Source: a virus | Lineage: Duplodnaviria > Heunggongvirae > Uroviricota > Caudoviricetes | Length of the DNA: 14,361 nt | Virus record (IMG/VR): IMGVR_UViG_2531839662_000017 | Coordinates: 1-14,361 of that record | Strand: one strand, 5' to 3' | Shown: one piece after another, positions 1-14,361 of the stretch | How positions within the stretch are numbered: the stretch's first letter is position 1 | Layout: the number at the start of each line of letters is the position of its first letter | Translations under genes and position numbers: made by a program | Notes under the pieces: model-generated | What the model was told of the DNA's origin: nothing | What the model saw: only the letters and a program-made list of their open reading frames with translations | Databases searched by the model: none

Positions 1-696
1 TCAATCTACTTTTGCAACACTTTGCTTTGAAAATGCCGCCTTTTGTTTTGAACGCGTTCTCATTACAAACAATAAAGCCCCACTATCCAGTCGGTAAAAA
101 ATGTGTTTCATTGCAACCCAGTGACGAGTAAATGTTTTGGACCAGTTTTTAGTTGTCACTCCCGCCAGTAATGCCAGCTCCTGGTATTCATAACCTTCCC
201 CACCAAAAAGTTCTGCTTTTACTGCCTGCGCCGCCAGCCAGATTAATTTTTTCAGGCGTTCCTGCGTTTTCCCTGCAATTTTTCTGGTACCGGATTGAGT
301 ATTAAATTCGTTCCACGCCCACTGTGTTATCGCGATCTGATGCTCCCAGCAAATGTTTCCGCCGTAACACCACAACAACCAGGCTTTATGATGCTCTTCA
401 AGAGACAGCACAGCCCGCCGCCATGATGATGTCGAAAACTCAACCGGGCTGACCAGGGCAATTGATGAGCCTTTCGCCAGTGATTGTTTTCCCGGGATTG
501 GTGGATTATCCCGCGTTATCATTTTTCCAGTCACTTCATCGCGGTACCGGATTTTTTTACGCCTGTAACGCCCTGTATCAAACATGGCATTCTCCTGCCA
601 GGCTTCAAGCTGACCTTTTGTTGCCCCACTCAAATCAGCGGTGGCGATAATGAGCTGCTCGCGCACAAACTGTAAATACTGGTTATTCATGCGCAC
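1..696 (-). CDS. Late-gene antitermination protein Q-like (lambdoid)
   Basis: 231-aa ORF that ends the minus-strand operon directly after rusA, the standard position of Q. Its start region overlaps the rusA stop (ATGA, alternative start at 690), suggesting translational coupling. Stop codon at 1-3, so the gene is complete. Assignment rests on position and size, not a confirmed motif. Confidence 0.55.
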   Translation of the reverse strand: MRMNNQYLQFVREQLIIATADLSGATKGQLEAWQENAMFDTGRYRRKKIRYRDEVTGKMITRDNPPIPGKQSLAKGSSIALVSPVEFSTSSWRRAVLSLEEHHKAWLLWCYGGNICWEHQIAITQWAWNEFNTQSGTRKIAGKTQERLKKLIWLAAQAVKAELFGGEGYEYQELALLAGVTTKNWSKTFTRHWVAMKHIFYRLDSGALLFVMRTRSKQKAAFSKQSVAKVD

Positions 697-1052
697 TCCA
701 ATTCTGTGATTTTTATCCCCAGCCGCCCACCAGGAACGAGCTGACCGCGCACAATATTGATTTCATCAAGCTGCTCGTCGTCTATGAGTAGTCCGGCATG
801 CGTCAGCGCATCCAGTGGTGCTTTCAGGATATTGTCCAGGTCACGACGACGTTTATCCGGTGGCTCTGCAATCACCTTTATCGCCAGCCGTCCGGACAGG
901 TTTAATTTCAGCCGCTGCTGGCGAACAATTAGCGCCACATCACGGCGATAACGCTCACCGGCTTTTGATACAAAATATGTGCTGCCACGACGTCGCCAGT
1001 AGGTGTTCACCGTTGGCGGGTAAGGCAAAACAAATTCTATGCGTTCGGTCAT
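687..1052 (-). CDS. rusA: Holliday junction resolvase RusA
   Basis: 121-aa translation has RusA-family hallmarks (PDKRRRDLDNILKAPLDALTHAGLLIDDEQL; basic N-terminus YWRRRG) and matches RusA length. Sits in the nin region next to Q, as in DLP12-type prophages. Confidence 0.85.
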   Translation of the reverse strand: MTERIEFVLPYPPTVNTYWRRRGSTYFVSKAGERYRRDVALIVRQQRLKLNLSGRLAIKVIAEPPDKRRRDLDNILKAPLDALTHAGLLIDDEQLDEINIVRGQLVPGGRLGIKITELECA

Positions 1053-2108
1053 TTATGCTTTCCACTTCAGGACACCCGAATTTCTCGCGTGCATTAAAAA
1101 ACGAATCAGCAACAACAGCTGGCTGCCGTGTTTTTCTTCAAAATCTTTTACCCCGGTGTGCAGTTCGTTATGACATTTACGGCACAATGGAATAACAAAC
1201 AAATCGTCAGCCTTTGTTCCCATCCCTCCCAGTCCATGACCAATGATGTGATGCGGATCATCTGCCTGATTACCGCACGTCATGCATTTCTGCGTTTTTA
1301 CCCAGCGCGTGTATACAGGCATCTCTTCCCGTTGTGGTTTCTGGCGCTGGAGATACTGAGCCGGTGACTCCGGATCAACGGCAATGCTGACCACTGTCTT
1401 TTCCTGTGGCGGGTTTTGCTGGTGGGCGTGAGGCAGCGGCGCAAGATTTTTTGTGCGCTGCTTCAGTATGCTGGTGGCGGTCTGCTCTCCCGGCACGATG
1501 TCGCTCTCGCGGTATACTGAGCGAATTTTTTCCGCGCGCAATCCCAGCGAACGACGTAATACCGTCTCCGGTAGTGCGTCCGCTACGTTATTTATGGTTG
1601 CCCACCAAGATAATTCAGCCAGCGATAATTCCCGCTCCTGCGTGCCATTCATTGCATGGTGTATGACGTCAATCATCCATGCTGACAGGTTTTGATGAGC
1701 AAGTTGCTCGAGTGATTCGGATGTCTGGTCACGCAGCTGGTTGTCGCAGTGCCAGCACAACACCATTGCGCCGGTACCATAACGGTGAATAACGGTTTCG
1801 CTGTGATGATAATCGCCGTGTGGCCACTGGCAGGATTTAACATGACGCAGGAGCCAGTCAGACAGTGCACCAGCGCCGCCGGCAGCACGAATCACCCGCT
1901 CATCGCTGAAAAATGGCAGCAGAGATTTGTCTTCCGCCAGCGGCTGGCGAACGGCAGGAACGACCCCGGACGGCAGACCGCGCATGCTTTTTGGCTCCGG
2001 TTCAACCAGCACTCTGCCGTTATGGAATACCTGCATGGATTCACGACCTGGCTTAACGATAACCACCCCAAGTTCCGGCACCAGAACAGGTCGAAGTAAT
2101 ACCCGCAC
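1053..2108 (-). CDS. DUF968/YdfU-like phage protein with C-terminal Cys/His (HNH-like) motif
   Basis: 351-aa ORF tightly packed between the rem-like gene and rusA (1-nt and 0-nt gaps). C-terminus carries CMTCGN...HHIIGHG...CRKCHNELH. Size and position resemble YdfU of Qin-type prophages (recalled, not searched). The true start may be internal. Confidence 0.6.
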   Translation of the reverse strand: MRVLLRPVLVPELGVVIVKPGRESMQVFHNGRVLVEPEPKSMRGLPSGVVPAVRQPLAEDKSLLPFFSDERVIRAAGGAGALSDWLLRHVKSCQWPHGDYHHSETVIHRYGTGAMVLCWHCDNQLRDQTSESLEQLAHQNLSAWMIDVIHHAMNGTQERELSLAELSWWATINNVADALPETVLRRSLGLRAEKIRSVYRESDIVPGEQTATSILKQRTKNLAPLPHAHQQNPPQEKTVVSIAVDPESPAQYLQRQKPQREEMPVYTRWVKTQKCMTCGNQADDPHHIIGHGLGGMGTKADDLFVIPLCRKCHNELHTGVKDFEEKHGSQLLLLIRFLMHARNSGVLKWKA

Positions 2109-2109
2109 G

Positions 2110-2382
2110 TTACCTCCAGATGCGTTGCTGGAATGTGCGGGACGGACGCGGTGGGCGTTCGGAATAAGGGAGCCTGACAGAAATTATCCAGTGTCGGAAG
2201 TCAGGGCTGAGGTCTTTCTGAAAGTCGTACCCACGCCTGCGGTAGTTCTGAATCAGCCATTCGGCCTGTTCTTCAGTGCATGGGGCATGCTGGTACCAGT
2301 CATATTTGAATGTATGAGAACGCCGCCCGTGCCAGCTGGCAAGGTCGGTATCAGAATTGTGATGTTTGGTATTGTGCGCCAT
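2110..2382 (-). CDS. Small phage protein, rem-position ORF
   Basis: 90-aa ORF immediately upstream of the DUF968 gene in the same operon, in the position rem occupies in Qin-like prophages. No recognisable catalytic motif. Confidence 0.5.
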   Translation of the reverse strand: MAHNTKHHNSDTDLASWHGRRSHTFKYDWYQHAPCTEEQAEWLIQNYRRRGYDFQKDLSPDFRHWIISVRLPYSERPPRPSRTFQQRIWR

Positions 2383-2455
2383 CGGTTTTCTCTGCTGGCG
2401 CAGCAGGTGCCAGTTGTTCAGGCTAGCCTGTAGATTGTAAACCAGAATACGTAAA

Positions 2456-2480
2456 ACAAAAAACCCGCCGAAGCGGGTTA
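2456..2480 (-). terminator. Intrinsic terminator downstream of the HTH-ImmA gene
   Basis: Minus strand reads ACCCGC-TTCG-GCGGGT followed by TTTTTTGTTTT (6-bp GC stem, tetraloop, U-tract), starting 4 nt after the stop codon at 2484. Confidence 0.7.
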
Positions 2481-2483
2481 TGC

Positions 2484-3605
2484 CTAGTGAATTTTGCCTC
2501 TAAGAGTTCGGTAAGATTGTAGTGAAACAACATCACCACTTCCTGGCAGTTCATGAACCGCAGGAAGATCATCTCCTACTAACTCATAAAAAATGTCCAC
2601 TTCTATATCCATTTCATCAGCTATACGCTGTGGGTCGTATCCTAACTCTTCAAATAAAAACGATAAAGCCCGACGGAATAACTCAGGACGCTCATGAGGG
2701 ATTAGATAATCTTCTTTTTCATCAATAGCTTCCCCTTTCCGTTTCAACCCCATAAATGCAGTTCTGTACTGCTCATCAGTCAAAAGTCCTAATTGATGAG
2801 CCCTGTAAACAATGGCAGCCTTACTTACTTTCCATGTCAACTTAAATTGGCTTAGTCCCTGCCAATTTATCCTCCCCCCCACAGGTCTTGGAAAATATTT
2901 CGCCATCGACGTTCTGGGAAGCAACAGAGCAGAGGCAAAACGGTTTGCCTGGGATTCAGTTAATCTATCCCCAGTAGAAATTCCTTCATGAAGAATCAAA
3001 TGGGCAACCTCATGAGCAATATCAAAGCGTTGCCTACAAGGTGAATTTTTAGCTGTATTTCGAACAATAAAAGGCCTTCGTAGAGGAACAGACAGTGCAT
3101 CTACTTCATCCGAAACGGAGTCAAATGAAGTAACAAACGCCCCAAGTTTCTCGGCAAGGCGAGTCATATTTTCAATTGGGCCAAAGCCTAAGCCCCACTC
3201 AATACGACATTTTTCTGCCGCTCGCTCGATATCTTCTTGTGTATGGACACGAAATTCAGGAAATCGAACAGGTGACAAATTAAGGTTATCTTCAAATACA
3301 TCAATAAAACGACGATAAAACTCAGCCTTAGCGAGTGTTGATAGCTTCGTTGACATCCTTGTCGAGGCGCGTTTACGAAAATGTACAATCTCTTCATTAA
3401 CAGGAGAATGTTCCTGCCCTTCGAAAAAGGCGGGCTTCACGCGCAAAACCTCGGCTAATTTATTTATAAGCTCTGGGGATGGAGTAGCTGAACCAGACTC
3501 CAGTCGCTGTACATACTGGCGTGTTTTTTCAACCTTCTCAGCAACCTGCTCCAGAGATAGCTCGTGATACAGACGAGCAAGTCTTAAATTAGTACCGTTA
3601 AACAC
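2484..3605 (-). CDS. Fusion protein: N-terminal XRE-family HTH plus ImmA/IrrE-type (COG2856) zinc metallopeptidase
   Basis: 373 aa, GTG start preceded by GGGTGA. N-terminal Cro/C1-type HTH (LSLEQVAEKVEKTRQYVQRLESG). HEVAH (HExxH) zinc-binding motif at residues 198-202, encoded at 3000-3014. Second gene of a two-gene operon, 10-nt gap after the upstream ORF. Confidence 0.85.
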   Translation of the reverse strand: MFNGTNLRLARLYHELSLEQVAEKVEKTRQYVQRLESGSATPSPELINKLAEVLRVKPAFFEGQEHSPVNEEIVHFRKRASTRMSTKLSTLAKAEFYRRFIDVFEDNLNLSPVRFPEFRVHTQEDIERAAEKCRIEWGLGFGPIENMTRLAEKLGAFVTSFDSVSDEVDALSVPLRRPFIVRNTAKNSPCRQRFDIAHEVAHLILHEGISTGDRLTESQANRFASALLLPRTSMAKYFPRPVGGRINWQGLSQFKLTWKVSKAAIVYRAHQLGLLTDEQYRTAFMGLKRKGEAIDEKEDYLIPHERPELFRRALSFLFEELGYDPQRIADEMDIEVDIFYELVGDDLPAVHELPGSGDVVSLQSYRTLRGKIH

Positions 3606-3615
3606 ATTTCACCCA

Positions 3616-4209
3616 CTATTTGCTATTTTGTTTCTTTTCCTTCTCAGTCTTAGACGCACTGATAGGTTCTAGTTCGATAGGTACCGGTGCTGGAGGTACA
3701 TCATCGACAGAGTTCAGCATAACAACACGGTCCGCACCATATGTCCAAGTTGACACGATCTCACCAAACACGTTATAGCCATTAAAAATGACTCTACCAC
3801 CCTCGCCTTCAAATTCAGGCTTTTCAACCACAAAGCGATGCATAGTTGGAGTAGTCTCCTCTGACTCAAAGAGTCGATCAGCATCATTTCTTTTGAAAAA
3901 ACCGCGTTTCTTGGGGTTATCTGCGTCATCAGTAAAGAAACGAATAGGGACATTCCCAATTGAAAACGTAAGATCCATGCCAGGATTAAGTAGTCTTAAC
4001 CAGTCATATGTCTTTCGTACGCACATTTGTAGCAACGCCTGCCGCTGACGCCCAAATGTACAACCACCACGAGTGTAATTATCATCATAGGGCGATGACA
4101 ATAACTCATGAGTAATATCCTGTATCCTGAGCAACTCCTCAGCTATAATGGTTAAACGCTCCTCTGTTAACTCAGGAAAGAACTCCCAAGGGAATGGATG
4201 GTTCTGCAT
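3616..4209 (-). CDS. Hypothetical protein, upstream partner of the HTH-ImmA gene
   Basis: ORF track gives 3616..4257 from a TTG. The ATG at 4207-4209 (MQNHPFPWEF...) has a GGAG Shine-Dalgarno 8 nt upstream and is preferred, giving 197 aa. I recognise no family. Codon usage is lower-GC than the phage backbone. Confidence 0.65.
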   Translation of the reverse strand: MQNHPFPWEFFPELTEERLTIIAEELLRIQDITHELLSSPYDDNYTRGGCTFGRQRQALLQMCVRKTYDWLRLLNPGMDLTFSIGNVPIRFFTDDADNPKKRGFFKRNDADRLFESEETTPTMHRFVVEKPEFEGEGGRVIFNGYNVFGEIVSTWTYGADRVVMLNSVDDVPPAPVPIELEPISASKTEKEKKQNSK

Positions 4210-4258
4210 AGACACTTCTCCGCCTAATCCGTGCAAAAAACGACTTTTGTCAACCAAG

Positions 4259-4287
4259 ATATTGGTGCATATTCATAATTTTGTCAA
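4259..4287 (-). promoter_or_regulatory. Candidate sigma70 promoter of the two-gene cassette
   Basis: Minus-strand TTGACA (4287-4282), 17-nt spacer, CAATAT (4264-4259), about 45 nt upstream of the preferred ATG. The -10 is weak. Confidence 0.3.
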
Positions 4288-4290
4288 CCA

Positions 4291-4315
4291 ATAAAAAACC
4301 CGCCGAAGCGGGTTA
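4291..4315 (-). terminator. Intrinsic terminator downstream of the hok remnant (identical copy of the 2456-2480 hairpin)
   Basis: Same ACCCGC-TTCG-GCGGGT plus T-run on the minus strand. The 23 nt at 4293-4315 are identical to 2458-2480. Confidence 0.65.
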
Positions 4316-4382
4316 AGTGCGGGTGCGTTGAGGATGCCTGACACATCAGAGGTGGCGAGGGATTTCTCCCTCGCCTGGTCTC

Positions 4383-4502
4383 TTACTCCTCAGGTTCGTA
4401 AGCTGTGAAGACAGCGACCTCCGTCTGGCCGGTTCGGATTCGTACCTCGCAGAGGTCTTTCCTCGTTATCAGTACCGCAACAATTTCGTATTCATGATTC
4501 AT
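4383..4502 (-). pseudogene. hok-family toxin remnant, 5'-truncated (HokD/RelF-like C-terminus)
   Basis: Minus-strand translation ...IVAVLITRKDLCEVRIRTGQTEVAVFTAYEPEE* matches the conserved Hok C-terminal half. Only 39 codons are in frame from an ATG (MNHEYE...), an in-frame TGA lies just upstream, and the hydrophobic N-terminal helix is missing. Homology ends where the AT-rich DNA begins (about 4480). A perfect 9-bp hairpin at 4354-4375 lies in the 3' UTR. Confidence 0.55.
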
Positions 4503-4659
4503 TTCATCTAAAACAGTTCATAAACCTAAATAAATTCAAAAAATCACAACACAAATAAATATAAATTATCTCATCCTGAAGAACGATAGGATTATTTAGA
4601 ATTAATAACAATTAATGTAACAATAATTATCAATCCAGATTATTCAAATAAAATGTCAT

Positions 4660-5706
4660 TTACCATATGGAGTTGTGAATGAACTTTAATTCATTTTTTA
4701 TTTTGTTAACAGATAAATTCACGGATGTCCTAACTCTATTCACAGTCATTGCATCTCCTGGATTTAACAACTCTAATGGTTTAGACTTAGCACTTGACAT
4801 TCTGCCACTACCCAGAAAATCATCAAGAATCACAATGTGATTATTAGGATCATCTGTTGTAAAATTACTAATATTTTGTCGAATTACCTCTCTTACAGCT
4901 TCGATGTACATTTTTGTCTGTTGATTTGGTTTATTCCTTGCTCCTGCCACTGTTGACCATCCGCAATGGGTAATAACCACCATCTGAATTTTTGGTGTAT
5001 GGCCATCAGACGGCATTATCTTTCTAAATTCTGATGTTGGTTTAGTCAGAGTATCAATAAGTAATCTTAATGAATTAATCGATTGCTGATCTGTCCTCAC
5101 TGGAACTATTAAAGCATCTGTTGCATGCCAAGATAAATGCGTCGCTCCAGAGAAAAAAGGTGATGTATCAATTAACGCTTTTGTAGTACCAGTTTCAACC
5201 ATTTCTCTGGCTATTTCTTTCTTCAGAGAAAAAAGAATTGTATCAATAACAACCTGCTGAGTAGCCCCAGAAATTGTTCTGGCTTGAGCCAGAGCATTCG
5301 CCATTTGCGTAGGTAGAAGATAAAGTTGACTATCAGATTGAATAAAATAGTTATTCTTGCCCGCAAACCAAGCATTAGTTGATGATACTAGCTTTGCAGC
5401 ACGCGTTGCAAATCCAAGCCCTGGAACAAAATAAGGCATTAAGAGGTCATTTGCAGTTGTGCTAGACGAAGATGCATAATTATTGTCAAAAAAATATGAT
5501 AAATTTCCTTGCGGGCACGTATCCACGATTAATGCGTTATCCGCCAAATATGACAGATTAAAAGTTAAAGATGTCTTACCAATGCCTCCCCGTAAATTAC
5601 ATACTGTATATTTATCATATTTCGGCAAATTAAGACTTCTTACATTACCGTCAGCAACTTCGAATTGACGCTCTATCAGAGCATTAACATTTGATTCACT
5701 AGTCAT
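4660..5706 (-). CDS. ParA/MinD/BcsQ-like P-loop ATPase (deviant Walker A), AT-rich accessory gene
   Basis: 348 aa with VCNLRGGIGKTSLTFNLSY (Walker A of KGGxGK[ST] type, with R replacing the signature K as in BcsQ) followed by IVDTCPQGNL (ParA-type D-x-PQ-N). The gene and its flanks are markedly AT-rich compared with neighbouring phage genes. Confidence 0.7.
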   Translation of the reverse strand: MTSESNVNALIERQFEVADGNVRSLNLPKYDKYTVCNLRGGIGKTSLTFNLSYLADNALIVDTCPQGNLSYFFDNNYASSSSTTANDLLMPYFVPGLGFATRAAKLVSSTNAWFAGKNNYFIQSDSQLYLLPTQMANALAQARTISGATQQVVIDTILFSLKKEIAREMVETGTTKALIDTSPFFSGATHLSWHATDALIVPVRTDQQSINSLRLLIDTLTKPTSEFRKIMPSDGHTPKIQMVVITHCGWSTVAGARNKPNQQTKMYIEAVREVIRQNISNFTTDDPNNHIVILDDFLGSGRMSSAKSKPLELLNPGDAMTVNRVRTSVNLSVNKIKNELKFIHNSIW

Positions 5707-5736
5707 ATCGCCACCATTAGTTTTACACTTTTATTG

Positions 5737-5765
5737 ATGATATGGAAAACTAACCTAGTTGTCAA
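5737..5765 (-). promoter_or_regulatory. Near-consensus sigma70 promoter for the ParA-like gene
   Basis: Minus-strand TTGACA (5765-5760), 17-nt spacer, TATCAT (5742-5737), about 30 nt upstream of the ATG at 5706. Confidence 0.5.
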
Positions 5766-5913
5766 CAATGGATTAAAAAACAAACACACAAGCGTTTATC
5801 AAAAGCACCTTGATTGGTGATACTACCGTGTCTTTCAGCCAAACAGTTCAGTATGTAAAGCGAATCCAACATCAATTAAGAACGTTTTCAGCGCTCCCCC
5901 AGTTGTCTAGATG

Positions 5914-6091
5914 TCAAACTTCATGCGCTCTCCTGTCGAAATAAACGTACTGATTAATCATGCCCAAGGACATTTCGCGTTTTACAGCGATATCACGGCG
6001 GGGAACTCCACACTGATGAAGCTTCCGCACTAGCTCAATATCGCTTTGCGGATGTTTTTTTGATTGGTTATAACCCCCCCCCTCTTAACAT
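5914..6091 (-). pseudogene. Small HTH ORF (weakly NinH-like), split by a frameshift at a G9/C9 homopolymer
   Basis: Minus strand reads ATG-MLRGGG into the G9 run and hits a stop. Removing one G gives a 58-aa ORF MLRGGGYNQSKKHPQSDIELVRKLHQCGVPRRDIAVKREMSLGMINQYVYFDRRAHEV* with an HTH-like core. The NinH resemblance is weak and from memory. Confidence 0.35.
6074..6082. repeat. C9 (minus-strand G9) homopolymer tract
   Basis: Nine consecutive C residues counted directly in the sequence, lying inside the frameshifted small ORF. Confidence 0.9.
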
Positions 6092-6192
6092 CCTATTGAT
6101 ACCCAGTTCCTGCGCTTTCGCTCTGACAGCATAACTAGAACGATCAATCAACCCTCCTATGCTTTCGACCGTCAACGCGTCTACACAATTGC

Positions 6193-6648
6193 CTAAGCGC
6201 CATGATTTCCCTCATGCACAACCTGTTCACCGAATGTCTCTCGAAAACCATTCTGGTAAAATGCCAGTACACGCTGCATAGCTTCGCTCTTCCGGCACTC
6301 GCGACAGATTATATTCAGGCGCCTATCGTAGCGACGCATTTCTCCGTCTGGTAATGACCAGATAAGGTCCGGATCAACCACAGATGGTTTCTTCAGATTT
6401 GCCCTTGAGAGTTTTTTGCGGGCGTTTTGCCAGTCCTTACGAGCCTGTTCAGACGGGAATAACCCGTAGCCAGAGTTATATACATCGCCACTGGCAACCA
6501 GCTCTCTGGCGATAACACTCATCAGATATCTTGTCGCACCAGTTTTCGCTTCCAGTTGCCGTAACGTCTCGCGCCCGCTCTGGCGTACCAGCTCAACAAC
6601 CTGCCCTTTAATTTTTTCTCGCTCTTCCTGTGTAAATACTTTTGCCAT
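6193..6648 (-). CDS. Hypothetical nin-region phage protein
   Basis: The ORF track extends to 6714, but the ATG at 6646-6648 (MAKVFTQEE...) has a GGGAGG Shine-Dalgarno and removes the overlap with the upstream gene, giving 151 aa. No family recognised. Confidence 0.55.
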   Translation of the reverse strand: MAKVFTQEEREKIKGQVVELVRQSGRETLRQLEAKTGATRYLMSVIARELVASGDVYNSGYGLFPSEQARKDWQNARKKLSRANLKKPSVVDPDLIWSLPDGEMRRYDRRLNIICRECRKSEAMQRVLAFYQNGFRETFGEQVVHEGNHGA

Positions 6649-6664
6649 AAGCCCTCCCCAGGAA

Positions 6665-7435
6665 TCACTTTTCCGGCACAATACGACTGGAGGAATCGAC
6701 AATCTGTCGGACAATATCCCGGTGCTTGTTCAGCTCCCGCAGCGCGGCGCAAACTCGCTCCCACTTCTGGGCATGACTTTTCGCCCGGCGCAGTTCGCGG
6801 TTTGCCATATGCAGCGATGGTAAAATCAGGCCATCAGCTCGTGTTTCAGTGAACGATGGCAGCGACTGCACAATGTCCGCCACAGTTTCTGTTTTAATAT
6901 CTTCCTGTGTTGCAGCTTCCTGTACTGGTAACGCAACACTTGCTGGCTGAGGAAAGGCTTTACCATCAGTTTCCGCTACCAATGCAGCTTTCGGCTCTGC
7001 TGGTAAATTATCGCCCGGTATGCAGTAGCGAAATTTACCGTTCTGGTTTACGCGTGCCAGCCGCCCCGTTGCGGTTACTACCGCCAGCGTGGAAGCAACC
7101 TTGCGAGTGCTGACACCGAACTTACCCGCCAGTTCCTCACACGTTTTAGCTCCCTCCTGACCGATAAACTCAATCATCATGTCAGCGGTAACTTTTCGTT
7201 CGACCTCCCTGGTTAGCACATCCTGTACTTCAGATTGTGCTGGCTGCTCTTCGGCTACCCCTGATTCACCTTCGCCAGCCACACGCCAGGTGTATACGCT
7301 TTTATCAACGAAGCCAGCCTTTTTCAGTTCCCACAGCTCGTTCAGTACTTCTTCACGACTGATATCAAGTCGCGCAGCCAGCTCTACCGACGTGGCTTTT
7401 CCCATCGCTTTCAGTGCGTCAAAAACGGTCTCCAT
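6665..7435 (-). CDS. Hypothetical phage protein with N-terminal winged-helix-like region
   Basis: The ORF track start at 7486 overlaps the DnaC-like gene. The ATG at 7433-7435 ([13 protein letters not shown]...) has a GGAGG Shine-Dalgarno 8 nt upstream, giving 256 aa. The N-terminus has a helix-turn-helix-like pattern ([28 protein letters not shown]). Confidence 0.6.
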
Positions 7436-7457
7436 TAAAATTTCCTCCCGGTAAAAA

Positions 7458-8204
7458 TTACTTCTCAATACCTGGCTGACCAACATTCGGGCGCCAGCTC
7501 TCCCAGTTAAAATTCACCCAGCGCCCGCCGTTCATGGTCATGCGATCCATAATCCGCTCGCCGAGCAATGTTTTCATGGCCTCATAGTTCAGGTTTGTCA
7601 GCATCCCCACGCTGCGCATCGACGCTGTCCGGCGATCAACAATCTGGTGCAGTACCACCTGCTCGTTTTTCGTCTCGCGCTGAATACCAATTTCATCAAG
7701 AACCAGCAGATCCACTTCGCACAGTTCCCGCAAAAATTTTTCGCCTGATTGCCCGTCGTCATAGCTGGCGTGTAGAGCACTCATGACATCAGCCACGGTA
7801 ACCACAATCACTGTCTGGCCATCTTTCAGCAGGCGATTCCCGATAGCCGCCGCTAAGTGGTTTTTCCCGGTACCAGGTTTTCCGCTGAATGCGAAATTTG
7901 TGCATCCGGTCATCAGTTCATCGGCGATGGATTTCGCCTGGCTCAACGCGTATCGCTGGCCGTCATTCTGCACCTGGTAATTCGCAAACGAGCACTTGCG
8001 GTGCAACGGCTGGATGCCGGAGCGATTCAGAATTTTTTCCACCCGCAACTGACGATTCTGGCGGTTGATCTCCTCGCAACGCTTCTGGCCTTCTGCAAGT
8101 TGCCACTCGCGCCACTCGTCCACTGTTCGGTATGGCGCGGTTACATGCTGCGGAGCCAGCTTACGGATGCGTTCAAGAACACCGCCTGTCGCAATATTTT
8201 TCAT
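7458..8204 (-). CDS. DnaC-like replicative helicase loader (IstB-type AAA+ ATPase)
   Basis: 248 aa with Walker [16 protein letters not shown] and Walker B LLVLDEIG. Follows the O-like gene by 6 nt with a GGGGG Shine-Dalgarno. Confidence 0.85.
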
Positions 8205-8210
8205 GCTTCG

Positions 8211-9158
8211 TTACCCCCTGAATCCCGGCGGAATTTCGGTGTCCGGTTCAGAAATGTGATTCACGCAACGCTGTACAGGCGAACGCCCCAGACGAATAAC
8301 CAGCTCATCCCATTTTTCGCGAAGCTTTGACGGGCTCATGACGTTTTTTACCCAGAATGGATCCCGCTGTACCCGACCAAACATTTCGCAAATTTGTCTG
8401 TGAGTTCTGCCATCCAGCATCCGCATTGTGCGCACATCATTGGCCCATGCAGTCCAGTTGGGTTCTTTCGGTCGCATGATTTCGCCATCATCGCTGGCAG
8501 CCTGCTCGTAAAGACTCACGATTCGTCCCCAGATCCACTGCGCACACGCTAAATCCTCCTGGCTGCCCCACTGGCGTTTTTTCGCACTGAACACAACCGC
8601 GTCAGGGTGTCGGGTTAAAAAATCCTGTTCAGCCGTCTGCGGGTCCGGTTGCGAAGCGTCCGGACGAAAAGATCTTTTATCTGACGGATCAGGTTTTAAT
8701 ACTGACGGATCGGGGCCAACCATCGCCCCCCTATCCGACTGTTTTTTATCAATGGTTGATCCATCAAAATTTGAGGGGTCAACCGTTGAGGGGGCAATAT
8801 TTGACGGGTCATTTTTTGCCTGGCTAATTTTTCTTTTCGGTTTATATGCCTCACGCGCCGCCGCTGCTGCTGCTTCGAGTTTTTCCACATTAAGGCGGTA
8901 GATATTGCTTTCATTACGCCCACCGACCTTACGTTCCTCCTTCTTCAGCCAGCCGTTCTTTTCCAGTTCCGCTATCGCCGCTTTAACCGTTGATTCACTC
9001 TTTGCTCCAATCTGACGACGAATGGTCTCCACTGCAGGCCATGACACACCTTCGTCATTGCTGTAATCTGCAAGGCGAGCCATTACTGCCACCCTGGATA
9101 AGATCATGCCGGTGAAGGCACACCCTTCCCAGACAAGACCATGAAGCTTGCTGCTCAT
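8211..9158 (-). CDS. Replication initiator, lambda O-like (origin-binding protein)
   Basis: 315-aa ORF just upstream of the DnaC-like gene. The DNA encoding its central low-complexity linker (DPSN/DPSV/DPSD repeats) contains iterons, as in lambda O. Confidence 0.7.
   Translation of the reverse strand: MSSKLHGLVWEGCAFTGMILSRVAVMARLADYSNDEGVSWPAVETIRRQIGAKSESTVKAAIAELEKNGWLKKEERKVGGRNESNIYRLNVEKLEAAAAAAREAYKPKRKISQAKNDPSNIAPSTVDPSNFDGSTIDKKQSDRGAMVGPDPSVLKPDPSDKRSFRPDASQPDPQTAEQDFLTRHPDAVVFSAKKRQWGSQEDLACAQWIWGRIVSLYEQAASDDGEIMRPKEPNWTAWANDVRTMRMLDGRTHRQICEMFGRVQRDPFWVKNVMSPSKLREKWDELVIRLGRSPVQRCVNHISEPDTEIPPGFRG
8681..8848. repeat. Putative phage replication origin: iterons plus AT-rich segment inside the O-like gene
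   Basis: Five copies of a 10-bp motif yTGAsGGrTC at 8681, 8702, 8771, 8786 and 8801 (the last three exactly 15 bp apart), clustered GATC sites, and an adjacent T-rich stretch at 8811-8848. Confidence 0.5.
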
Positions 9159-9181
9159 AAAAAACTCCGAACACCGTGCTT

Positions 9182-9607
9182 TTAGTGCATCACCACGGCA
9201 TTTCCCGCCGGACCACCACGATTCATCTGATTGAAACCAGCGATCGCCACTGCGACAAAATCATCAGCGTCTCTCACCAGTCGTTCCCGCATCTCCACCA
9301 GCTCCCGAAAATAGGCTGAACTGTGGCTGCGCATTCGGGCCACCAGCAGAGGTGGCATTGCCTTTTCGATCGCCGGTAACAGCGCCTGAATTTTTTTAAC
9401 CGCATCAGGGGTGTCTTTCTCCACCCAGCGGAAAATTTTCTGAGTATTGCGAGCCAGGGCTTCCGGATGCCTGTCGTCATATAGCTCTGGGAACGTCATA
9501 CCAAGCTCAAAATAAGCCCGGGTTATTTCAGCTGCTGGAACTTTTTCGCCATCAGGACGCGCCCAGGCATTCATCGCCATGCGGATGTGTTCATGCTTGA
9601 TTTTCAT
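9182..9607 (-). CDS. ydaT: YdaT-like protein (CII-position regulator)
   Basis: 141 aa beginning MKIKHEHI. Overlaps the upstream Cro-like gene by ATGA (9604-9607) and sits between cro-like and O-like genes, the lambda cII position. The name is from recalled Rac/CP-933P annotation. Confidence 0.55.
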   Translation of the reverse strand: MKIKHEHIRMAMNAWARPDGEKVPAAEITRAYFELGMTFPELYDDRHPEALARNTQKIFRWVEKDTPDAVKKIQALLPAIEKAMPPLLVARMRSHSSAYFRELVEMRERLVRDADDFVAVAIAGFNQMNRGGPAGNAVVMH

Positions 9608-9906
9608 GAATCAACTCCATCAGATAAGCATGCACTACAATCACCTTCAGCATGAACTACATGTGTTTGCCCCAAACGAATGCCGCTCGCATACTCAGGC
9701 CAAATAAGCTCCCAATCATGGGGTCGTAGCTCCGCCCTACTTACTTGGCCTTCCGTCGCAGATTCGATCATAAGGGCGCGGGTTGGAGATATAGCTGCTC
9801 GTCCAGACGCCATTTGCGATAAGTAAGATGGCGATACACCAAGTCTGGCCGCGAATTTCTTAGCATCACCAACCCTCAATGATTTAATAAACTCTTTTAA
9901 TGTCAT
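9604..9906 (-). CDS. ydaS: Cro-like HTH regulator (YdaS-like)
   Basis: 100 aa with HTH KKFAARLGVSPSYLSQMASGRAAISPTRALMIES. Divergent from the repressor gene across an operator-bearing intergenic region. Confidence 0.65.
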   Translation of the reverse strand: MTLKEFIKSLRVGDAKKFAARLGVSPSYLSQMASGRAAISPTRALMIESATEGQVSRAELRPHDWELIWPEYASGIRLGQTHVVHAEGDCSACLSDGVDS

Positions 9907-9916
9907 ACCTTCCTCG

Positions 9917-9997
9917 GTTTAGTGTTTTTTTGCGAGTTTAGTGTTTAATAAACCATTAAGTCAAGTATTTGCTTGTTTAGTGATTACTAAAGATAAT
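9917..9997. promoter_or_regulatory. Right operator/promoter region: three direct repeats GTTTAGTG(T/A)T plus divergent promoters
   Basis: Repeats at 9917-9926, 9936-9945 and 9975-9984. Candidate repressor promoter TTGCTT (9969-9974), 17 nt, GATAAT (9992-9997), placing the transcript start near the ATG at 10004 (leaderless, like lambda PRM). Candidate cro-like promoter on the minus strand: TTGACT (9964-9959) with -10 TAAACT. Confidence 0.45.
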
Positions 9998-10003
9998 TAC
10001 CAC

Positions 10004-10375
10004 ATGCAAAAAAAAGAAATTCGCCGTTTACGTCTCAAGGAGTGGTTTAAAGATAAAACTCTGCCACCCAAAGAGAAGAGCTACCTATCTCAACTAATGA
10101 GTGGGAGGGCCTCGTTTGGAGAAAAGGCTGCCAGAAGAATAGAGCAAACATACGGGATGCCGGAAGGGTATCTGGATGCGGAATACGCAGAACAACCGGA
10201 AGTTTCTCCACCACATGCAGGGTTAACGTCTAATCAACTGGAATTATTGCAGATTTTTTCAGCCTTCCCTGAGGATGAGCAACGCCAGATAATCAGCGAG
10301 TTAAAGCAGAAAAAAGAATCAATGGAAGATCTCATAGCGAGATGGATTGCGGCGCAAAAATGCCGCCGCGCCTGA
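10004..10375 (+). CDS. paaR: CI-like prophage repressor (PaaR-like HTH regulator), no S24 peptidase domain
   Basis: ATG at 10004 preferred over the GTG at 9941, which would read through the operator repeats. 123 aa with HTH KEKSYLSQLMSGRASFGEKAARRIEQ. First gene of a three-gene operon with the ParE-family toxin-antitoxin pair. Confidence 0.65.
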   Translation: MQKKEIRRLRLKEWFKDKTLPPKEKSYLSQLMSGRASFGEKAARRIEQTYGMPEGYLDAEYAEQPEVSPPHAGLTSNQLELLQIFSAFPEDEQRQIISELKQKKESMEDLIARWIAAQKCRRA

Positions 10376-10395
10376 GTTATAAAACCGGAGGAAAC

Positions 10396-10587
10396 ATGAA
10401 TAGAGCCCTTTCACCAATGGTTTCTGAATTTGAAACCATTGAACAAGAAAACAGTTACAACGAATGGCTGCGTGCGAAAGTAGCAACGAGCCTTGCAGAT
10501 CCGCGCCCAGCAATTCCCCATGACGAAGTTGAGCGCAGAATGGCAGAACGCTTTGCTAAAATGCGCAAGGAACGGAGCAAGCAGTAA
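10396..10587 (+). CDS. paaA: Small antitoxin partnered with ParE toxin (PaaA-like)
   Basis: 63 aa (MNRALSPMVSEFETIEQ...) with a GGAGG Shine-Dalgarno. Stop at 10585-10587 lies 1 nt before the toxin ATG. I recall this as the PaaA antitoxin of the paaR-paaA-parE systems in O157:H7 prophages. Confidence 0.65.
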   Translation: MNRALSPMVSEFETIEQENSYNEWLRAKVATSLADPRPAIPHDEVERRMAERFAKMRKERSKQ

Positions 10588-10588
10588 A

Positions 10589-10867
10589 ATGTTACCCGTG
10601 TTATGGCTTGAAAGCGCAGATACCGACCTAGATGATATAACTAGCTATATTGCTCGTTTCGACATAGATGCGGCTGAACGCTTATGGCAGCGATTAAGGG
10701 GTTGTGTGCTGCCGTTATCCGAACATCCGTATTTATACCCACCAAGCGACAGAGTACCTGGCTTGCGTGAGATTGTAGCCCACCCTAACTATATAATTCT
10801 ATACCGCGTAACAACATCAAGCGTTGAAGTAGTAAACGTGATCCACGCAAGACGCCAGTTTCCCTAA
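10589..10867 (+). CDS. parE: ParE/RelE-family toxin
   Basis: 92 aa with a ParE-like C-terminus (HPNYIILYRV...VEVVNVIHARRQFP), translationally coupled to the antitoxin. Confidence 0.8.
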   Translation: MLPVLWLESADTDLDDITSYIARFDIDAAERLWQRLRGCVLPLSEHPYLYPPSDRVPGLREIVAHPNYIILYRVTTSSVEVVNVIHARRQFP

Positions 10868-10928
10868 CTTTCACTACCAATAGAAACATAACAACCGCAA
10901 CGACTTTATCAAAAGCGTTGTGTTTGTT

Positions 10929-10970
10929 ACGCCCCGTGGTTTAGTTTTTACTTGACTTAAGTTTAATGTT
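10929..10970 (+). promoter_or_regulatory. pL-like promoter with two operator-like repeats
   Basis: GTTTAGTTTT (10929-10938) and GTTTAATGTT (10951-10960) each differ by one base from the right-operator repeat. They flank TTGACT (10942-10947), about 16 nt, TAAACT (10964-10969), a near copy of the cro-like promoter. Confidence 0.4.
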
Positions 10971-11077
10971 TATTAAACTAAAAATACCAACCCACCCCGC
11001 CCCACAGAATGCAGGGCAATACTTCGAGTTACCAGGCAGTGGTCAGGGGTTAAGTAGCCAGCCCGAGGCGTAAGAAC

Positions 11078-12943
11078 ATGACGGCAGGGTTCAACTTTAA
11101 TAACTATGCAGCAGGTTTTTGTTCCGCTACCCCGGCGTTAAGGGGAAATGAGGTCAGCATGGATACTATCGATCTTGGCAACAACGAATCTCTGGTATGC
11201 GGCGTGTTCCCCAACCAGGACGGTACGTTCACCGCGATGACATATACCAAAAGCAAAACGTTTAAAACCGAATCTGGCGCGCGTTGCTGGTTAGCCAGAA
11301 ACAATGAAGTTATCGACAAAGATCGCGAAGACTGGAAGCGCATTTCCGCATCAATGCGCAAACAACCCGATGCCGTCCGCTACGACCGTCAGACTATTTT
11401 TGGCCTTGTCCGTGAGCGTCCGATCGACATTCACAAAGATCCCGTAGCACTGAACAAATACATCACTGAATACCTGGCGACAAAGGGCGTGTTTGAGGAT
11501 GAAGAAACAGACCAGAACGCTGCTGATATTCTCCAGCCGTCAGCAGCACAAACTGATGCAGTGGAAACTGAAGTATCTGATACCCAAAAAAATGAAAGCA
11601 CGCTGGAAACTGAACCATCTGTAGAGCGTGAGGGGCCGTTCTACTTCCTTTTCACCGATAAGGATGGCGAAAAATATGGTCGTGCAAACAAACTTTCTGG
11701 TCTGAATAAGGCGCTGGCTGCAGGGGCTACTGAAATCACGAAAGAAGAATATTTTGCCCGCAAAAACGGTACATACTCAGGCTCACAACAAAATACTGGT
11801 GCATCTGACACGACCGCACAACCAGAGCCGGTAAAAGTTACCGCTGACGAAGTAAACAAAATTATGCAGGCAGCCAATATCAGCCAGCCTGACGCTAATG
11901 AACTGCTTGCTGCCTCTCGCGGAGAATTTGTTGCAGGGATTAGCGACCCGAATGATCCGAAATGGGTGAAGGGGATTGAAACCCGCGATTCTGTGAACCA
12001 GAACCAGCAAGAAACGGAACAGAACGACCAGAAAGCGGAACAAAACAGCCCAAATGCGTTACAAAACGAGCCGGAAACAAAACAACCTGAGCCAGTAGCG
12101 CAACAGGAAGCGGAAAAAGTCTGCACCGCCTGCGGTCAGAGCGGTGGCGGCAACTGCCCTGATTGTGGCGCGGTGATGGGCGACGCAACATACCAGGAAA
12201 CATTCGATGAAGAGAATCAGGTTGAAGTTCAGGAAAACGATCCGGAGAAAATGGAAGGCGCTGAACATCCACACAAGGAGAATGCTGGCAGCGCTCAGGA
12301 CCACGCCAGCGATAATGAAACTGGCGAGGCGGCAGATCACTCAATTAAGATGAACGGTCATCACGAAATCACATCCACCAGCAGGACGTGTGACCATCTA
12401 ATGATCGACCTCGAAACCATGGGAAAAAATCCTGATGCCCCGGTTATCTCAATAGGTGCAATATTTTTCGATCCGCAAACCGGAGATATGGGACCGGAAT
12501 TTAGTAAGACTATCGATCTGGAAACTGCTGGCGGAGTCATTGATCGGAACACCATTAAATGGTGGCTGAAGCAATCACGCGAAGCGCAATCTGCCATTAT
12601 GACCGATGAAATCCCGTTAGATGATGCACTGTTACAATTGCGAGAATTTATCGACGAAAACTCCGGTGAATTTTTTGTTCAGGTCTGGGGAAATGGAGCC
12701 AACTTCGACAACACGATTTTGCGCCGTTCATACGAACGGCAGGGGATCCCCTGCCCGTGGCGTTACTACAACGATCGCGATGTACGCACAATCGTTGAGC
12801 TGGGGAAAGCCATAGACTTCGATGCCAGAACGGCTATTCCATTCGAAGGTGAGCGCCATAATGCACTTGATGACGCTCGTTACCAGGCAAAATACGTTTC
12901 AGCTATCTGGCAAAAACTGATCCCGAGTCAGGCTGATTTTTAA
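11078..12943 (+). CDS. Multidomain protein with C-terminal DnaQ-like (DEDDh) 3'-5' exonuclease domain
   Basis: 621 aa. C-terminal third carries Exo motifs MIDLETMG (D-x-E), [11 protein letters not shown] and HNALDDARY. Preceded by a Cys4 zinc-ribbon ([16 protein letters not shown]) and an acidic Q/E-rich low-complexity linker. The start could instead be Met28 at 11159. Confidence 0.75.
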
Positions 12944-13004
12944 TGTTCAACCGTCGCCAGTTGTCGTTGGTATTCTGCAACTGGCGCGTTCCGGAGTGAT
13001 AGCC

Positions 13005-13274
13005 ATGAGCGAACAGTACCTGATAACGCTCGATGAGTGGAAGCCAAAACGGTTCAGTCTCCCAATAACAAACACTACCCTGGTGAAATACGGAAAACTA
13101 GGATACATCGTTCCAAGACCACAAAAAATTCGTGGGCGTTGGCTGATAGATCGCCGAGCAGTATTTGTTGGACCTGGTGAAACAGGAATTGCGCCGGAAA
13201 TTCATACTGGCGATGATGATGCACTGAAGGAGATTTTAACTCATGTCACCGAGGCCACGAAAAAACAGCACTGA
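13005..13274 (+). CDS. xis: Excisionase (Xis-like)
   Basis: ATG at 13005 with GGAG 8 nt upstream (ORF track starts at a GTG at 12996). 89 aa, small and basic. Overlaps the integrase start by 32 nt, as lambda xis/int do. Confidence 0.6.
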   Translation: MSEQYLITLDEWKPKRFSLPITNTTLVKYGKLGYIVPRPQKIRGRWLIDRRAVFVGPGETGIAPEIHTGDDDALKEILTHVTEATKKQH

Positions 13275-14361
13275 CGTAGCCGGACTTTACGAAAAATTTG
13301 ATCGCAGAACTGGCAGAGTTTACTACCAGTATAAAAACCCTGTGACTGGAAAATTTCACGGGCTCGGAACAGACAAAGGTAAGGCAGAAAAAATCGCTTC
13401 CACAGCCAATCAGCGAATAGCTGCAGCAGAGGCTGAATATTTCATGCGCAAAATTGATGAAAGTCCGTCAGCAACAACGCGTCGGGGTATCAGATTAAAG
13501 GCATGGGTTGATCGATATCTGAAAATACAGGACACGCGACTGAAAAATGGAGATATTGCAGCTACAACTCACAAAGAAAAAGCCAGAATGGCTGCATACC
13601 TGGTTTCCCGTCTGGGAAACCACCCATTGAAAGAACTGGAAGTAAGAGACTTTGCATTAATACTGGATGAGTGGCTGGATAAAGACATGGTCAGCACAGC
13701 GAGAGTAAATCGTGGATTATGGGTTGATATTTATAAAGAAGCACAGCATGCAGGGGAAGTTCCTCCTGGATGGAATCCTCCGGAGGCCACCCGTAAACCG
13801 ATCCCTAAAGTAACCAGAGCCAGACTCACCCTGGAAGACTGGCAAAAAATTTACAACGCAACGCCAGAAAAACACTTTATCCGTAACGCAATGCTTCTTG
13901 CGATTGTTACTGGTCAGCGCCGTGATGACATTTACCACATGCGTTTTTCAGATGTGTGGAACGAACATTTGCATATCACCCAGGGAAAAACCGGAATGCG
14001 TCTGGCGTTACCGCTTACACTACGCTGTGATGCCATTGGGATAACGTTAAAAGAAGTTATTGATGGGTGCCGAGACAGAATATTAAGTCCATATCTAATC
14101 CATAGTCGGCACCAGAAACAACCGAAGCCGATGAGTAAAGACAACCTGAGCGACTACTTTGCCAAAGCACGGGATCTGGCTGGGATAATTCCACCAGCAG
14201 GAAAAACTCCGCCAACATTTCATGAACAACGCTCTCTATCAGAACGGCTGTACCGTGCACAGGGTATCGATACAAAAACATTACTAGGACATAAAGTCCA
14301 GGCAACCACCGATCGCTATAACGATACTCGAGGTCAGGAATGGGTTAAGTTGGTTATTTGA
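13243..14361 (+). CDS. int: Tyrosine site-specific recombinase (phage integrase)
   Basis: 372 aa with an arm-binding type N-terminus and a C-terminal catalytic region (...LLGHKVQATTDRYNDTRG..., candidate Tyr nucleophile in DRY). Stop codon is the last three bases of the window, so the attachment site probably lies just beyond. Confidence 0.9.
   Translation: MSPRPRKNSTDVAGLYEKFDRRTGRVYYQYKNPVTGKFHGLGTDKGKAEKIASTANQRIAAAEAEYFMRKIDESPSATTRRGIRLKAWVDRYLKIQDTRLKNGDIAATTHKEKARMAAYLVSRLGNHPLKELEVRDFALILDEWLDKDMVSTARVNRGLWVDIYKEAQHAGEVPPGWNPPEATRKPIPKVTRARLTLEDWQKIYNATPEKHFIRNAMLLAIVTGQRRDDIYHMRFSDVWNEHLHITQGKTGMRLALPLTLRCDAIGITLKEVIDGCRDRILSPYLIHSRHQKQPKPMSKDNLSDYFAKARDLAGIIPPAGKTPPTFHEQRSLSERLYRAQGIDTKTLLGHKVQATTDRYNDTRGQEWVKLVI

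Follow-up and report, generated by a model that had tools for sequence, protein, structure and literature searches.

The stretch of DNA analysed here (14,361 nt, hereafter the window) matches a lambdoid prophage of E. coli UMNF18 with 100 % identity, and in its nin region a foreign-looking cassette lies between two identical terminator-like hairpins. This raises the question of whose terminators these are, and of whether their identity had any part in bringing the cassette to this position. The original prediction held that identical 23-bp direct repeats bracket the cassette and attributed them to module insertion by recombination at a conserved terminator or, alternatively, to duplication of the hok terminator during acquisition. 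The repeats are indeed exact: AAAAAACCCGCCGAAGCGGGTTA occurs twice in the window, both times on the + strand and with a spacing of 1835 bp (Table 1), and the repeat grows to 26 nt if one mismatch is allowed (2455–2480 versus 4290–4315). Two matches to AAAAAACCCGCCGAAGCGGGTTA were obtained in 0 of 200 dinucleotide shuffles of the window, a statistic that exaggerates the improbability of the repeat, as the 19-mer AAACCCGCCGAAGCGGGTT is a generic terminator. This 19-mer is present in at least 120 IMG/VR contigs, and 88 of 122 occurrences among the matches listed lie in contexts unrelated to hok or to the hok site.

The terminator-like character of both copies was borne out on the minus strand, where a terminator scan identified the stem AACCCGC/GCGGGTT, the loop TTCG and a following TTTTTT for each, and where each folds as a predicted hairpin with a 7-bp stem (5 GC pairs), a UUCG loop and a U6 tract. 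Both hairpins are therefore predicted Rho-independent terminators of one stereotyped design (CCCGC/GCGGG stem, UUCG loop, U-run). The left hairpin begins 3 nt past the rmrA stop codon, with its stem at 2479–2462, and continues as TTTTGTTTTA; the stem of the right hairpin occupies 4314–4297 and its U-run (4296–4293) runs on as ATTGG. Near-identical hairpins of the same family also bracket loci away from hok (e.g. L330/L333/L335 and L397). An Rfam scan of the window for hok/sok RNA or any other structured RNA returned no match.

Table 1. Features at the bracketed locus and in the adjoining backbone (window coordinates)
Feature	Position	Strand	Evidence or remark
RusA and Q antiterminator genes	687–1052 (RusA); 1–696 (Q)		Downstream of the ydfU-like gene
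DUF968/HNH gene (ydfU-like), backbone	1053–2108	-	Pfam DUF968 E = 1e-63; RefSeq
90-aa hypothetical protein gene, backbone	2110–2382	-	RefSeq; directly after hok terminator in empty sites
Left hairpin	2458–2480	-	Exact match, terminator scan, fold, L231 homology block
rmrA, RosmerTA antitoxin, 373 aa	2484–3605	-	PADLOC RmrA E = 4e-201; RefSeq CDS WP_000481765.1
rmrT, RosmerTA toxin, 197 aa from ATG	3616–4209	-	PADLOC RmrT E = 7e-93; RefSeq CDS WP_001179381.1
Cassette promoter/operator region (putative)	4245–4291	-	Direct repeats; putative role
Right (hok-side) hairpin	4293–4315	-	Exact match, terminator scan, fold
hokD 3′ fragment (pseudogene)	4383–4484	-	RefSeq ‘Hok/Gef family protein, incomplete, missing N-terminus’

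Between the hairpins lies a complete RosmerTA module, consisting of putative promoter/operator repeats, rmrT, rmrA and a terminator. RosmerTA comprises two genes, encoding the toxin RmrT and the antitoxin RmrA with its Zn-peptidase domain, and has been tested experimentally (Millman et al. 2022, bioRxiv 10.1101/2022.05.11.491447). Both PADLOC models were matched over their full length and the two genes are adjacent, as RosmerTA requires; we detected no difference in gene content from the reference system, so that the location and the flanks are the new information, and the allele in the window is a predicted anti-phage toxin–antitoxin. RmrA carries an N-terminal XRE-type HTH and an M78/ImmA-type Zn-peptidase domain (Pfam HTH_3 and Peptidase_M78), and no Pfam family was matched by RmrT. 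The longest rmrT ORF has a TTG start at 4257, and the PADLOC alignment begins at residue 17 of this long ORF. Upstream of rmrT, TTTTGTCAACCAA forms exact 13-bp direct repeats at 4245–4257 and 4279–4291 (minus strand, TTGGTTGACAAAA). A candidate −35 element (TTGACA, 4287–4282) lies within these conserved repeats, with a weak −10 element (CAATAT) 17 nt further on; a consensus promoter scan of the window did not list this TTGACA site. The same two-repeat layout is present upstream of rmrT in three other contigs (L129, L130 and L231).

The claim that the segment between the hairpins is an inserted module was upheld by its base composition, with a GC content of 40–45 % against 52–57 % in the backbone genes to the left (1200–2400). 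In the definition of Hendrix et al. (2000), as relayed in PMC2839356, a moron is an autonomous unit, expressed from the prophage, in which one or more genes have their own promoter and end in a factor-independent terminator; it is set between backbone genes that are adjacent in relatives. Like lambdoid morons, the RosmerTA cassette differs in composition from the backbone and separates genes that are adjacent elsewhere, as empty sites join the hok terminator directly to a 90/92-aa gene. It appears to be a self-contained moron with a putative promoter of its own. The hok terminator immediately precedes it, and the 90-aa gene, ydfU, rusA and Q follow. Only rmrT and rmrA returned family matches among the ORFs of the cassette, and a search of the cassette for transposase or integrase genes and for terminal inverted repeats found none. 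Phage and plasmid collections yielded no near-identical cassette, their matches being relatives at ~70 % identity. Within E. coli, the RosmerTA cassette was found at the hok site only, and the direction of events therefore cannot be read from the cassette alone.

On the other side of the right hairpin, hok itself is reduced to a 3′ fragment in the window, in place of the intact hok, mok and sok that make up a hok/sok type I toxin–antitoxin. Compared with intact hokD in L002 and L133, a low-GC module has replaced the N-terminal part of hokD together with the mok/sok region, while nine sister genomes have kept hokD intact. The backbone gene beyond the left hairpin had been described as rem-like. 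We rejected this assignment, as BLASTP of the 90-aa product against K-12 Rem gave no alignment and the K-12 Qin prophage has both the 90-aa gene and rem.

Relatives of the cassette outside the hok context indicate to which side each hairpin belongs. In L231, a lambdoid contig without hok, the block homologous to the window runs from 4289 to 2461 (79.8 % identity), so that the left hairpin falls inside it and the right one outside. RmrA relatives with 75–88 % identity that have neither hok nor an upstream hairpin show this core 6–20 nt after rmrA, ending in AACCCGCTTCGGCGGGTT or ATCCCGCTTCGGCGGGAT; more distant RmrA relatives have unrelated terminators. On this comparative evidence, the left hairpin is the predicted terminator of the RosmerTA cassette itself, inherited with the cassette. 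Duplication of the hok terminator during acquisition, as originally envisaged, does not agree with this arrangement, since RosmerTA relatives without hok already have the hairpin directly after rmrA. We also considered the left hairpin as a leftover of a tandem hok duplication and rejected this, as the adjoining sequence (TGCCTAGTG...) is unlike the hok 3′ region (AGTGCGGG...). The right hairpin, by comparison, follows the hok 3′ region both in the window and in empty sites, and we infer that it is a property of the backbone, probably marking the end of the prophage hokD transcript.

The original prediction proposed to look for genomes with one hairpin copy only. Such empty sites, in which one hairpin is all that separates the hok 3′ end from the next backbone gene, were found in L002 and in about 52 of 119 hok-linked IMG/VR loci; in about 38 more, the hok terminator is followed by rem. 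The sole hairpin copy at the empty sites (L002 and the 52 loci) is the right, hok-side one. At least four further cargoes occupy this position between two hairpins, namely a second RosmerTA, Phd/Doc, a pair encoding an HTH protein and an M78 peptidase, and a 130-aa lipoprotein-like gene. Complete foreign cargoes were present in 17 IMG/VR contigs, and hairpins bracket the cargo in every one of them. In L016 and L108 the second copies are degenerate and were recognised by alignment and a core-only search. The different cargoes share the terminator only, their promoter regions being unrelated, and at other sites some relatives of the 130-aa cargo lack this hairpin downstream.

The same cargo also meets different backbones. 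RosmerTA-1 is joined to two flank variants (in the window and in L222), RosmerTA-2 to a rem-type flank in L131 and to an ORF92-type flank in L132, and Phd/Doc to at least six downstream flanks that diverge right after the stem, at least three of which also occur as single-hairpin empty sites. For all three cargoes, the flanks part ways at the hairpin. The edges of the repeat vary with the type of cargo (TTA, T or TT at the base of the stem and 3–7 nt of the A-run), and the hok-side A-run goes with the cargo rather than with the target backbone. Judged from these joints, the hokD-adjacent site is a spot where related prophages repeatedly swap accessory cassettes.

The alternative set beside the original prediction, that of two gene-specific terminators that happen to be conserved, was correct in part. 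Relatives do carry both hairpins around unrelated genes, which argues for two ordinary gene-specific terminators; against it, the hairpins are of one stereotyped type and empty sites also exist. The reading that we favour, and consider fairly probable, keeps both halves: the hairpins are two ordinary terminators of one stereotyped kind, and their short stretch of identity serves as a recombination joint for cassette exchange. The proposal of recombination at a conserved terminator fits these data, as the same cargo occurs on different backbones and divergence begins at the hairpin. The right hairpin would shield the cassette from upstream transcription, and the left would stop cassette transcription from entering the nin genes and Q in the lysogen. 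On that side, cassette and backbone share no homology other than the ~20–25 bp common to the cassette and hok terminators, which would act as the joint: a donor carrying hok, terminator, cargo and terminator may pass the cargo to a phage in which the hok terminator adjoins the backbone directly, through two crossovers, one within the long hok homology and the other within the short homology of the terminators. Reversal of this exchange, or recombination between the two terminators, would remove the cargo without a scar. For efficient RecA recombination, ~20–25 bp of homology usually just suffices or is too short. At the upstream join, where the hok U-run lies beside the cassette promoter, we identified no homology. 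The terminator and promoter activities, the recombination pathway and the first capture of the cassette are all read here from sequence comparison, and are proposed as such.

A more specific route would be a Campbell-type mini-circle, in which recombination between the two terminators excises the cargo with one terminator as a circle, and integrase-free re-integration at a matching terminator restores the bracketed arrangement. A circle with one terminator entering another would yield exactly terminator–cargo–terminator, five cargo types are bracketed in this way, the cassette edges coincide with promoter-to-terminator units, and mini-circles have been physically detected for the promoter-early stem-loop units (PeSLs) of T4-type phages (PMC2839356). 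For the cassettes described here, such circles are suggested by analogy. Cassettes without the hok context (L231 and L129) are flanked by one hairpin only, and excision as a circle by recombination between terminators is therefore impossible there; among the 120 AAACCCGCCGAAGCGGGTT contigs listed, two exact copies were found only in the hok-linked L086 and L118; and the bracketed cargoes adjoin hok, so that a long-arm plus a short-arm crossover is the simpler account. We consider the mini-circle route unlikely. It is a specific mechanistic version of the recombination-joint explanation and does not contradict it.

Two further explanations dispense with the hairpin as a joint. As the AAACCCGCCGAAGCGGGTT hairpin is generic, the identity of the copies could reflect convergence, with the insertion placed by selection and not by homology: a common terminator design would have been met twice, illegitimate recombination would have produced the joins, and the only survivors would be insertions after the hok terminator that end in a strong terminator themselves, because read-through toward Q would harm. 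The wide distribution of the 19-mer in unrelated phage contigs agrees with this, as does the finding that relatives of RosmerTA and Doc elsewhere have the same or similar terminators; classical morons also carry their own promoter and terminator with no mobility role, according to Hendrix et al. (2000) as quoted in PMC2839356. Random joins, however, would hardly place one cargo on at least six backbones always exactly at the hairpin, nor give the same core in every one of the 17 cargo-bearing contigs, and any strong terminator would do for insulation, whereas the copies agree over 20–23 nt. We therefore think it improbable that selection on a coincidence explains the pair. Target-site duplication, by which the hok terminator would have been copied when the cassette inserted through a transposition-like event or repair of a staggered break, would account for direct repeats of 20–23 bp on either side of an insert and for the lone copy at empty sites. 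It is nevertheless very unlikely and was rejected, being largely refuted by the cassette-borne left hairpin of L231: where hok is absent, the left hairpin is still part of the cassette, no transposase or integrase gene and no terminal inverted repeats were found in the cassette, the repeat edges differ between cargo types, and the hok-side A-run stays with the cargo instead of the target backbone.

Precise loss of the cassette by recombination between the two copies is plausible, but a search for direct evidence of it found none. When a synthetic precise-deletion construct was compared with 5426 complete E. coli genomes, the best empty site reached 94 % identity and none exceeded this value. 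A ParA/hok′ junction without RosmerTA was never found.

The closest known parallel is offered by the PeSLs of the T4-type phages RB49 and phi1, short repeated units of promoter and terminator stem-loop that flank non-essential genes in plastic regions (Arbiol et al. 2010, PMC2839356). PeSLs bound insertions, deletions and replacements between related phages and have been proposed as homology ‘linkers’ for integrase-free shuffling that preserves insulation (PMC2839356). The locus described here is similar in that a repeated regulatory motif flanks variable genes and bounds the differences between related genomes. In contrast to the composite PeSL, its repeated unit is a terminator of ~20–25 bp with no shared promoter, and where PeSL phages have dozens of sites, these are temperate lambdoid prophages with one hok-anchored locus and a cargo of toxin–antitoxin or defence modules; PeSL mini-circles have been detected physically, whereas those of the hok-site cassettes are hypothetical. 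The locus also departs from the classical moron, whose regulatory sequences are no vehicle of mobility: here the cassette terminator is matched by that of the adjacent backbone, and in several backbones it is also where the joint lies.

There is a further likeness to integron cassettes, which are exchangeable, stand in promoter-proximal arrays and are each bounded by a hairpin-forming site, and for which a one-site circle would give site–cargo–site. Unlike attC (57–141 bp, imperfect), the hairpin here is a perfect stem-loop of 18 nt, there is no integrase, and the cassettes carry their own putative promoters. An integron/attC model was rejected: the surroundings of the cassette contain no integrase gene, and an attC site would be longer and less perfect than the hairpin.

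Defence and toxin–antitoxin genes turn over fast in prophages, and integrase-free entry and exit of cassettes are rarely visible. At the hok site the joints can be read to the nucleotide: unrelated cargoes meet several backbones at one hairpin of ~20 bp, of which the cargo carries a copy of its own. Apart from this, a known defence system between two matching terminators is an ordinary finding. If the hairpin is a homology patch, an element of transcriptional insulation doubles as a ‘linker’ of modular phage evolution, of the kind that Botstein and Campbell reportedly postulated, and a simple rule would predict where accessory genes can be gained and lost without a scar. A bolder extension, which we put forward tentatively and regard as rather doubtful, is that, in the temperate phages of enterobacteria, one stereotyped UUCG-loop terminator serves as a recombination site that is portable and needs no integrase. 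Any matching terminator could then capture toxin–antitoxin and defence cassettes ending in this hairpin, pass them on to another such terminator and release them without a scar, possibly via mini-circles, and the hok terminator of the nin region would be a one-slot, integron-like docking site.

Prophage hotspots of defence genes have been described at P2 and P4 (Rousset et al. 2022, PMC9122126), and the cI–N region of lambdoid phages is cited as another in PMC8585504; a literature search for a described hotspot at the hok terminator found none. As in these hotspots, one position flanked by conserved phage genes is filled by different defence or toxin–antitoxin cargoes from genome to genome. 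RosmerTA relatives also occur in a P2-type locus (L129), beside the replication endonuclease gene. Unlike P2/P4 and cI–N, the site is the hok terminator of the nin region, and its cargoes have a copy of one terminator sequence on either side. If the interpretation holds, the position downstream of hokD in lambdoid prophages is a hotspot in which new defence systems can be sought.

The window matched a lambdoid prophage of the porcine E. coli strain UMNF18 with 100 % identity. All genes in the part of the window that carries the hairpins and the cassette are on the minus strand, in the order (along transcription) DnaC-like, DUF1627, DUF977, ParA-like, hokD 3′ fragment, right hairpin, rmrT, rmrA, left hairpin, 90-aa gene, DUF968/ydfU, rusA and Q. 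The cassette, RosmerTA-1, is a defence toxin–antitoxin system in which RmrA, the antitoxin, has HTH_3 and Peptidase_M78 domains; its GC content is 40–45 %, vs 52–57 % for the backbone on its left. Each of the two 13-bp repeats upstream of rmrT has, on the minus strand, a TTGACA that matches the consensus, and their layout is kept in relatives L129, L130 and L231 (70–80 % DNA identity); they likely represent a cassette promoter (−35 element) and operators bound by the HTH domain of RmrA. The 90-aa gene had been labelled rem-like, which is incorrect: BLASTP with K-12 Rem returned no alignment, and K-12 Qin has both genes.

Features of the hairpin-bracketed cassette and its flanks (window coordinates)
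Feature	Position	Strand	Details
ParA-like gene	4660–5706	minus	low GC
hokD 3′ fragment	4383–4484	minus	
Right hairpin (23-mer)	4293–4315	plus	
13-bp direct repeats	4279–4291 and 4245–4257		exact, TTTTGTCAACCAA, 34 bp apart, just downstream of right hairpin
rmrT	3616–4209	minus	PADLOC RmrT, E = 7e-93, full length
rmrA	2484–3605	minus	PADLOC RmrA, E = 4e-201, full length
Left hairpin (23-mer)	2458–2480	plus	
90-aa gene	2110–2382	minus	

The 23-mer AAAAAACCCGCCGAAGCGGGTTA occurs exactly twice in the window, 1835 bp apart, and none of 200 dinucleotide shuffles of the window gave two matches; the repeat pair lengthens to 26 nt if one mismatch is allowed. Both copies read AACCCGC-TTCG-GCGGGTT followed by TTTTTT on the minus strand, are the strongest sites in a terminator scan of the window and are predicted to fold into the AACCCGC-TTCG-GCGGGTT hairpin, so that exact matching, scanning and folding all bear out the original observation of two identical hairpins in the same orientation. 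Judged by sequence, both are ordinary terminators around a known defence system. The 19-mer of the hairpin is generic, with a copy in at least 120 IMG/VR contigs and, among the matches listed, 88 of 122 occurrences unrelated to hok. Among the 90 listed occurrences without a hok flank (IMG/VR L009–L128, including two cargo-side copies at hok loci), 26 have a stereotyped RBS and start codon within ~25 nt, TTTAT(T/G)NC(C/T)GGAG plus ATG, in otherwise unrelated phage contigs (e.g. L020, L066, L094 and L110), suggesting that the hairpin belongs to a broader family of regulatory units that are reused.

An empty site, in which a single hairpin links the hok 3′ region to a homologue of the 90-aa gene, had been anticipated and was found in O157:H7 strain Z1814 (L002). 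In a sample of 119 hok-linked hairpins from IMG/VR, ~52 had the empty form and ~38 had hok, a single hairpin and rem as in K-12. A site matching a synthetic precise-deletion construct across 80 % or more of the construct was present in 2933 of 5426 complete E. coli genomes. RosmerTA-1 is rare, being present in 23 of the 5426 at ≥99 % identity and always at the hok-terminator site. Since the sole copy at empty sites follows hok, the right hairpin is the hokD terminator.

The left hairpin, by its sequence relationships, is part of the RosmerTA cassette. We compared the non-redundant loci among 39 that encode RmrA relatives. In L231, a lambdoid contig whose RmrA is 88 % identical to that of the window, the cassette follows replication genes and has neither hok nor a hairpin upstream of it. 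It aligns with window positions 4289 to 2461 (79.8 % identity), the homology block beginning immediately beyond the right hairpin, at the putative promoter repeats, and ending with the left hairpin (ctgAACCCGCTTCGGCGGGTTTatg) included. Cassettes of the 75–77 % identity RmrA clade, among them a P2-type locus adjoining a replication endonuclease gene, end in ATCCCGCTTCGGCGGGAT and a U-run, or in loop variants, while RmrA relatives below ~72 % identity have unrelated terminators; the terminator thus follows the cassette's own phylogeny. Doc relatives outside hok loci (70–78 % identity) often end in the same or a closely similar hairpin. In L231, two more genes of unknown function (267 and 344 aa; 4279–6627) follow the cassette terminator, possibly as further accessory or defence genes.

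Several other cargoes sit at precisely the position of RosmerTA-1, and a second hairpin copy follows each of them: a divergent RosmerTA-2 (237 genomes, e.g. E. coli 042), a Phd-like/Doc toxin–antitoxin pair (125 genomes), an HTH protein with an M78 peptidase (L086) and a gene for a 130-aa protein whose N-terminus is lipoprotein-like. Within the hok sample, the second hairpin was present in 17/17 IMG/VR contigs with complete foreign cargo. The repeated segment is 20–23 bp around every cargo, and its ends vary by cargo type (TTA, T or TT at the stem base; 3–7 nt of the A-run). Beside the 130-aa cargo (L003 2634–2651; L006, L007, L008; ~57 IMG/VR loci, L341–L400), the hok-side hairpin always lacks two stem nucleotides (AAAAAACGCCGAAGCGGGTT); the hok terminator should therefore be weaker there, and hok transcription could enter the cargo gene. 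One RosmerTA-2 copy is split by an IS5-family element (NZ_CP069459.1 1256740–1259626, H213). An AT-rich insert of ~290 bp, in which no gene is annotated, lies at the same site in L005 (CFT073; 1230–1540), L040, L154, L197 and L204, with the hok-side hairpin only and its other boundary deeper in the intergenic region; bracketing is hence not universal among the site's occupants.

Joints between cargo and backbone fall at the hairpin in several backbones, in line with the predicted module insertion at a conserved terminator. RosmerTA-2 has a rem-type downstream flank in E. coli 042 vs an ORF92-type flank in CFSAN004176, with an identical cargo side and the switch at the hairpin A-run. For RosmerTA-1, L222 has a different downstream flank variant from the window. 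For the Phd/Doc cassette (92–100 % identity), at least six downstream flanks were found, diverging directly after the stem, and at least three of these backbones also occur cargo-free with a single hairpin. As cargo and these backbones share the hairpin alone on the downstream side, the crossovers are placed in the hairpin or at its edge. At the upstream boundary, where the hok U-run meets the putative cassette promoter, no homology was identified.

The most likely reading is that of a moron whose terminator shares one stereotyped sequence with the terminator of hokD. Prophage-to-prophage transfer would involve one crossover in the long upstream hok homology and a second in the ~20–25 bp of downstream terminator homology, yielding the order hok, terminator, cargo, terminator, backbone; the reverse exchange, or recombination between the two terminators, would lose the cargo and leave a normal empty site. 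The right hairpin is also predicted to insulate the cassette from upstream transcription, and the left to stop transcripts of the cassette in a lysogen before they reach Q and the nin genes; in lytic growth, N-type antitermination, as in lambda, would tolerate an extra terminator. A mini-circle route is a specific version of this exchange, for which the sequence data would be the same as for linear exchange. Alternatively, the terminators could have converged under selection for insulation, with the hairpin not a recombination site. Convergence explains part of the data, accounting for a strong terminator at every cargo's end, but leaves unexplained both the same 20–23 nt terminators and joints exactly at the hairpin. 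Three findings contradict target-site duplication of the hok terminator at cassette insertion: L231, the variable repeat boundaries, and the lack of a transposase and inverted repeats in the cassette. The related proposal that the hok terminator was duplicated during acquisition also fails, as the left hairpin lies inside the L231 cassette block where there is no hok; the left terminator was thus not copied from hok.

The closest described mechanism to the terminator-joint exchange favoured here is PeSL-mediated shuffling in T4-type phages, where repeated promoter-plus-stem-loop cassettes surround non-essential genes, form the boundaries of the insertions and deletions that distinguish close relatives, and yield mini-circles (PMC2839356). 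The hok-site cassettes resemble this system in being flanked by a terminator repeat and in having their joints at it. Unlike PeSLs, they have the terminator alone in common, sit at a single hok-anchored locus in temperate lambdoid prophages and carry defence or toxin–antitoxin modules. The moron concept fits the RosmerTA cassette, except that its terminator appears to join in mobility. A literature search returned no paper describing a hok-terminator hotspot, which extends the list of prophage defence hotspots by one in the nin region. RosmerTA itself is already known; the interest lies in a recurrent, nucleotide-precise cassette boundary at one stereotyped terminator in several backbones.

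The repeat is also a possible substrate for exact cassette loss, of which no trace was found. The junction between the ParA module and the truncated hok without RosmerTA was never found, and the closest empty site in the 5426 genomes was only 94 % identical to the precise-deletion construct. UMNF18 itself has a second prophage with an empty site preceding ORF92 (NZ_AGTD01000001.1 1102999–1103532, H172; 92.7 % identity to the window's flanks), a potential within-cell exchange partner.

In the window (4383–5800), homology to intact hokD ends near 4478, leaving hok as a 3′ fragment only, and a low-GC (26–40 %) module with the ParA-like ATPase gene replaces the 5′ part of hok and the mok/sok region. 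The ParA-like protein had no convincing match among PADLOC models. The truncated hok is present in 14 of the 23 RosmerTA-1 genomes and intact hokD in the other 9, which places the RosmerTA insertion before the ParA module.

What the first reader, a model, noticed from the sequence alone, without database searches (positions are those of the whole stretch)
2484..4287. Two-gene accessory cassette: unknown protein plus HTH-ImmA/IrrE metallopeptidase fusion, candidate undescribed defence or addiction module
A self-contained operon sits between the rem-like gene and the hok remnant: candidate promoter, a 197-aa protein of no family I recognise, then a 373-aa protein fusing an XRE HTH to a COG2856 HExxH peptidase, then a terminator. 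It is lower in GC than the surrounding phage genes and is not part of the conserved lambdoid nin set. HTH plus ImmA/IrrE proteins are known protease-coupled switches (ImmR/ImmA of ICEBs1, IrrE/DdrO, CapH/CapP of CBASS) and predicted antitoxin-like regulators. Here the two functions are fused and paired with a single unknown upstream gene, which may be an effector or toxin held in check or triggered by the fusion protein.
Basis: partly seen in the sequence, partly recalled or inferred. Interest (0 to 1): 0.8.

Follow-up and report, generated by a model that had tools for sequence, protein, structure and literature searches.

The report
Known RosmerTA toxin-antitoxin prophage cassette
The two genes are a RosmerTA toxin–antitoxin / anti-phage module riding as an add-on cassette in an E. 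coli prophage; the same gene pair was shown in 2020-21 to make the host ClpP protease essential, so the feature is real but already described.

Summary
On the minus strand a 197-aa gene (4209-3616) and a 373-aa XRE-HTH/M78 HExxH peptidase gene (3605-2484) form one operon with a promoter and a terminator. It is a 1,835-bp, 43% GC insertion just after the hok terminator.

It is not undescribed. PADLOC profiles match both proteins over their full length: RmrT at 5.5e-93 and RmrA at 4e-201, which is RosmerTA (Millman 2022). The window is 100% identical to E. coli UMNF18, whose antitoxin is WP_000481765.1. Rousset et al. studied that same protein in strain E101, paired with a near-identical toxin. 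There the module makes clpP essential, and a T46S change in the toxin relieves this.

The cassette is present in 23 of 5,426 complete E. coli genomes; the uninterrupted junction is present in 2,490. In relatives, RmrA follows RmrT in 28 of 28 loci, including a P2-like prophage hotspot.

New small points:
- A conserved pair of GGTTGACAAA boxes 34 bp apart overlaps the -35 element and about +1. I read it as the likely RmrA operator.
- The RmrT model shows only weak resemblance to restriction endonucleases.

The toxin's activity, the trigger and anti-phage activity of this subtype remain untested.

The parts
4293..4315 (-). Terminator hairpin of the upstream hok remnant (TAACCCGCTTCGGCGGGTTTTTT). 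It is the upstream copy of the duplicated junction that bounds the cassette.
   Evidence: -11.8 kcal/mol. The empty site in L002 has a single copy.
4279..4291 (-). Box 1, TTGGTTGACAAAA. It contains the perfect -35 hexamer TTGACA at 4287-4282.
   Evidence: 13-nt perfect direct repeat. GGTTGACAWA occurs twice in the window against 0.03 expected by chance. The box is conserved upstream of rmrT homologues.
4259..4264 (-). Candidate -10 hexamer CAATAT, 17 nt after the -35.
   Evidence: Read from the sequence. An 'AT' at the matching position before box 2 is conserved in 21 loci. Function is inferred.
4245..4257 (-). Box 2, TTGGTTGACAAAA, 34 bp after box 1, at about the predicted transcription start. 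With box 1 it is the candidate operator for the RmrA HTH domain.
   Evidence: 21 of 24 non-redundant loci carry a pair spaced 31-34 bp. RmrA binding is an inference.
4218..4221 (-). Ribosome-binding site GGAG for rmrT, 8 nt before the ATG.
3616..4209 (-). rmrT: 197-aa toxin (WP_001179381.1). T46, the site of the published suppressor, lies in the conserved DDNYTR motif.
   Evidence: PADLOC RmrT PDLC03929, 5.5e-93, residues 1-197 of a 198-position profile. phrog_5786, 2.9e-92. RefSeq annotation. Rousset et al.. Family alignment. AF2 model, pLDDT 82.6.
2484..3605 (-). rmrA: 373-aa antitoxin/regulator (WP_000481765.1). It has an XRE HTH, a linker with a conserved VHFRK motif, an M78 peptidase and a C-terminal region.
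   Evidence: PADLOC RmrA PDLC03943, 4.3e-201, residues 1-368 of a 370-position profile. Pfam. 31% identity to the experimentally verified RmrA of E. coli OLC-716. NCBIfam spr1629-family antitoxin, 4e-51, below the curated cut-off.
3423..3587 (-). XRE-type helix-turn-helix domain of RmrA (residues 7-61).
   Evidence: Pfam HTH_3, 1.5e-12.
2799..3155 (-). Peptidase_M78 (ImmA/IrrE) domain of RmrA (residues 151-269). The HEVAH codons are at 3014-3000 and the E217 ligand is in ESQANRFA.
   Evidence: Pfam, 8.4e-17. H198, E199, H202 and E217 are invariant in 5 RmrA sequences, including the verified one. Positions.
2874..2880 (-). G7 homopolymer inside rmrA (codons about 242-244). It is the site of a 1-bp deletion in two other genomes.
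2455..2480 (-). Intrinsic terminator of the cassette: the same hairpin as the hok terminator, followed by a U run. It is the downstream copy of the duplicated junction.
   Evidence: -13.8 kcal/mol, z -3.5.

Best explanation
This is a RosmerTA module, a two-gene toxin-antitoxin type anti-phage system, carried as a moron in the nin region of a lambdoid prophage of E. coli (UMNF18-type ETEC).

Shown here or in published work:
- rmrT and rmrA form one operon with its own promoter and terminator.
- RmrA is an XRE-HTH/M78 zinc peptidase fusion with an intact HExxH...E site.
- The same module, moved into K-12, causes a fitness defect when clpP is knocked down, and a T46S change in RmrT removes that defect. 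RmrT is therefore the toxic part, and its toxicity is normally held down in a ClpP-dependent way.

Inferred:
1. RmrA represses the operon by binding the two GGTTGACAAA boxes that overlap the -35 element and the transcription start.
2. RmrA neutralises RmrT together with ClpXP or ClpAP. Most likely it binds or clips RmrT so that the Clp protease removes it. Candidate contact sites are the conserved but unstructured loop at residues 93-122 and the tail at 160-180.
3. Phage infection disturbs this balance, for example by shutting off synthesis of the module or by loading or inhibiting Clp. RmrT then accumulates and stops the cell, aborting the infection and protecting the lysogen's kin.

The biochemical target of this RmrT family is unknown. 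It is a soluble alpha/beta protein, not the membrane-depolarising type of toxin found in Gordonia phage Kita.
For: Identity of the module:
- PADLOC RmrT at 5.5e-93 and RmrA at 4.3e-201, both full length.
- RmrA is 31% identical over 311 residues to the verified OLC-716 RmrA.
- The HExxH...E site is invariant.

Same module as published work:
- The window is 100% identical to UMNF18, whose RmrA is WP_000481765.1.
- Rousset et al. describe E101_02644 = WP_000481765.1 together with toxin WP_001179380.1, clpP essentiality, the T46S suppressor and transfer to K-12.
- E. coli alleles of the toxin differ by only 1-3 residues.

Family behaviour in the literature:
- A delta-rmrA construct could not be transformed.
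- Rosmer RipAB makes clpX essential in S. pneumoniae.
- rmrA and clpX are essential only in the Pectobacteriaceae strains that carry Rosmer.

Conserved pairing and regulation:
- RmrA lies directly downstream of RmrT in 28 of 28 loci, with RmrT identity down to 41%.
- GTTGACA boxes occur at 13.2 per kb in the upstream windows against 0.021 per kb elsewhere, and 21 of 24 loci have a pair spaced 31-34 bp.

Accessory and defence context:
- Cassette in 23 of 5,426 genomes against 2,490 with the empty junction.
- The pair sits between gpA and the portal gene in a P2-like Proteus prophage, next to cos, the position that Rousset 2022 describes as an anti-phage hotspot.
- It also sits in the nin region of a Phytobacter lambdoid prophage.
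Against: - Anti-phage activity has been shown for other Rosmer systems (OLC-716, phage Kita) whose toxins are unrelated in sequence to this one. I found no phage test of this RmrT subtype.
- How ClpP acts is not known. In S. pneumoniae the dependence is on ClpX rather than clearly on ClpP.
- RmrA binding to the boxes, RmrA cleavage of RmrT, and the trigger are all inferences.
- Box 1 is also simply a consensus -35 element, so part of its conservation may reflect promoter function alone.
Confidence: 0.85

Rival explanations
1. The module mainly serves the prophage as an addiction (post-segregational killing) system that punishes loss of the prophage, not as an anti-phage defence.
For: It has toxin-antitoxin architecture, is prophage-borne, and lies next to a hok locus. 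rmrA homologues are essential in strains that carry them. This subtype has not been tested against phages.
Against: In Rousset et al., 3 of 4 suppressors of clpP essentiality had simply excised the prophage and survived. That is not what classical post-segregational killing predicts. Relatives occupy a known anti-phage hotspot of P2-like phages. Other Rosmer systems do defend against phages.
Confidence: 0.12
2. The fusion protein is a prophage regulatory switch of the ImmR/ImmA type that controls induction or another phage operon, and the upstream gene is a regulated cargo gene rather than a toxin.
For: The domains are the same as in ImmR/ImmA, IrrE/DdrO and CapH/CapP (capP 2.8e-17, capH 5e-10). 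A split HTH plus ImmA pair occupies the same slot in strain STEC005.
Against: - The prophage has its own immunity region elsewhere in the window (about 9600-10400).
- The cassette is absent from most related prophages.
- It travels as a fixed pair through unrelated contexts.
- A point mutation in the upstream gene relieves toxicity.
Confidence: 0.02
3. It is a new, undescribed defence or addiction system.
For: RmrT has no Pfam, NCBIfam or PDB sequence match. RefSeq annotates it as hypothetical.
Against: Both proteins give full-length hits to PADLOC RmrT and RmrA models. Experiments on the same proteins are published. The family is named, and the precedent is cited by those who named it.
Confidence: 0.01

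Closest known systems
E101_02645 / E101_02644 toxin-antitoxin module of E. coli E101 (Rousset et al., bioRxiv 10.1101/2020.05.25.114553; published in Nat Microbiol 2021)
   Same: The antitoxin is the identical protein, WP_000481765.1. The toxin is an allele of the same 197-aa protein (WP_001179380.1 against WP_001179381.1), and E. coli alleles differ by 1-3 residues. Both are prophage-borne.
   Different: The host strain differs, and possibly one to three toxin residues. I could not read the E101 sequence itself.
RosmerTA of E. coli OLC-716 (Millman et al. 2022), the verified type system
   Same: Toxin-first two-gene operon. RmrA has the same length and architecture, 31% identity and the same HExxH...E site.
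   Different: The toxins are unrelated in sequence: 197 aa against 239 aa, with no significant alignment. Phage defence was shown for OLC-716, not for this subtype.
RipAB (Spr1630/Spr1629) Rosmer system of Streptococcus pneumoniae (PMC12795458)
   Same: The antitoxin has the same architecture, and RmrA matches the NCBIfam spr1629-family model over its full length at 4e-51. In both systems the toxin makes a Clp component essential.
   Different: The score of 174 bits is below the equivalog cut-off of 335. RipA acts on DnaN, whereas no target is known here. The dependence is on ClpX there and on ClpP here.
RmrTA of Gordonia phage Kita (Ernits et al. 2023, PMC10440598)
   Same: A phage-borne Rosmer pair with an ImmA-type antitoxin.
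   Different: The Kita toxin has a C-terminal membrane region and depolarises the membrane. The RmrT here is a soluble alpha/beta protein without such a segment.
ImmR/ImmA (ICEBs1), DdrO/IrrE, CapH/CapP
   Same: An XRE HTH plus an M78 metallopeptidase acting as a protease-coupled switch.
   Different: In those systems the two functions are separate proteins and the protease cleaves the repressor to turn on other genes. Here they are fused and paired with a toxin. Cleavage of anything by RmrA has not been shown.
SocAB type VI toxin-antitoxin system of Caulobacter (as discussed in PMC12795458)
   Same: Toxin activity is restrained through ClpXP, so the protease becomes essential when the toxin is present. 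This is a functional analogy only.
   Different: There is no sequence or domain similarity. SocA is a small adaptor, not an HTH-peptidase.
PD-lambda-2 (Vassallo et al. 2022, PMC9519451)
   Same: It contains an Xre-peptidase fusion next to a toxin-like gene and defends against phage.
   Different: It has three genes and a HigB-like first gene, and there the Xre-peptidase itself was the toxic component.

Membership tests
RosmerTA (Millman 2022; PADLOC/DefenseFinder Rosmer) | Antitoxin RmrA: an XRE-type HTH fused to an M78 (ImmA/IrrE) zinc peptidase with HExxH. | tested here: met
   Pfam HTH_3 at 1.5e-12 and Peptidase_M78 at 8.4e-17. PADLOC RmrA PDLC03943 at 4.3e-201, residues 1-368 of 370. H198, E199, H202 and E217 are invariant with the verified RmrA.
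RosmerTA (Millman 2022; PADLOC/DefenseFinder Rosmer) | A toxin gene RmrT (families are diverse) that matches a Rosmer toxin profile. | tested here: met
   PADLOC RmrT PDLC03929 at 5.5e-93, residues 1-197 of 198.
RosmerTA (Millman 2022; PADLOC/DefenseFinder Rosmer) | The two genes are adjacent on one strand as an operon, and the pairing is conserved among relatives. | tested here: met
   10-nt gap, one promoter and one terminator. RmrA lies directly downstream in 28 of 28 related loci.
RosmerTA (Millman 2022; PADLOC/DefenseFinder Rosmer) | The toxin is toxic and is neutralised by the antitoxin. | not testable with these tools
   Published for the same module: a fitness defect on clpP knockdown, relieved by repressing the toxin gene or by T46S. 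Direct neutralisation by RmrA is not reported there.
RosmerTA (Millman 2022; PADLOC/DefenseFinder Rosmer) | Protects against phage infection. | not testable with these tools
   Shown for OLC-716 and phage Kita systems with unrelated toxins. I found no test of this toxin subtype. Position in the P2 hotspot supports it indirectly.
spr1629 (RipB) family repressor/antitoxin, NCBIfam NF052239 (equivalog) | Score at or above the curated cut-off of 335 bits. | tested here: not met
   174.3 bits, 4e-51, full-length alignment. It is homologous, but not a member at equivalog level.
PD-(D/E)xK restriction-endonuclease-like fold (considered for RmrT) | Significant structural match and a recognisable D...(D/E)xK catalytic motif. 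| tested here: inconclusive
CapH/CapP (CBASS regulators) and ImmR/ImmA | A separate repressor and protease that control an adjacent CBASS or mobile-element operon. | tested here: not met
   The domains are fused in one protein. The capP (2.8e-17) and capH (5e-10) matches are far weaker than the RmrA match. There is no CBASS or ICE gene next to the cassette.

The most novel reading that the evidence does not exclude
The module works as a guard of the host Clp protease. RmrA continuously marks or clips RmrT, through its conserved unstructured loop or tail, for ClpXP/ClpAP degradation. Phages that inhibit or saturate Clp would then stabilise RmrT and trigger abortive infection. RmrT itself could be a very divergent restriction-endonuclease-like (PD-(D/E)xK) nuclease or a new fold. 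The conserved twin GGTTGACAAA boxes would be the RmrA operator that sets the basal level.
Probability: 0.2. Interest if true: 0.55.

Novelty: already known. Interest (0 to 1): 0.15.

Why it matters
For the scan, this is a correct detection of an accessory defence-type cassette, but not a discovery. The family is named and is recognised by standard defence-finding tools, and this gene pair has published genetics.

The open questions concern the Rosmer family in general:
- how a zinc-peptidase antitoxin neutralises its toxin;
- why Clp proteases become essential when the system is present;
- what this soluble RmrT does;
- what triggers the system.

The twin-box promoter/operator architecture and the conserved unstructured segments of RmrT, noted here, give concrete handles for those experiments. 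The duplicated terminator hairpin shows how such cassettes are swapped in and out after hok in lambdoid prophages.

Tried and rejected
- Sequence searches for RmrT found nothing: Pfam at E up to 10 on 39 family members, NCBIfam, and a PDB profile search at E up to 10.
- Foldseek against PDB and against viral models gave nothing below E 0.25.
- The afdb50 library was unavailable.
- Comparison with the verified OLC-716 RmrT gave no similarity.
- I looked for UMNF18 and other carrier strains in the supplementary tables of Millman et al. and found none; some of those files are truncated.
- I could not read the E101 toxin sequence itself, so 'near-identical' rests on the accession series, the shared antitoxin accession and the 1-3 residue spread among E. 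coli alleles.
- The 'rem-like' label for the neighbouring gene was tested against K-12 Rem and rejected.
- A clamp-binding motif in the conserved DxLF of RmrT was considered and rejected, because there is no Q at the required position.
- Rfam found nothing in the window.
- A second promoter using box 2 as its -35 was considered. No acceptable -10 follows it in the window, and the transcript would lose the ribosome-binding site.

Full report
**1. Observation**

The six-frame ORF list shows two minus-strand ORFs in the reported interval.
- The first runs 4257..3616 from TTG, or 4209..3616 from ATG, which gives 197 aa.
- The second runs 3605..2484 from GTG and gives 373 aa.

The ATG start of the first gene has GGAG 8 nt upstream. 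RefSeq annotates 197 aa, and the PADLOC profile aligns from residue 1 to 197, so 197 aa is the right reading.

Pfam finds HTH_3 at residues 7-61 and Peptidase_M78 at 151-269 in the second protein, and nothing in the first. HEVAH lies at residues 198-202, with E217 further downstream.

Upstream there is a perfect TTGACA at 4287-4282, followed after 17 nt by CAATAT. Downstream there is a GC-rich UUCG hairpin with a U run at 2479-2455, at -13.8 kcal/mol.

GC content is 0.43 in the cassette, against 0.53 and 0.52 in the phage genes on either side.

**2. What it is**

PADLOC profiles identify both proteins over their full length. The 197-aa protein is RmrT (PDLC03929, 5.5e-93) and the 373-aa protein is RmrA (PDLC03943, 4.3e-201). 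PHROGs has families for both.

This is RosmerTA, named by Millman et al. 2022. They describe it as an antitoxin with a zinc peptidase plus a toxin of unknown function, and they cite Rousset et al. 2021 as an earlier example of the configuration.

Their verified system comes from E. coli OLC-716. Its RmrA is 31% identical to the one here over 311 residues. Its toxin is unrelated to the one here, which fits the family's known toxin diversity.

**3. The same module has published genetics**

The window is 100% identical to E. coli UMNF18. There the two proteins are WP_001179381.1 and WP_000481765.1.

Rousset et al. (bioRxiv 10.1101/2020.05.25.114553, section 13) report the following.
- clpP is essential in strains E101 and TA054 because of a prophage module made of E101_02645 (WP_001179380.1, no predicted domain) and E101_02644 (WP_000481765.1).
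- Three of four suppressor clones had excised the prophage. The fourth carried T46S in the toxin.
- Repressing the toxin gene relieved the defect.
- Moving the module into K-12 reproduced the clpP dependence, unless the T46S allele was used.

The antitoxin is thus the identical protein. E. coli toxin alleles differ by 1-3 residues. T46 lies in the conserved DDNYTR motif of the family.

**4. Context and mobility**

The cassette is a 1,835-bp insertion immediately after the hok terminator. The 23-26 nt hairpin is present once in the empty site of strain TUM1880 and twice here, flanking the cassette.

The cassette is present in 23 of 5,426 complete E. coli genomes. The uninterrupted junction is present in 2,490. 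In strain STEC005 the same slot holds a different, split HTH plus ImmA-like pair.

Relatives of the RmrT-RmrA pair occur in several settings:
- the nin region of a Phytobacter lambdoid prophage;
- between gpA and the portal gene of a P2-like Proteus prophage, which is next to cos, the place Rousset et al. 2022 describe as an anti-phage hotspot;
- chromosomal islands in Aeromonas and in metagenomes.

The RmrT family has 435 representatives at 50% identity with E up to 0.001, nearly all about 200 aa long. In 28 of 28 fetched loci, from Gamma- and Betaproteobacteria and with RmrT identity down to 41%, an RmrA homologue follows directly on the same strand.

**5. Regulation (new detail, inferred function)**

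A 13-nt perfect repeat, TTGGTTGACAAAA, occurs twice, 34 bp apart, at 4291-4279 and 4257-4245. GGTTGACAWA occurs twice in the window against 0.03 expected by chance.

The same pair of boxes at 31-34 bp spacing is found upstream of rmrT in 21 of 24 non-redundant loci. GTTGACA occurs at 13.2 per kb in those upstream windows against 0.021 per kb in the rest of the loci.

Box 1 contains the -35 element. A conserved 'AT' just before box 2 fits the end of the -10 element, which puts box 2 at about +1. I read the boxes as promoter plus operator for autorepression by the RmrA HTH domain. This has not been tested.

**6. The toxin**

RmrT has no Pfam, NCBIfam or PDB sequence match.

An AlphaFold2 model built with 39 homologues has mean pLDDT 82.6 and pTM 0.74. 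It shows two long helices, six strands, a conserved but unstructured loop at residues 93-122, and a tail from about residue 160. There is no membrane segment, unlike the phage Kita toxin.

**7. How it most likely works**

Shown:
- The operon is intact.
- The peptidase active-site residues are present.
- RmrT toxicity is unmasked when ClpP is depleted.
- The Clp dependence recurs in other Rosmer systems.

Inferred:
- RmrA autorepresses the operon.
- RmrA neutralises RmrT together with a Clp protease.
- Infection upsets this balance and releases RmrT, causing abortive infection.

Survival of cells that excised the prophage argues against classical post-segregational killing.

**8. Verdict**

The claim of novelty is not. 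This is an already known system with published genetics on the same proteins. The unknowns that remain are the target of RmrT, the role of the peptidase, the trigger, and the phage range of this subtype. They are open questions for the Rosmer family as a whole.

Noticed in passing
window 2455-2480 and 4290-4315; L002 3060-3090; L003 3060-3085 and 4395-4420: The cassette is flanked by a duplicated 23-26 nt hok terminator hairpin. The empty site has one copy. In strain STEC005 the same slot holds a different cassette, with a degenerate upstream copy of the hairpin. The hairpin looks like the recombination joint used to swap morons after hok.
   Followed up: partly
L003 3407-4252 (E. coli STEC005): The alternative occupant of the same slot is a split pair: a 119-aa HTH protein and a 160-aa ImmA/IrrE peptidase, with only weak capH, capP and RmrA hits. 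No recognised toxin is present. A 57-aa Cys-rich ORF lies downstream at 3103-3276.
   Followed up: partly
window 2874-2880 (G7 tract in rmrA); L017, L018: Two of the 23 carrier genomes (ETEC4090 and 2011EL-1370-2), on different allelic backgrounds, have a 1-bp deletion in this homopolymer. It splits RmrA into 245-aa and 118-aa pieces while rmrT stays intact. This could be recurrent slippage or a sequencing error at a homopolymer.
   Followed up: partly
window 4486-5800 (gene 4660-5706, minus strand): An orphan 348-aa ParA-family ATPase lies in a 36.5% GC segment that truncates the N-terminus of hokD. Its best matches are phrog_164 and AAA_31, and it has only weak PADLOC hits. Strains with intact hokD (for example 504239) lack this segment, so it is a second, independent accessory insertion.
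   Followed up: partly
window 2110-2382 (minus strand): The 90-aa ORF sits at the position rem occupies in K-12 Qin but has no similarity to Rem. It belongs to phrog_1212, of unknown function.
   Followed up: yes
window 3616-4209 (RmrT residues 93-122 and 160-180): Two segments of RmrT are strongly conserved in sequence (D94, D95, P99, K101, F104, R107, D111, L113; and L165, P173) but are predicted to lack secondary structure and have lower confidence. They look like partner-binding or substrate segments.
   Followed up: no
window 10342-10867 and 9182-9607: The same prophage carries another toxin-antitoxin-like pair: a RelE/ParE-family toxin with a small upstream ORF. It also carries a YdaT-family gene that RefSeq marks as frameshifted in UMNF18.
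   Followed up: no
L015/L016 5001-6753 (Proteus mirabilis P2-like prophage): An RmrT-RmrA pair (57% and 72% identity to the window proteins) sits between the gpA replication gene and the portal/terminase genes. This is the cos-adjacent hotspot where P2 carries tin and old.
   Followed up: partly
L007 4432-6725: Directly downstream of one metagenomic Rosmer pair lies a second set of genes: a 95-aa protein, a 123-aa HTH protein, a 338-aa Peptidase_M78 protein and a 211-aa Peptidase_C1 protein. It may be another protease-switch module.
   Followed up: no
L004-L006 (Aeromonas veronii) 150-3740 and 5900-8609: The Aeromonas Rosmer pair is embedded among a DNA_pol_A-domain gene with three unknown genes, an HNH gene plus a methyltransferase, and a 1,732-aa DEAD/UvrD helicase fusion. 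This looks like a defence island.
   Followed up: no

Follow-up and report, generated by a model that had tools for sequence, protein, structure and literature searches.

A 5'-truncated hok gene beside a ParA-family gene in a lambdoid prophage: a probable chimera of two hok alleles at the edge of a block shared between Salmonella and Escherichia coli

Introduction

What does a truncated hok gene at the border of an AT-rich island reveal about the history of the prophage that carries it? The window, by which we mean the whole stretch of 14,361 nt that was analysed (IMG/VR record IMGVR_UViG_2531839662_000017), contains a minus-strand ORF of 39 codons (4383..4502) that reads MNHEYEIVAVLITRKDLCEVRIRTGQTEVAVFTAYEPEE. 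A sequence-only reading had taken this ORF for the dead 3' half of a hok toxin gene, left behind when a ParA-like island replaced the relB-relE-hokD locus known from Qin-type prophages, and had regarded it as evidence of accessory-gene turnover at this site. Here, we ask which parts of hok are retained, which locus was lost and whether the cut was made in this prophage. The coordinates of the features discussed are collected in Table 1.

Table 1. Features of the hok remnant and its surroundings (window coordinates).
Feature	Position	Strand	Basis
hok coding remnant (HokD codons 19-51 and stop codon)	4383..4484	-	tblastn, Pfam, span of PGAP pseudogene
Six non-hok codons (MNHEYE), source of the ATG of the ORF; part of the AT-rich spacer	4485..4502	-	
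In-frame TGA stop codon, 5 codons upstream of the ATG	4518..4520	-	translation
5' edge of the remnant, codons I-V-A-V-L-I, 4 differences to E. coli hokD	4467..4484	-	alignments
62-nt hok core, identical in all alleles examined; putative crossover site	4407..4468	-	alignments, identity profile
Resident hokD-type 3' part: last 8 codons including stop (TAYEPEE), 3' UTR, terminator	4293..4406	-	
9-bp perfect hairpin of the hok 3' UTR, GGCGAGGGA-GAAA-UCCCUCGCC	4354..4375	-	fold, allele comparison
hok intrinsic terminator, AACCCGC-TTCG-GCGGGTT and T-run	4293..4314	-	terminator scan
RosmerTA cassette: RmrT 3616-4257, RmrA 2484-3605	2481..4292	-	PADLOC RmrT 7e-93, RmrA 4e-201
Spacer, 175 nt, 21.7% GC, between parA stop codon and hok remnant	4485..4659	-	
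ParA/MinD-fold ATPase gene, 348 aa, island cargo	4660..5706	-	Pfam AAA_31 8e-10; predicted structure pLDDT 85.6
Sigma-70 promoter-like site, TTGACA-17-TATCAT, 11/12 matches	5737..5765	-	~30 nt upstream of parA
Phage D6 orf90-like gene (HTH protein), split into two frames at C9 (6074-6082)	5914..6200	-	
Block 100% identical to Salmonella enterica prophages, from the hok core to inside DUF977	4407..6336	-	

The retained part of hok

The ORF is composed of six unrelated residues (MNHEYE) followed by residues 19-51 of HokD. Residues 7-35 of the ORF match positions 14-42 of the 42-position Pfam profile HOK_GEF (PF01848; E=2.8e-16), and residues 19-51 of K-12 HokD align to 4484..4386 of the window (tblastn, E=1.7e-17); this homology is far beyond chance. 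The C-terminal, periplasmic domain of Hok is present including its conserved Cys, and TRKDLCEVRIRTGQTEVAVFTAYEPEE is identical to HokD residues 25-51. At the nucleotide level, matches to hokD in ~4,700 of 5,426 complete E. coli genomes begin at 4250 or 4294, continue with 92-98% identity up to 4477-4484 and end there. The retained hok DNA therefore amounts to 192 nt (4293-4484) and comprises codons 19-51, the stop codon, the 3' UTR and the terminator. Its GC content is 0.557 vs 0.217 in the adjoining 175-nt spacer. The intact C-terminal half of a Hok toxin, asserted by the sequence-only reading, is thus borne out, and so is the replacement of the N-terminal helix by AT-rich sequence behind an in-frame stop codon. 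The MNHEYE codons show no homology to any hok allele in the alignments, and no Shine-Dalgarno motif is found in the sequence upstream of the ATG, TTTAGGTTTATGAACTGTTTTAGATGAA. Further upstream, a hydrophobic stretch in the same frame (IFICVVIF) was considered as a Hok N-terminus and rejected: two stop codons separate it from the ORF, it is not collinear with Hok and it lacks nucleotide homology to hok, which identifies it as a by-product of AT-rich codons.

The 5' edge of the remnant (4467..4484) is a variant that is linked to the island and identical in Salmonella. Of its four differences to E. coli hokD, two (the GCG and GT- codons) are also present in L025, a full-length allele from Salmonella, and the other two (GTT and ATA) are absent from every full-length allele examined. 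The exact edge 29-mer, ATTGTTGCGGTACTGATAACGAGGAAAGA, has no match among species-representative genomes (one per species), and among complete E. coli genomes there is no better full-length match to the edge variants. We conclude that the four mismatches at 4467-4484 most plausibly represent variation of the donor allele. Since GTT, ATA and the 29-mer are missing from full-length alleles, the actual truncation point could lie a few bases 3' of 4484.

Lost parts and toxin function

A complete hokD-type locus, as found in RosmerTA-bearing ETEC (L003), measures ~415 nt between its terminator and the 5' end of its leader. Lost from the window are the promoter, the leader with tac, ucb, mok and the Sok target, the gene for the Sok antisense RNA, the hok Shine-Dalgarno sequence, the start codon with its translation-coupling mok frame, and residues 1-18; everything 5' of codon 19 is unrelated DNA of the spacer. 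The Rfam sok model (RF01794) yields 118.6 bits in L003 and 103.9 bits in another complete locus (L002); in the window, it is absent even at E<=1, and short-word blastn found no L003-type leader there. The ORF also falls short of the ~50 aa and the N-terminal hydrophobic transmembrane helix that characterise Hok. MNHEYE is polar and unrelated to Hok, and the best 19-aa Kyte-Doolittle mean drops from 3.07 in HokD to 0.62 in the ORF, suggesting that no membrane helix is left.

Mutagenesis data indicate that toxicity requires each of three elements, namely the promoter, translation of mok up to the hok Shine-Dalgarno sequence and an intact hok CDS (PMC9841398). Because promoter, mok with the leader and an intact CDS are all gone, the remnant is very probably inert both as a toxin and as a toxin-antitoxin system, and neither toxicity nor post-segregational killing is predicted. 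On this point, the sequence-only reading of a dead, 5'-truncated hok is well supported. In a survey of Hok diversity, CDSs of <40 aa were treated as degenerated and accounted for ~5.1% of unique CDSs (10.1101/2025.08.07.668861).

The 3' UTR and terminator

The 9-bp perfect 3' hairpin and the terminator are intact, as had been noted from the letters of the sequence. The hairpin arms (4354-4362 and 4367-4375, with a GAAA loop on the RNA) pair in the minimum-free-energy fold, and the allele found in Salmonella and E. coli N51 shows two compensatory pair changes (4358/4371 and 4360/4369). The stable 3' stem-loop (fbi region) and the intrinsic terminator barely differ from their counterparts in hokD loci, and all lineages diverge directly past the T-run of the terminator at 4293. 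The fold of the remnant RNA is far more stable than that of shuffled sequence (z=-4.2), and in a scan for terminators, the interval from the parA stop codon (4660) to the hok terminator (4314) contained no terminator-like site. Because of the strong fold and the lack of another terminator in this interval, the remnant RNA probably forms the 3' end of the parA transcript and supplies its sole terminator.

Two matches to the Rfam family isrK (31.2 and 20.6 bits, at 4293-4374 and 2458-2561 on the minus strand) remain below the gathering score of 50 and sit on two copies of the hok-type terminator. A true isrK match (80 bits) occurs near the Q gene in L002. Small RNA genes of the isrK or rsmX type at 4293-4380 were rejected, as the scores are below the gathering thresholds (31 vs 50 and 25 vs 56 bits, respectively) and the matches are explained by the shapes of the hairpin and the terminator.

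The ParA island

The AT-rich segment upstream of the remnant (4485-5913) measures 1,429 nt and has a GC content of 0.348 vs 0.48-0.49 in the flanks. Its cargo gene encodes a protein with the ParA/Soj fold and the deviant Walker A motif of the ParA/MinD group, in which the signature Lys is replaced by an invariant Arg (NLRGGIGKT). In a Foldseek search with the predicted structure, the best matches are McdA, Soj and ParA with a target-normalised TM score of ~0.7 and E ~1e-8. Weak PADLOC matches to PRTase_III-A and ShosT, together with an LDDFLGSGR motif, had suggested a phosphoribosyltransferase-like C-terminus; this assignment was dropped because the predicted structure matches ParA/Soj/McdA over its whole length. 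The protein belongs to a strongly conserved orphan family (62-65% identity) distributed from Enterobacteriaceae to Desulfovibrio, Burkholderia and Magnetococcales, with the invariant motifs NLRGGIGKTSL (Arg for the Walker A Lys), DTSPFFSG, PVRTDQQS, THCGW and LDDFLGSGR. Genes of this family are solitary, stand often beside toxin-antitoxin genes or at the edge of integrative conjugative elements (ICEs) and lack a ParB partner. No adjacent gene for a ParB or centromere partner was found in the window, in Aeromonas plasmids or in the Burkholderia and Desulfovibrio contexts, and in Enterobacter only an unannotated 143-aa ORF lies 500 nt downstream of the parA copy.

This Enterobacter protein (96% aa identity) is encoded by the first gene of an ICE, at the ICE border. 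DNA homology to the ICE is limited to 4659-5765, that is, to promoter and CDS, and ends at the parA stop codon; the promoter-like site falls inside this common segment. For the spacer, no match was found in E. coli genomes, phages and plasmids beyond the carriers of ParA and the truncated hok (Δhok). A transposon or site-specific insertion of the island was considered and rejected, as terminal inverted repeats, a target duplication and a flanking transposase or integrase are missing. Upstream of parA, the tract that splits the orf90-like gene (6074-6082) is C9 in the window and in the Salmonella carriers and C7 in O6:H16 ETEC (L001); neither length is in frame, whereas a C8 tract would be. The gene could be phase-variable or decaying.

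The lost locus

The K-12 Qin prophage carries relB-relE-hokD, as the sequence-only reading stated, and 1,162 E. coli genomes share this form; the form with a complete hokD/sok leader is found in 3,909 genomes. Which of the two preceded the remnant was assessed with chimeric queries that join the window flank (3900-4477) either to the K-12 continuation (rest of hokD and relE) or to the L003 continuation (rest of hokD and leader). Window flank, hokD and relE occur together in 0 genomes, and window flank, hokD and sok leader occur together in 8. Neither relB or relE nor sok-leader sequence is present in the window, where tblastn with RelB and RelE gave only noise (E>2), and relB/relE do not stand immediately upstream of the hok remnant. 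This absence of residual relBE had already been noted by eye. Because of the count of 8 vs 0 genomes and the missing trace of RelB/RelE, the lost locus was most probably a complete hokD/sok system (type I) and not relBE-hokD.

A predicted RosmerTA anti-phage defence pair directly follows the remnant on its downstream side and occupies a cassette of 1.8 kb; the system is described in PMC10440598. On both sides, the cassette is flanked by hok-terminator sequence, TAACCCGCTTCGGCGGGTTTTTT, in the form of a perfect 23-nt direct repeat (4293-4315 and 2458-2480). In the E. coli N51 prophage, which has no RosmerTA cassette, the hok terminator is joined directly to the sequence that follows the second repeat. 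Given these terminator repeats on the downstream side and a crossover in the hok core on the upstream side (see below), both edges of the remnant appear to be module junctions.

A junction shared with Salmonella

A protein search with a 44-aa in-frame extension of the ORF led to a 39-aa Salmonella protein, P0121, which reads MNHEYEIVAVLITRKDLCEVRIRTGQTEVAVF-VDYVSEK: its first 32 residues are identical to the ORF and are followed by a different Hok C-terminus. P0121 is encoded in at least five Salmonella lambdoid prophage contexts (L017-L021) with the arrangement DUF1627, DUF977, ParA, a 157-nt spacer and Δhok. Downstream of Δhok, these prophages carry a 59-aa ORF and a Fic-domain gene, not RosmerTA. 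Identity to the window is 100% throughout 4407-6336 and drops to 87-97% beyond the right end of this block. On the left, the two part at 4406, from where the window follows the E. coli hokD allele and Salmonella an allele that has a GT insertion and the compensated hairpin. The 3' part of the window remnant (4293..4406) matches hokD of the complete loci linked to RosmerTA and differs from the Salmonella remnant, 16 of the listed differences falling within 4339-4406. E. coli N51 and DH5alpha have full-length hok genes with this Salmonella-type 3' allele.

The distribution of the junction is broad. An identical 451-nt junction is present in 14 complete E. coli genomes, from human O6:H16-type ETEC and from porcine ETEC, and 15 Salmonella contigs carry the identical junction as well. 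The window is 100% identical to strain UMNF18. Within E. coli, the ParA-Δhok module occurs in at least two prophage backgrounds, as the window and L001 diverge beyond ~6313/6657.

Since Salmonella has the same junction together with another hok 3' allele and another downstream module, we conclude that the truncation junction 4484/4485 probably moves together with the ParA cargo and predates the copy found in E. coli. The remnant in E. coli is best described as chimeric: its 5' edge would come from the donor allele and its 3' end from a resident hokD. As judged from the alignments, the left crossover would lie inside the 62-nt core (4407-4468) and the right one in DUF977 near 6313-6337, where the window and the O6:H16 prophage L001 also start to differ. 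The allele switch at 4406 supports the view that the conserved core of the remnant served as a substrate for homologous recombination. With regard to the proposed insertion boundary, the remnant does border the AT-rich ParA segment; the recent exchange, however, has its limit at 4406/4407 inside the remnant and not at 4484/4485.

Immediately past the Δhok terminator of L017-L021 (8330-9013), the 59-aa ORF and the 161-aa Fic-domain protein possibly form a FicT/FicA-like toxin-antitoxin pair. PADLOC returned no match for this pair or for the upstream cargo of L003.

Proposed history and alternative explanations

We consider it likely that an old truncation associated with ParA was followed by exchange across genera and gave rise to a chimeric remnant. 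The setting is the cargo slot in the nin region of a lambdoid prophage. In an old illegitimate event, AT-rich DNA from downstream of a ParA-family gene would have become fused to hok at codon 19, so that hok lost its promoter and tac/mok/Sok leader, its start codon and residues 1-18, which make up most of the membrane helix. The unit of ParA, spacer and Δhok would then have moved between Salmonella and E. coli lambdoid prophages by homologous recombination. In the lineage of the window, the left crossover would have taken place in the 62-nt core shared with a resident complete hokD/sok linked to RosmerTA, and the right crossover in the DUF977 gene at ~6313-6337. This exchange would have deleted the resident Sok gene and the 5' half of hok. 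Transcripts of parA would start at 5765-5737 and end at the hok terminator. Both the order and the direction of these events are to be read in this conditional sense.

The sequence-only reading had the AT-rich ParA island insert into, or replace, relB-relE-hokD in this very prophage, leaving a dead 3' half of hokD. The K-12 arrangement, shared by 1,162 genomes, and the 97.3% identity of the remnant to K-12 hokD over 4294-4477 speak for this model. It is nonetheless largely refuted and very unlikely to be right: the flank is found with hokD/sok and never with relE-hokD, relB and relE have left no trace in the window, K-12 differs downstream too (rem instead of RosmerTA), and Salmonella has the same junction, spacer and parA between other flanks, which places the cut outside this prophage. 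The broader claim that the remnant records turnover of cargo in a prophage slot survives this correction. That the junction is an artefact of assembly or sequencing, i.e., a chimeric join, has a negligible probability; only the abrupt change in GC content would hint at it, and it is refuted by the identical junction in 15 Salmonella contigs and in 14 complete E. coli genomes that were assembled independently. As for the allele switch at 4406, gene conversion by another hok copy within the genome could have produced such a patch, yet a simple crossover is the more parsimonious explanation in view of the different downstream flanks.

The exchange model leaves room for a role of the remnant after truncation, and two such roles can be weighed. 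The 39-aa ORF might encode a functional short Hok variant or small protein, either toxic or dominant-negative (anti-Hok), expressed by read-through from parA. The ORF is intact and conserved in the E. coli genomes and Salmonella contigs that share the junction, it keeps the Hok C-terminal domain with the conserved Cys, and P0121 is called 'Hok family toxin' in some sources. We regard a functional peptide as extremely improbable: the membrane helix is gone according to the hydropathy values, Shine-Dalgarno sequence, mok frame and leader are missing, and the C-termini have been swapped freely (TAYEPEE vs VDYVSEK), so that no constraint on the peptide as a unit is evident. Moreover, recent spread explains the conservation of the ORF, as the flanking non-coding spacer is likewise 100% identical, and the survey mentioned above counts CDSs of this length as degenerated. 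Alternatively, the remnant may have been kept by selection as 3' UTR and terminator of parA, which would make it a sequence in new use and not a neutral relic. No other terminator-like site precedes the hok terminator downstream of parA, the fold is much stronger than in shuffled sequence, the unit is inherited intact in two genera, and the 3' stem-loop of hok mRNA protects against 3'-5' exonucleases (PMC9841398). Against selection, the parA homologue of the Enterobacter ICE is not followed by hok sequence, which shows that ParA can do without hok; 100% identity reflects recency and says nothing on constraint; and the covariation in the hairpin arose in full-length hok alleles, not in remnants. 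Selection on the 3' UTR is therefore a tentative and somewhat doubtful proposal, which is compatible with the exchange model and not an alternative to it.

Relation to known systems

The K-12 Qin hokD gene (relF) belongs to the same hok allele group and has the same 3' UTR and terminator. It is also decayed, as its homology to complete hokD/sok reaches only 14 nt beyond the ATG on the 5' side and the Rfam sok model does not match. While the whole 51-codon CDS is kept in Qin, codons 1-18 are gone here, and the neighbours differ: relBE upstream and rem downstream in K-12, ParA upstream and RosmerTA downstream in the window. The textbook relBE-hokD is thus itself a 5'-truncated hok, cut upstream of the ATG (L004, 5276-5289) rather than at codon 19. 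The complete hokD/sok loci of RosmerTA-bearing ETEC prophages (L003; for example, in strains 504239 and TW11681) share the RosmerTA flank and the hok 3' part at 99.4-99.5% identity and occupy the same slot between the replication genes and Q. They differ from the window in having the full CDS and the sok/mok leader, and in their upstream cargo (two hypothetical genes, DUF4752, DUF4406). The Salmonella ParA-Δhok loci resemble the window in junction, spacer, parA, the orf90-like gene and the C9 tract, and differ in the VDYVSEK-encoding 3' allele with its GT insertion and compensated hairpin and in the downstream 59-aa ORF and Fic gene.

In the literature of Hendrix, Juhala and Clark, lambdoid phages are said to carry 'morons' and to exchange modules in a mosaic manner at conserved linker sequences. 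The ParA cassette resembles a moron in being a foreign AT-rich gene of divergent GC content with its own promoter-like site, placed between the DUF977/replication genes and the RusA-Q module, and in having putative crossovers in short conserved sequences. Unlike morons, the cassette has no terminator of its own and would use that of the dead hok, and the 'linker' is a remnant of a toxin gene. The sharing across genera and the crossover footprint fit standard lambdoid mosaicism. A more general proposal, which we put forward as speculative and rather unlikely, is that hok loci, intact or dead, act as recombination linkers that swap cargo and defence modules across genera, and that the dead hok has been reused as terminator and 3' UTR of parA. 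If hok did act as a linker, the invariant core and the terminator would let phages swap ParA on one side and RosmerTA, Fic or other modules on the other. Should this be general, hok sequences could be used as landmarks for mapping the turnover of cargo and defence genes in enterobacterial prophages.

Decay from the 5' side of hok recurs, as other independent forms with a replaced N-terminus exist: P0123 (47 aa), P0131 (46 aa, 76 contigs) and P0207 (partial). P0123, P0131, P0122 and P0207 are HokD variants in which the N-terminus was independently replaced or internal residues were deleted, an example being MRGILRRVICLTVIVTALVTRK... (46 aa, 76 contigs). Compared with degenerated hok genes in general, the remnant in the window has a defined partner (ParA) and a documented distribution across genera.

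The remnant is a pseudogene of a known family that RefSeq already flags, and one among many decayed hok loci. At the identical locus of the 14 E. coli genomes, the RefSeq/PGAP label reads "Hok/Gef family protein, incomplete, missing N-terminus", and the PGAP pseudogene B4O06_RS17170 in L001 is the equivalent of 4383-4484. The present analysis adds that a complete hok/sok, not relBE-hokD, was most probably lost and that Salmonella and ETEC prophages have ParA-Δhok in common with 100% identity. In annotation, 39-aa proteins that bear the name "Hok family toxin", P0121 among them, should count as products of pseudogenes. Elsewhere in the window, adjoining a 144-aa ORF (9941-10375) without a Pfam match, the immunity region contains an ORF for a ParE-family toxin (10493-10867, plus strand; Pfam 4.8e-16).

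Follow-up and report, generated by a model that had tools for sequence, protein, structure and literature searches.

A solitary, putatively self-repressed ParA-like gene in an Escherichia coli prophage and its possible role in excluding competing elements

The usual view of ParA-type ATPases is that of positioning motors driven by a partner, and a gene for such a protein has no obvious task in an integrated lambdoid prophage. The initial annotation of the DNA analysed here, a stretch of 14,361 nucleotides from the viral record IMGVR_UViG_2531839662_000017 (the window), nevertheless described an AT-rich island containing a single ParA/MinD/BcsQ-like gene under its own promoter, with no ParB-like partner, and proposed a horizontally acquired gene of the defence or exclusion type. 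The E. coli prophage represented in the window is integrated and defective, and proteins of this kind are currently annotated as 'chromosome partitioning protein' or 'BcsQ'. What, then, does a solitary partition-type ATPase do in such a place? Here, we dissect the gene, its protein, and the DNA upstream of it by comparative sequence and structure analysis, and weigh a role in the exclusion of competing elements against the alternatives.

A one-gene cassette in a variable prophage slot

The gene (4660..5706, minus strand, a correction to the first reading) encodes a solitary ParA/McdA-fold NTP-binding protein of 348 amino acids, as judged from the list of open reading frames, the translation, and profile and structure comparison. 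The lambdoid character of its surroundings is borne out by the presence of int, xis, exo, cro-like, O, P, RusA, and Q genes. Comparison with related prophages places the edges of the insert at 4477/4478 and 6085/6086, in a slot between DUF977 and hokD that holds different cargo in other prophages, as an accessory location should. The left border of the insertion is marked by a truncated hokD (4383..4502, minus strand) that keeps its C-terminal part and has lost its N-terminus at the junction. The 5' part of hokD is replaced by the 3' flank of the insert (4478..4659, no strand assigned, approximately 26% G+C), which in DNA comparisons had no counterpart in other prophages or at homologue loci. 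On the other side, DNA comparison identifies the 5' flank (5766..6085, no strand assigned) as mosaic filler; positions 5914-6068 resemble part of a 'DNA-binding protein' gene found on ~90-kb E. coli and Salmonella plasmids (approximately 85% identity), and a terminator-like hairpin is found at 5898-5878 (minus strand). The first intrinsic-terminator-like hairpin 3' of the ParA-like gene on the same strand lies at 4297..4314 (minus strand). A complete RosmerTA defence system adjoins the gene (RmrA, E 4e-201; RmrT, E 7e-93; PADLOC-DB v2), and in the same database the ParA-like protein itself has no significant match (best E 1e-4, local).

The estimate that roughly one-third of the island is G+C agrees with the computed value of 34.4% over 4503-5765. 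The whole insert (4478-6085) has 36.1% G+C versus 48.8% in the remainder of the window, and the GC3 of the ParA-like gene is 26%. The proposed near-perfect σ70-type promoter (5737..5765, minus strand), consisting of a -35 TTGACA at 5765-5760, a 17-nt spacer, and a -10 TATCAT at 5742-5737, matches the consensus at 11 of 12 positions and ranks best in the region, which has no more promoter-like sites than chance predicts (6 found versus 6.4 expected). Enterobacter copies of the gene keep TTGACA and a TATnnT -10 hexamer although synonymous divergence is saturated, and DNA homology with these copies covers exactly 5765-4659, from the -35 hexamer to the stop codon. The transferable unit is a one-gene cassette that runs from the -35 box through the stop codon, and the independent expression that had been suggested fits a conserved unit of promoter and open reading frame. 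A Shine-Dalgarno-like GGTGG, read from the sequence, is located 4 nt 5' of the ATG (5711..5715, minus strand). Because homology ends at the ParA-like stop codon, the downstream 35-aa open reading frame at 4504-4611 is not conserved and was ruled out as a partner, and no conserved partner gene or small open reading frame was found beside the ParA-like gene at homologue loci.

Horizontal acquisition, also part of the original proposal, is supported by the bounded insert, by the rarity of the gene in E. coli (14 of 5426 complete genomes), and by an AT content above that of its flanks in nearly all hosts examined. Protein identity across phyla is 55-65%, and dN/dS is 0.02 at dS 1.4, indicative of very strong purifying selection; such values are far more conservative than is expected of defence genes. 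The window clade and a sister clade of 345-aa proteins together comprise more than 2000 protein clusters at 90% identity. In the phage GenBank collection the only match is a sister-clade gene of Ralstonia phage RsoM1USA, located beside attP, and the sister clade adjoins cI-type repressors in 14 prophage contigs.

The gene is also solitary elsewhere. There is no ParB partner within the window, and no ParB or RHH family is listed among 123 nearest-neighbour open reading frames of 66 genome loci, a scan that covers nearest neighbours only, has no background control, and supports no statement on defence-island enrichment. Housekeeping genes make up most of these neighbours, and defence or toxin-antitoxin genes are few. 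ParB is likewise absent from the inspected Burkholderia, Desulfovibrio, Yersinia, Enterobacter, and conjugative-element loci, and the ParA-like protein is the only conserved gene across the loci examined. The survey of homologue neighbourhoods that had been recommended thus upholds the view of a gene consistently found without ParB. Most chromosomal copies (Lachnospiraceae, Burkholderia, and Desulfovibrio) are flanked by housekeeping genes, and nothing around them is recognisable as an element to partition; toxin-antitoxin neighbours occur in Burkholderia, Enterobacter, and Desulfovibrio. Some members are situated at the edge of an Enterobacter integrative and conjugative element (ICE) next to proA, some beside a relaxase on conjugative elements, and others on small plasmids. 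Aeromonas plasmids bearing the ParA-like gene also encode their own ParA and ParG, and a Yersinia plasmid that bears it encodes its own ParA and ParB.

The ParA-like protein and its relatives

The AF2 model of the 348-aa protein (pLDDT 87.6) is a single ParA fold, and its closest structures are DNA-binding ParA and McdA; comparison with a viral structure library added nothing informative. The protein is longer than a typical ParA by about 100 residues, as first noted, but the added length is not a C-terminal extension; it consists of an N-terminal helix and of insertions spread through the one fold. The C-terminal 100 residues, singled out for profile and structure searches, contain no distinct domain, and both the model and the structure comparison rule out a separate one. 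Residues 1-31 precede the first core strand and include one helix, at 4-18, in the model; Pfam finds no helix-turn-helix (HTH) family in the 348 residues, and there is no recognisable DNA-reading domain. Weak local matches to PRTase-CE, PRTase_III-A, and ShosT (E 1e-4 to 0.05) fall on residues 262-311, and together with the motif IVILDDFLGSG they suggested a ParA-PRTase fusion. This was rejected because the model and the family alignment both assign the segment to the C-terminal ParA core, and the protein lacks the PRTase fold with PRPP-binding loop that defines phosphoribosyltransferase effectors such as the retron type III-A PRTase, ShosT, and PRTase-CE.

The translation contains the deviant Walker A and the D-x-PQ-N-type motif of the initial annotation, as NLRGGIGKTS (residues 37-46) and VDTCPQGN (residues 61-68), and a Walker B, IDTSP, with D180. 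The P-loop is intact, and G43, K44, D62, and D180 are invariant. Arg39 occupies the position of the signature Lys and is invariant in 35 sequences and nearly so across the extended family. Cys64, also invariant, occupies the position of the catalytic Asp and aligns with Soj D44 and McdA D38; both substitutions are kept in relatives down to 24% identity. At the position aligning with Cys64 the structure 6nop, labelled McdA(D38A), carries an Ala mutation, as does 2bek, which we take to be the Soj D44A dimer trap. Since Cys64 and Arg39 replace the catalytic Asp and the signature Lys, ATP would be bound and probably hydrolysed slowly. The protein is predicted to dimerise.

How does this protein compare with ParA-fold systems of known function? 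With classical ParABS ATPases (ParA/Soj) it shares the SIMIBI ParA/MinD fold, the P-loop, and the Walker B. It departs from them in having Arg39 in place of the signature Lys (KGGxGKT), Cys64 in place of the catalytic Asp before the PQ motif, and no adjacent gene for ParB or a centromere-binding partner; by these features it is not a classical partition ATPase. The type Ia proteins (P1 ParA, F SopA, and Vibrio cholerae ParA2), which have a ParA fold with insertions, are among the top structural matches. P1 ParA and SopA repress their own promoters by binding an overlapping inverted repeat, and an inverted repeat overlaps the promoter of the window gene as well, where repression by the encoded protein is putative. 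Type Ia proteins are ~390-400 aa in length and read their operator with an N-terminal winged-HTH of ~100 aa, whereas the window protein has ~30 residues (one helix) before the P-loop strand and no winged-HTH in the AF2 model or in Pfam; moreover, they have the signature Lys and the catalytic Asp and are always paired with ParB and parS. McdA, the carboxysome positioning ATPase, also lacks the signature Lys (Walker A SGGQGKT) but keeps its catalytic Asp, D38, works with McdB on carboxysomes, is ~260 aa long, and is not a mobile cassette. BcsQ, a cellulose secretion regulator, is reported to form a stable ATP-bound dimer and to serve as a scaffold rather than a motor, and its active-site signature in E. 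coli, presumably RGGxG...DxCP, resembles that of the window protein. The BcsQ models of Pfam and NCBIfam match the N-terminal ~40 residues; however, the whole-protein score against TIGR03371 is 31 bits versus a cut-off of 158, and no locus contains bcs genes, whereas BcsQ itself (~250 aa) is encoded in the bcs operon with BcsR. The window protein is therefore not BcsQ.

The most informative comparison is with GiPD474 (STM474_RS13505), a defence protein of the Gifsy-1/Gifsy-3 prophages of Salmonella Typhimurium (PMC12724215). This solitary ParA-like prophage protein of 361 aa protects against T4 and Alf5 by ~5 logs and also restricts FO1 (PMC12724215). Both proteins are solitary members of the ParA/MinD/Soj-like group (AAA_31), of 361 and 348 aa, are encoded without ParB as accessory cargo of a lambdoid prophage, and have a DxCPQ motif whose Cys occupies the catalytic-Asp position, as well as a long insert between the PQ motif and the Walker B. 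Profile-profile comparison matched them with 99.6% probability (E 3e-24 over 303 columns; ordinary ParA, E 1e-17 over 173 columns). They belong to different families; BLASTP gave 24% identity over 210 aa (E 3e-11), so that homology is at the profile level only, and membership in the GiPD474 family is defined by at least 70% identity (PMC12724215). GiPD474 also keeps the signature Lys (NNKGGVGKT), lies directly 3' of cI in the immunity region, and has no palindromic operator or repeat array upstream; it is reported only from Enterobacteriaceae (PMC12724215), whereas the window family spans several phyla. Defence by GiPD474 was demonstrated by experiment, and the window protein is known here from sequence.

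An inverted repeat around the -10 box

A cis element missed in the first reading overlaps the promoter. Its left arm, GTTAGTTTTCCA (5743..5754, minus strand), occupies the promoter spacer up to the -10 hexamer, and its right arm, TGTAAAACTAAT (5716..5727, minus strand), lies 15 nt 3' of the left arm and 9 nt 5' of the ATG; together they form an 11-12-nt inverted repeat around the -10 box with a gap of 15 bp. The repeat accompanies the gene in Enterobacteria and as far afield as Lachnospiraceae and Planctomycetes. At 36 of 41 loci (Firmicutes, Planctomycetes, Desulfovibrionaceae, and Enterobacteria) arms of 12 bp are separated by exactly 15 bp, and at three of the 41 the gap is 36-37 bp, approximately two extra helical turns. 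When no more than one mismatch is allowed, 56% of 61 loci have a 12-nt inverted repeat versus 4.4% of shuffles. Symmetric changes on both arms were seen at six of 12 positions, with a covariation score reached by none of 500 shuffles, and the outer bases TTAG/CTAA are invariant across loci. The repeat overlaps the core promoter elements in three registers, depending on the group: the left arm is inside the promoter spacer in the window, Enterobacter, and Desulfovibrio; the arms flank the whole promoter in Kangiellaceae and Burkholderia, so that the left arm is not transcribed; and in Firmicutes both arms are 3' of a TTGACA-17-TATAAT promoter and would be transcribed. An integron attC-like site was rejected from the sequence and from DNA comparison, the arms being unlike RYYYAAC/GTTRRRY cores and no 3' element being conserved.

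The invariant TTAG/CTAA and the gap of 15 bp, or of 15 plus ~21 bp, are typical of protein recognition. The competing possibility, that the repeat acts as a 5'-UTR hairpin in translation or stability, with no transcriptional self-regulation, is very improbable: the complementarity of the co-varying arms and the Firmicutes register would suit it, but the left arm lies in the spacer or upstream of the transcript in the other groups, Rfam has no match for a known RNA at the repeat, and single-strand folding of the region is no better than that of shuffles (z = 0.17). An inverted repeat with a fixed gap that travels with its gene across phyla implies that the gene is self-repressed through a palindromic operator on its own promoter, and the ParA-like protein itself would be the binding factor. 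The rest of the window yielded no further copy of this operator. The sister clades have different repeats upstream of the gene, and in one of them 4-7 direct repeats with a 19-nt period overlap the promoter and look centromere-like, whereas the single palindrome on the -10 box of the window clade looks operator-like. The initial statement that no centromere-like repeat is visible is therefore half right, as it overlooked the conserved palindrome here and the arrays of the sister clade.

Exclusion of competing elements and alternative roles

The explanation that we favour, though tentatively and at a little under an even chance, is that the cassette encodes a self-repressed exclusion or defence switch, kept by mobile elements or hosts against competing elements. 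The protein, with its intact P-loop, would bind ATP and form the usual nucleotide-sandwich dimer, and Cys64 in place of the water-activating Asp and Arg39 in place of the signature Lys would make hydrolysis slow, giving a long-lived switch rather than a ParB-driven oscillator. The dimer may bind the two 12-bp arms around the -10 box and repress its own promoter, so that the lysogen would contain the protein constitutively at a low level whatever the lytic programme of the prophage. When foreign DNA enters, the ATP-bound protein could block its propagation by acting on that DNA itself or on a replication or segregation factor that is conserved, a step suggested by analogy and context. Of the forms that exclusion might take, phage defence as by GiPD474 appears the most likely, with anti-plasmid interference of the kind described below as a close alternative.

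The exclusion reading is strengthened by the adjacent RosmerTA system and by the precedent of GiPD474 (PMC12724215); the variable slot and the cI-type, attP, and toxin-antitoxin neighbours of other members complete the conflict context that we counted for it. The fold and motifs, the conserved cassette and operator, and the evidence against a partition ATPase were placed on the same side. The reading is weakened by the dN/dS of 0.02 and by the mostly housekeeping neighbours elsewhere. Also counted against it were the lack of a significant PADLOC match, the limited resemblance to GiPD474 (24% identity, a retained Lys, no comparable upstream repeat), and the lack of a recognisable DNA-reading domain in the protein. 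Members at an ICE edge or beside a relaxase could equally indicate the element's own biology. Finally, H-NS might silence a gene of 36% G+C in E. coli, which was weighed against the reading as well.

A more specific and more doubtful proposal is that the window clade and its 345-aa sister clade constitute a new class of conflict system that consists of a single gene. Its product, a ParA-like dimer impaired in hydrolysis and locked with ATP, would read a specific palindrome to set its own level, and the same DNA-binding or dimer surface would either silence or immobilise the DNA of invaders or capture a replication or segregation factor that is conserved universally. Such a system would account for the near-identical proteins in Firmicutes, Proteobacteria, and Planctomycetes.

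Three further roles each seem improbable, and to a similar degree. The first is interference with plasmids, in which an orphan ParA poisons the ParAB system of incoming plasmids or phage-plasmids. There is a precedent in Pseudomonas putida KT2440, where ParI (PP3700), an orphan ParA encoded on a genomic island, makes IncP-7 plasmids unstable (PMC8544851, PMC9178275) in a Walker A-dependent manner (PMC9178275). Like ParI, the window gene is an orphan on horizontally acquired, mobile DNA that may act in conflicts between elements, and its predicted ParA fold could heterodimerise or compete for the nucleoid and ParB. However, in the comparison, made with the N-terminal 155 aa of ParI recovered via published primers, ParI has an Xre-type HTH, a Walker A of SLKGGVGKS near residue 83, and no DxCPQ, an architecture that places it outside the window family; at Arg39 and Cys64 the window protein lacks the residues that classical ParA proteins need for mixed dimers; and the gene is itself carried by plasmids that rely on ParA and ParG or on ParA and ParB.

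The small chance that we give to a role in maintaining mobile elements concerns one-protein partition, with neither ParB nor hydrolysis: an ATP-locked dimer would bind the nucleoid non-specifically and the element's own palindrome or repeat array specifically, so that excised or episomal copies hitch-hike on the chromosome. Specific repeats are always found upstream of the gene, as at type Ib par loci, including the direct-repeat arrays of the sister clade; members are found on small plasmids, on conjugative elements, and, beside proA, at the ICE edge; DNA-binding ParA and McdA are the nearest structural matches; and the absence of the catalytic Asp suits a static tether. Yet most chromosomal copies sit amid housekeeping genes with no recognisable element, the prophage of the window is integrated and defective, the carrier plasmids are already equipped with partition systems of their own, and the window clade has a single operator-like palindrome rather than a centromere array.

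We consider it equally improbable that the protein is a lysogenic-conversion regulator that alters host replication, division, or expression, rather than excluding invaders, by targeting a universally conserved host factor (as Soj targets DnaA and MipZ targets FtsZ) or by acting as an ATP-dependent transcription factor. Extreme conservation across phyla, with a dN/dS of 0.02, agrees with a surface that contacts DNA or a universal component of the host, the putative operator suggests sequence-specific DNA binding, and in most genomes the neighbours are housekeeping genes. On the other hand, no second operator copy was found in the window. The AT-richness of the gene relative to its flanks and its patchy distribution, as among the E. 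coli genomes, are better accommodated by an accessory conflict gene than by a physiological regulator.

If the defence or exclusion reading is correct, a solitary, self-repressed, and probably hydrolysis-poor ParA that spreads across phyla as a one-gene cassette would widen the roles of this fold, and a very widespread single-gene system, now annotated as 'chromosome partitioning protein' or 'BcsQ', would join the defence repertoire. It would also provide a mechanistic handle on GiPD474, a ParA-like defence protein recently reported without explanation. Because the operator, with its 12-bp arms and 15-bp gap around the -10 box, is conserved so precisely, the proposed regulation is open to direct tests. 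Should the reading as a new class of conflict system hold, it would reveal a ParA that has no need of ParB and that functions as an immune switch rather than a motor.

A foreign one-gene cassette in a defective prophage

The AT-rich segment at 4503-5765, in which the initial annotation had recognized a single 348-aa ParA-type gene, contains one such open reading frame (4660-5706, minus strand). Its G+C content, put at about one-third by eye, was computed as 34.4%, and that of the whole insert as 36.1%, versus 48.8% elsewhere in the window; the GC3 of the gene is 26%. The match to related prophages ends at 4477, within hokD, and restarts where the DUF977 gene ends (6086 or 6253), and the foreign insert is therefore bounded at 4478-6085. 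The truncated hokD (4383-4502, minus strand) keeps its C-terminal part (...TRKDLCEVRIRTGQTEVAVFTAYEPEE), the N-terminal membrane part having been replaced at the insert junction, and thousands of E. coli genomes have an intact hokD at the same place. The insert was found in 14 of 5426 complete E. coli genomes, with identical context in all 14. These observations, and the lower G+C of the gene relative to its flanks in almost all hosts (e.g., 0.35 versus 0.64), uphold the horizontal acquisition that had been proposed for it.

A promoter on the minus strand (TTGACA-17-TATCAT, 5765-5737) matches the σ70 consensus at 11 of 12 positions, as the earlier description of a near-perfect promoter implied. 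Promoter-like sites in general are no more frequent in the region than expected by chance (6 seen versus 6.4 expected), but this one is the top-scoring and is conserved in evolution. The E. coli and Enterobacter copies of the protein are 96% identical, yet their DNA is only 83.6% identical (dS 1.4, dN/dS 0.02), and the homologous DNA has precise limits, the -35 hexamer (5765) and one base beyond the stop codon (4659). What is conserved and transferred is thus promoter plus reading frame, in keeping with the independent expression initially suggested, and the gene is under extreme purifying selection, a signal that rules out decay or an annotation artefact. With its predicted operator, this unit constitutes a foreign one-gene cassette. 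In all Enterobacter loci (L051-L056; e.g., L051 8546-8977) the 96%-identical homologue is followed, after about 500 nt, by a 143-aa ORF without a Pfam match; since this ORF is missing from the E. coli window, it falls outside the cassette.

The host element is a lambdoid prophage (int, xis, exo, cro-like, O, P, DUF1627, DUF977, DUF968, RusA, Q) that matches ETEC strain UMNF18 at 100% identity, and it is defective because beyond Q come a tRNA-Ile gene and a CP4-type island in place of lysis and structural genes. At 9182-9607 and 11078-12943, its YdaT-family gene is annotated as frameshifted and its exonuclease region as two partial pseudogenes, in which a DUF1391 fragment is fused to a gene with a 3'-5' exoribonuclease domain. 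In the identical UMNF18 locus, RefSeq annotates a RelB-like antitoxin and RelE/ParE-family toxin pair (window 10395-10866, plus strand) beside the immunity region. Directly downstream of the hok remnant is a complete RosmerTA anti-phage system (2484-4257; G+C 0.40-0.44), composed on the minus strand of the 373-aa RmrA (HTH_3 and Peptidase_M78; 2484-3605, E 4e-201) and RmrT (3616-4209/4257, E 7e-93). Related prophages run from hokD immediately to a 92-aa protein and DUF968, with no RosmerTA between, so that this system represents a second insert.

The DUF977-hokD slot carries different cargo in two other prophages. One (L049, 4863-6820, from E. coli ETEC6333) encodes an ATP-binding protein of 376 aa, a protein with a STAS-like domain and a hypothetical protein of 172 aa, a set that may be another accessory or defence module; in the second the slot is filled by a row of small ORFs. 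At 5914-6175 (minus strand) of the window, two short ORFs, of 38 and 35 aa and HTH-like in sequence, are separated by a C run at about 6068-6077 and look like the remnant of another phage gene. The stretch 5914-6068 shares about 85% identity with a portion of a 'DNA-binding protein' gene carried by some 110 non-mobilizable E. coli, Salmonella and Shigella plasmids, those listed being roughly 90-97 kb.

A compact ParA/McdA-fold family with an altered active site

The family of this protein carries no name in Pfam, NCBIfam or PADLOC. AAA_31 was the sole Pfam match (E 8e-10), NCBIfam returned weak BcsQ/ParA matches at the N-terminus, far under cut-offs, PADLOC gave no significant match, and PHROGs assigned phrog_164 ('ParA-like partition protein'); genome annotations call family members 'ParA family protein', 'chromosome partitioning protein' or 'BcsQ'. 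An indexed search retrieved 706 protein clusters, of which the best 120 are all about 346 aa, 62-96% identical and from highly diverse Proteobacteria. An exhaustive search of 1.84 billion representatives, made without profiles, yielded only 179 matches in all, ordinary ParAs appearing weakly, via the P-loop region; the family is therefore compact and distinct. Its distribution is cross-phylum and patchy: a scan with one genome per species found relatives in a large Lachnospiraceae/Clostridia clade (55-57% identity), in Thermoguttaceae of the Planctomycetes (51-52%) and in Alphaproteobacteria and Bacilli (33-39%). A sister clade, of which gp55 of Ralstonia phage RsoM1USA is typical, is equally uniform (1391 clusters; 345 aa, 71-76% identity over several phyla).

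Structure comparison placed McdA closest among solved structures (24.3, 244 residues aligned), followed by a ParA (8ray, 23.7), V. cholerae ParA2 (21.8), MinD (19), FleN (17.9) and BcsQ (17.4), and Foldseek agreed. The protein is indeed about 100 residues longer than typical ParA, as first noted, but these do not form a separate C-terminal part; they comprise an N-terminal helix (4-18) and insertions between the PQ motif and Walker B and around 250-260. Weak phosphoribosyltransferase matches are spurious, since they coincide with the ordinary C-terminal ParA segment.

The P-loop is intact and the catalytic residues are altered. G43, K44, D62 and D180 are invariant, and in alignments with Soj and McdA the signature Lys of the deviant Walker A is replaced by Arg39 and the Asp at the catalytic position (Soj D44, McdA D38) by an invariant Cys64; both features are kept in relatives as low as 24% identity. 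The position of Cys64 is the one mutated in PDB entries 6nop (McdA D38A) and 2bek (Soj D44A), the latter an ATP-trapped dimer. BcsQ presumably has the most similar active-site signature (RGG...DxCP). The two replacements suggest that the protein probably binds ATP and hydrolyses it slowly, and ATP-dependent dimerisation with slow turnover may follow.

A palindromic element at the promoter

Overlying the promoter is an inverted repeat (minus strand; left arm GTTAGTTTTCCA, 5754-5743; right arm TGTAAAACTAAT, 5727-5716), whose left arm occupies the promoter spacer and whose 15-nt gap opens with the -10 hexamer. The element is present in 41 of 61 main-clade loci examined, with a gap of exactly 15 nt in 36 of the 41 and of 36-37 nt, about two extra helical turns, in three. 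At its start the gap has a -10-like hexamer, and at positions 10-14 an A-tract. The arms keep invariant outer bases (TTAG/CTAA), and their inner bases vary symmetrically, reading TTTTACA/TGTAAAA in Firmicutes, TTTTCCA/TGGAAAA in enterics and TTCCGC/GCGGAA in Desulfovibrionaceae. An inverted repeat of 12 nt with no more than one mismatch occurs in 56% of loci versus 4.4% of shuffled controls, six of 12 arm positions change on both sides, and the covariation score was reached by none of 500 shuffles, counts that are biased toward pairing by the choice of arms for complementarity. Single-strand folding of the element is unremarkable (z = 0.17). The operator overlaps core promoter elements in every lineage register: it lies immediately 3' of TTGACA-17-TATAAT in Firmicutes, has its left arm within the spacer in enterics and Desulfovibrio, and places its arms either side of the whole promoter in Kangiellaceae and Burkholderia.

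Other subfamilies bear different repeats at the same upstream place, namely CGACAnnnTGTCG palindromes in alphaproteobacterial members and, in the prophage-borne sister clade including RsoM1USA, CGACCTGCA repeated 4-7 times with a 19-nt period. The initial annotation had seen no centromere-like repeat array; this holds only in part, given the conserved palindrome in the window and the sister-clade direct repeats. The latter, (C)GACCTGCA with a strict 19-nt period (L029 7808-7902; L032 7788-7893; L046 7779-7881; L048, which is RsoM1USA, 5878-5925), overlap a TTGACG -35 box, and no ParB-like gene is nearby. A related ACCTGC repeat precedes the Firmicutes members L147 and L148.

Type Ia ParAs bind sites at their own promoters and repress themselves. 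The ParA-like gene is the sole gene common to repeat-bearing loci, which suggests most simply that the protein, although devoid of an HTH domain, would bind these repeats and repress itself through the palindrome.

Genomic neighbourhoods and candidate functions

No neighbour is conserved among 66 genome loci, the biggest cluster being an ABC ATPase at five. The families listed for 123 nearest-neighbour ORFs include no ParB or RHH family, consistent with the initially reported lack of a ParB-like partner. In the loci inspected, homologues were solitary but not always in prophage accessory slots. The gene occupies accessory positions in prophages, ICEs and plasmids, next to RosmerTA in the window, and its nearest neighbours are mostly housekeeping enzymes, a few being IS1, PemK, type IV restriction, methyltransferase or Cas6 genes. 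It adjoins a PaaA2-ParE toxin-antitoxin pair in Burkholderia, shares an islet with HicA in Desulfovibrio, and in Enterobacter is first in an ICE adjoining proA or lies by CbtA/CbeA. In a conjugative element it lies between a coupling protein/LPD7 gene and the relaxase, on Aeromonas plasmids (5.9 and 29 kb) alongside a ParA and ParG pair, and on a Yersinia plasmid by a resolvase and IS, 5 kb from the plasmid's own ParA-ParB. Sister-clade genes adjoin cI-type (HTH and S24) repressors in 14 prophage contigs and attP in RsoM1USA; remote Firmicutes relatives (L129, L135, L136; 35-38% identity) lie upstream of a putative terminase large subunit gene, as judged by sequence. Past the adjacent resolvase, about 1-2.5 kb upstream of the homologue, Yersinia plasmid contigs (L007 5345-6812; L010 5369-6124) carry extra genes, one plasmid having a weak HEPN_RiboL-PSP match and an unannotated 224-aa gene and another a weak phosphoribosyltransferase match; these may be defence or toxin cargo of the same variable region.

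By analogy and context, the function we judge most likely, at somewhat less than even probability, is exclusion of competing elements, which would take the form of phage defence foremost and anti-plasmid interference next. The functional precedent is GiPD474, a 361-aa solitary ParA/MinD/Soj-like gene adjoining the Gifsy-1 repressor in strain 4/74, which restricts phage FO1 and, expressed from a plasmid, cuts T4 and Alf5 plating by about 5 logs (2025; PMC12724215). Its sequence was obtained via the published knockout primer. The two proteins share the DxCPQ Cys, a long insert and overall length, and profile comparison aligned the window family with GiPD474 over 303 columns (probability 99.6%, E 3e-24), against 173 columns (E 1e-17) for an ordinary ParA control. 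However, they are only 24% identical over 210 aa, GiPD474 keeps the signature Lys where the window protein has Arg39, and it lacks a comparable upstream repeat; GiPD474 is a remote relative from a different family.

The main arguments against exclusion are the very low dN/dS and the housekeeping neighbourhoods. Three alternatives are each unlikely, and to the same degree: a host-directed regulator; a ParB-less tether for element maintenance; and an incompatibility factor resembling ParI, an orphan ParA on a P. putida genomic island that destabilises IncP-7 plasmids (PMC9178275; PMC8544851) and whose architecture, with an HTH ahead of a classical Walker A, differs from that of the window protein.

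The window family is best placed among the solitary ParA-like proteins of mobile elements, a kind already known, of which one remote relative is a proven defence protein. What is unusual in it is the co-travelling operator, the combination of Arg39 and Cys64, and conservation across phyla.

Follow-up and report, generated by a model that had tools for sequence, protein, structure and literature searches.

A probable replication origin inside the initiator gene of a Rac-like lambdoid prophage

Introduction

Why is the linker of a phage replication initiator encoded by DNA in which a short motif returns at a fixed spacing, and does this DNA have a function of its own? The question is raised by a 14,361-nucleotide stretch of a Caudoviricetes record (IMGVR_UViG_2531839662_000017, positions 1 to 14,361), which is referred to here as the window. 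A first-pass annotation, made from the letters and their open reading frames, had proposed that repeats within an O-like gene mark a prophage origin of replication organized like lambda ori. The initiator type is common, yet databases label the gene only as 'helix-turn-helix domain-containing protein', which is also its RefSeq label in the window (8211-9158). Placing an origin in this gene would provide a testable handle on the induction-driven replication of Rac-like and Stx-related prophages, and it would explain the presence of a variable pentapeptide repeat in the initiator linker.

The initiator gene and its neighbours

The gene that contains the repeats lies on the minus strand (8211-9158) and encodes a protein of 315 aa that matches the PHROG family phrog_391 'replication initiation O-like' over its full length (E 1.5e-112). 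Its N-terminal part, about aa 1-95 (8874-9158, minus strand), is a winged-helix DNA-binding domain and the presumed iteron reader. Pfam places HTH_36 at aa 25-71 (E 5e-8), the only family detected at E<=0.01 in a search in which Phage_rep_O was not found. When a profile of the domain from 23 homologues was compared with the PDB, it gave weak and mostly non-significant matches to winged helices of the MarR/GntR type. The C-terminal domain (8295-8678, minus strand) is a homologue of the C-terminal half of lambda O, aa 161-288 aligning with residues 155-270 of lambda O at 36% identity over 128 aa (BLASTP, E 2e-25), and tblastn searches against many lambdoid phages were consistent with a lambda-O-like domain.

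The protein ends in a DnaT-like tail, ...PDTEIPPGFRG (aa 295-315; 8214-8276, minus strand), for which a sequence search of the PDB returned weak matches to DnaT, or primosomal protein 1 (E 0.012-0.041). The same tail is carried by K-12 YdaU, with 13 of 19 residues identical. SKA5 and Phi06_2987 also have tails of this kind, and the tail of Klebsiella phage 1 LV-2017 (...SGFRT) has diverged further. It is possible that the tail serves as a contact for the helicase or its loader.

Directly downstream of the initiator lies the gene of a DnaC-like helicase loader (7458-8204, minus strand), which matches Pfam IstB_IS21 (E 5e-20) and Bac_DnaA (E 1e-8) as well as phrog_50 'DnaC-like helicase loader' (E 4e-86). 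Upstream, the same operon (9182-9906, minus strand) comprises the cro-like YdaS (9604-9906) and YdaT (9182-9607), assigned by annotation and by the Pfam families YdaS_toxin, HTH_3, P22_Cro and YdaT_toxin, and transcription from the YdaS/YdaT side passes through the repeat element. All the genes, in the order cro-like, cII-like, initiator and DnaC-like loader, are open and full length, and the earlier impression of an intact replication module is thus borne out. Positions 7400-9700 are 100% identical to ETEC4090, and the whole window is not.

A phased array of 12-bp sites

The repeats had been located in the DNA of the initiator linker, and indeed the array and the related second-type sites fall within codons 116-160, between HTH_36 and the lambda-O-like C-domain, the phased array covering residues 116-137. 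Three copies, TTGAGGGGTC, TTGAGGGGGC and TTGACGGGTC, start at 8771, 8786 and 8801 with the exact 15-bp spacing reported by the first-pass annotation. The short inverted repeat that it had described in addition, ATCAATGGTTGAT, is present at 8748-8760, but it is really the next unit of the array in reversed orientation (TTGATCCATCAA, 8756-8767), so that the array (8756-8812) has four 12-bp sites in exact 15-bp phasing. On the coding strand these read ATGACCCGTCAA (8801-8812), TTGCCCCCTCAA (8786-8797), TTGACCCCTCAA (8771-8782) and, in the opposite orientation, TTGATGGATCAA (8756-8767). Their consensus is TTGACCCCTCAA, one of the four being inverted, and they encode DPSNI-APSTV-DPSNF-DGSTI. The array was delimited by pattern search, and Tandem Repeats Finder, which listed only two tandem repeats for the whole window, independently reported one of period 15 at 8764-8811.

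At up to two mismatches, TTGACCCCTCAA has four matches in the 14.4 kb, all of them array sites in 15-bp steps, and three or more matches within 60 bp were seen in none of 2000 dinucleotide-preserving shuffles. The pattern was picked post hoc, from the same data as this clustering test, and the comparative evidence is therefore the stronger test. Among the chance statistics, only the test of clustering and phasing is strong. Counts over the whole window are weak: 4 matches were seen where 1.3 are expected, and 9 of 200 shuffles had at least as many. The strict palindrome YTGANNNNTCAR has only four matches, one of which lies outside the array. Internal dyad symmetry, of the form TCAAnnnTTGA or TTGAssssTCAA, is present in the repeats and the related sites. 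The 15-bp spacing sets adjacent sites on nearly opposite faces of the helix, unlike the 20-24 bp of lambda, which is a point against an origin reading.

Second-type sites and an AT-rich island

A second type of site, GATCCGTCAG, occurs on the minus strand at 8702-8711 (copy 1) and 8681-8690 (copy 2), and both copies contain a Dam site. These are the positions at which CTGACGGATC had been noticed twice, 21 bp apart, as is confirmed here. In the homologues, the codons of copy 1 are Asp GAT in 81/81 and Ser TCA in 65/65, followed by Val GTA in 97%, and those of copy 2 are GAT in 73/73 and TCA in 62/62. Relatives of the phiP27 type have GATCCRCAAG at all copies in place of GATCCGTCAG. As a count over the whole window, GATCCGTCAG is weak, with 2 seen against 0.65 expected.

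Both copies are overlapped by an AT-rich island (8662-8711) that is conserved in the family, lies on the C-terminal side of the array and contains GATC at 8671, 8687 and 8708 together with the palindrome AAAAGATCTTTT (8667-8678). The mean AT content of the island in 81 homologues is 0.63-0.71, compared with 0.34-0.44 in its flanks and 0.48 over the gene, and the window itself has 0.60-0.65 over about 50 bp. The island is the best candidate for a duplex-unwinding region.

The AT-rich segment of the first-pass annotation was a different one, a T-rich stretch on the N-terminal side (8813-8848; A-rich on the coding strand, encoding KPKRKISQAKN). The stretch exists, but it is only moderately AT-rich, with a GC content of 0.375-0.45 in 40-bp windows over about 8812-8848, and it is lineage-specific. 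The family mean at its position is only 0.47-0.56 AT and the stretch is missing from SKA5-type homologues. It is probably not the conserved unwinding element. Likewise, the clustered GATC sites are found as described, starting at 8671, 8687, 8708 and 8758, but their density is ordinary. As a statistical signal the cluster was rejected, four GATC in 100 bp being reached by 422 of 2000 shuffles; in contrast to the density, it is the conservation of these sites among homologues that is unusual.

Between the array and the island, the segment 8712-8735 holds GGGGGCGATGGTTGGCCCC. This is what remains, in degenerate form, of GGGGTCAATGGTTGACCCC, a 19-bp palindrome preserved intact in relatives from Erwinia and Edwardsiella. 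TTAAGGGGTCAA is found 33 bp after the last unit in the relatives L007, L011 and L019 and 48 bp after it in L009, while L008 has a 2-mismatch variant, CTAAGGGGTCAA, at that position. The window and its E. coli relatives show more than three mismatches at the position of the 19-bp palindrome. The degeneracy in the window of this palindrome of the ancestral set counts against an origin reading, as does the lack of a strongly AT-rich 40-bp tract like that of lambda, the best stretch being about 50 bp with 60-70% AT.

Constraint on synonymous sites

Codon choice was compared in 81 non-identical homologues from many genera of Enterobacterales. At conserved residues of the N-domain (65 columns), normalised entropy is 0.84 and the mean top-codon fraction 0.50, compared with 0.26 and 0.88 at conserved residues of the linker (31 columns; Mann-Whitney p=5e-12). 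Near-fixed linker codons are Ser TCA (78/78), Ser TCT (60/60), Asp GAT (81/81), Val GTA (97%) and Glu GAA (100%). Each unit contains two Ser positions, each with a fixed codon of its own, TCT and TCA. Among 776 Ser codons of the repeat, 715 are TCA; outside the repeat, these genes use TCA for 307 of 2008. Conservation tracks the motif rather than the codon position. The first-pass annotation had named, as the result that would speak against it, repeats explained solely by Asp-Pro-Ser codons with no conservation at synonymous positions. The opposite is observed, the synonymous sites of the linker being near-frozen in the 81 homologues.

In order to delimit the constraint, codon identity given the same amino acid was scanned in sliding 15-codon windows over 12 full-length homologues. 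The full zone, taken as the estimated extent of the cis element, is 8634-8828, where codon identity is 0.74-0.94. Across the flanking domains it mostly lies at 0.32-0.57, with aa 271-285 (0.64) and aa 291-305 (0.14) as the two outlying windows. It is exactly in the zone of highest codon identity that the amino acids are least conserved (identity 0.26-0.62). The distal edge of the zone, at the junction to the C-domain, is CGT CCG GAC GCT TCG CAA CCG GAC (8643-8666, minus strand). SKA5 and the window share all of these codons, and Klebsiella phage 1 LV-2017 differs from them in the first only, with TGT in place of CGT. In the 81-sequence set, the junction codons TGT and GAC both reach 1.00.

The codon comparison establishes the segment at about 8634-8828 as a DNA element that acts in cis and whose nucleotide sequence is itself under strong purifying selection. 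As judged from the homologues, the element is composed of 12-bp sites in variable copy number at 15-bp phasing, followed by two or three related GATC sites in an AT-rich island, and its repeats are maintained by selection on the DNA itself and not on the encoded protein. Selection on the DNA itself makes it very probable that a replication origin of the prophage lies inside its own initiator gene.

Variation and inheritance among relatives

Relatives of the initiator occur in more than 30 genera, and among 5426 complete E. coli genomes, about 1200 contain the greater part of the 2.3-kb module (coverage of at least 80%). They carry 3-10 units, 4-5 in the close E. coli relatives, in both orientations and always in the same codon phase. 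At this same 15-bp phase, TTGACCCCTCAA is read as Asp-Pro-Ser and its reverse complement, TTGAGGGGTCAA, as Glu-Gly-Ser. Within the window's subgroup, 40 units specify 22 different pentapeptides, and the numbers of distinct pentapeptides in the two groups are 22 and 81. Since the sites are in frame, the array would be translated as a tolerant pentapeptide linker, the peptide being a by-product of the DNA motif.

The N-domain and the repeats were found with at least three C-terminal domains, namely lambda-O-like, Phg_2220_C and the phiP27 type. Across these relatives, sequence comparison establishes that the repeats are always inherited together with the N-terminal winged-helix domain (HTH_36), whatever the C-domain. 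The unit is TCAAnnnTTGAssss in the window's N-domain subgroup and TCARAATCTGAYnnn, or TCAGAATCTGAC, in the SKA5 type; sites are of the DPQ type in phiP27-type relatives, and a Vibrio phage has GGTCAAA-type repeats. Repeat sequence thus co-varies with the DNA-binding domain of the initiator, over few independent groups. In K-12 YdaU, the N-domain and the internal repeats are both unrelated to those of the window. Finally, NZ_CP148542.1 is a 16-kb circular record made up of a prophage immunity-replication-lysis segment only, with this type of initiator, and replicon typing of it found no other replicon. This record lends weak support to the origin reading.

Alternative explanations

The segment might be a cis element of another kind, such as an operator of the initiator or of another regulator, an mRNA structure, or an internal or antisense promoter. 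The sites are palindromic, iteron-binding initiators often autoregulate, and, as RNA, 8640-8850 folds more stably than shuffled sequences do (z = -3.08). However, a fixed RNA fold is hard to square with 3-10 units in either orientation, and a search of Rfam gave no match. A sigma-70-like promoter was not found in 8400-9200, and operators normally lie at promoters rather than 350 bp into a gene. Moreover, the position of the segment equals that of lambda ori. Such a role appears unlikely as the explanation of the constraint, although regulation would be compatible with an origin. One terminator-like hairpin, at 8805-8822 on the plus strand, is no more than chance would give.

It has also to be considered whether the segment has no biochemical function and is instead a recombination 'linker', or a mosaic junction of phage modules that was exchanged recently. 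Conserved boundary sequences have been discussed for lambdoid phages; the constrained zone stops exactly at the point where C-domains are swapped, and identical 21-nt stretches are shared by phages that are only 59% identical in protein. Recent transfer predicts uniform identity, whereas fixed motifs and free spacers are seen to alternate with a 15-bp period, in a zone where amino-acid identity is at its lowest and non-synonymous and unit-number changes are many. The persistence of this pattern across more than 30 genera also makes a mosaic junction quite improbable.

A feature of the protein only, that is a flexible Asp-Pro-Ser-rich linker grown by duplication from DNA that has no function, is more improbable still. 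The repeats are in frame, the peptide is rich in residues typical of linkers, and slippage would duplicate codons inside one genome. Nevertheless, the codon test already contradicts this explanation, the same codons being kept from genus to genus while synonymous sites on either side are saturated and the peptide varies widely, with 22 and 81 distinct pentapeptides in two groups. In the same way, the switches from Asp-Pro to Glu-Gly are exact reverse complements of the DNA site, and the two Ser positions keep different codons.

Least credible is a second gene that overlaps the linker in another frame and constrains its synonymous sites: the window does contain a same-strand alternative-frame ORF (8696-8923, 75 aa), but the constraint runs about 60 bp beyond its stop, the same-strand alternative frames are open across the segment in 0/81 and 0/81 homologues and the best opposite-strand frame in only 39/81, and the explanation was rejected.

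A model of the proposed origin

A replication origin is the reading that we consider likely for the segment at about 8634-8828, which would belong to a Rac-like lambdoid prophage and lie where the prophage's own initiator gene encodes the linker. The first-pass proposal gains support from the frozen synonymous sites, the free peptide, the two orientations and the lambda-like placement. The N-domain of the initiator would bind the phased sites and build a nucleoprotein complex comparable to the lambda O-some, and the duplex would open in the adjacent AT-rich, GATC-bearing island (8662-8711). The lambda-O-like C-domain and the DnaT-like tail could then bring host DnaB via the neighbouring phage DnaC-like loader. 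Firing may be modulated by rightward early transcription through the gene and by Dam methylation or SeqA binding at the conserved GATC sites.

More tentatively, and with somewhat less than even confidence, the locus may be taken as the type example of a widespread, undescribed class of origins in prophages of Enterobacterales and probably Vibrio. In this class, an HTH_36 initiator would recognize 12-bp sites of either orientation that are phased at 15 bp, the pentapeptide linker would be 'free-riding', opening would occur in a Dam-site AT island and the helicase would be delivered via the DnaT-like tail. Such delivery implies that the phage would use the host replication-restart interface and not a lambda-P-type loader. 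Literature searches on oriJ mapping, ydaU/ydaV replication, non-lambdoid Stx replication regions and lambdoid iterons found no description of this origin type, and no experiment demonstrating that an initiator of this family binds its sites or that such an origin fires. The locus offers an unusually clean natural case in which selection at the DNA level overrides selection at the protein level, a site being read as Asp-Pro-Ser or Glu-Gly-Ser depending on its orientation. Synonymous recoding or dN/dS analysis of these initiator genes would be misleading in the linker.

Comparison with known origins

E. coli oriC, with its 13-mers, and P1 oriR are iteron origins with methylation-sensitive unwinding regions. 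The window resembles them in its conserved GATC sites, which lie in an AT-rich part beside the presumed initiator-binding repeats. Unlike them, it has no DnaA-box cluster and its initiator is phage-encoded; the single consensus DnaA box (8881-8889) is at chance level and is missing in SKA5, the sole relative checked, by eye. Phage origins inside an initiator gene are also known from P22 gene 18 and SPP1 gene 38 (oriL). The principle of initiator sites in the initiator's own coding sequence is shared with these, but their protein families and repeats differ from those of the window.

The Rac module ydaS-ydaT-ydaU-ydaV has the same gene order as the window, and the loader of the window is YdaV-like. 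Rac YdaU shares the C-terminal tail ...IPPGFRG with the window initiator and also has internal repeats in its middle part (AGATGTTCAAACA), which are unrelated to those of the window. Only its last 19 residues align, and its N-domain, unlike that of the window initiator, is DUF1376 (2.7e-26). The origin of Rac, oriJ, has been reported as active (PMC3945230), and PMC11014345 cites Potrykus 2000 for this activity. A text placing oriJ on the sequence was not found in the literature.

Lambda ori consists of the iterons ITN1-4 and an AT-rich region within gene O (PMC3349717, PMC7466680), the AT-rich region being at 39128-39172 (PMC3349717). In lambda and Stx phages, as here, iteron number varies between relatives and alters protein length, Stx variants with six being known (PMC7466680). 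The 'P27' of the latter study has a lambda-type O and hence appears not to be phiP27 (L17). The likeness to an origin within O claimed by the first-pass annotation is right for the placement, which agrees almost residue for residue, and not for the protein family. In both systems, the origin lies within the gene, between a DNA-binding N-domain and a C-domain, the lambda iterons being at O residues 117-145 with the C-domain from 155 and the window array at 116-137 with the C-domain from 161. The two C-domains are homologous (36% identity), the linker is the translation of several repeats with internal symmetry, and the gene order cro - cII-like - initiator - loader is shared. The AT-rich region of lambda is just before the C-domain, and the island at 8662-8711 has the corresponding position.

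The differences concern the parts themselves. The N-domain is HTH_36 in the window, whereas lambda O belongs to Phage_rep_O (PF04492 at 5.7e-36). The units of lambda (ATCCCTCAAAACGAGGGA, about 19-20 bp) are spaced by 20, 24 and 23 bp, whereas those of the window are 12-bp TTGACCCCTCAA sites at 15 bp, unrelated in sequence and present in both orientations. An AT island with conserved GATC, much less AT-rich than expected for lambda, replaces the strong tract of lambda, and the loader is IstB/DnaC-like and not lambda P. As far as the sequences can tell, the layout is thus familiar from lambda while the DNA-binding domain and the repeat sequences are different. With its HTH_36 initiator and DnaC-like loader, the putative origin resembles lambda ori in layout and is not a member of the lambda ori family.

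A repeat-built element within the initiator gene

The gene of the 315-aa initiator (8211-9158, minus strand) harbours a repeat-built element that is constrained at the DNA level, linked to the N-terminal domain and located at the position of the lambda origin within an intact replication operon. This early-right operon of a Rac-like lambdoid prophage of E. coli lies on the minus strand and runs from the cro-like YdaS gene (9604-9906) through YdaT (9182-9607) and the initiator to a DnaC/IstB-like loader (7458-8204). The stretch 7400-9700 is 100% identical to the porcine ETEC strains ETEC4090 and ETEC6335, and at least 80% of these 2.3 kb is present in about 1200 of 5426 complete E. coli genomes.

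The initiator is a full-length match to PHROG 391 (replication initiation O-like; E 1.5e-112). Its N-terminal winged helix is an HTH_36 domain (aa 25-71, E 5e-8), and aa 161-288 are 36% identical to lambda O in the C-terminal half of the latter (E 2e-25). No match to the lambda O N-terminal family PF04492 was found in the initiator, while lambda O itself matches at 5.7e-36. The last 21 residues (8214-8276, minus strand; aa 295-315, ending in PDTEIPPGFRG) gave weak PDB matches to the C-terminus of DnaT/primosomal protein I (E 0.012-0.041). This ending is common to YdaU and the relative SKA5, with a looser version in another relative of different body. The tail may be a helicase or loader contact, perhaps a portable motif, and could account for some of the "primosomal protein I" annotations.

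All elements listed in the first-pass annotation, which took 8681-8848 for a likely prophage origin, were recovered in place. Codons 116-137 read, on the coding strand, as four units of 15 bp (AAT GAC CCG TCA AAT / ATT GCC CCC TCA ACG / GTT GAC CCC TCA AAT / TTT GAT GGA TCA ACC ATT) that contain the 12-bp sites ATGACCCGTCAA, TTGCCCCCTCAA and TTGACCCCTCAA and, in opposite orientation, TTGATGGATCAA (8756-8812). The short inverted repeat reported as a separate feature is this fourth unit. Beyond the array lies a G+C-rich spacer; GATCCGTCAG then occurs twice at a distance of 21 bp (8702-8711 and 8681-8690), and after it comes the palindrome AAAAGATCTTTT (8667-8678). The period-15 array was also called independently by Tandem Repeats Finder. 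Across the whole window, the four array sites are the only matches to TTGACCCCTCAA with at most two mismatches, and none of 2000 dinucleotide shuffles placed three or more within 60 bp. The clustered GATC sites are present but not significant alone, the cluster being reached in 422 of 2000 shuffles. The window has a single DnaA-box consensus match (TTTTCCACA, 8881-8889, plus strand); it falls within the initiator gene, about 70 bp away from the array, does not exceed chance (1.6 expected) and is absent from SKA5, the only relative inspected by eye.

Constraint on DNA rather than on peptide

Homologues of the N-domain and linker were gathered from 5 phage records, 80 species-representative-genome loci (more than 30 genera) and 80 IMG/VR contigs, giving a codon alignment of 81 non-identical sequences (N-domain identity median 75%, minimum 45%). 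In every intact homologue, two or three GATCC(G/A)TCAG-type sites come after a pentapeptide/15-bp array. The mean top-codon fraction is 0.50 in the N-domain (65 columns, normalised codon entropy 0.84) versus 0.88 in the linker (31 columns, entropy 0.26), a significant difference (Mann-Whitney p = 5e-12). In the linker, Ser is TCA in 78/78 sequences and the second Ser TCT in 60/60, Asp is GAT in 81/81 and 73/73, Val is GTA in 97%, and Glu and Cys are GAA and TGT in 100%. TCA encodes 715 of 776 serines in the repeat versus 307 of 2008 in the remainder of these genes. Among 12 full-length relatives, the identity of codons for unchanged residues is 0.32-0.57 over most of both domains (0.64 or 0.14 in isolated windows) and reaches 0.74-0.94 at 8634-8828, a stretch that coincides with the minimum of amino-acid identity (0.26-0.62). 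This pattern is the reverse of protein-level constraint.

The window's subgroup, comprising E. coli, Erwinia, Mixta, Morganella and Edwardsiella, has 22 different pentapeptides among 40 units. Both TTGACCCCTCAA (Asp-Pro-Ser/Pro) and the exact reverse complement of this site, TTGAGGGGTCAA (Glu-Gly-Ser/Leu), occur, invariably in one 15-bp phase, and per-position information tracks the motif TCAA nnn TTGA ssss, not codon position. An open alternative frame across the constrained zone was found in 0/81 and 0/81 sequences for the same-strand frames and in 39/81 for the best opposite-strand frame. The preserved entity is a DNA motif, not a peptide. Arrays hold 3-10 units (4-5 among close E. coli relatives); iteron number is likewise variable in lambda and Stx phages (PMC7466680).

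A regulatory or RNA element would find some support in the RNA fold (z = -3.1), but it fits poorly with the variable copy number and orientation, and neither a promoter nor an Rfam match was found. A recombination linker or recent transfer predicts uniform identity, whereas conservation is motif-periodic with variable spacers and unit numbers. A pure peptide repeat, that is, mere DPS codons with unconserved synonymous positions as envisaged in the first-pass annotation, is excluded by the nearly fixed linker codons of the 81 homologues.

Association of the repeats with the N-terminal domain

C-terminal domains of at least three unrelated kinds (lambda-O-like, Phg_2220_C and phiP27 type) follow the N-domain and array. 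The unit is TCAAnnnTTGAssss in the window's subgroup (N-domain identity 76-79%) and TCARAATCTGAYnnn in the large SKA5-type group (54-65%); in phiP27-type proteins, every second-type site reads GATCCRCAAG. Such co-variation, seen in few independent groups, is the behaviour expected of an initiator and its iterons. The distant HTH_36 initiator of Vibrio phage Va_PF430-3_p42 (29% identity) has repeats at the equivalent place, directly after the N-domain (1790-1867; GGTCAAATTCCGACC twice, with related and inverted copies). Linker-embedded origins may therefore be general for HTH_36 initiators beyond Enterobacterales.

Enterobacterial-type initiator genes were also encountered in assemblies titled Martelella alba, Vagococcus sp. 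and Chryseobacterium sp., one on a 742-bp contig and the others on 47-kb and 421-kb contigs; these probably reflect contamination or mislabelling, not true host range.

Predicted origin function

Computation gives the cis-element solid support, and its predicted function as an origin is probable. The winged-helix domain would bind the phased sites in an O-some-like complex, the adjacent island would open, and the C-domain would bring in DnaB via the DnaC-like loader. This island (8662-8711) is AT-rich throughout the family (mean AT 0.63-0.71, 81 sequences), has G+C-rich flanks and holds both GATCCGTCAG sites and three GATC sites. The T-rich stretch put forward earlier (about 8812-8848) exists and is moderately AT-rich, but it lies on the opposite side of the array and is not AT-rich in the family. 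Since the island is conserved and at the lambda-equivalent position, it is tentatively the best candidate for strand opening, yet it is much less AT-rich than the lambda tract. By analogy with oriC and P1 oriR, the conserved GATC sites suggest possible modulation by Dam/SeqA.

An initiator of the same type (87% identity) is found on a circular 15,977-bp E. coli record designated plasmid pZ1322PEC0161-2 (NZ_CP148542.1), which contains only a lambdoid prophage segment (cI, cro, initiator, DnaC-like loader, Q and lysis genes) and yielded no plasmid replicon on typing. This circle is either an autonomous fragment of the lambda-dv kind or an artefact of assembly that arose from amplification of the prophage in situ.

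Other features of the prophage

A ParA-family gene (4662-5708, minus strand) lies beside a truncated hok/gef remnant (4385-4486, minus strand), placing plasmid-like maintenance genes amid a lambdoid early region. Compared with ETEC4090, about 2.35 kb is missing at a junction near 11300. The missing segment takes in dicB, ydfD and two small genes, together with the 3' part of the DUF1391 gene on one side and the 5' part of the recE-like exonuclease gene on the other. The deletion, which we take to be reminiscent of recE-activating sbcA-type Rac deletions, leaves a single 621-aa ORF (11078-12943, plus strand), an apparent fusion of a DUF1391/ydaF-like start with the exonuclease. Porcine strain UMNF18 has a 100% identical junction, its ORF being annotated "3'-5' exoribonuclease domain-containing protein". 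The second tandem repeat of the window (11999-12046, period 21, 2.3 copies, unit CAGAACCACAAGAAAGCGGAA) lies within this ORF.

Comparison with known origins

For lambda and its relatives, as for other phages, an origin within its own initiator gene is textbook knowledge. The novelty lies in the family: its HTH_36 initiator is paired with a DnaC-like loader, its 12-bp sites are phased at 15 bp and occur in both orientations, and its island bears GATC sites. No description of such a family was found in the searchable literature, mostly without subscription journals, and an earlier one is possible. In lambda, O residues 117-145 hold the four iterons, spaced 20, 24 and 23 bp; alignment of the C-domain starts at residue 155, and the AT-rich region is located between iterons and C-domain (PMC3349717, PMC7466680). 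In the window, the array covers residues 116-137, with the C-domain starting at 161; because these positions correspond, the layout is colinear with that of lambda. YdaU of the K-12 Rac prophage has a DUF1376 N-domain unrelated to that of the window's initiator, and its internal repeats are unrelated too: inside ydaU (4120-4977 in the compared E. coli K-12 record, NC_000913), AGATGTTCAAACA occurs four to five times with inverted copies (4472-4578). This suggests that the classical origin oriJ, too, is embedded in the gene of its initiator and that its iterons bear no relation to those of the window.

Follow-up and report, generated by a model that had tools for sequence, protein, structure and literature searches.

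The closest described counterparts of the locus considered here are the immunity regions of the E. coli prophages CP-933P (EDL933) and Sp12 (Sakai), which have the arrangement ydaT-ydaS/paaR2-paaA2-parE2/PL933P (Hallez 2010; Jurenas 2021, PMC8630535; Prolic-Kalinsek 2023, PMC9986795). PaaR2 and YdaS bind overlapping sites over the promoters PR and PRM, as demonstrated by EMSA and DNase I footprints, and PaaR represses its own promoter. YdaS represses PR, PRM and PL, YdaT activates PRE, and the locus is bistable in the EDL933 allele (PMC8630535). PaaA2 contains no DNA-binding motif according to the literature, and both the toxicity of ParE2 and its function in addiction (plasmid stabilisation) have been published; the two proteins are identical here.

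The DNA analysed, referred to as the window, comprises 14,361 nucleotides (positions 1 to 14,361 of the IMG/VR virus record IMGVR_UViG_2531839662_000017). It contains a near-identical copy of the published CP-933P immunity switch (PaaR2, YdaS, PaaA2-ParE2) with the same gene order and orientation, the same PR, PRM, PL and PRE elements and the same YdaT site OM. PaaA and ParE share 100% identity with the crystallised PaaA2/ParE2 of E. coli O157:H7 (PDB 3zbe/5cw7). Residues 1-65 of PaaR are identical to PDB 7nkv, deposited under the name 'Phage repressor protein CI', and to 8c3k; a literature search retrieved no publication on the PaaR2 N-domain entries 7nkv, 8c3k and 8c3l. The 97-bp OR region between the repressor and the cro-like gene (9907-10003) shows no difference to O157:H7 and corresponds exactly to the fragment that was examined in PMC8630535 by EMSA, DNase footprinting and 5' RACE; the EMSA primers FL1 and FL2 match it without mismatch. 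In total, 26 of 31 published EDL933 primers match the window exactly, including all that define the EMSA, PRM, PR, PL and PRE fragments. The remaining five are mismatched or unmapped in the window, whereas all eight EDL933 primers checked against the O157 comparison locus, these five included, match there. Over 9604-11148, 16 differences to O157:H7 were counted. The cassette is common, as at least 80% of the stretch 9500-11100 is present in 583 of 5426 complete E. coli genomes.

Compared with CP-933P, PaaR differs at two linker residues (E66G and V67G; 2/123 residues against the O157 protein), YdaS at one residue and YdaT at 22/141 residues (82% identity at the nucleotide level). Four SNPs relative to O157 are located just upstream of PL (10930, 10932, 10937 and 10939), and through one of them a half-site in the window regains its G; position 10939, the first base of an OL palindrome, is G in the window and A in O157. 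The approx. 2.5 kb that separate PL from the exonuclease gene in O157 (ydfC, dicB and others) are absent, and further to the left the window carries extra cargo, RmrTA and a ParA-like gene, unlike CP-933P. The window almost certainly carries the immunity region of an E. coli cryptic lambdoid prophage of the CP-933P/Sp12 type, operating the switch described below. An earlier note on this DNA had recognised the paaR-paaA-parE system of O157:H7 cryptic prophages and considered it probably not novel, in agreement with the identities and the published experiments. The system is already published, and nothing essential in this window is new.

The gene paaR (10004..10375, plus strand) encodes a CI-like repressor of 123 residues that matches a PHROG transcriptional regulator (1.6e-39) and resembles the C-terminus of DicA over residues 70-119 (E 9e-7). 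A Pfam search (E<=0.01) returned no match in the 123-residue protein and thus no Peptidase_S24, whereas the same search detects S24 in five relatives with a PaaR-type DNA-binding domain. PaaR2 is also devoid of a peptidase motif in PMC8630535, so that the repressor was correctly described as lacking the S24 autoprotease. The further claim that induction cannot follow the standard RecA-cleavage route agrees with the lack of response to mitomycin C reported for PaaR2 (PMC8630535). Scanning for LexA boxes (CTGT-N8-ACAG, up to one mismatch) revealed none near the switch, with two weak matches at 2764 and 2803, and therefore gave no sign of direct SOS control there.

Downstream of paaR follow paaA (10396..10587, plus strand), encoding a 63-residue antitoxin without a DNA-binding domain (PaaA2 as sole Pfam match, 1e-19; residues 2-63 identical to PDB 3zbe), and parE (10589..10867, plus strand), encoding a 92-residue toxin (Pfam ParE_toxin, 1.9e-16; 92/92 residues identical to PDB 5cw7_B). 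The three genes form an operon on one strand with gaps of 20 nt (paaR/paaA) and 1 nt (paaA/parE). This layout fits the proposed co-transcription of the repressor with a toxin-antitoxin pair in the rexAB slot, an analogy also stated in PMC9986795. PADLOC gave no model for PaaR, PaaA or ParE. Between the parE stop and PL, a stable inverted repeat (10889..10929, plus strand; RNA fold -19.2 kcal/mol, z -3.5) may constitute the 3' end or terminator of the operon; it was not called by the terminator scan because no T-run (U-tract) directly follows. When the whole window was scanned with Rfam, no RNA family reached the gathering score.

The original description of paaR2-paaA2-parE2 (Hallez 2010, as cited in later papers) is that of a three-gene toxin-antitoxin operon, and PaaR could accordingly be a dedicated third part of the toxin-antitoxin system, i.e., a split DNA-binding module of the antitoxin that uses the repeats for autoregulation and has no role in immunity. 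The missing DNA-binding domain of PaaA and the repression by PaaR of its own promoter would be in line with such a function. However, in 27 PaaR-homologue loci from other genera, neither paaA nor parE is found within 3 kb of the homologue in a single case, while 22 of the 27 keep a divergent YdaS homologue and the same operators. In addition, these operators also control PL and thereby the exonuclease, xis and int genes. Relatives that share the DNA-binding domain belong to the classical phage repressors of the HTH+S24 type, and the original authors have themselves revised their view (PMC8630535). A PaaR dedicated to the toxin-antitoxin operon is therefore highly improbable.

The same comparative set shows which parts of the switch are maintained. 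The two strong OR palindromes, both -35 elements and the PRM -10 are conserved in 16 genera, but the flanking bases are not, and a further palindrome is present downstream of the repressor in 18/27 loci. The sequence KEKSYLSQL is invariant in PaaR homologues, as is S(Y/F)LSQ(M/L) in the paired YdaS homologues. The cargo ORFs between repressor and OL in other genera have no informative Pfam match, with the exception of one Arc/RHH-like and one DUF4236 protein; hence, it is not claimed that toxin-antitoxin or defence genes generally fill this slot. Because none of the 27 relatives carries the toxin-antitoxin pair, the pair looks like cargo added to an older switch. The conserved operators, the S24-containing relatives and the absence of the pair outside E. 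coli support the published idea of its insertion into a pre-existing switch.

The gene ydaS (9604..9906, minus strand) is divergent from the repressor gene and the first gene of the rightward operon. It encodes a Cro-like regulator of 100 residues (Pfam YdaS_toxin/HTH_3/P22_Cro; PF15943 at 46.2 bits with a cut-off of 30), the function of which is published (PMC8630535). The N-terminal HTH of PaaR aligns to the HTH_3 region of YdaS (pairwise BLASTP, E 8e-05), and the shared motif reads KSYLSQLMSGRAS in PaaR and PSYLSQMASGRAA in YdaS. The SYLSQ motif noticed earlier is thus present in both proteins, but the SYLSQ..G pattern is partly generic to XRE-type helix-turn-helix proteins. The competition for the same sites that had been deduced from it is nevertheless supported by the overlapping binding in the published EMSA and footprints. 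The 141-residue product of ydaT (9182..9607, minus strand) is a CII-like activator (PHROG 'CII-like transcriptional activator', 3.8e-46; PDB 3c4r/8bt1), for which the Pfam name YdaT_toxin (E 9.5e-10) is a misnomer. Its operator OM, TTGATTTTCATGAATCAA (9597..9614), is located at the ydaS/ydaT junction and inside the published PRE fragment, the primers of which map to 9579-9698. The window contains TTGATTN6AATCAA only at this place (0.09 matches expected), and both motif and position have been published (PMC9986795).

The Pfam names YdaS_toxin and YdaT_toxin, together with a weak resemblance of YdaS to the HigA antitoxin (E 1.3e-5, which falls short of the curated cut-off), could be taken to mean that ydaS-ydaT is itself a toxin-antitoxin pair and the locus an assembly of two back-to-back toxin-antitoxin systems without a switch. 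Yet no toxicity of YdaT was seen in published tests, and YdaS binds the operators to repress PR, PRM and PL, while YdaT activates PRE (PMC8630535). The YdaT structure corresponds to a POU-type DNA-binding tetramer (PMC9986795), and the PHROG annotations read 'transcriptional repressor' and 'CII-like activator'. The probability of a second toxin-antitoxin system is consequently close to nil.

The promoters of the immunity switch can be placed precisely. PR (9935..9964, minus strand), serving ydaS-ydaT, consists of the -35 element TTGACT (9964-9959), an 18-nt spacer and the -10 element TAAACT (9940-9935); it was found by a promoter scan and is RACE-confirmed on identical sequence (PMC8630535). 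PRM (9969..9997, plus strand) was read from the sequence, with TTGCTT (9969-9974), a 17-nt spacer and GATAAT (9992-9997), and its +1 is placed at the A of the paaR ATG (10004). The scan missed PRM because TTGCTT matches the -35 consensus at only 3/6 positions, which fits the published weak, activatable promoter. Across 16 genera, the PRM -10 keeps a distance of 6 nt to the ATG, consistent with a leaderless start. The leaderless repressor mRNA predicted at about 10004 has indeed been established for paaR2 by 5' RACE and N-terminal sequencing (MQKKE), and the sequence is identical here (PMC8630535).

PL (10952..10979, plus strand) was detected by the promoter scan, with TTGACT (10952-10957), a 16-nt spacer and TAAACT (10974-10979), and reads toward the DUF1391-exonuclease, xis and int genes. 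It shares both hexamers with PR, the cro-like promoter, of which it is a copy in inverted orientation, including a perfect 12-nt inverted repeat (9956-9967 versus 10949-10960). The second promoter postulated by the earlier note is therefore real and a copy, although an inverted one, of the cro-like promoter, but its placement at 10942-10969 was off by approx. 10 bp, and ends at 10969/10970 cut off the -10 hexamer. The primers of the published PL933P fragment map to 10868-10985; this promoter has the same -35 and -10 as PR as well as OL operators, and is repressed about 100-fold by both PaaR2 and YdaS (PMC8630535). The experiments that the earlier note had suggested, i.e., EMSA or footprinting, 5' RACE and promoter reporters, had all been performed in PMC8630535, with agreeing results.

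The 10-bp repeat GTTTAGTGWT, i.e., GTTTAGTG(T/A)T, had been reported three times in the repressor/cro gap and twice, with one mismatch each, at the second promoter. Perfect copies lie at 9917-9926, 9936-9945 and 9975-9984, copies with a single mismatch at 10939-10948 and 10961-10970; no further copy with up to one mismatch exists in the 14,361-base window. In whole-window shuffles, 1.61 matches with up to one mismatch are expected, and all five observed ones are confined to two short stretches between genes. When only the 97-bp intergenic region was subjected to dinucleotide shuffling, the mean was 0.09 against three observed (0/2000 reached three), and shuffles of 10868-11077 gave a mean of 0.05 against two (0/2000 reached two), so that the repeat is corroborated at its positions and is far more frequent there than expected by chance. 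Its designation as a direct repeat is only partly appropriate: the copies are real, but four of the five are the left, better halves of 18-bp palindromes of the form GTTTAGT-N4-ACTAAAC (9936-9953, 9975-9992, 10939-10956 and 10961-10978), and the copy at 9917 is a lone half-site. A protein that binds head to tail to genuine direct repeats of the 10-mer was considered and rejected, because four of five copies have an inverted half-site 4 bp away and because the palindrome is what other genera conserve. Of the 18 positions of the published consensus GTTTAGTAA/TTACTAAAC, each of the four palindromes shares 14-16; 0.058 such sites are expected per shuffled window, and 0/1000 shuffles reached four.

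For OR, PMC8630535 describes four equally spaced inverted repeats, which fits the start-to-start distances of 19/19/20 bp observed here; on the basis of its text, the individual sites were assigned as follows. The half-site-only repeat at 9917..9934 (exact GTTTAGTGTT, right half off consensus) in the ydaS 5' UTR is assigned to IR4, and this stretch is not conserved in other genera. IR3 is assigned to the operator GTTTAGTGTTTAATAAAC (9936..9953; 15/18 to the published consensus), which overlaps the PR -10 and is conserved across 16 genera, and IR2 to a weak operator at 9955..9972, read from the sequence, which has one conserved half (6/9) and overlaps the -35 elements of both PR and PRM. The operator GTTTAGTGATTACTAAAG (9975..9992; 16/18), which fills the PRM spacer and is also conserved across genera, is assigned to IR1. 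OL contains the palindromes GTTTAGTTTTTACTTGAC (10939..10956; 14/18), overlapping the PL -35, and GTTTAATGTTTATTAAAC (10961..10978; 14/18), overlapping the PL -10. Three OL operators are given in PMC8630535, and a search within 22 bp on either side of the two strong palindromes yielded no convincing third. With operators at both promoters flanking the repressor operon and the published PL/OL results, the OR/OL-like arrangement proposed earlier is well founded. Alternatively, the repeats could have arisen from the AT-richness of the promoter DNA (31% GC in OR) and from promoter duplication, in which a half-site holding the -10 hexamer TAAACT is carried along with the promoter copy, and no protein would bind them specifically. 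This explanation is extremely unlikely, since the observed counts are never reached in composition-matched local shuffles, the palindromes but not their flanks are kept in sequence and position across 16 genera, and on identical DNA they are covered by the footprints that both proteins leave with DNase I (PMC8630535).

According to the switch model, PaaR would be the CI equivalent, produced from the leaderless PRM transcript starting at 10004, and YdaS the Cro equivalent. Encoded by divergent genes, both would compete for the overlapping 18-bp operators in the 97-bp OR, where one operator covers the PR -10, another lies in the PRM spacer and weaker half-sites are found between and beside them. 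The same operators approx. 1 kb away would act on PL, which would drive the exonuclease, xis and int genes, and mutual repression would result in a bistable switch. YdaT, as CII equivalent, would bind TTGATTN6AATCAA at 9597-9614 and activate PRE, leading to more paaR transcription. Transcribed with paaR from the rexAB slot, paaA-parE would serve as an addiction module that stabilises the region. As PaaA has no DNA-binding domain, the pair would depend on the prophage repressor for its control, and as PaaR has no S24 autopeptidase, the switch would be unresponsive to SOS induction. Published work on DNA that is identical or nearly so has documented binding, promoters, leaderless start, PL repression, bistability and addiction; looping between OR and OL through octameric PaaR and the assignment of individual operators to individual proteins are what we infer.

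No evidence contradicting the switch model was encountered. The biological weight of the locus is small, because an almost identical allele has already been described with its operators, promoters, leaderless start and lack of an S24 domain. Its value is that of a calibration point, as a lambda-like OR/OL switch with an embedded toxin-antitoxin pair was read correctly from raw sequence.

The layout is the same as in lambda (cI-rexA-rexB, OR/OL, cro, cII, PRM/PR/PL/PRE), including the leaderless repressor mRNA. In both systems, the repressor operon is flanked by two sites with shared operators for which repressor and Cro compete, the cargo behind the repressor is co-transcribed, and a promoter antisense to cro is the target of a CII-type activator. 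At the sequence level, similarity to CI, Cro or CII is undetectable. Further differences to lambda are the 18-bp palindromic operators (four in OR, with starts 19-20 bp apart), the approx. 1 kb between OR and OL, the absence of an S24 domain from the repressor and the toxin-antitoxin pair in place of rexAB. PaaR thus acts in the manner of CI, but falls outside the S24 family. Small HTH repressors without autopeptidase at the cI position, accompanied by YdaS/YdaT-type partners, are also known as DicA in Qin and as RacR with YdaS/YdaT in Rac. PaaR differs from them in its N-terminal DNA-binding domain and operators and scores far below the cut-off of the DicA family model (28.8 versus 101 bits); YdaS and YdaT of Rac are only 26% and 31% identical (PMC8630535).

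CI-type HTH+S24 repressors from Yersinia, Acerihabitans, Mycoavidus and L025 loci have N-domains that are 46-76% identical to PaaR, including KEKSYLSQL, and share the OR palindromes, the divergent YdaS partner and a downstream OL palindrome. Unlike PaaR, they possess a C-terminal Peptidase_S24 domain (E 1e-17 to 1e-29) and lack paaA-parE; because of this domain, they are presumably inducible through RecA. A tentative extension, which we consider conceivable but somewhat short of probable, is that the PaaR N-domain, YdaS and the operator define one immunity-specificity group in Enterobacterales and some Burkholderiales, in which S24 and DicA-like C-domains are swapped and the slot cargo is interchangeable. 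The S24 form may then be SOS-inducible, the form with the DicA-like oligomerisation domain SOS-blind and bistable, and E. coli paaA-parE may be one of the cargoes, acquired late. Cross-immunity would then be expected between prophages of distant genera, and a single DNA-binding code would underlie two induction logics. No precedent for this comparison was found in the papers on this switch, and it may have been published elsewhere.

The toxin-antitoxin pair itself resembles canonical type II parDE systems in its ParE-fold toxin (PF05016; PDB 3kxe and 6x0a are distant matches) and in having the gene for a small labile antitoxin just upstream of the toxin gene. It differs from them in that the antitoxin has no ribbon-helix-helix DNA-binding domain and transcription is controlled by a separate phage repressor.

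The OR region is a 97-bp intergenic region separating the genes for the CI-like repressor PaaR (10004-10375; 123 aa) and the Cro-like YdaS (9604-9906, minus strand; 100 aa), which matches the Pfam families YdaS_toxin, HTH_3 and P22_Cro. YdaS is followed on the minus strand by the CII-like YdaT (9182-9607; 141 aa; Pfam YdaT_toxin). The antitoxin PaaA (10396-10587; 63 aa; Pfam PaaA2) and the toxin ParE (10589-10867; 92 aa; Pfam ParE_toxin) are encoded between PaaR and a second operator region, OL. A Pfam search with PaaR returned no match, which bears out the claim of an earlier note that the repressor has no S24 domain; PaaR and DicA are similar in their C-terminal parts (E 9e-7). PaaR2, its counterpart in the CP-933P prophage of Escherichia coli O157:H7 EDL933, contains no peptidase motif and is unresponsive to mitomycin C (PMC8630535). 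The N-terminal regions of PaaR and YdaS can be aligned (BLASTP E 8e-05) and share a motif that reads KSYLSQLMSGRAS in PaaR and PSYLSQMASGRAA in YdaS. This motif, already recognized from the sequence, is present but partly generic to XRE-type helix-turn-helix proteins; another HTH_3 protein of the window (2484-3605) has RQYVQRLESGSA at the equivalent place.

The exact 10-mer GTTTAGTG(T/A)T occurs at 9917, 9936 and 9975, and copies with one mismatch are found at 10939 (GTTTAGTTTT) and 10961 (GTTTAATGTT), with no further match at up to one mismatch in the whole window. The whole-window expectation is 1.61 matches and the raw count alone is unremarkable; all five copies are confined to two short non-coding stretches. 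The 97-bp region contains three matches, versus a mean of 0.09 in dinucleotide-preserving shuffles (0/2000 reached three), and 10868-11077 contains two, versus 0.05 (0/2000 reached two). When each window position was scored against the published 18-bp palindrome, four sites matched it at 14 or more of the 18 positions, versus 0.058 expected per shuffled window. They are located at 9936-9953, covering the PR -10; at 9975-9992, exactly filling the PRM spacer between -35 and -10; and, in OL, at 10939-10956 and 10961-10978, covering the PL -35 and -10. The repeats listed in the earlier note are therefore present at all five positions, but as the better-conserved left halves of palindromic operators and not as simple direct repeats; for the copy at 9917, no matching right half is present. 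A 19/19/20-bp spacing is completed by a weak site at 9955-9972 (6/9 matches in one half) and fits the "four equally spaced" 18-bp inverted repeats, with the half-site consensus GTTTAGTAA, described in PMC8630535. There, IR1 (over PRM) and IR3 (over PR) are well conserved, the other two have one good half only, and three pseudosymmetric "operators" are also described; IR numbers on the window sites are our own assignment, based on this description in the text.

The PRM promoter consists of a -35 TTGCTT (9969-9974) and a -10 GATAAT (9992-9997). A consensus promoter scan located the hexamer pair TTGACT/TAAACT twice, once at 9964-9935 (minus strand) and once at 10952-10979 (plus strand), and a perfect 12-nt inverted repeat (TTAAGTCAAGTA / TACTTGACTTAA) was detected between 9956-9967 and 10949-10960 by a repeat finder. 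At the second site, the cro-like promoter recurs in inverted orientation. Such a copy had been proposed correctly, but at 10942-10969, approximately 10 bp too far left; because PL lies at 10952-10979, ending the locus at 10970 cuts the -10 hexamer. The layout of the sites explains the published behaviour: RNA polymerase is blocked when the sites at PR and PL are occupied, and the repressor gene is shut off when the PRM-spacer site (9975-9992) is occupied. In CP-933P, both PaaR2 and YdaS shift the 97-bp fragment, and their DNase I footprints of approximately 78 bp and 65 bp, respectively, each overlap both promoters, PR and PRM. PaaR2 at low levels activates PRM and represses PR, PRE is activated by YdaT, PL933P is repressed approximately 100-fold by PaaR2 and likewise by YdaS, and the locus is bistable (PMC8630535). 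PL933P, located after parE2, shares the -35/-10 of PR and has three operators, and the preference of PaaR2 and YdaS for individual sites is published in outline only. 5' RACE maps the PRM933P transcript to begin at the start codon of paaR2 and N-terminal sequencing gives MQKKE; thus, the paaR2 mRNA is leaderless, like that of lambda cI (PMC8630535). The YdaT operator TTGATTN6AATCAA (PMC9986795) occurs once in the window, at 9597-9614. A stable hairpin at 10889-10929 (-19.2 kcal/mol, z -3.5), located between the parE stop and PL, is identical in O157 and is not mentioned in the accessible parts of the published text on the locus; it may form the 3' end of the repressor operon.

Scanning species-representative genomes with PaaR as query identified 27 loci at 44-76% identity, in Xenorhabdus, Photorhabdus, Yersinia, Arsenophonus, Morganella, Raoultella, Enterobacter, Erwinia, Mycoavidus, Massilia and others. 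A divergent YdaS homologue is present in 22 of these, and YdaT also in many; PaaA or ParE within 3 kb of the PaaR homologue was found in none of the 27. The intergenic regions conserve the two strong palindromes, the PR -35, the PRM -35 (TTGCTT) and the PRM -10; conservation does not extend to the stretch with the 9917 copy. The distance from the -10 to the ATG is constant at 6 nt in the compared regions, except for the Xenorhabdus and Photorhabdus repressors. In these loci (L004-L011, L016, L017), the repressor gene lies approximately 50 nt further from a PRM-like -10 and is preceded by a ribosome-binding site of the GGAG type, so the leaderless layout is not universal in the family. In the Xenorhabdus khoisanae locus L016, a 21-bp tandem array (2727-2944; 10.4 copies, consensus GTTATGTGTACGGTAAATAGT) separates the paaR homologue from the conserved OR operators, resulting in an intergenic region of 404 bp. 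A further palindrome of this kind is present 0.1-1.8 kb 3' of the repressor gene in 18/27 loci and is OL at variable distance, with variable cargo between. KEKSYLSQL is invariant among PaaR homologues and S(Y/F)LSQ(M/L) among the paired YdaS homologues, which supports the earlier note's proposal that PaaR and YdaS recognise common sites.

The short PaaR forms contain no Peptidase_S24 domain according to Pfam; this domain follows a PaaR-type N-domain in five related proteins of 209-222 aa (from two Yersinia species, Acerihabitans, Mycoavidus and comparison locus L025), suggesting that C-terminal domains were swapped among members of a single immunity group. Genes for such repressors, with the same operators, are located at about 3001-3660 in six loci: five with the S24 domain confirmed by Pfam, L018 (Yersinia aleksiciae), L022, L025, L027 and L028, and one candidate, L019. 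These comparisons indicate an old immunity switch, with a repressor in SOS-cleavable and SOS-blind versions, to which paaA-parE was added later as cargo in the E. coli lineage. They agree with the insertion hypothesis in the discussion of PMC8630535, and mildly new content is limited to these comparative points.

The toxin-antitoxin pair stabilises plasmids (PMC8630535); a purely three-component toxin-antitoxin system is contradicted by the relatives, which keep the switch and all lack the pair, and by PL, which is also under control of the switch proteins. The Pfam names designate YdaS and YdaT as toxins, a historical reading, whereas both are DNA-binding regulators in published tests and structures. 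The local shuffles, the cross-genera conservation and the footprints rule out that the repeats arose by chance or from base composition.

Over its full length, the window shares 99.9% identity with a prophage remnant adjoining potC in the porcine ETEC strain UMNF18. Positions 1-14361 correspond to 503-14862 of comparison locus L002 and span the Q antiterminator gene to the integrase of the prophage adjoining potC; beyond Q, UMNF18 carries a tRNA-Ile and then a DUF4942 gene. The gene content points to a remnant of approximately 14 kb that lacks lysis and structural genes. The ydaT gene, frameshifted according to the UMNF18 annotation, is intact in the window. Downstream of PL, a single plus-strand ORF (11078-12943; 621 aa) joins DUF1391 (29-75) to an Rv2179c-like 3'-5' exonuclease domain (440-611) via a long acidic, Q-rich linker, while UMNF18 annotates its equivalent as two pseudogene fragments. 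O157 contains approximately 2.5 kb more (ydfC, dicB, DUF1482) between PL and the exonuclease. A two-gene minus-strand module at 2484-4257 looks like candidate anti-phage or toxin-antitoxin cargo: it encodes a 373-aa HTH_3 and Peptidase_M78 (ImmA/IrrE) protein (PADLOC RmrA, E 4e-201) and an upstream partner of ~197-213 aa (RmrT, E 7e-93) without a Pfam match. Window 2481-4294 has no match in the O157 CP-933P counterpart, from which a lone 348-aa ParA/MinD-like ATPase (AAA_31; 4660-5706, minus strand), with no obvious partner gene, is also absent. A Hok/Gef remnant at 4295-4477 matches the hokD region of the O157 prophage at 97% identity, and its equivalent in UMNF18 is annotated as a truncated Hok/Gef pseudogene; Rfam detected no sok-type RNA there.

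PaaA and ParE match the crystallised PaaA2/ParE2 (PDB 3zbe, 5cw7) with 100% identity, and PaaR residues 1-65 are identical to PDB 7nkv/8c3k, deposited as "Phage repressor protein CI". Mapping the primers of Table S3 of Jurenas et al. 2021 (PMC8630535) onto the window gave exact matches for 26/31, including all those defining the EMSA (9907-10003), PRM/PR (9931-10004), PL (10868-10985) and PRE (9579-9698) fragments; mismatches are located in ydaS, ydaT and beyond PL. Compared with an O157:H7 chromosome matching 8/8 EDL933 primers checked, there are no nucleotide differences in the 97-bp region, four in paaR, two in ydaS, 76 in ydaT, one each in paaA and parE (both silent) and four just upstream of PL (10930, 10932, 10937, 10939). 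The proteins differ by E66G and V67G in PaaR, A37T in YdaS and 22/141 positions in YdaT. In the four-SNP cluster 10930-10939, the first base of an OL half-site (10939) is G here (GTTTAGT) versus A in O157:H7 (ATTTAGT), which makes for a better OL palindrome in the window allele. A sharp mosaic boundary separates ydaT (9182-9607; 82% nucleotide identity to O157) from 9604-11148 (~99%; 16 differences in 1545 nt). The switch and toxin-antitoxin cassette travels as one conserved unit flanked by diverged sequence; it is also present at 98.7% identity in a record named Escherichia phage Evi, and roughly one in ten complete E. coli genomes contains the system. The experimental checks proposed in the earlier note are all already in the literature, for DNA with the same OR sequence and an almost identical OL (PMC8630535). 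Protein identity, primer mapping and the O157:H7 alignment support its interpretation of the locus as the published paaR-paaA-parE immunity switch: the system is already known, and the window holds one more allele of the CP-933P switch.

Follow-up and report, generated by a model that had tools for sequence, protein, structure and literature searches.

A 621-codon open reading frame upstream of xis-int in a cryptic lambdoid prophage of Escherichia coli UMNF18 is probably a deletion chimera of a DUF1391 gene and a YdfE-family exonuclease gene

What occupies the slot between the immunity region and the excision–integration genes of a lambdoid prophage when no canonical recombination module is found there? 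In the window analysed here, a 14,361-nucleotide stretch of prophage DNA that is 100% identical to the genome of E. coli UMNF18, this slot holds one long open reading frame (ORF), followed directly by the excisionase and integrase genes (Table 1). A preliminary description, made from the sequence alone, took it to be a single gene for a composite protein of 621 residues. The ORF is indeed open over 621 codons on the + strand and all of the motifs listed for it are present, but it consists of two joined gene fragments. With a probability of about 85%, we read it as a deletion chimera produced by prophage decay, whose larger parent would be a mosaic with a RecE-like scaffold and with DNA 3'-end processing as its most likely role.

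Table 1. Positions of the ORF, its component fragments and domains, and the neighbouring genes (coordinates of the window; the slash marks the join).
Feature	Position	Strand	Basis or remark
Chimeric ORF, 621 codons counted from the first ATG	11078..12943	+	Uninterrupted from ATG to stop
5' fragment of DUF1391 (ydfA-like) gene, first of the early-left operon	11159..11301	+	Pfam, relatives, PGAP
Deletion junction (…GCCAGAAAC/AATGAAGTT…)	11299..11302		Alignment to relatives
YdfE-family exonuclease gene, 3' fragment (codons 278–823)	11303..12943	+	Identity to P0059, PGAP, PHROG 2082
Remainder of second helical domain (parent aa about 245–340)	11303..11491	+	AF2
Small beta-hairpin/helix module (EGPFYFLF…YFARKNG)	11630..11770	+	AF2, invariant in homologues
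Central module in common with RecE of Rac-type prophages, including acidic linkers	11891..12331	+	BLASTP
Cys4 motif (CxxC-x7-CxxC), putative zinc ribbon	12122..12166	+	Invariant in homologues
DEDDh (DnaQ-like) 3'-5' exonuclease domain, Rv2179c/DexA family	12395..12910	+	Pfam, catalytic residues
Excisionase gene	12996..13274	+	PGAP start 13005
Lambda-type tyrosine integrase gene	13243..14361	+	potC next in genome, prophage end

The preliminary description saw one large gene whose N-terminal domain it did not recognise, and this was not confirmed. Residues 29–75 match DUF1391 (PF07151) over positions 1–47 of the 48-position profile (E = 1.4e-26; 92.3 bits against a gathering score of 27.3), and from residue 76 onwards the ORF belongs to a separate gene of 823 codons. 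The DUF1391 fragment matches TRITO_32 of phage Tritos and the DUF1391 gene of a near-isogenic prophage locus, L012. Compared with the YdfA/DUF1391 small proteins that prophages of the Qin and Rac types encode, the UMNF18 fragment has lost the stop codon and the last few codons and reads through into the exonuclease fragment; its gene comes first behind the immunity region, a position it also has in relatives. The ATG at 11159 (Met28) is more likely to be the native start than that at 11078, because it is preceded by GAGG, the DUF1391 profile begins there and it is used both by PGAP and by the gene calls of relatives. Counted from this start the ORF has 594 codons.

The remainder of the ORF could be assigned residue by residue. 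Residues 76–621 are identical (546/546) to residues 278–823 of an intact 823-residue allele, P0059, which lies at the same xis-int–potC site. Because residues 278–823 are identical but nothing corresponds to residues 1–277, the UMNF18 ORF is a truncated member of this family, that is, a pseudogene. Its match to PHROG 2082 covers profile positions 277–823 only. RefSeq/PGAP annotation of UMNF18 splits this stretch into two pseudogene fragments, the first described as ‘DUF1391 family protein, incomplete, missing C-terminus’ and the second as ‘3'-5' exoribonuclease domain-containing protein, incomplete, missing N-terminus’.

In comparisons with Tritos, 2014C-3050 and L012, sequence left of the junction matched the DUF1391 gene and sequence right of it matched the exonuclease gene from codon 277/278, with microhomology of at most about 3 bp at the join. 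Missing from the window are 2,249 bp of L012 (4579–6827), comprising two small ORFs, the DicF region, dicB, ydfD and codons 1–277 of the exonuclease gene. Identity to L012, which occupies the same potC site, is 99.8% over the right arm and xis-int. Since there are no amino-acid differences from the intact allele downstream of the junction, the deletion appears to be very recent. The dicB and ydfD genes are present in 76 of the 80 related loci and deleted in the window, in which xis-int is retained. Rfam detected no DicF at the gathering threshold in either the window or L012; at a relaxed threshold L012 gave a sub-threshold match (34.1 versus 48 bits) that falls within the deleted segment, while canonical DicF was found in two other loci (L004 and L003) and is absent from the window.

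We propose that UMNF18 carries, at potC, a cryptic lambdoid prophage of the Qin/DicB type in which one illegitimate deletion of about 2.25 kb would have brought codon 278 of the YdfE-family exonuclease gene into frame behind the 5' end of the DUF1391 (ydfA-like) gene. Selection probably favoured the deletion because the toxic dicB/ydfD/DicF cassette was lost with it. The chimera could be expressed and active, because the fusion is in frame and undamaged; if the early-left promoter transcribes it, the product would have an intact DEDDh domain and be without the N-terminal targeting domains of its parent. Counts from a scan for promoters and terminators were not above those in shuffled controls.

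AF2 predicted parent residues 1–344 with a pLDDT of 85.2, and the same helices at only about 55 in the truncated context; native folding of the helical remainder is unlikely, because the deletion took the first 30 or so residues of the second helical domain. The middle of the window protein (aa 75–439) has a mean pLDDT of 45.6, too low to support a fold search; from the junction up to the nuclease domain, only the beta-hairpin/helix module is predicted with confidence to fold (segment residues 111–155, pLDDT about 80). The acidic Q/E-rich linker of the preliminary description was confirmed as linkers with D+E+Q+N fractions of 0.39–0.57, and its Cys4 motif, at aa 349–363, is invariant in 16 homologues and conserved in RecE; the region matches Pfam DZR weakly (E = 0.13), consistent with a putative zinc ribbon.

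The C-terminal domain had been identified as a DnaQ-like 3'-5' exonuclease with a fold unlike the PD-(D/E)XK fold of RecE and lambda Exo, and both points are upheld, the activity itself being predicted. Residues 440–611 match PF16473 (Rv2179c-like) with E = 3.7e-67 and 225.9 bits against a cut-off of 27, and neither the window protein nor the parent matches PF12684 or PDDEXK. The exonuclease motifs are DLETMG (aa 444–449), FDNTIL (543–548) and HNALDDARY (594–602). T4 DexA (PDB 8KEL), a 3'-5' DNA exonuclease (PMC12153337), was the only solved homologue found by sequence (phmmer, E = 1.5e-6), and the catalytic residues D444, E446, D544, H594 and D599 align with its D7, E9, D119, H186 and D191. 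These five residues are invariant in 65–66 of 66 family sequences, T2 DexA among them. On the basis of the catalytic residues and the homology to T4 DexA, the domain should trim 3' ends by the two-metal mechanism that DnaQ-like enzymes use.

The intact parent is a very common prophage exonuclease gene that has already been catalogued. Its product combines YdfE_N (PF27430), YdfE_C (PF27432) and Rv2179c-like (PF16473) domains within PHROG 2082, and the family comprises no fewer than 7,999 clusters at the 90% identity level, with members in thousands of E. coli prophages; among viral contigs, at least 599 stretches matched the search pattern and encoded a relative. Named members are TRITO_27 of phage Tritos, CDS0033 of HannyBb and ECO26_1771, and the gene is intact in the isolated phages Tritos and HannyBb. 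Chi occurs 5 and 2 times in the 45 kb of HannyBb (raw counts). Family members carry YdfE_N domains at parent aa 1 to about 205, which are missing from the chimera together with all of codons 1–277; the chimera has 47–74 DUF1391 residues in place of this N-terminal part, and shares the chromosomal site and xis-int. Our literature searches turned up no work on the function of the YdfE-family gene.

How does the parent relate to the recombination functions normally encoded at this position? RecE (exonuclease VIII) of Rac-type prophages is encoded at the same operon position, upstream of xis-int, and has a central module that is 75% identical to that of the YdfE-family protein over about 148 residues (parent 474–621 versus RecE 471–611; BLASTP, E = 2e-66), with weak similarity further upstream. 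The module includes the Cys4 motif, and its DNA is 84% identical to recE of Rac-SA53. The NCBIfam RecE equivalog PRK09709 matches partially, in the central region only, at 258.7 bits against a cut-off of 1,269 bits. The preliminary description had set against itself the case in which the N-terminal region matched a well-characterised recombination protein and the whole was the standard exonuclease of its phage group. This is largely what was found: the middle of the protein is the part that matches RecE, and the parent is the standard exonuclease of the Qin/DicB-type prophage group. RecE has a PF06630 N-terminal domain, a PD-(D/E)XK nuclease and an adjacent RecT, none of which is present in the UMNF18 chimera, and it degrades DNA 5'-3', whereas the YdfE-family nuclease is predicted to act 3'-5'.

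Hybrid proteins connect the two families. One (P0123) joins the RecE N-terminal domain to a DEDDh nuclease; another (P0141) joins YdfE_N/C to a PD-(D/E)XK nuclease and is followed by RecT. The PD-(D/E)XK domain was found in this hybrid and in RecE of Rac-SA53. Such hybrids show that the RecE and YdfE families exchange N-terminal and nuclease cassettes. In a census with probes for RecT and one Rad52-type annealase only, neither annealase was found at any of 79 loci with the DEDDh form, while RecT was found at 65 of 69 loci with the RecE form, at a median offset of −6 bp; the loci are not independent, because most are 89–97% identical. Seven loci retrieved with the RecE query matched neither nuclease probe under the 40% coverage rule. 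The contrast in RecT association (0/79 versus 65/69), together with the occurrence of all four combinations of N-terminal domain and nuclease, provides a clean starting point for a functional experiment.

RecT, Rad52-type annealase, SSB and Abc2 were undetectable in the window, Tritos and HannyBb, and RecT was also absent from the genome neighbourhood of the ORF. The view that the gene stands in place of a canonical recombination module is well founded as to position, since the slot is the recE-recT site of Rac-type prophages and no annealase was detected. We suggest that the parent is a mosaic on a RecE-like scaffold, in which PD-(D/E)XK nuclease and RecT would have been swapped for a DEDDh nuclease without an annealase. 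Its role is most likely 3'-end processing of DNA in the early programme of the phage, and we infer that it is not a two-component recombinase of the RecET type. A point against a DNA-end role is that the predicted 3'-5' polarity is the opposite of that required for annealase-dependent recombination; 3'-5' exonucleases usually inhibit recombination (PMC12315714). The parent may be of modest interest more widely, because most E. coli genomes have this gene in the slot of recE, on the central scaffold of RecE, with a nuclease of predicted opposite polarity and no annealase.

DnaQ-type nucleases have been described in or near lambdoid Rec modules, as the ‘Exo’ of epsilon34 and mEp235, while sporadic DnaQ-type nucleases near int are not counted as Rec-module genes (PMC12315714); the UMNF18 gene fits the latter class. 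The 182-residue mEp235 Exo is 60% identical to the UMNF18 domain and its gene likewise lies in the early-left operon, a short way upstream of xis-int. It is, however, a stand-alone protein within a Rad52-SSB-Exo-Abc2 recombination module, encoded between SSB and Abc2 and beside a Rad52-type annealase, whereas UMNF18 has no annealase, SSB or Abc2.

The absence of an annealase partner and the prophage-borne position near int, outside a recognisable Rec module (a non-Rec position as classified in PMC12315714), would also suit a nuclease active against phages or in superinfection exclusion. The parent, and possibly the chimera, could then resemble EcD (HREX), which belongs to the same Pfam/DexA family, degrades 5hmC-modified T4 DNA and made E. 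coli resistant to T4 when supplied on a plasmid (PMC12153337). The UMNF18 domain falls in the DEDDh subfamily of DexA and EcD and has all five catalytic residues, at only about 26–29% identity; DexA and EcD are stand-alone proteins of about 200–227 residues, whereas in UMNF18 the domain forms the C-terminus of a large protein. EcD was not found among 63 stand-alone representatives when sought by its primer-derived termini (start MIDTET, end TIPETYD), so this different, short protein is not among the closest stand-alone representatives. DexA W152 and D169, proposed to recognise 5hmC, are replaced by Tyr564 and Ala578, the alignment near D169 being loop-rich and uncertain. PADLOC returned only a generic Cas-associated DEDDh match (E = 3e-5). 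Furthermore, gene order suggests that the gene is the last of a repressor-controlled early-left operon and would not be expressed in the lysogen, whereas prophage defence genes normally are, and the gene is kept in free-living temperate phages. We therefore consider a defence role unlikely; nothing found here supports the earlier suggestion of anti-defence, host takeover or superinfection exclusion, given the generic PADLOC match, the unconserved 5hmC residues and the probable early-left position.

An activity on RNA is improbable too; the domain would then be a 3'-5' exoribonuclease of the kind of Mycobacterium tuberculosis Rv2179c, possibly one that trims or turns over dicBF early-left transcripts or host RNAs. 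An RNA substrate is possible for the parent because both Pfam and PGAP name the domain as an exoribonuclease, and intact relatives would co-transcribe the gene with the processed DicF sRNA locus. Against this, the phage relative closest to it among those characterised, DexA, is an exonuclease of DNA (PMC12153337), the nearest homologues of stand-alone form lie in DNA recombination modules, and the scaffold is common to the DNA exonuclease RecE, with nuclease cassettes interchanged upon it. We give equally little credence to a variant in which the chimera is expressed upon prophage derepression as a DEDDh exonuclease without targeting domains, and the parent is a RecT-independent nuclease of unrecognised role whose cassette is interchangeable with that of RecE. 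If this were true, the parent might serve in exclusion of incoming-phage DNA, or in 3'-end trimming that steers the phage to RecBCD/Chi-dependent recombination.

Could the ORF instead be a genuine, selected protein with a new DUF1391–linker–zinc ribbon–DEDDh architecture and its own function? All 621 codons are open, the catalytic domain is intact and the family is highly modular, so that new domain combinations do arise. Nevertheless, the junction was found in only one of 5,426 complete E. coli genomes, that of UMNF18, and the identity of its downstream part to the intact allele makes it very recent. The breakpoint splits the second helical domain of the parent, for which AF2 gave a pLDDT above 90, PGAP calls two pseudogenes, and a random join would be in frame one time in three. 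Among the best 150 representatives, ten of them checked for domain content, no fusion of DUF1391 with the exonuclease was noticed. Such a protein is very improbable, and the mapping of the junction, with the PGAP pseudogene pieces, identifies the supposed composite architecture as a strain-specific deletion chimera rather than an evolved protein. The case cautions that even where an ORF is long and clean and its motifs are recognisable, it may be a recent deletion chimera; here public annotation already flags the pieces as pseudogene fragments.

Least credible of all is that the deletion is an assembly artefact and the real locus intact: the junction is unique to one assembly, a 2011-era shotgun record of a genome with several paralogous lambdoid prophage copies (5–9 matching places in the record), but a mis-join at a point without homology is unlikely, no repeat common to both sides of the join could have misled the assembler, both flanks are collinear with the prophage at potC, and a comparable natural truncation, a second and independent one, occurs at the same locus in the finished genome of DEC5E. 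The deletion chimera is accompanied in UMNF18 by other signs of prophage decay, namely a frameshifted ydaT and a partial hok, and a 34-kb island interrupts the prophage after Q.

The uninterrupted 621-codon frame at window 11078-12943 (+) is shown to be a recent, strain-specific, in-frame deletion chimera, in which a fragment of a DUF1391 gene runs on into the 3' two-thirds of an exonuclease gene of the YdfE family. The preliminary description had taken it for a composite protein; in public annotation of the Escherichia coli UMNF18 chromosome, to which the window is 100% identical, it is already flagged as two pseudogene pieces, and mapping of the junction and identity with the parent, a catalogued and very common prophage gene, lead to the same reading. 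The DUF1391 gene of phage Tritos aligns to window 10990-11302, and the Tritos exonuclease gene, from codon ~277, to 11299-12987. The join was positioned by alignment to undeleted relatives, the best reference being L012, a prophage locus at the same xis-int-potC-potD site: L012 6828-9890 matches window 11299-14361 at 99.8%, and the 2,249 bp preceding it are absent from the window. Residues 278-823 of an intact 823-residue allele (P0059) are identical to residues 76-621 of the frame at 546 of 546 positions. Because homology between the two sides at the join is at most ~3 bp, the deletion is attributed to illegitimate recombination. Of 5,426 complete E. coli genomes, UMNF18 alone fully covered a 121-bp probe spanning the junction.

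All the motifs previously claimed were found in the frame, including the acidic, Q/E-rich linkers. The N-terminal region described as unrecognized can be named in part, by an unexpected Pfam match to DUF1391. In PHROGs, phrog_2082 ('exonuclease', 823 positions) aligns to residues 75-621 from profile position 277 only, and residues 1-76 match separate small-protein families; alignment with the nearest phage genomes does not begin until nucleotide 222 of the frame. Natively, translation of the fused frame probably starts at ATG 11159 (Met28), giving 594 residues, since a GAGG 7-11 nt upstream, the start of the DUF1391 profile and the gene calls of relatives agree.

Coordinates of features in the window, the chimeric frame (ORF), its intact parent and related loci
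Feature	Position	Strand	Source and remarks
DUF1391 family protein, incomplete, missing C-terminus	window 11159-11305		RefSeq/PGAP on UMNF18, pseudogene piece
3'-5' exoribonuclease domain-containing protein, incomplete, missing N-terminus	window 11303-12943		RefSeq/PGAP on UMNF18, pseudogene piece
DUF1391 domain	ORF aa 29-75		Pfam, E 1.4e-26
Cys4 motif	ORF aa 349-363
Rv2179c-like DEDDh exonuclease domain	ORF aa 440-611		Pfam, E 3.7e-67
DLETMG	ORF aa 444-449
FDNTIL	ORF aa 543-548
HNALDDARY	ORF aa 594-602
Alpha/beta domain	parent ~aa 1-100		AF2
Helical domain	parent ~aa 105-205		AF2
Disordered linker	parent aa 205-236		AF2
Second helical domain	parent ~aa 245-340		AF2
Missing segment	L012 4579-6827		two small ORFs, DicF region, dicB, ydfD (DUF1482), exonuclease codons 1-277
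Chi octamers (GCTGGTGG or complement)	window 1418, 1470	+	six in 14.4 kb
	window 9295, 9340, 12375, 14191	-
Partial Hok/Gef gene	window 4384-4485	-	PGAP; sign of decay
Frameshifted YdaT-family gene	window 9183-9607	-	PGAP; sign of decay
PaaA2-type antitoxin	window 10396-10587	+	PGAP CDS; PF21217, E 1.7e-19
ParE toxin	window 10589-10867	+	PGAP CDS; PF05016, E 4.8e-16
~34-kb island-like gene block	UMNF18 NZ_AGTD01000001.1 1,313,009-1,346,935 (L011 510-34436)		outside window

The remaining interest lies in the uncharacterized parent family and its exchange of RecE and DEDDh cassettes rather than in the frame itself. Clustered at 90% identity, the intact ~823-residue parent yields at least 7,999 clusters, nearly all from E. 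coli, named 'exonuclease' or '3'-5' exoribonuclease' at source, with precomputed Pfam domains YdfE_N (PF27430), YdfE_C (PF27432) and Rv2179c-like. The gene is intact in phages Tritos and HannyBb, the latter from bird droppings; the IS-truncated Qin ydfE of K-12 we take to be an N-terminal remnant of it. No study of ydfE function turned up in full-text literature searches. AF2 modelling of parent residues 1-344 from a diverse alignment of 18 sequences gave a mean pLDDT of 85.2. The breakpoint, at codon 277/278, falls within the second helical domain, so the chimera holds only part of that domain. Residues 75-439 of the frame are mostly predicted to be disordered (mean pLDDT 45.6), the sole confident unit being a small beta-hairpin/helix module at ~185-229. 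Judging by homology, the chimera product, if made, would be a metal-dependent 3'-5' exonuclease with a broken helical domain and without the parent's N-terminal domains.

RecE of the Rac-type prophage Rac-SA53 (1,048 residues) has a central module, Cys4 motif included, in common with parent residues 474-621 (75% identity, E 2e-66), and a weak 26% match further upstream, whereas the N-termini and nuclease domains are unrelated. An exhaustive representative search (11,778 matches) shows the family to be modular: P0123 joins a RecE N-domain (PF06630) to the DEDDh domain and is followed directly by xis-int, P0141 joins YdfE_N/YdfE_C to a RecE-type PD-(D/E)XK domain and is followed by recT (PF03837, E 2e-36), and many DEDDh proteins of 180-200 residues stand alone. 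A census of 160 viral-contig loci, close relatives and hence non-independent, was probed with RecT and one Rad52-type annealase and tabulated for loci whose downstream sequence extended for 1.2 kb or more. Either annealase accompanied the PD-(D/E)XK RecE form at 65 of 69 loci (median recT start offset -6 bp) and the YdfE_N plus DEDDh form at 0 of 79 (±6 kb searched). The latter form had dicB upstream in 76 of 80 loci and a window-type integrase in 47, starting a median of 300 bp past the gene. Seven set-B loci carried the RecE N-domain, with neither nuclease probe passing a 40% coverage rule; at ten RecE-query loci (L162, L164-L172) query residues 1-1024 matched across just ~2.6 kb. Both groups may be shorter RecE variants or nuclease-less 'RecE-2' proteins (PMC12315714).

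The DEDDh domain occurs in 1,639 phage records (tblastn) and retains five of five catalytic residues. Its nearest stand-alone relative, mEp235 Exo (182 residues, 60% identical), is encoded a short way upstream of xis-int, between SSB and Abc2 and adjoining an annealase of the Rad52 family. DnaQ-like 3'-5' nucleases are one nuclease type of lambdoid Rec modules, such nucleases usually inhibit recombination, and 'sporadic' DnaQ-type genes near int were excluded from Rec-module genes (PMC12315714); the gene studied here fits this sporadic class. Genomic context suggests that the intact parent would not be a RecET-type recombinase, and points to a putative role in which its RecE-like scaffold would serve DNA 3'-end processing during the phage's early programme, with DNA or RNA as candidate substrate. 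The Chi count of the window may be relevant to the lambdoid phage class with 'no Rec module, many Chi'; one of the six octamers lies inside the exonuclease gene, and HannyBb has 5 and 2 per 45 kb.

A possible role in anti-defence, host takeover or superinfection exclusion, as previously proposed, found no positive support. The only solved relatives of the domain by sequence (8KEL/8KEN, a 227-residue exodeoxyribonuclease, E 1.5e-6) are T4 DexA, whose stand-alone E. coli homologue EcD is reported to digest T4 DNA carrying 5hmC and to confer protection against T4 on cells (PMC12153337). EcD, from its cloning primers, starts MIDTET and ends TIPETYD, and therefore differs from the protein studied here; it was not found among the 63 closest stand-alone representatives. 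DexA W152 and D169, proposed to recognize 5hmC, align with Tyr564 and Ala578, the second alignment being uncertain, and PADLOC returned only a generic Cas-associated DEDDh match. The gene appears to be the last in a repressor-controlled early-left operon, which would not be the usual site of lysogen-expressed defence genes. None of this evidence ties it to an EcD-type mechanism.

The deletion may have been tolerated or favoured through loss of the toxic dicB/ydfD/DicF cassette. A benefit of this kind is consistent with a different, independent truncation of the exonuclease gene in the potC-site prophage of E. coli DEC5E (L003 3749-4826, approximately window 11148-11500), where canonical DicF survives and dicB and ydfD are gone, together with a larger share of the gene's 5' end; the integrase there is also frameshifted. 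DicF is canonical in Tritos, DEC5E and a further locus, L004 (the latter two 99% identical to annotated Tritos DicF), whereas the near-isogenic, undeleted L012 gave only sub-threshold Rfam matches to DicF (5293-5343, 34.1 vs 48 bits) and STnc100 (5341-5564, 34 vs 47 bits); DicF is therefore apparently variable among these prophages.

The prophage is otherwise decaying too, although the ydaT frameshift call may hinge on the reference, since our own ORF list has an intact 141-codon frame at 9182-9607. The PaaA2/ParE toxin-antitoxin pair (window 10342-10867, +) lies in the early-left region, flanked by the immunity-side gene and the beginning of the DUF1391 gene. In the UMNF18 prophage the ~34-kb island follows Q and tRNA-Ile, ahead of the lysis genes; on its far side are prophage tRNA-Lys/Thr/Gly, holin and endolysin genes. 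It carries a CbtA/YeeU toxin-antitoxin pair, an antirestriction protein, a Cah autotransporter, a methyltransferase-helicase-GIY-YIG nuclease trio, several IS elements and a tyrosine integrase.
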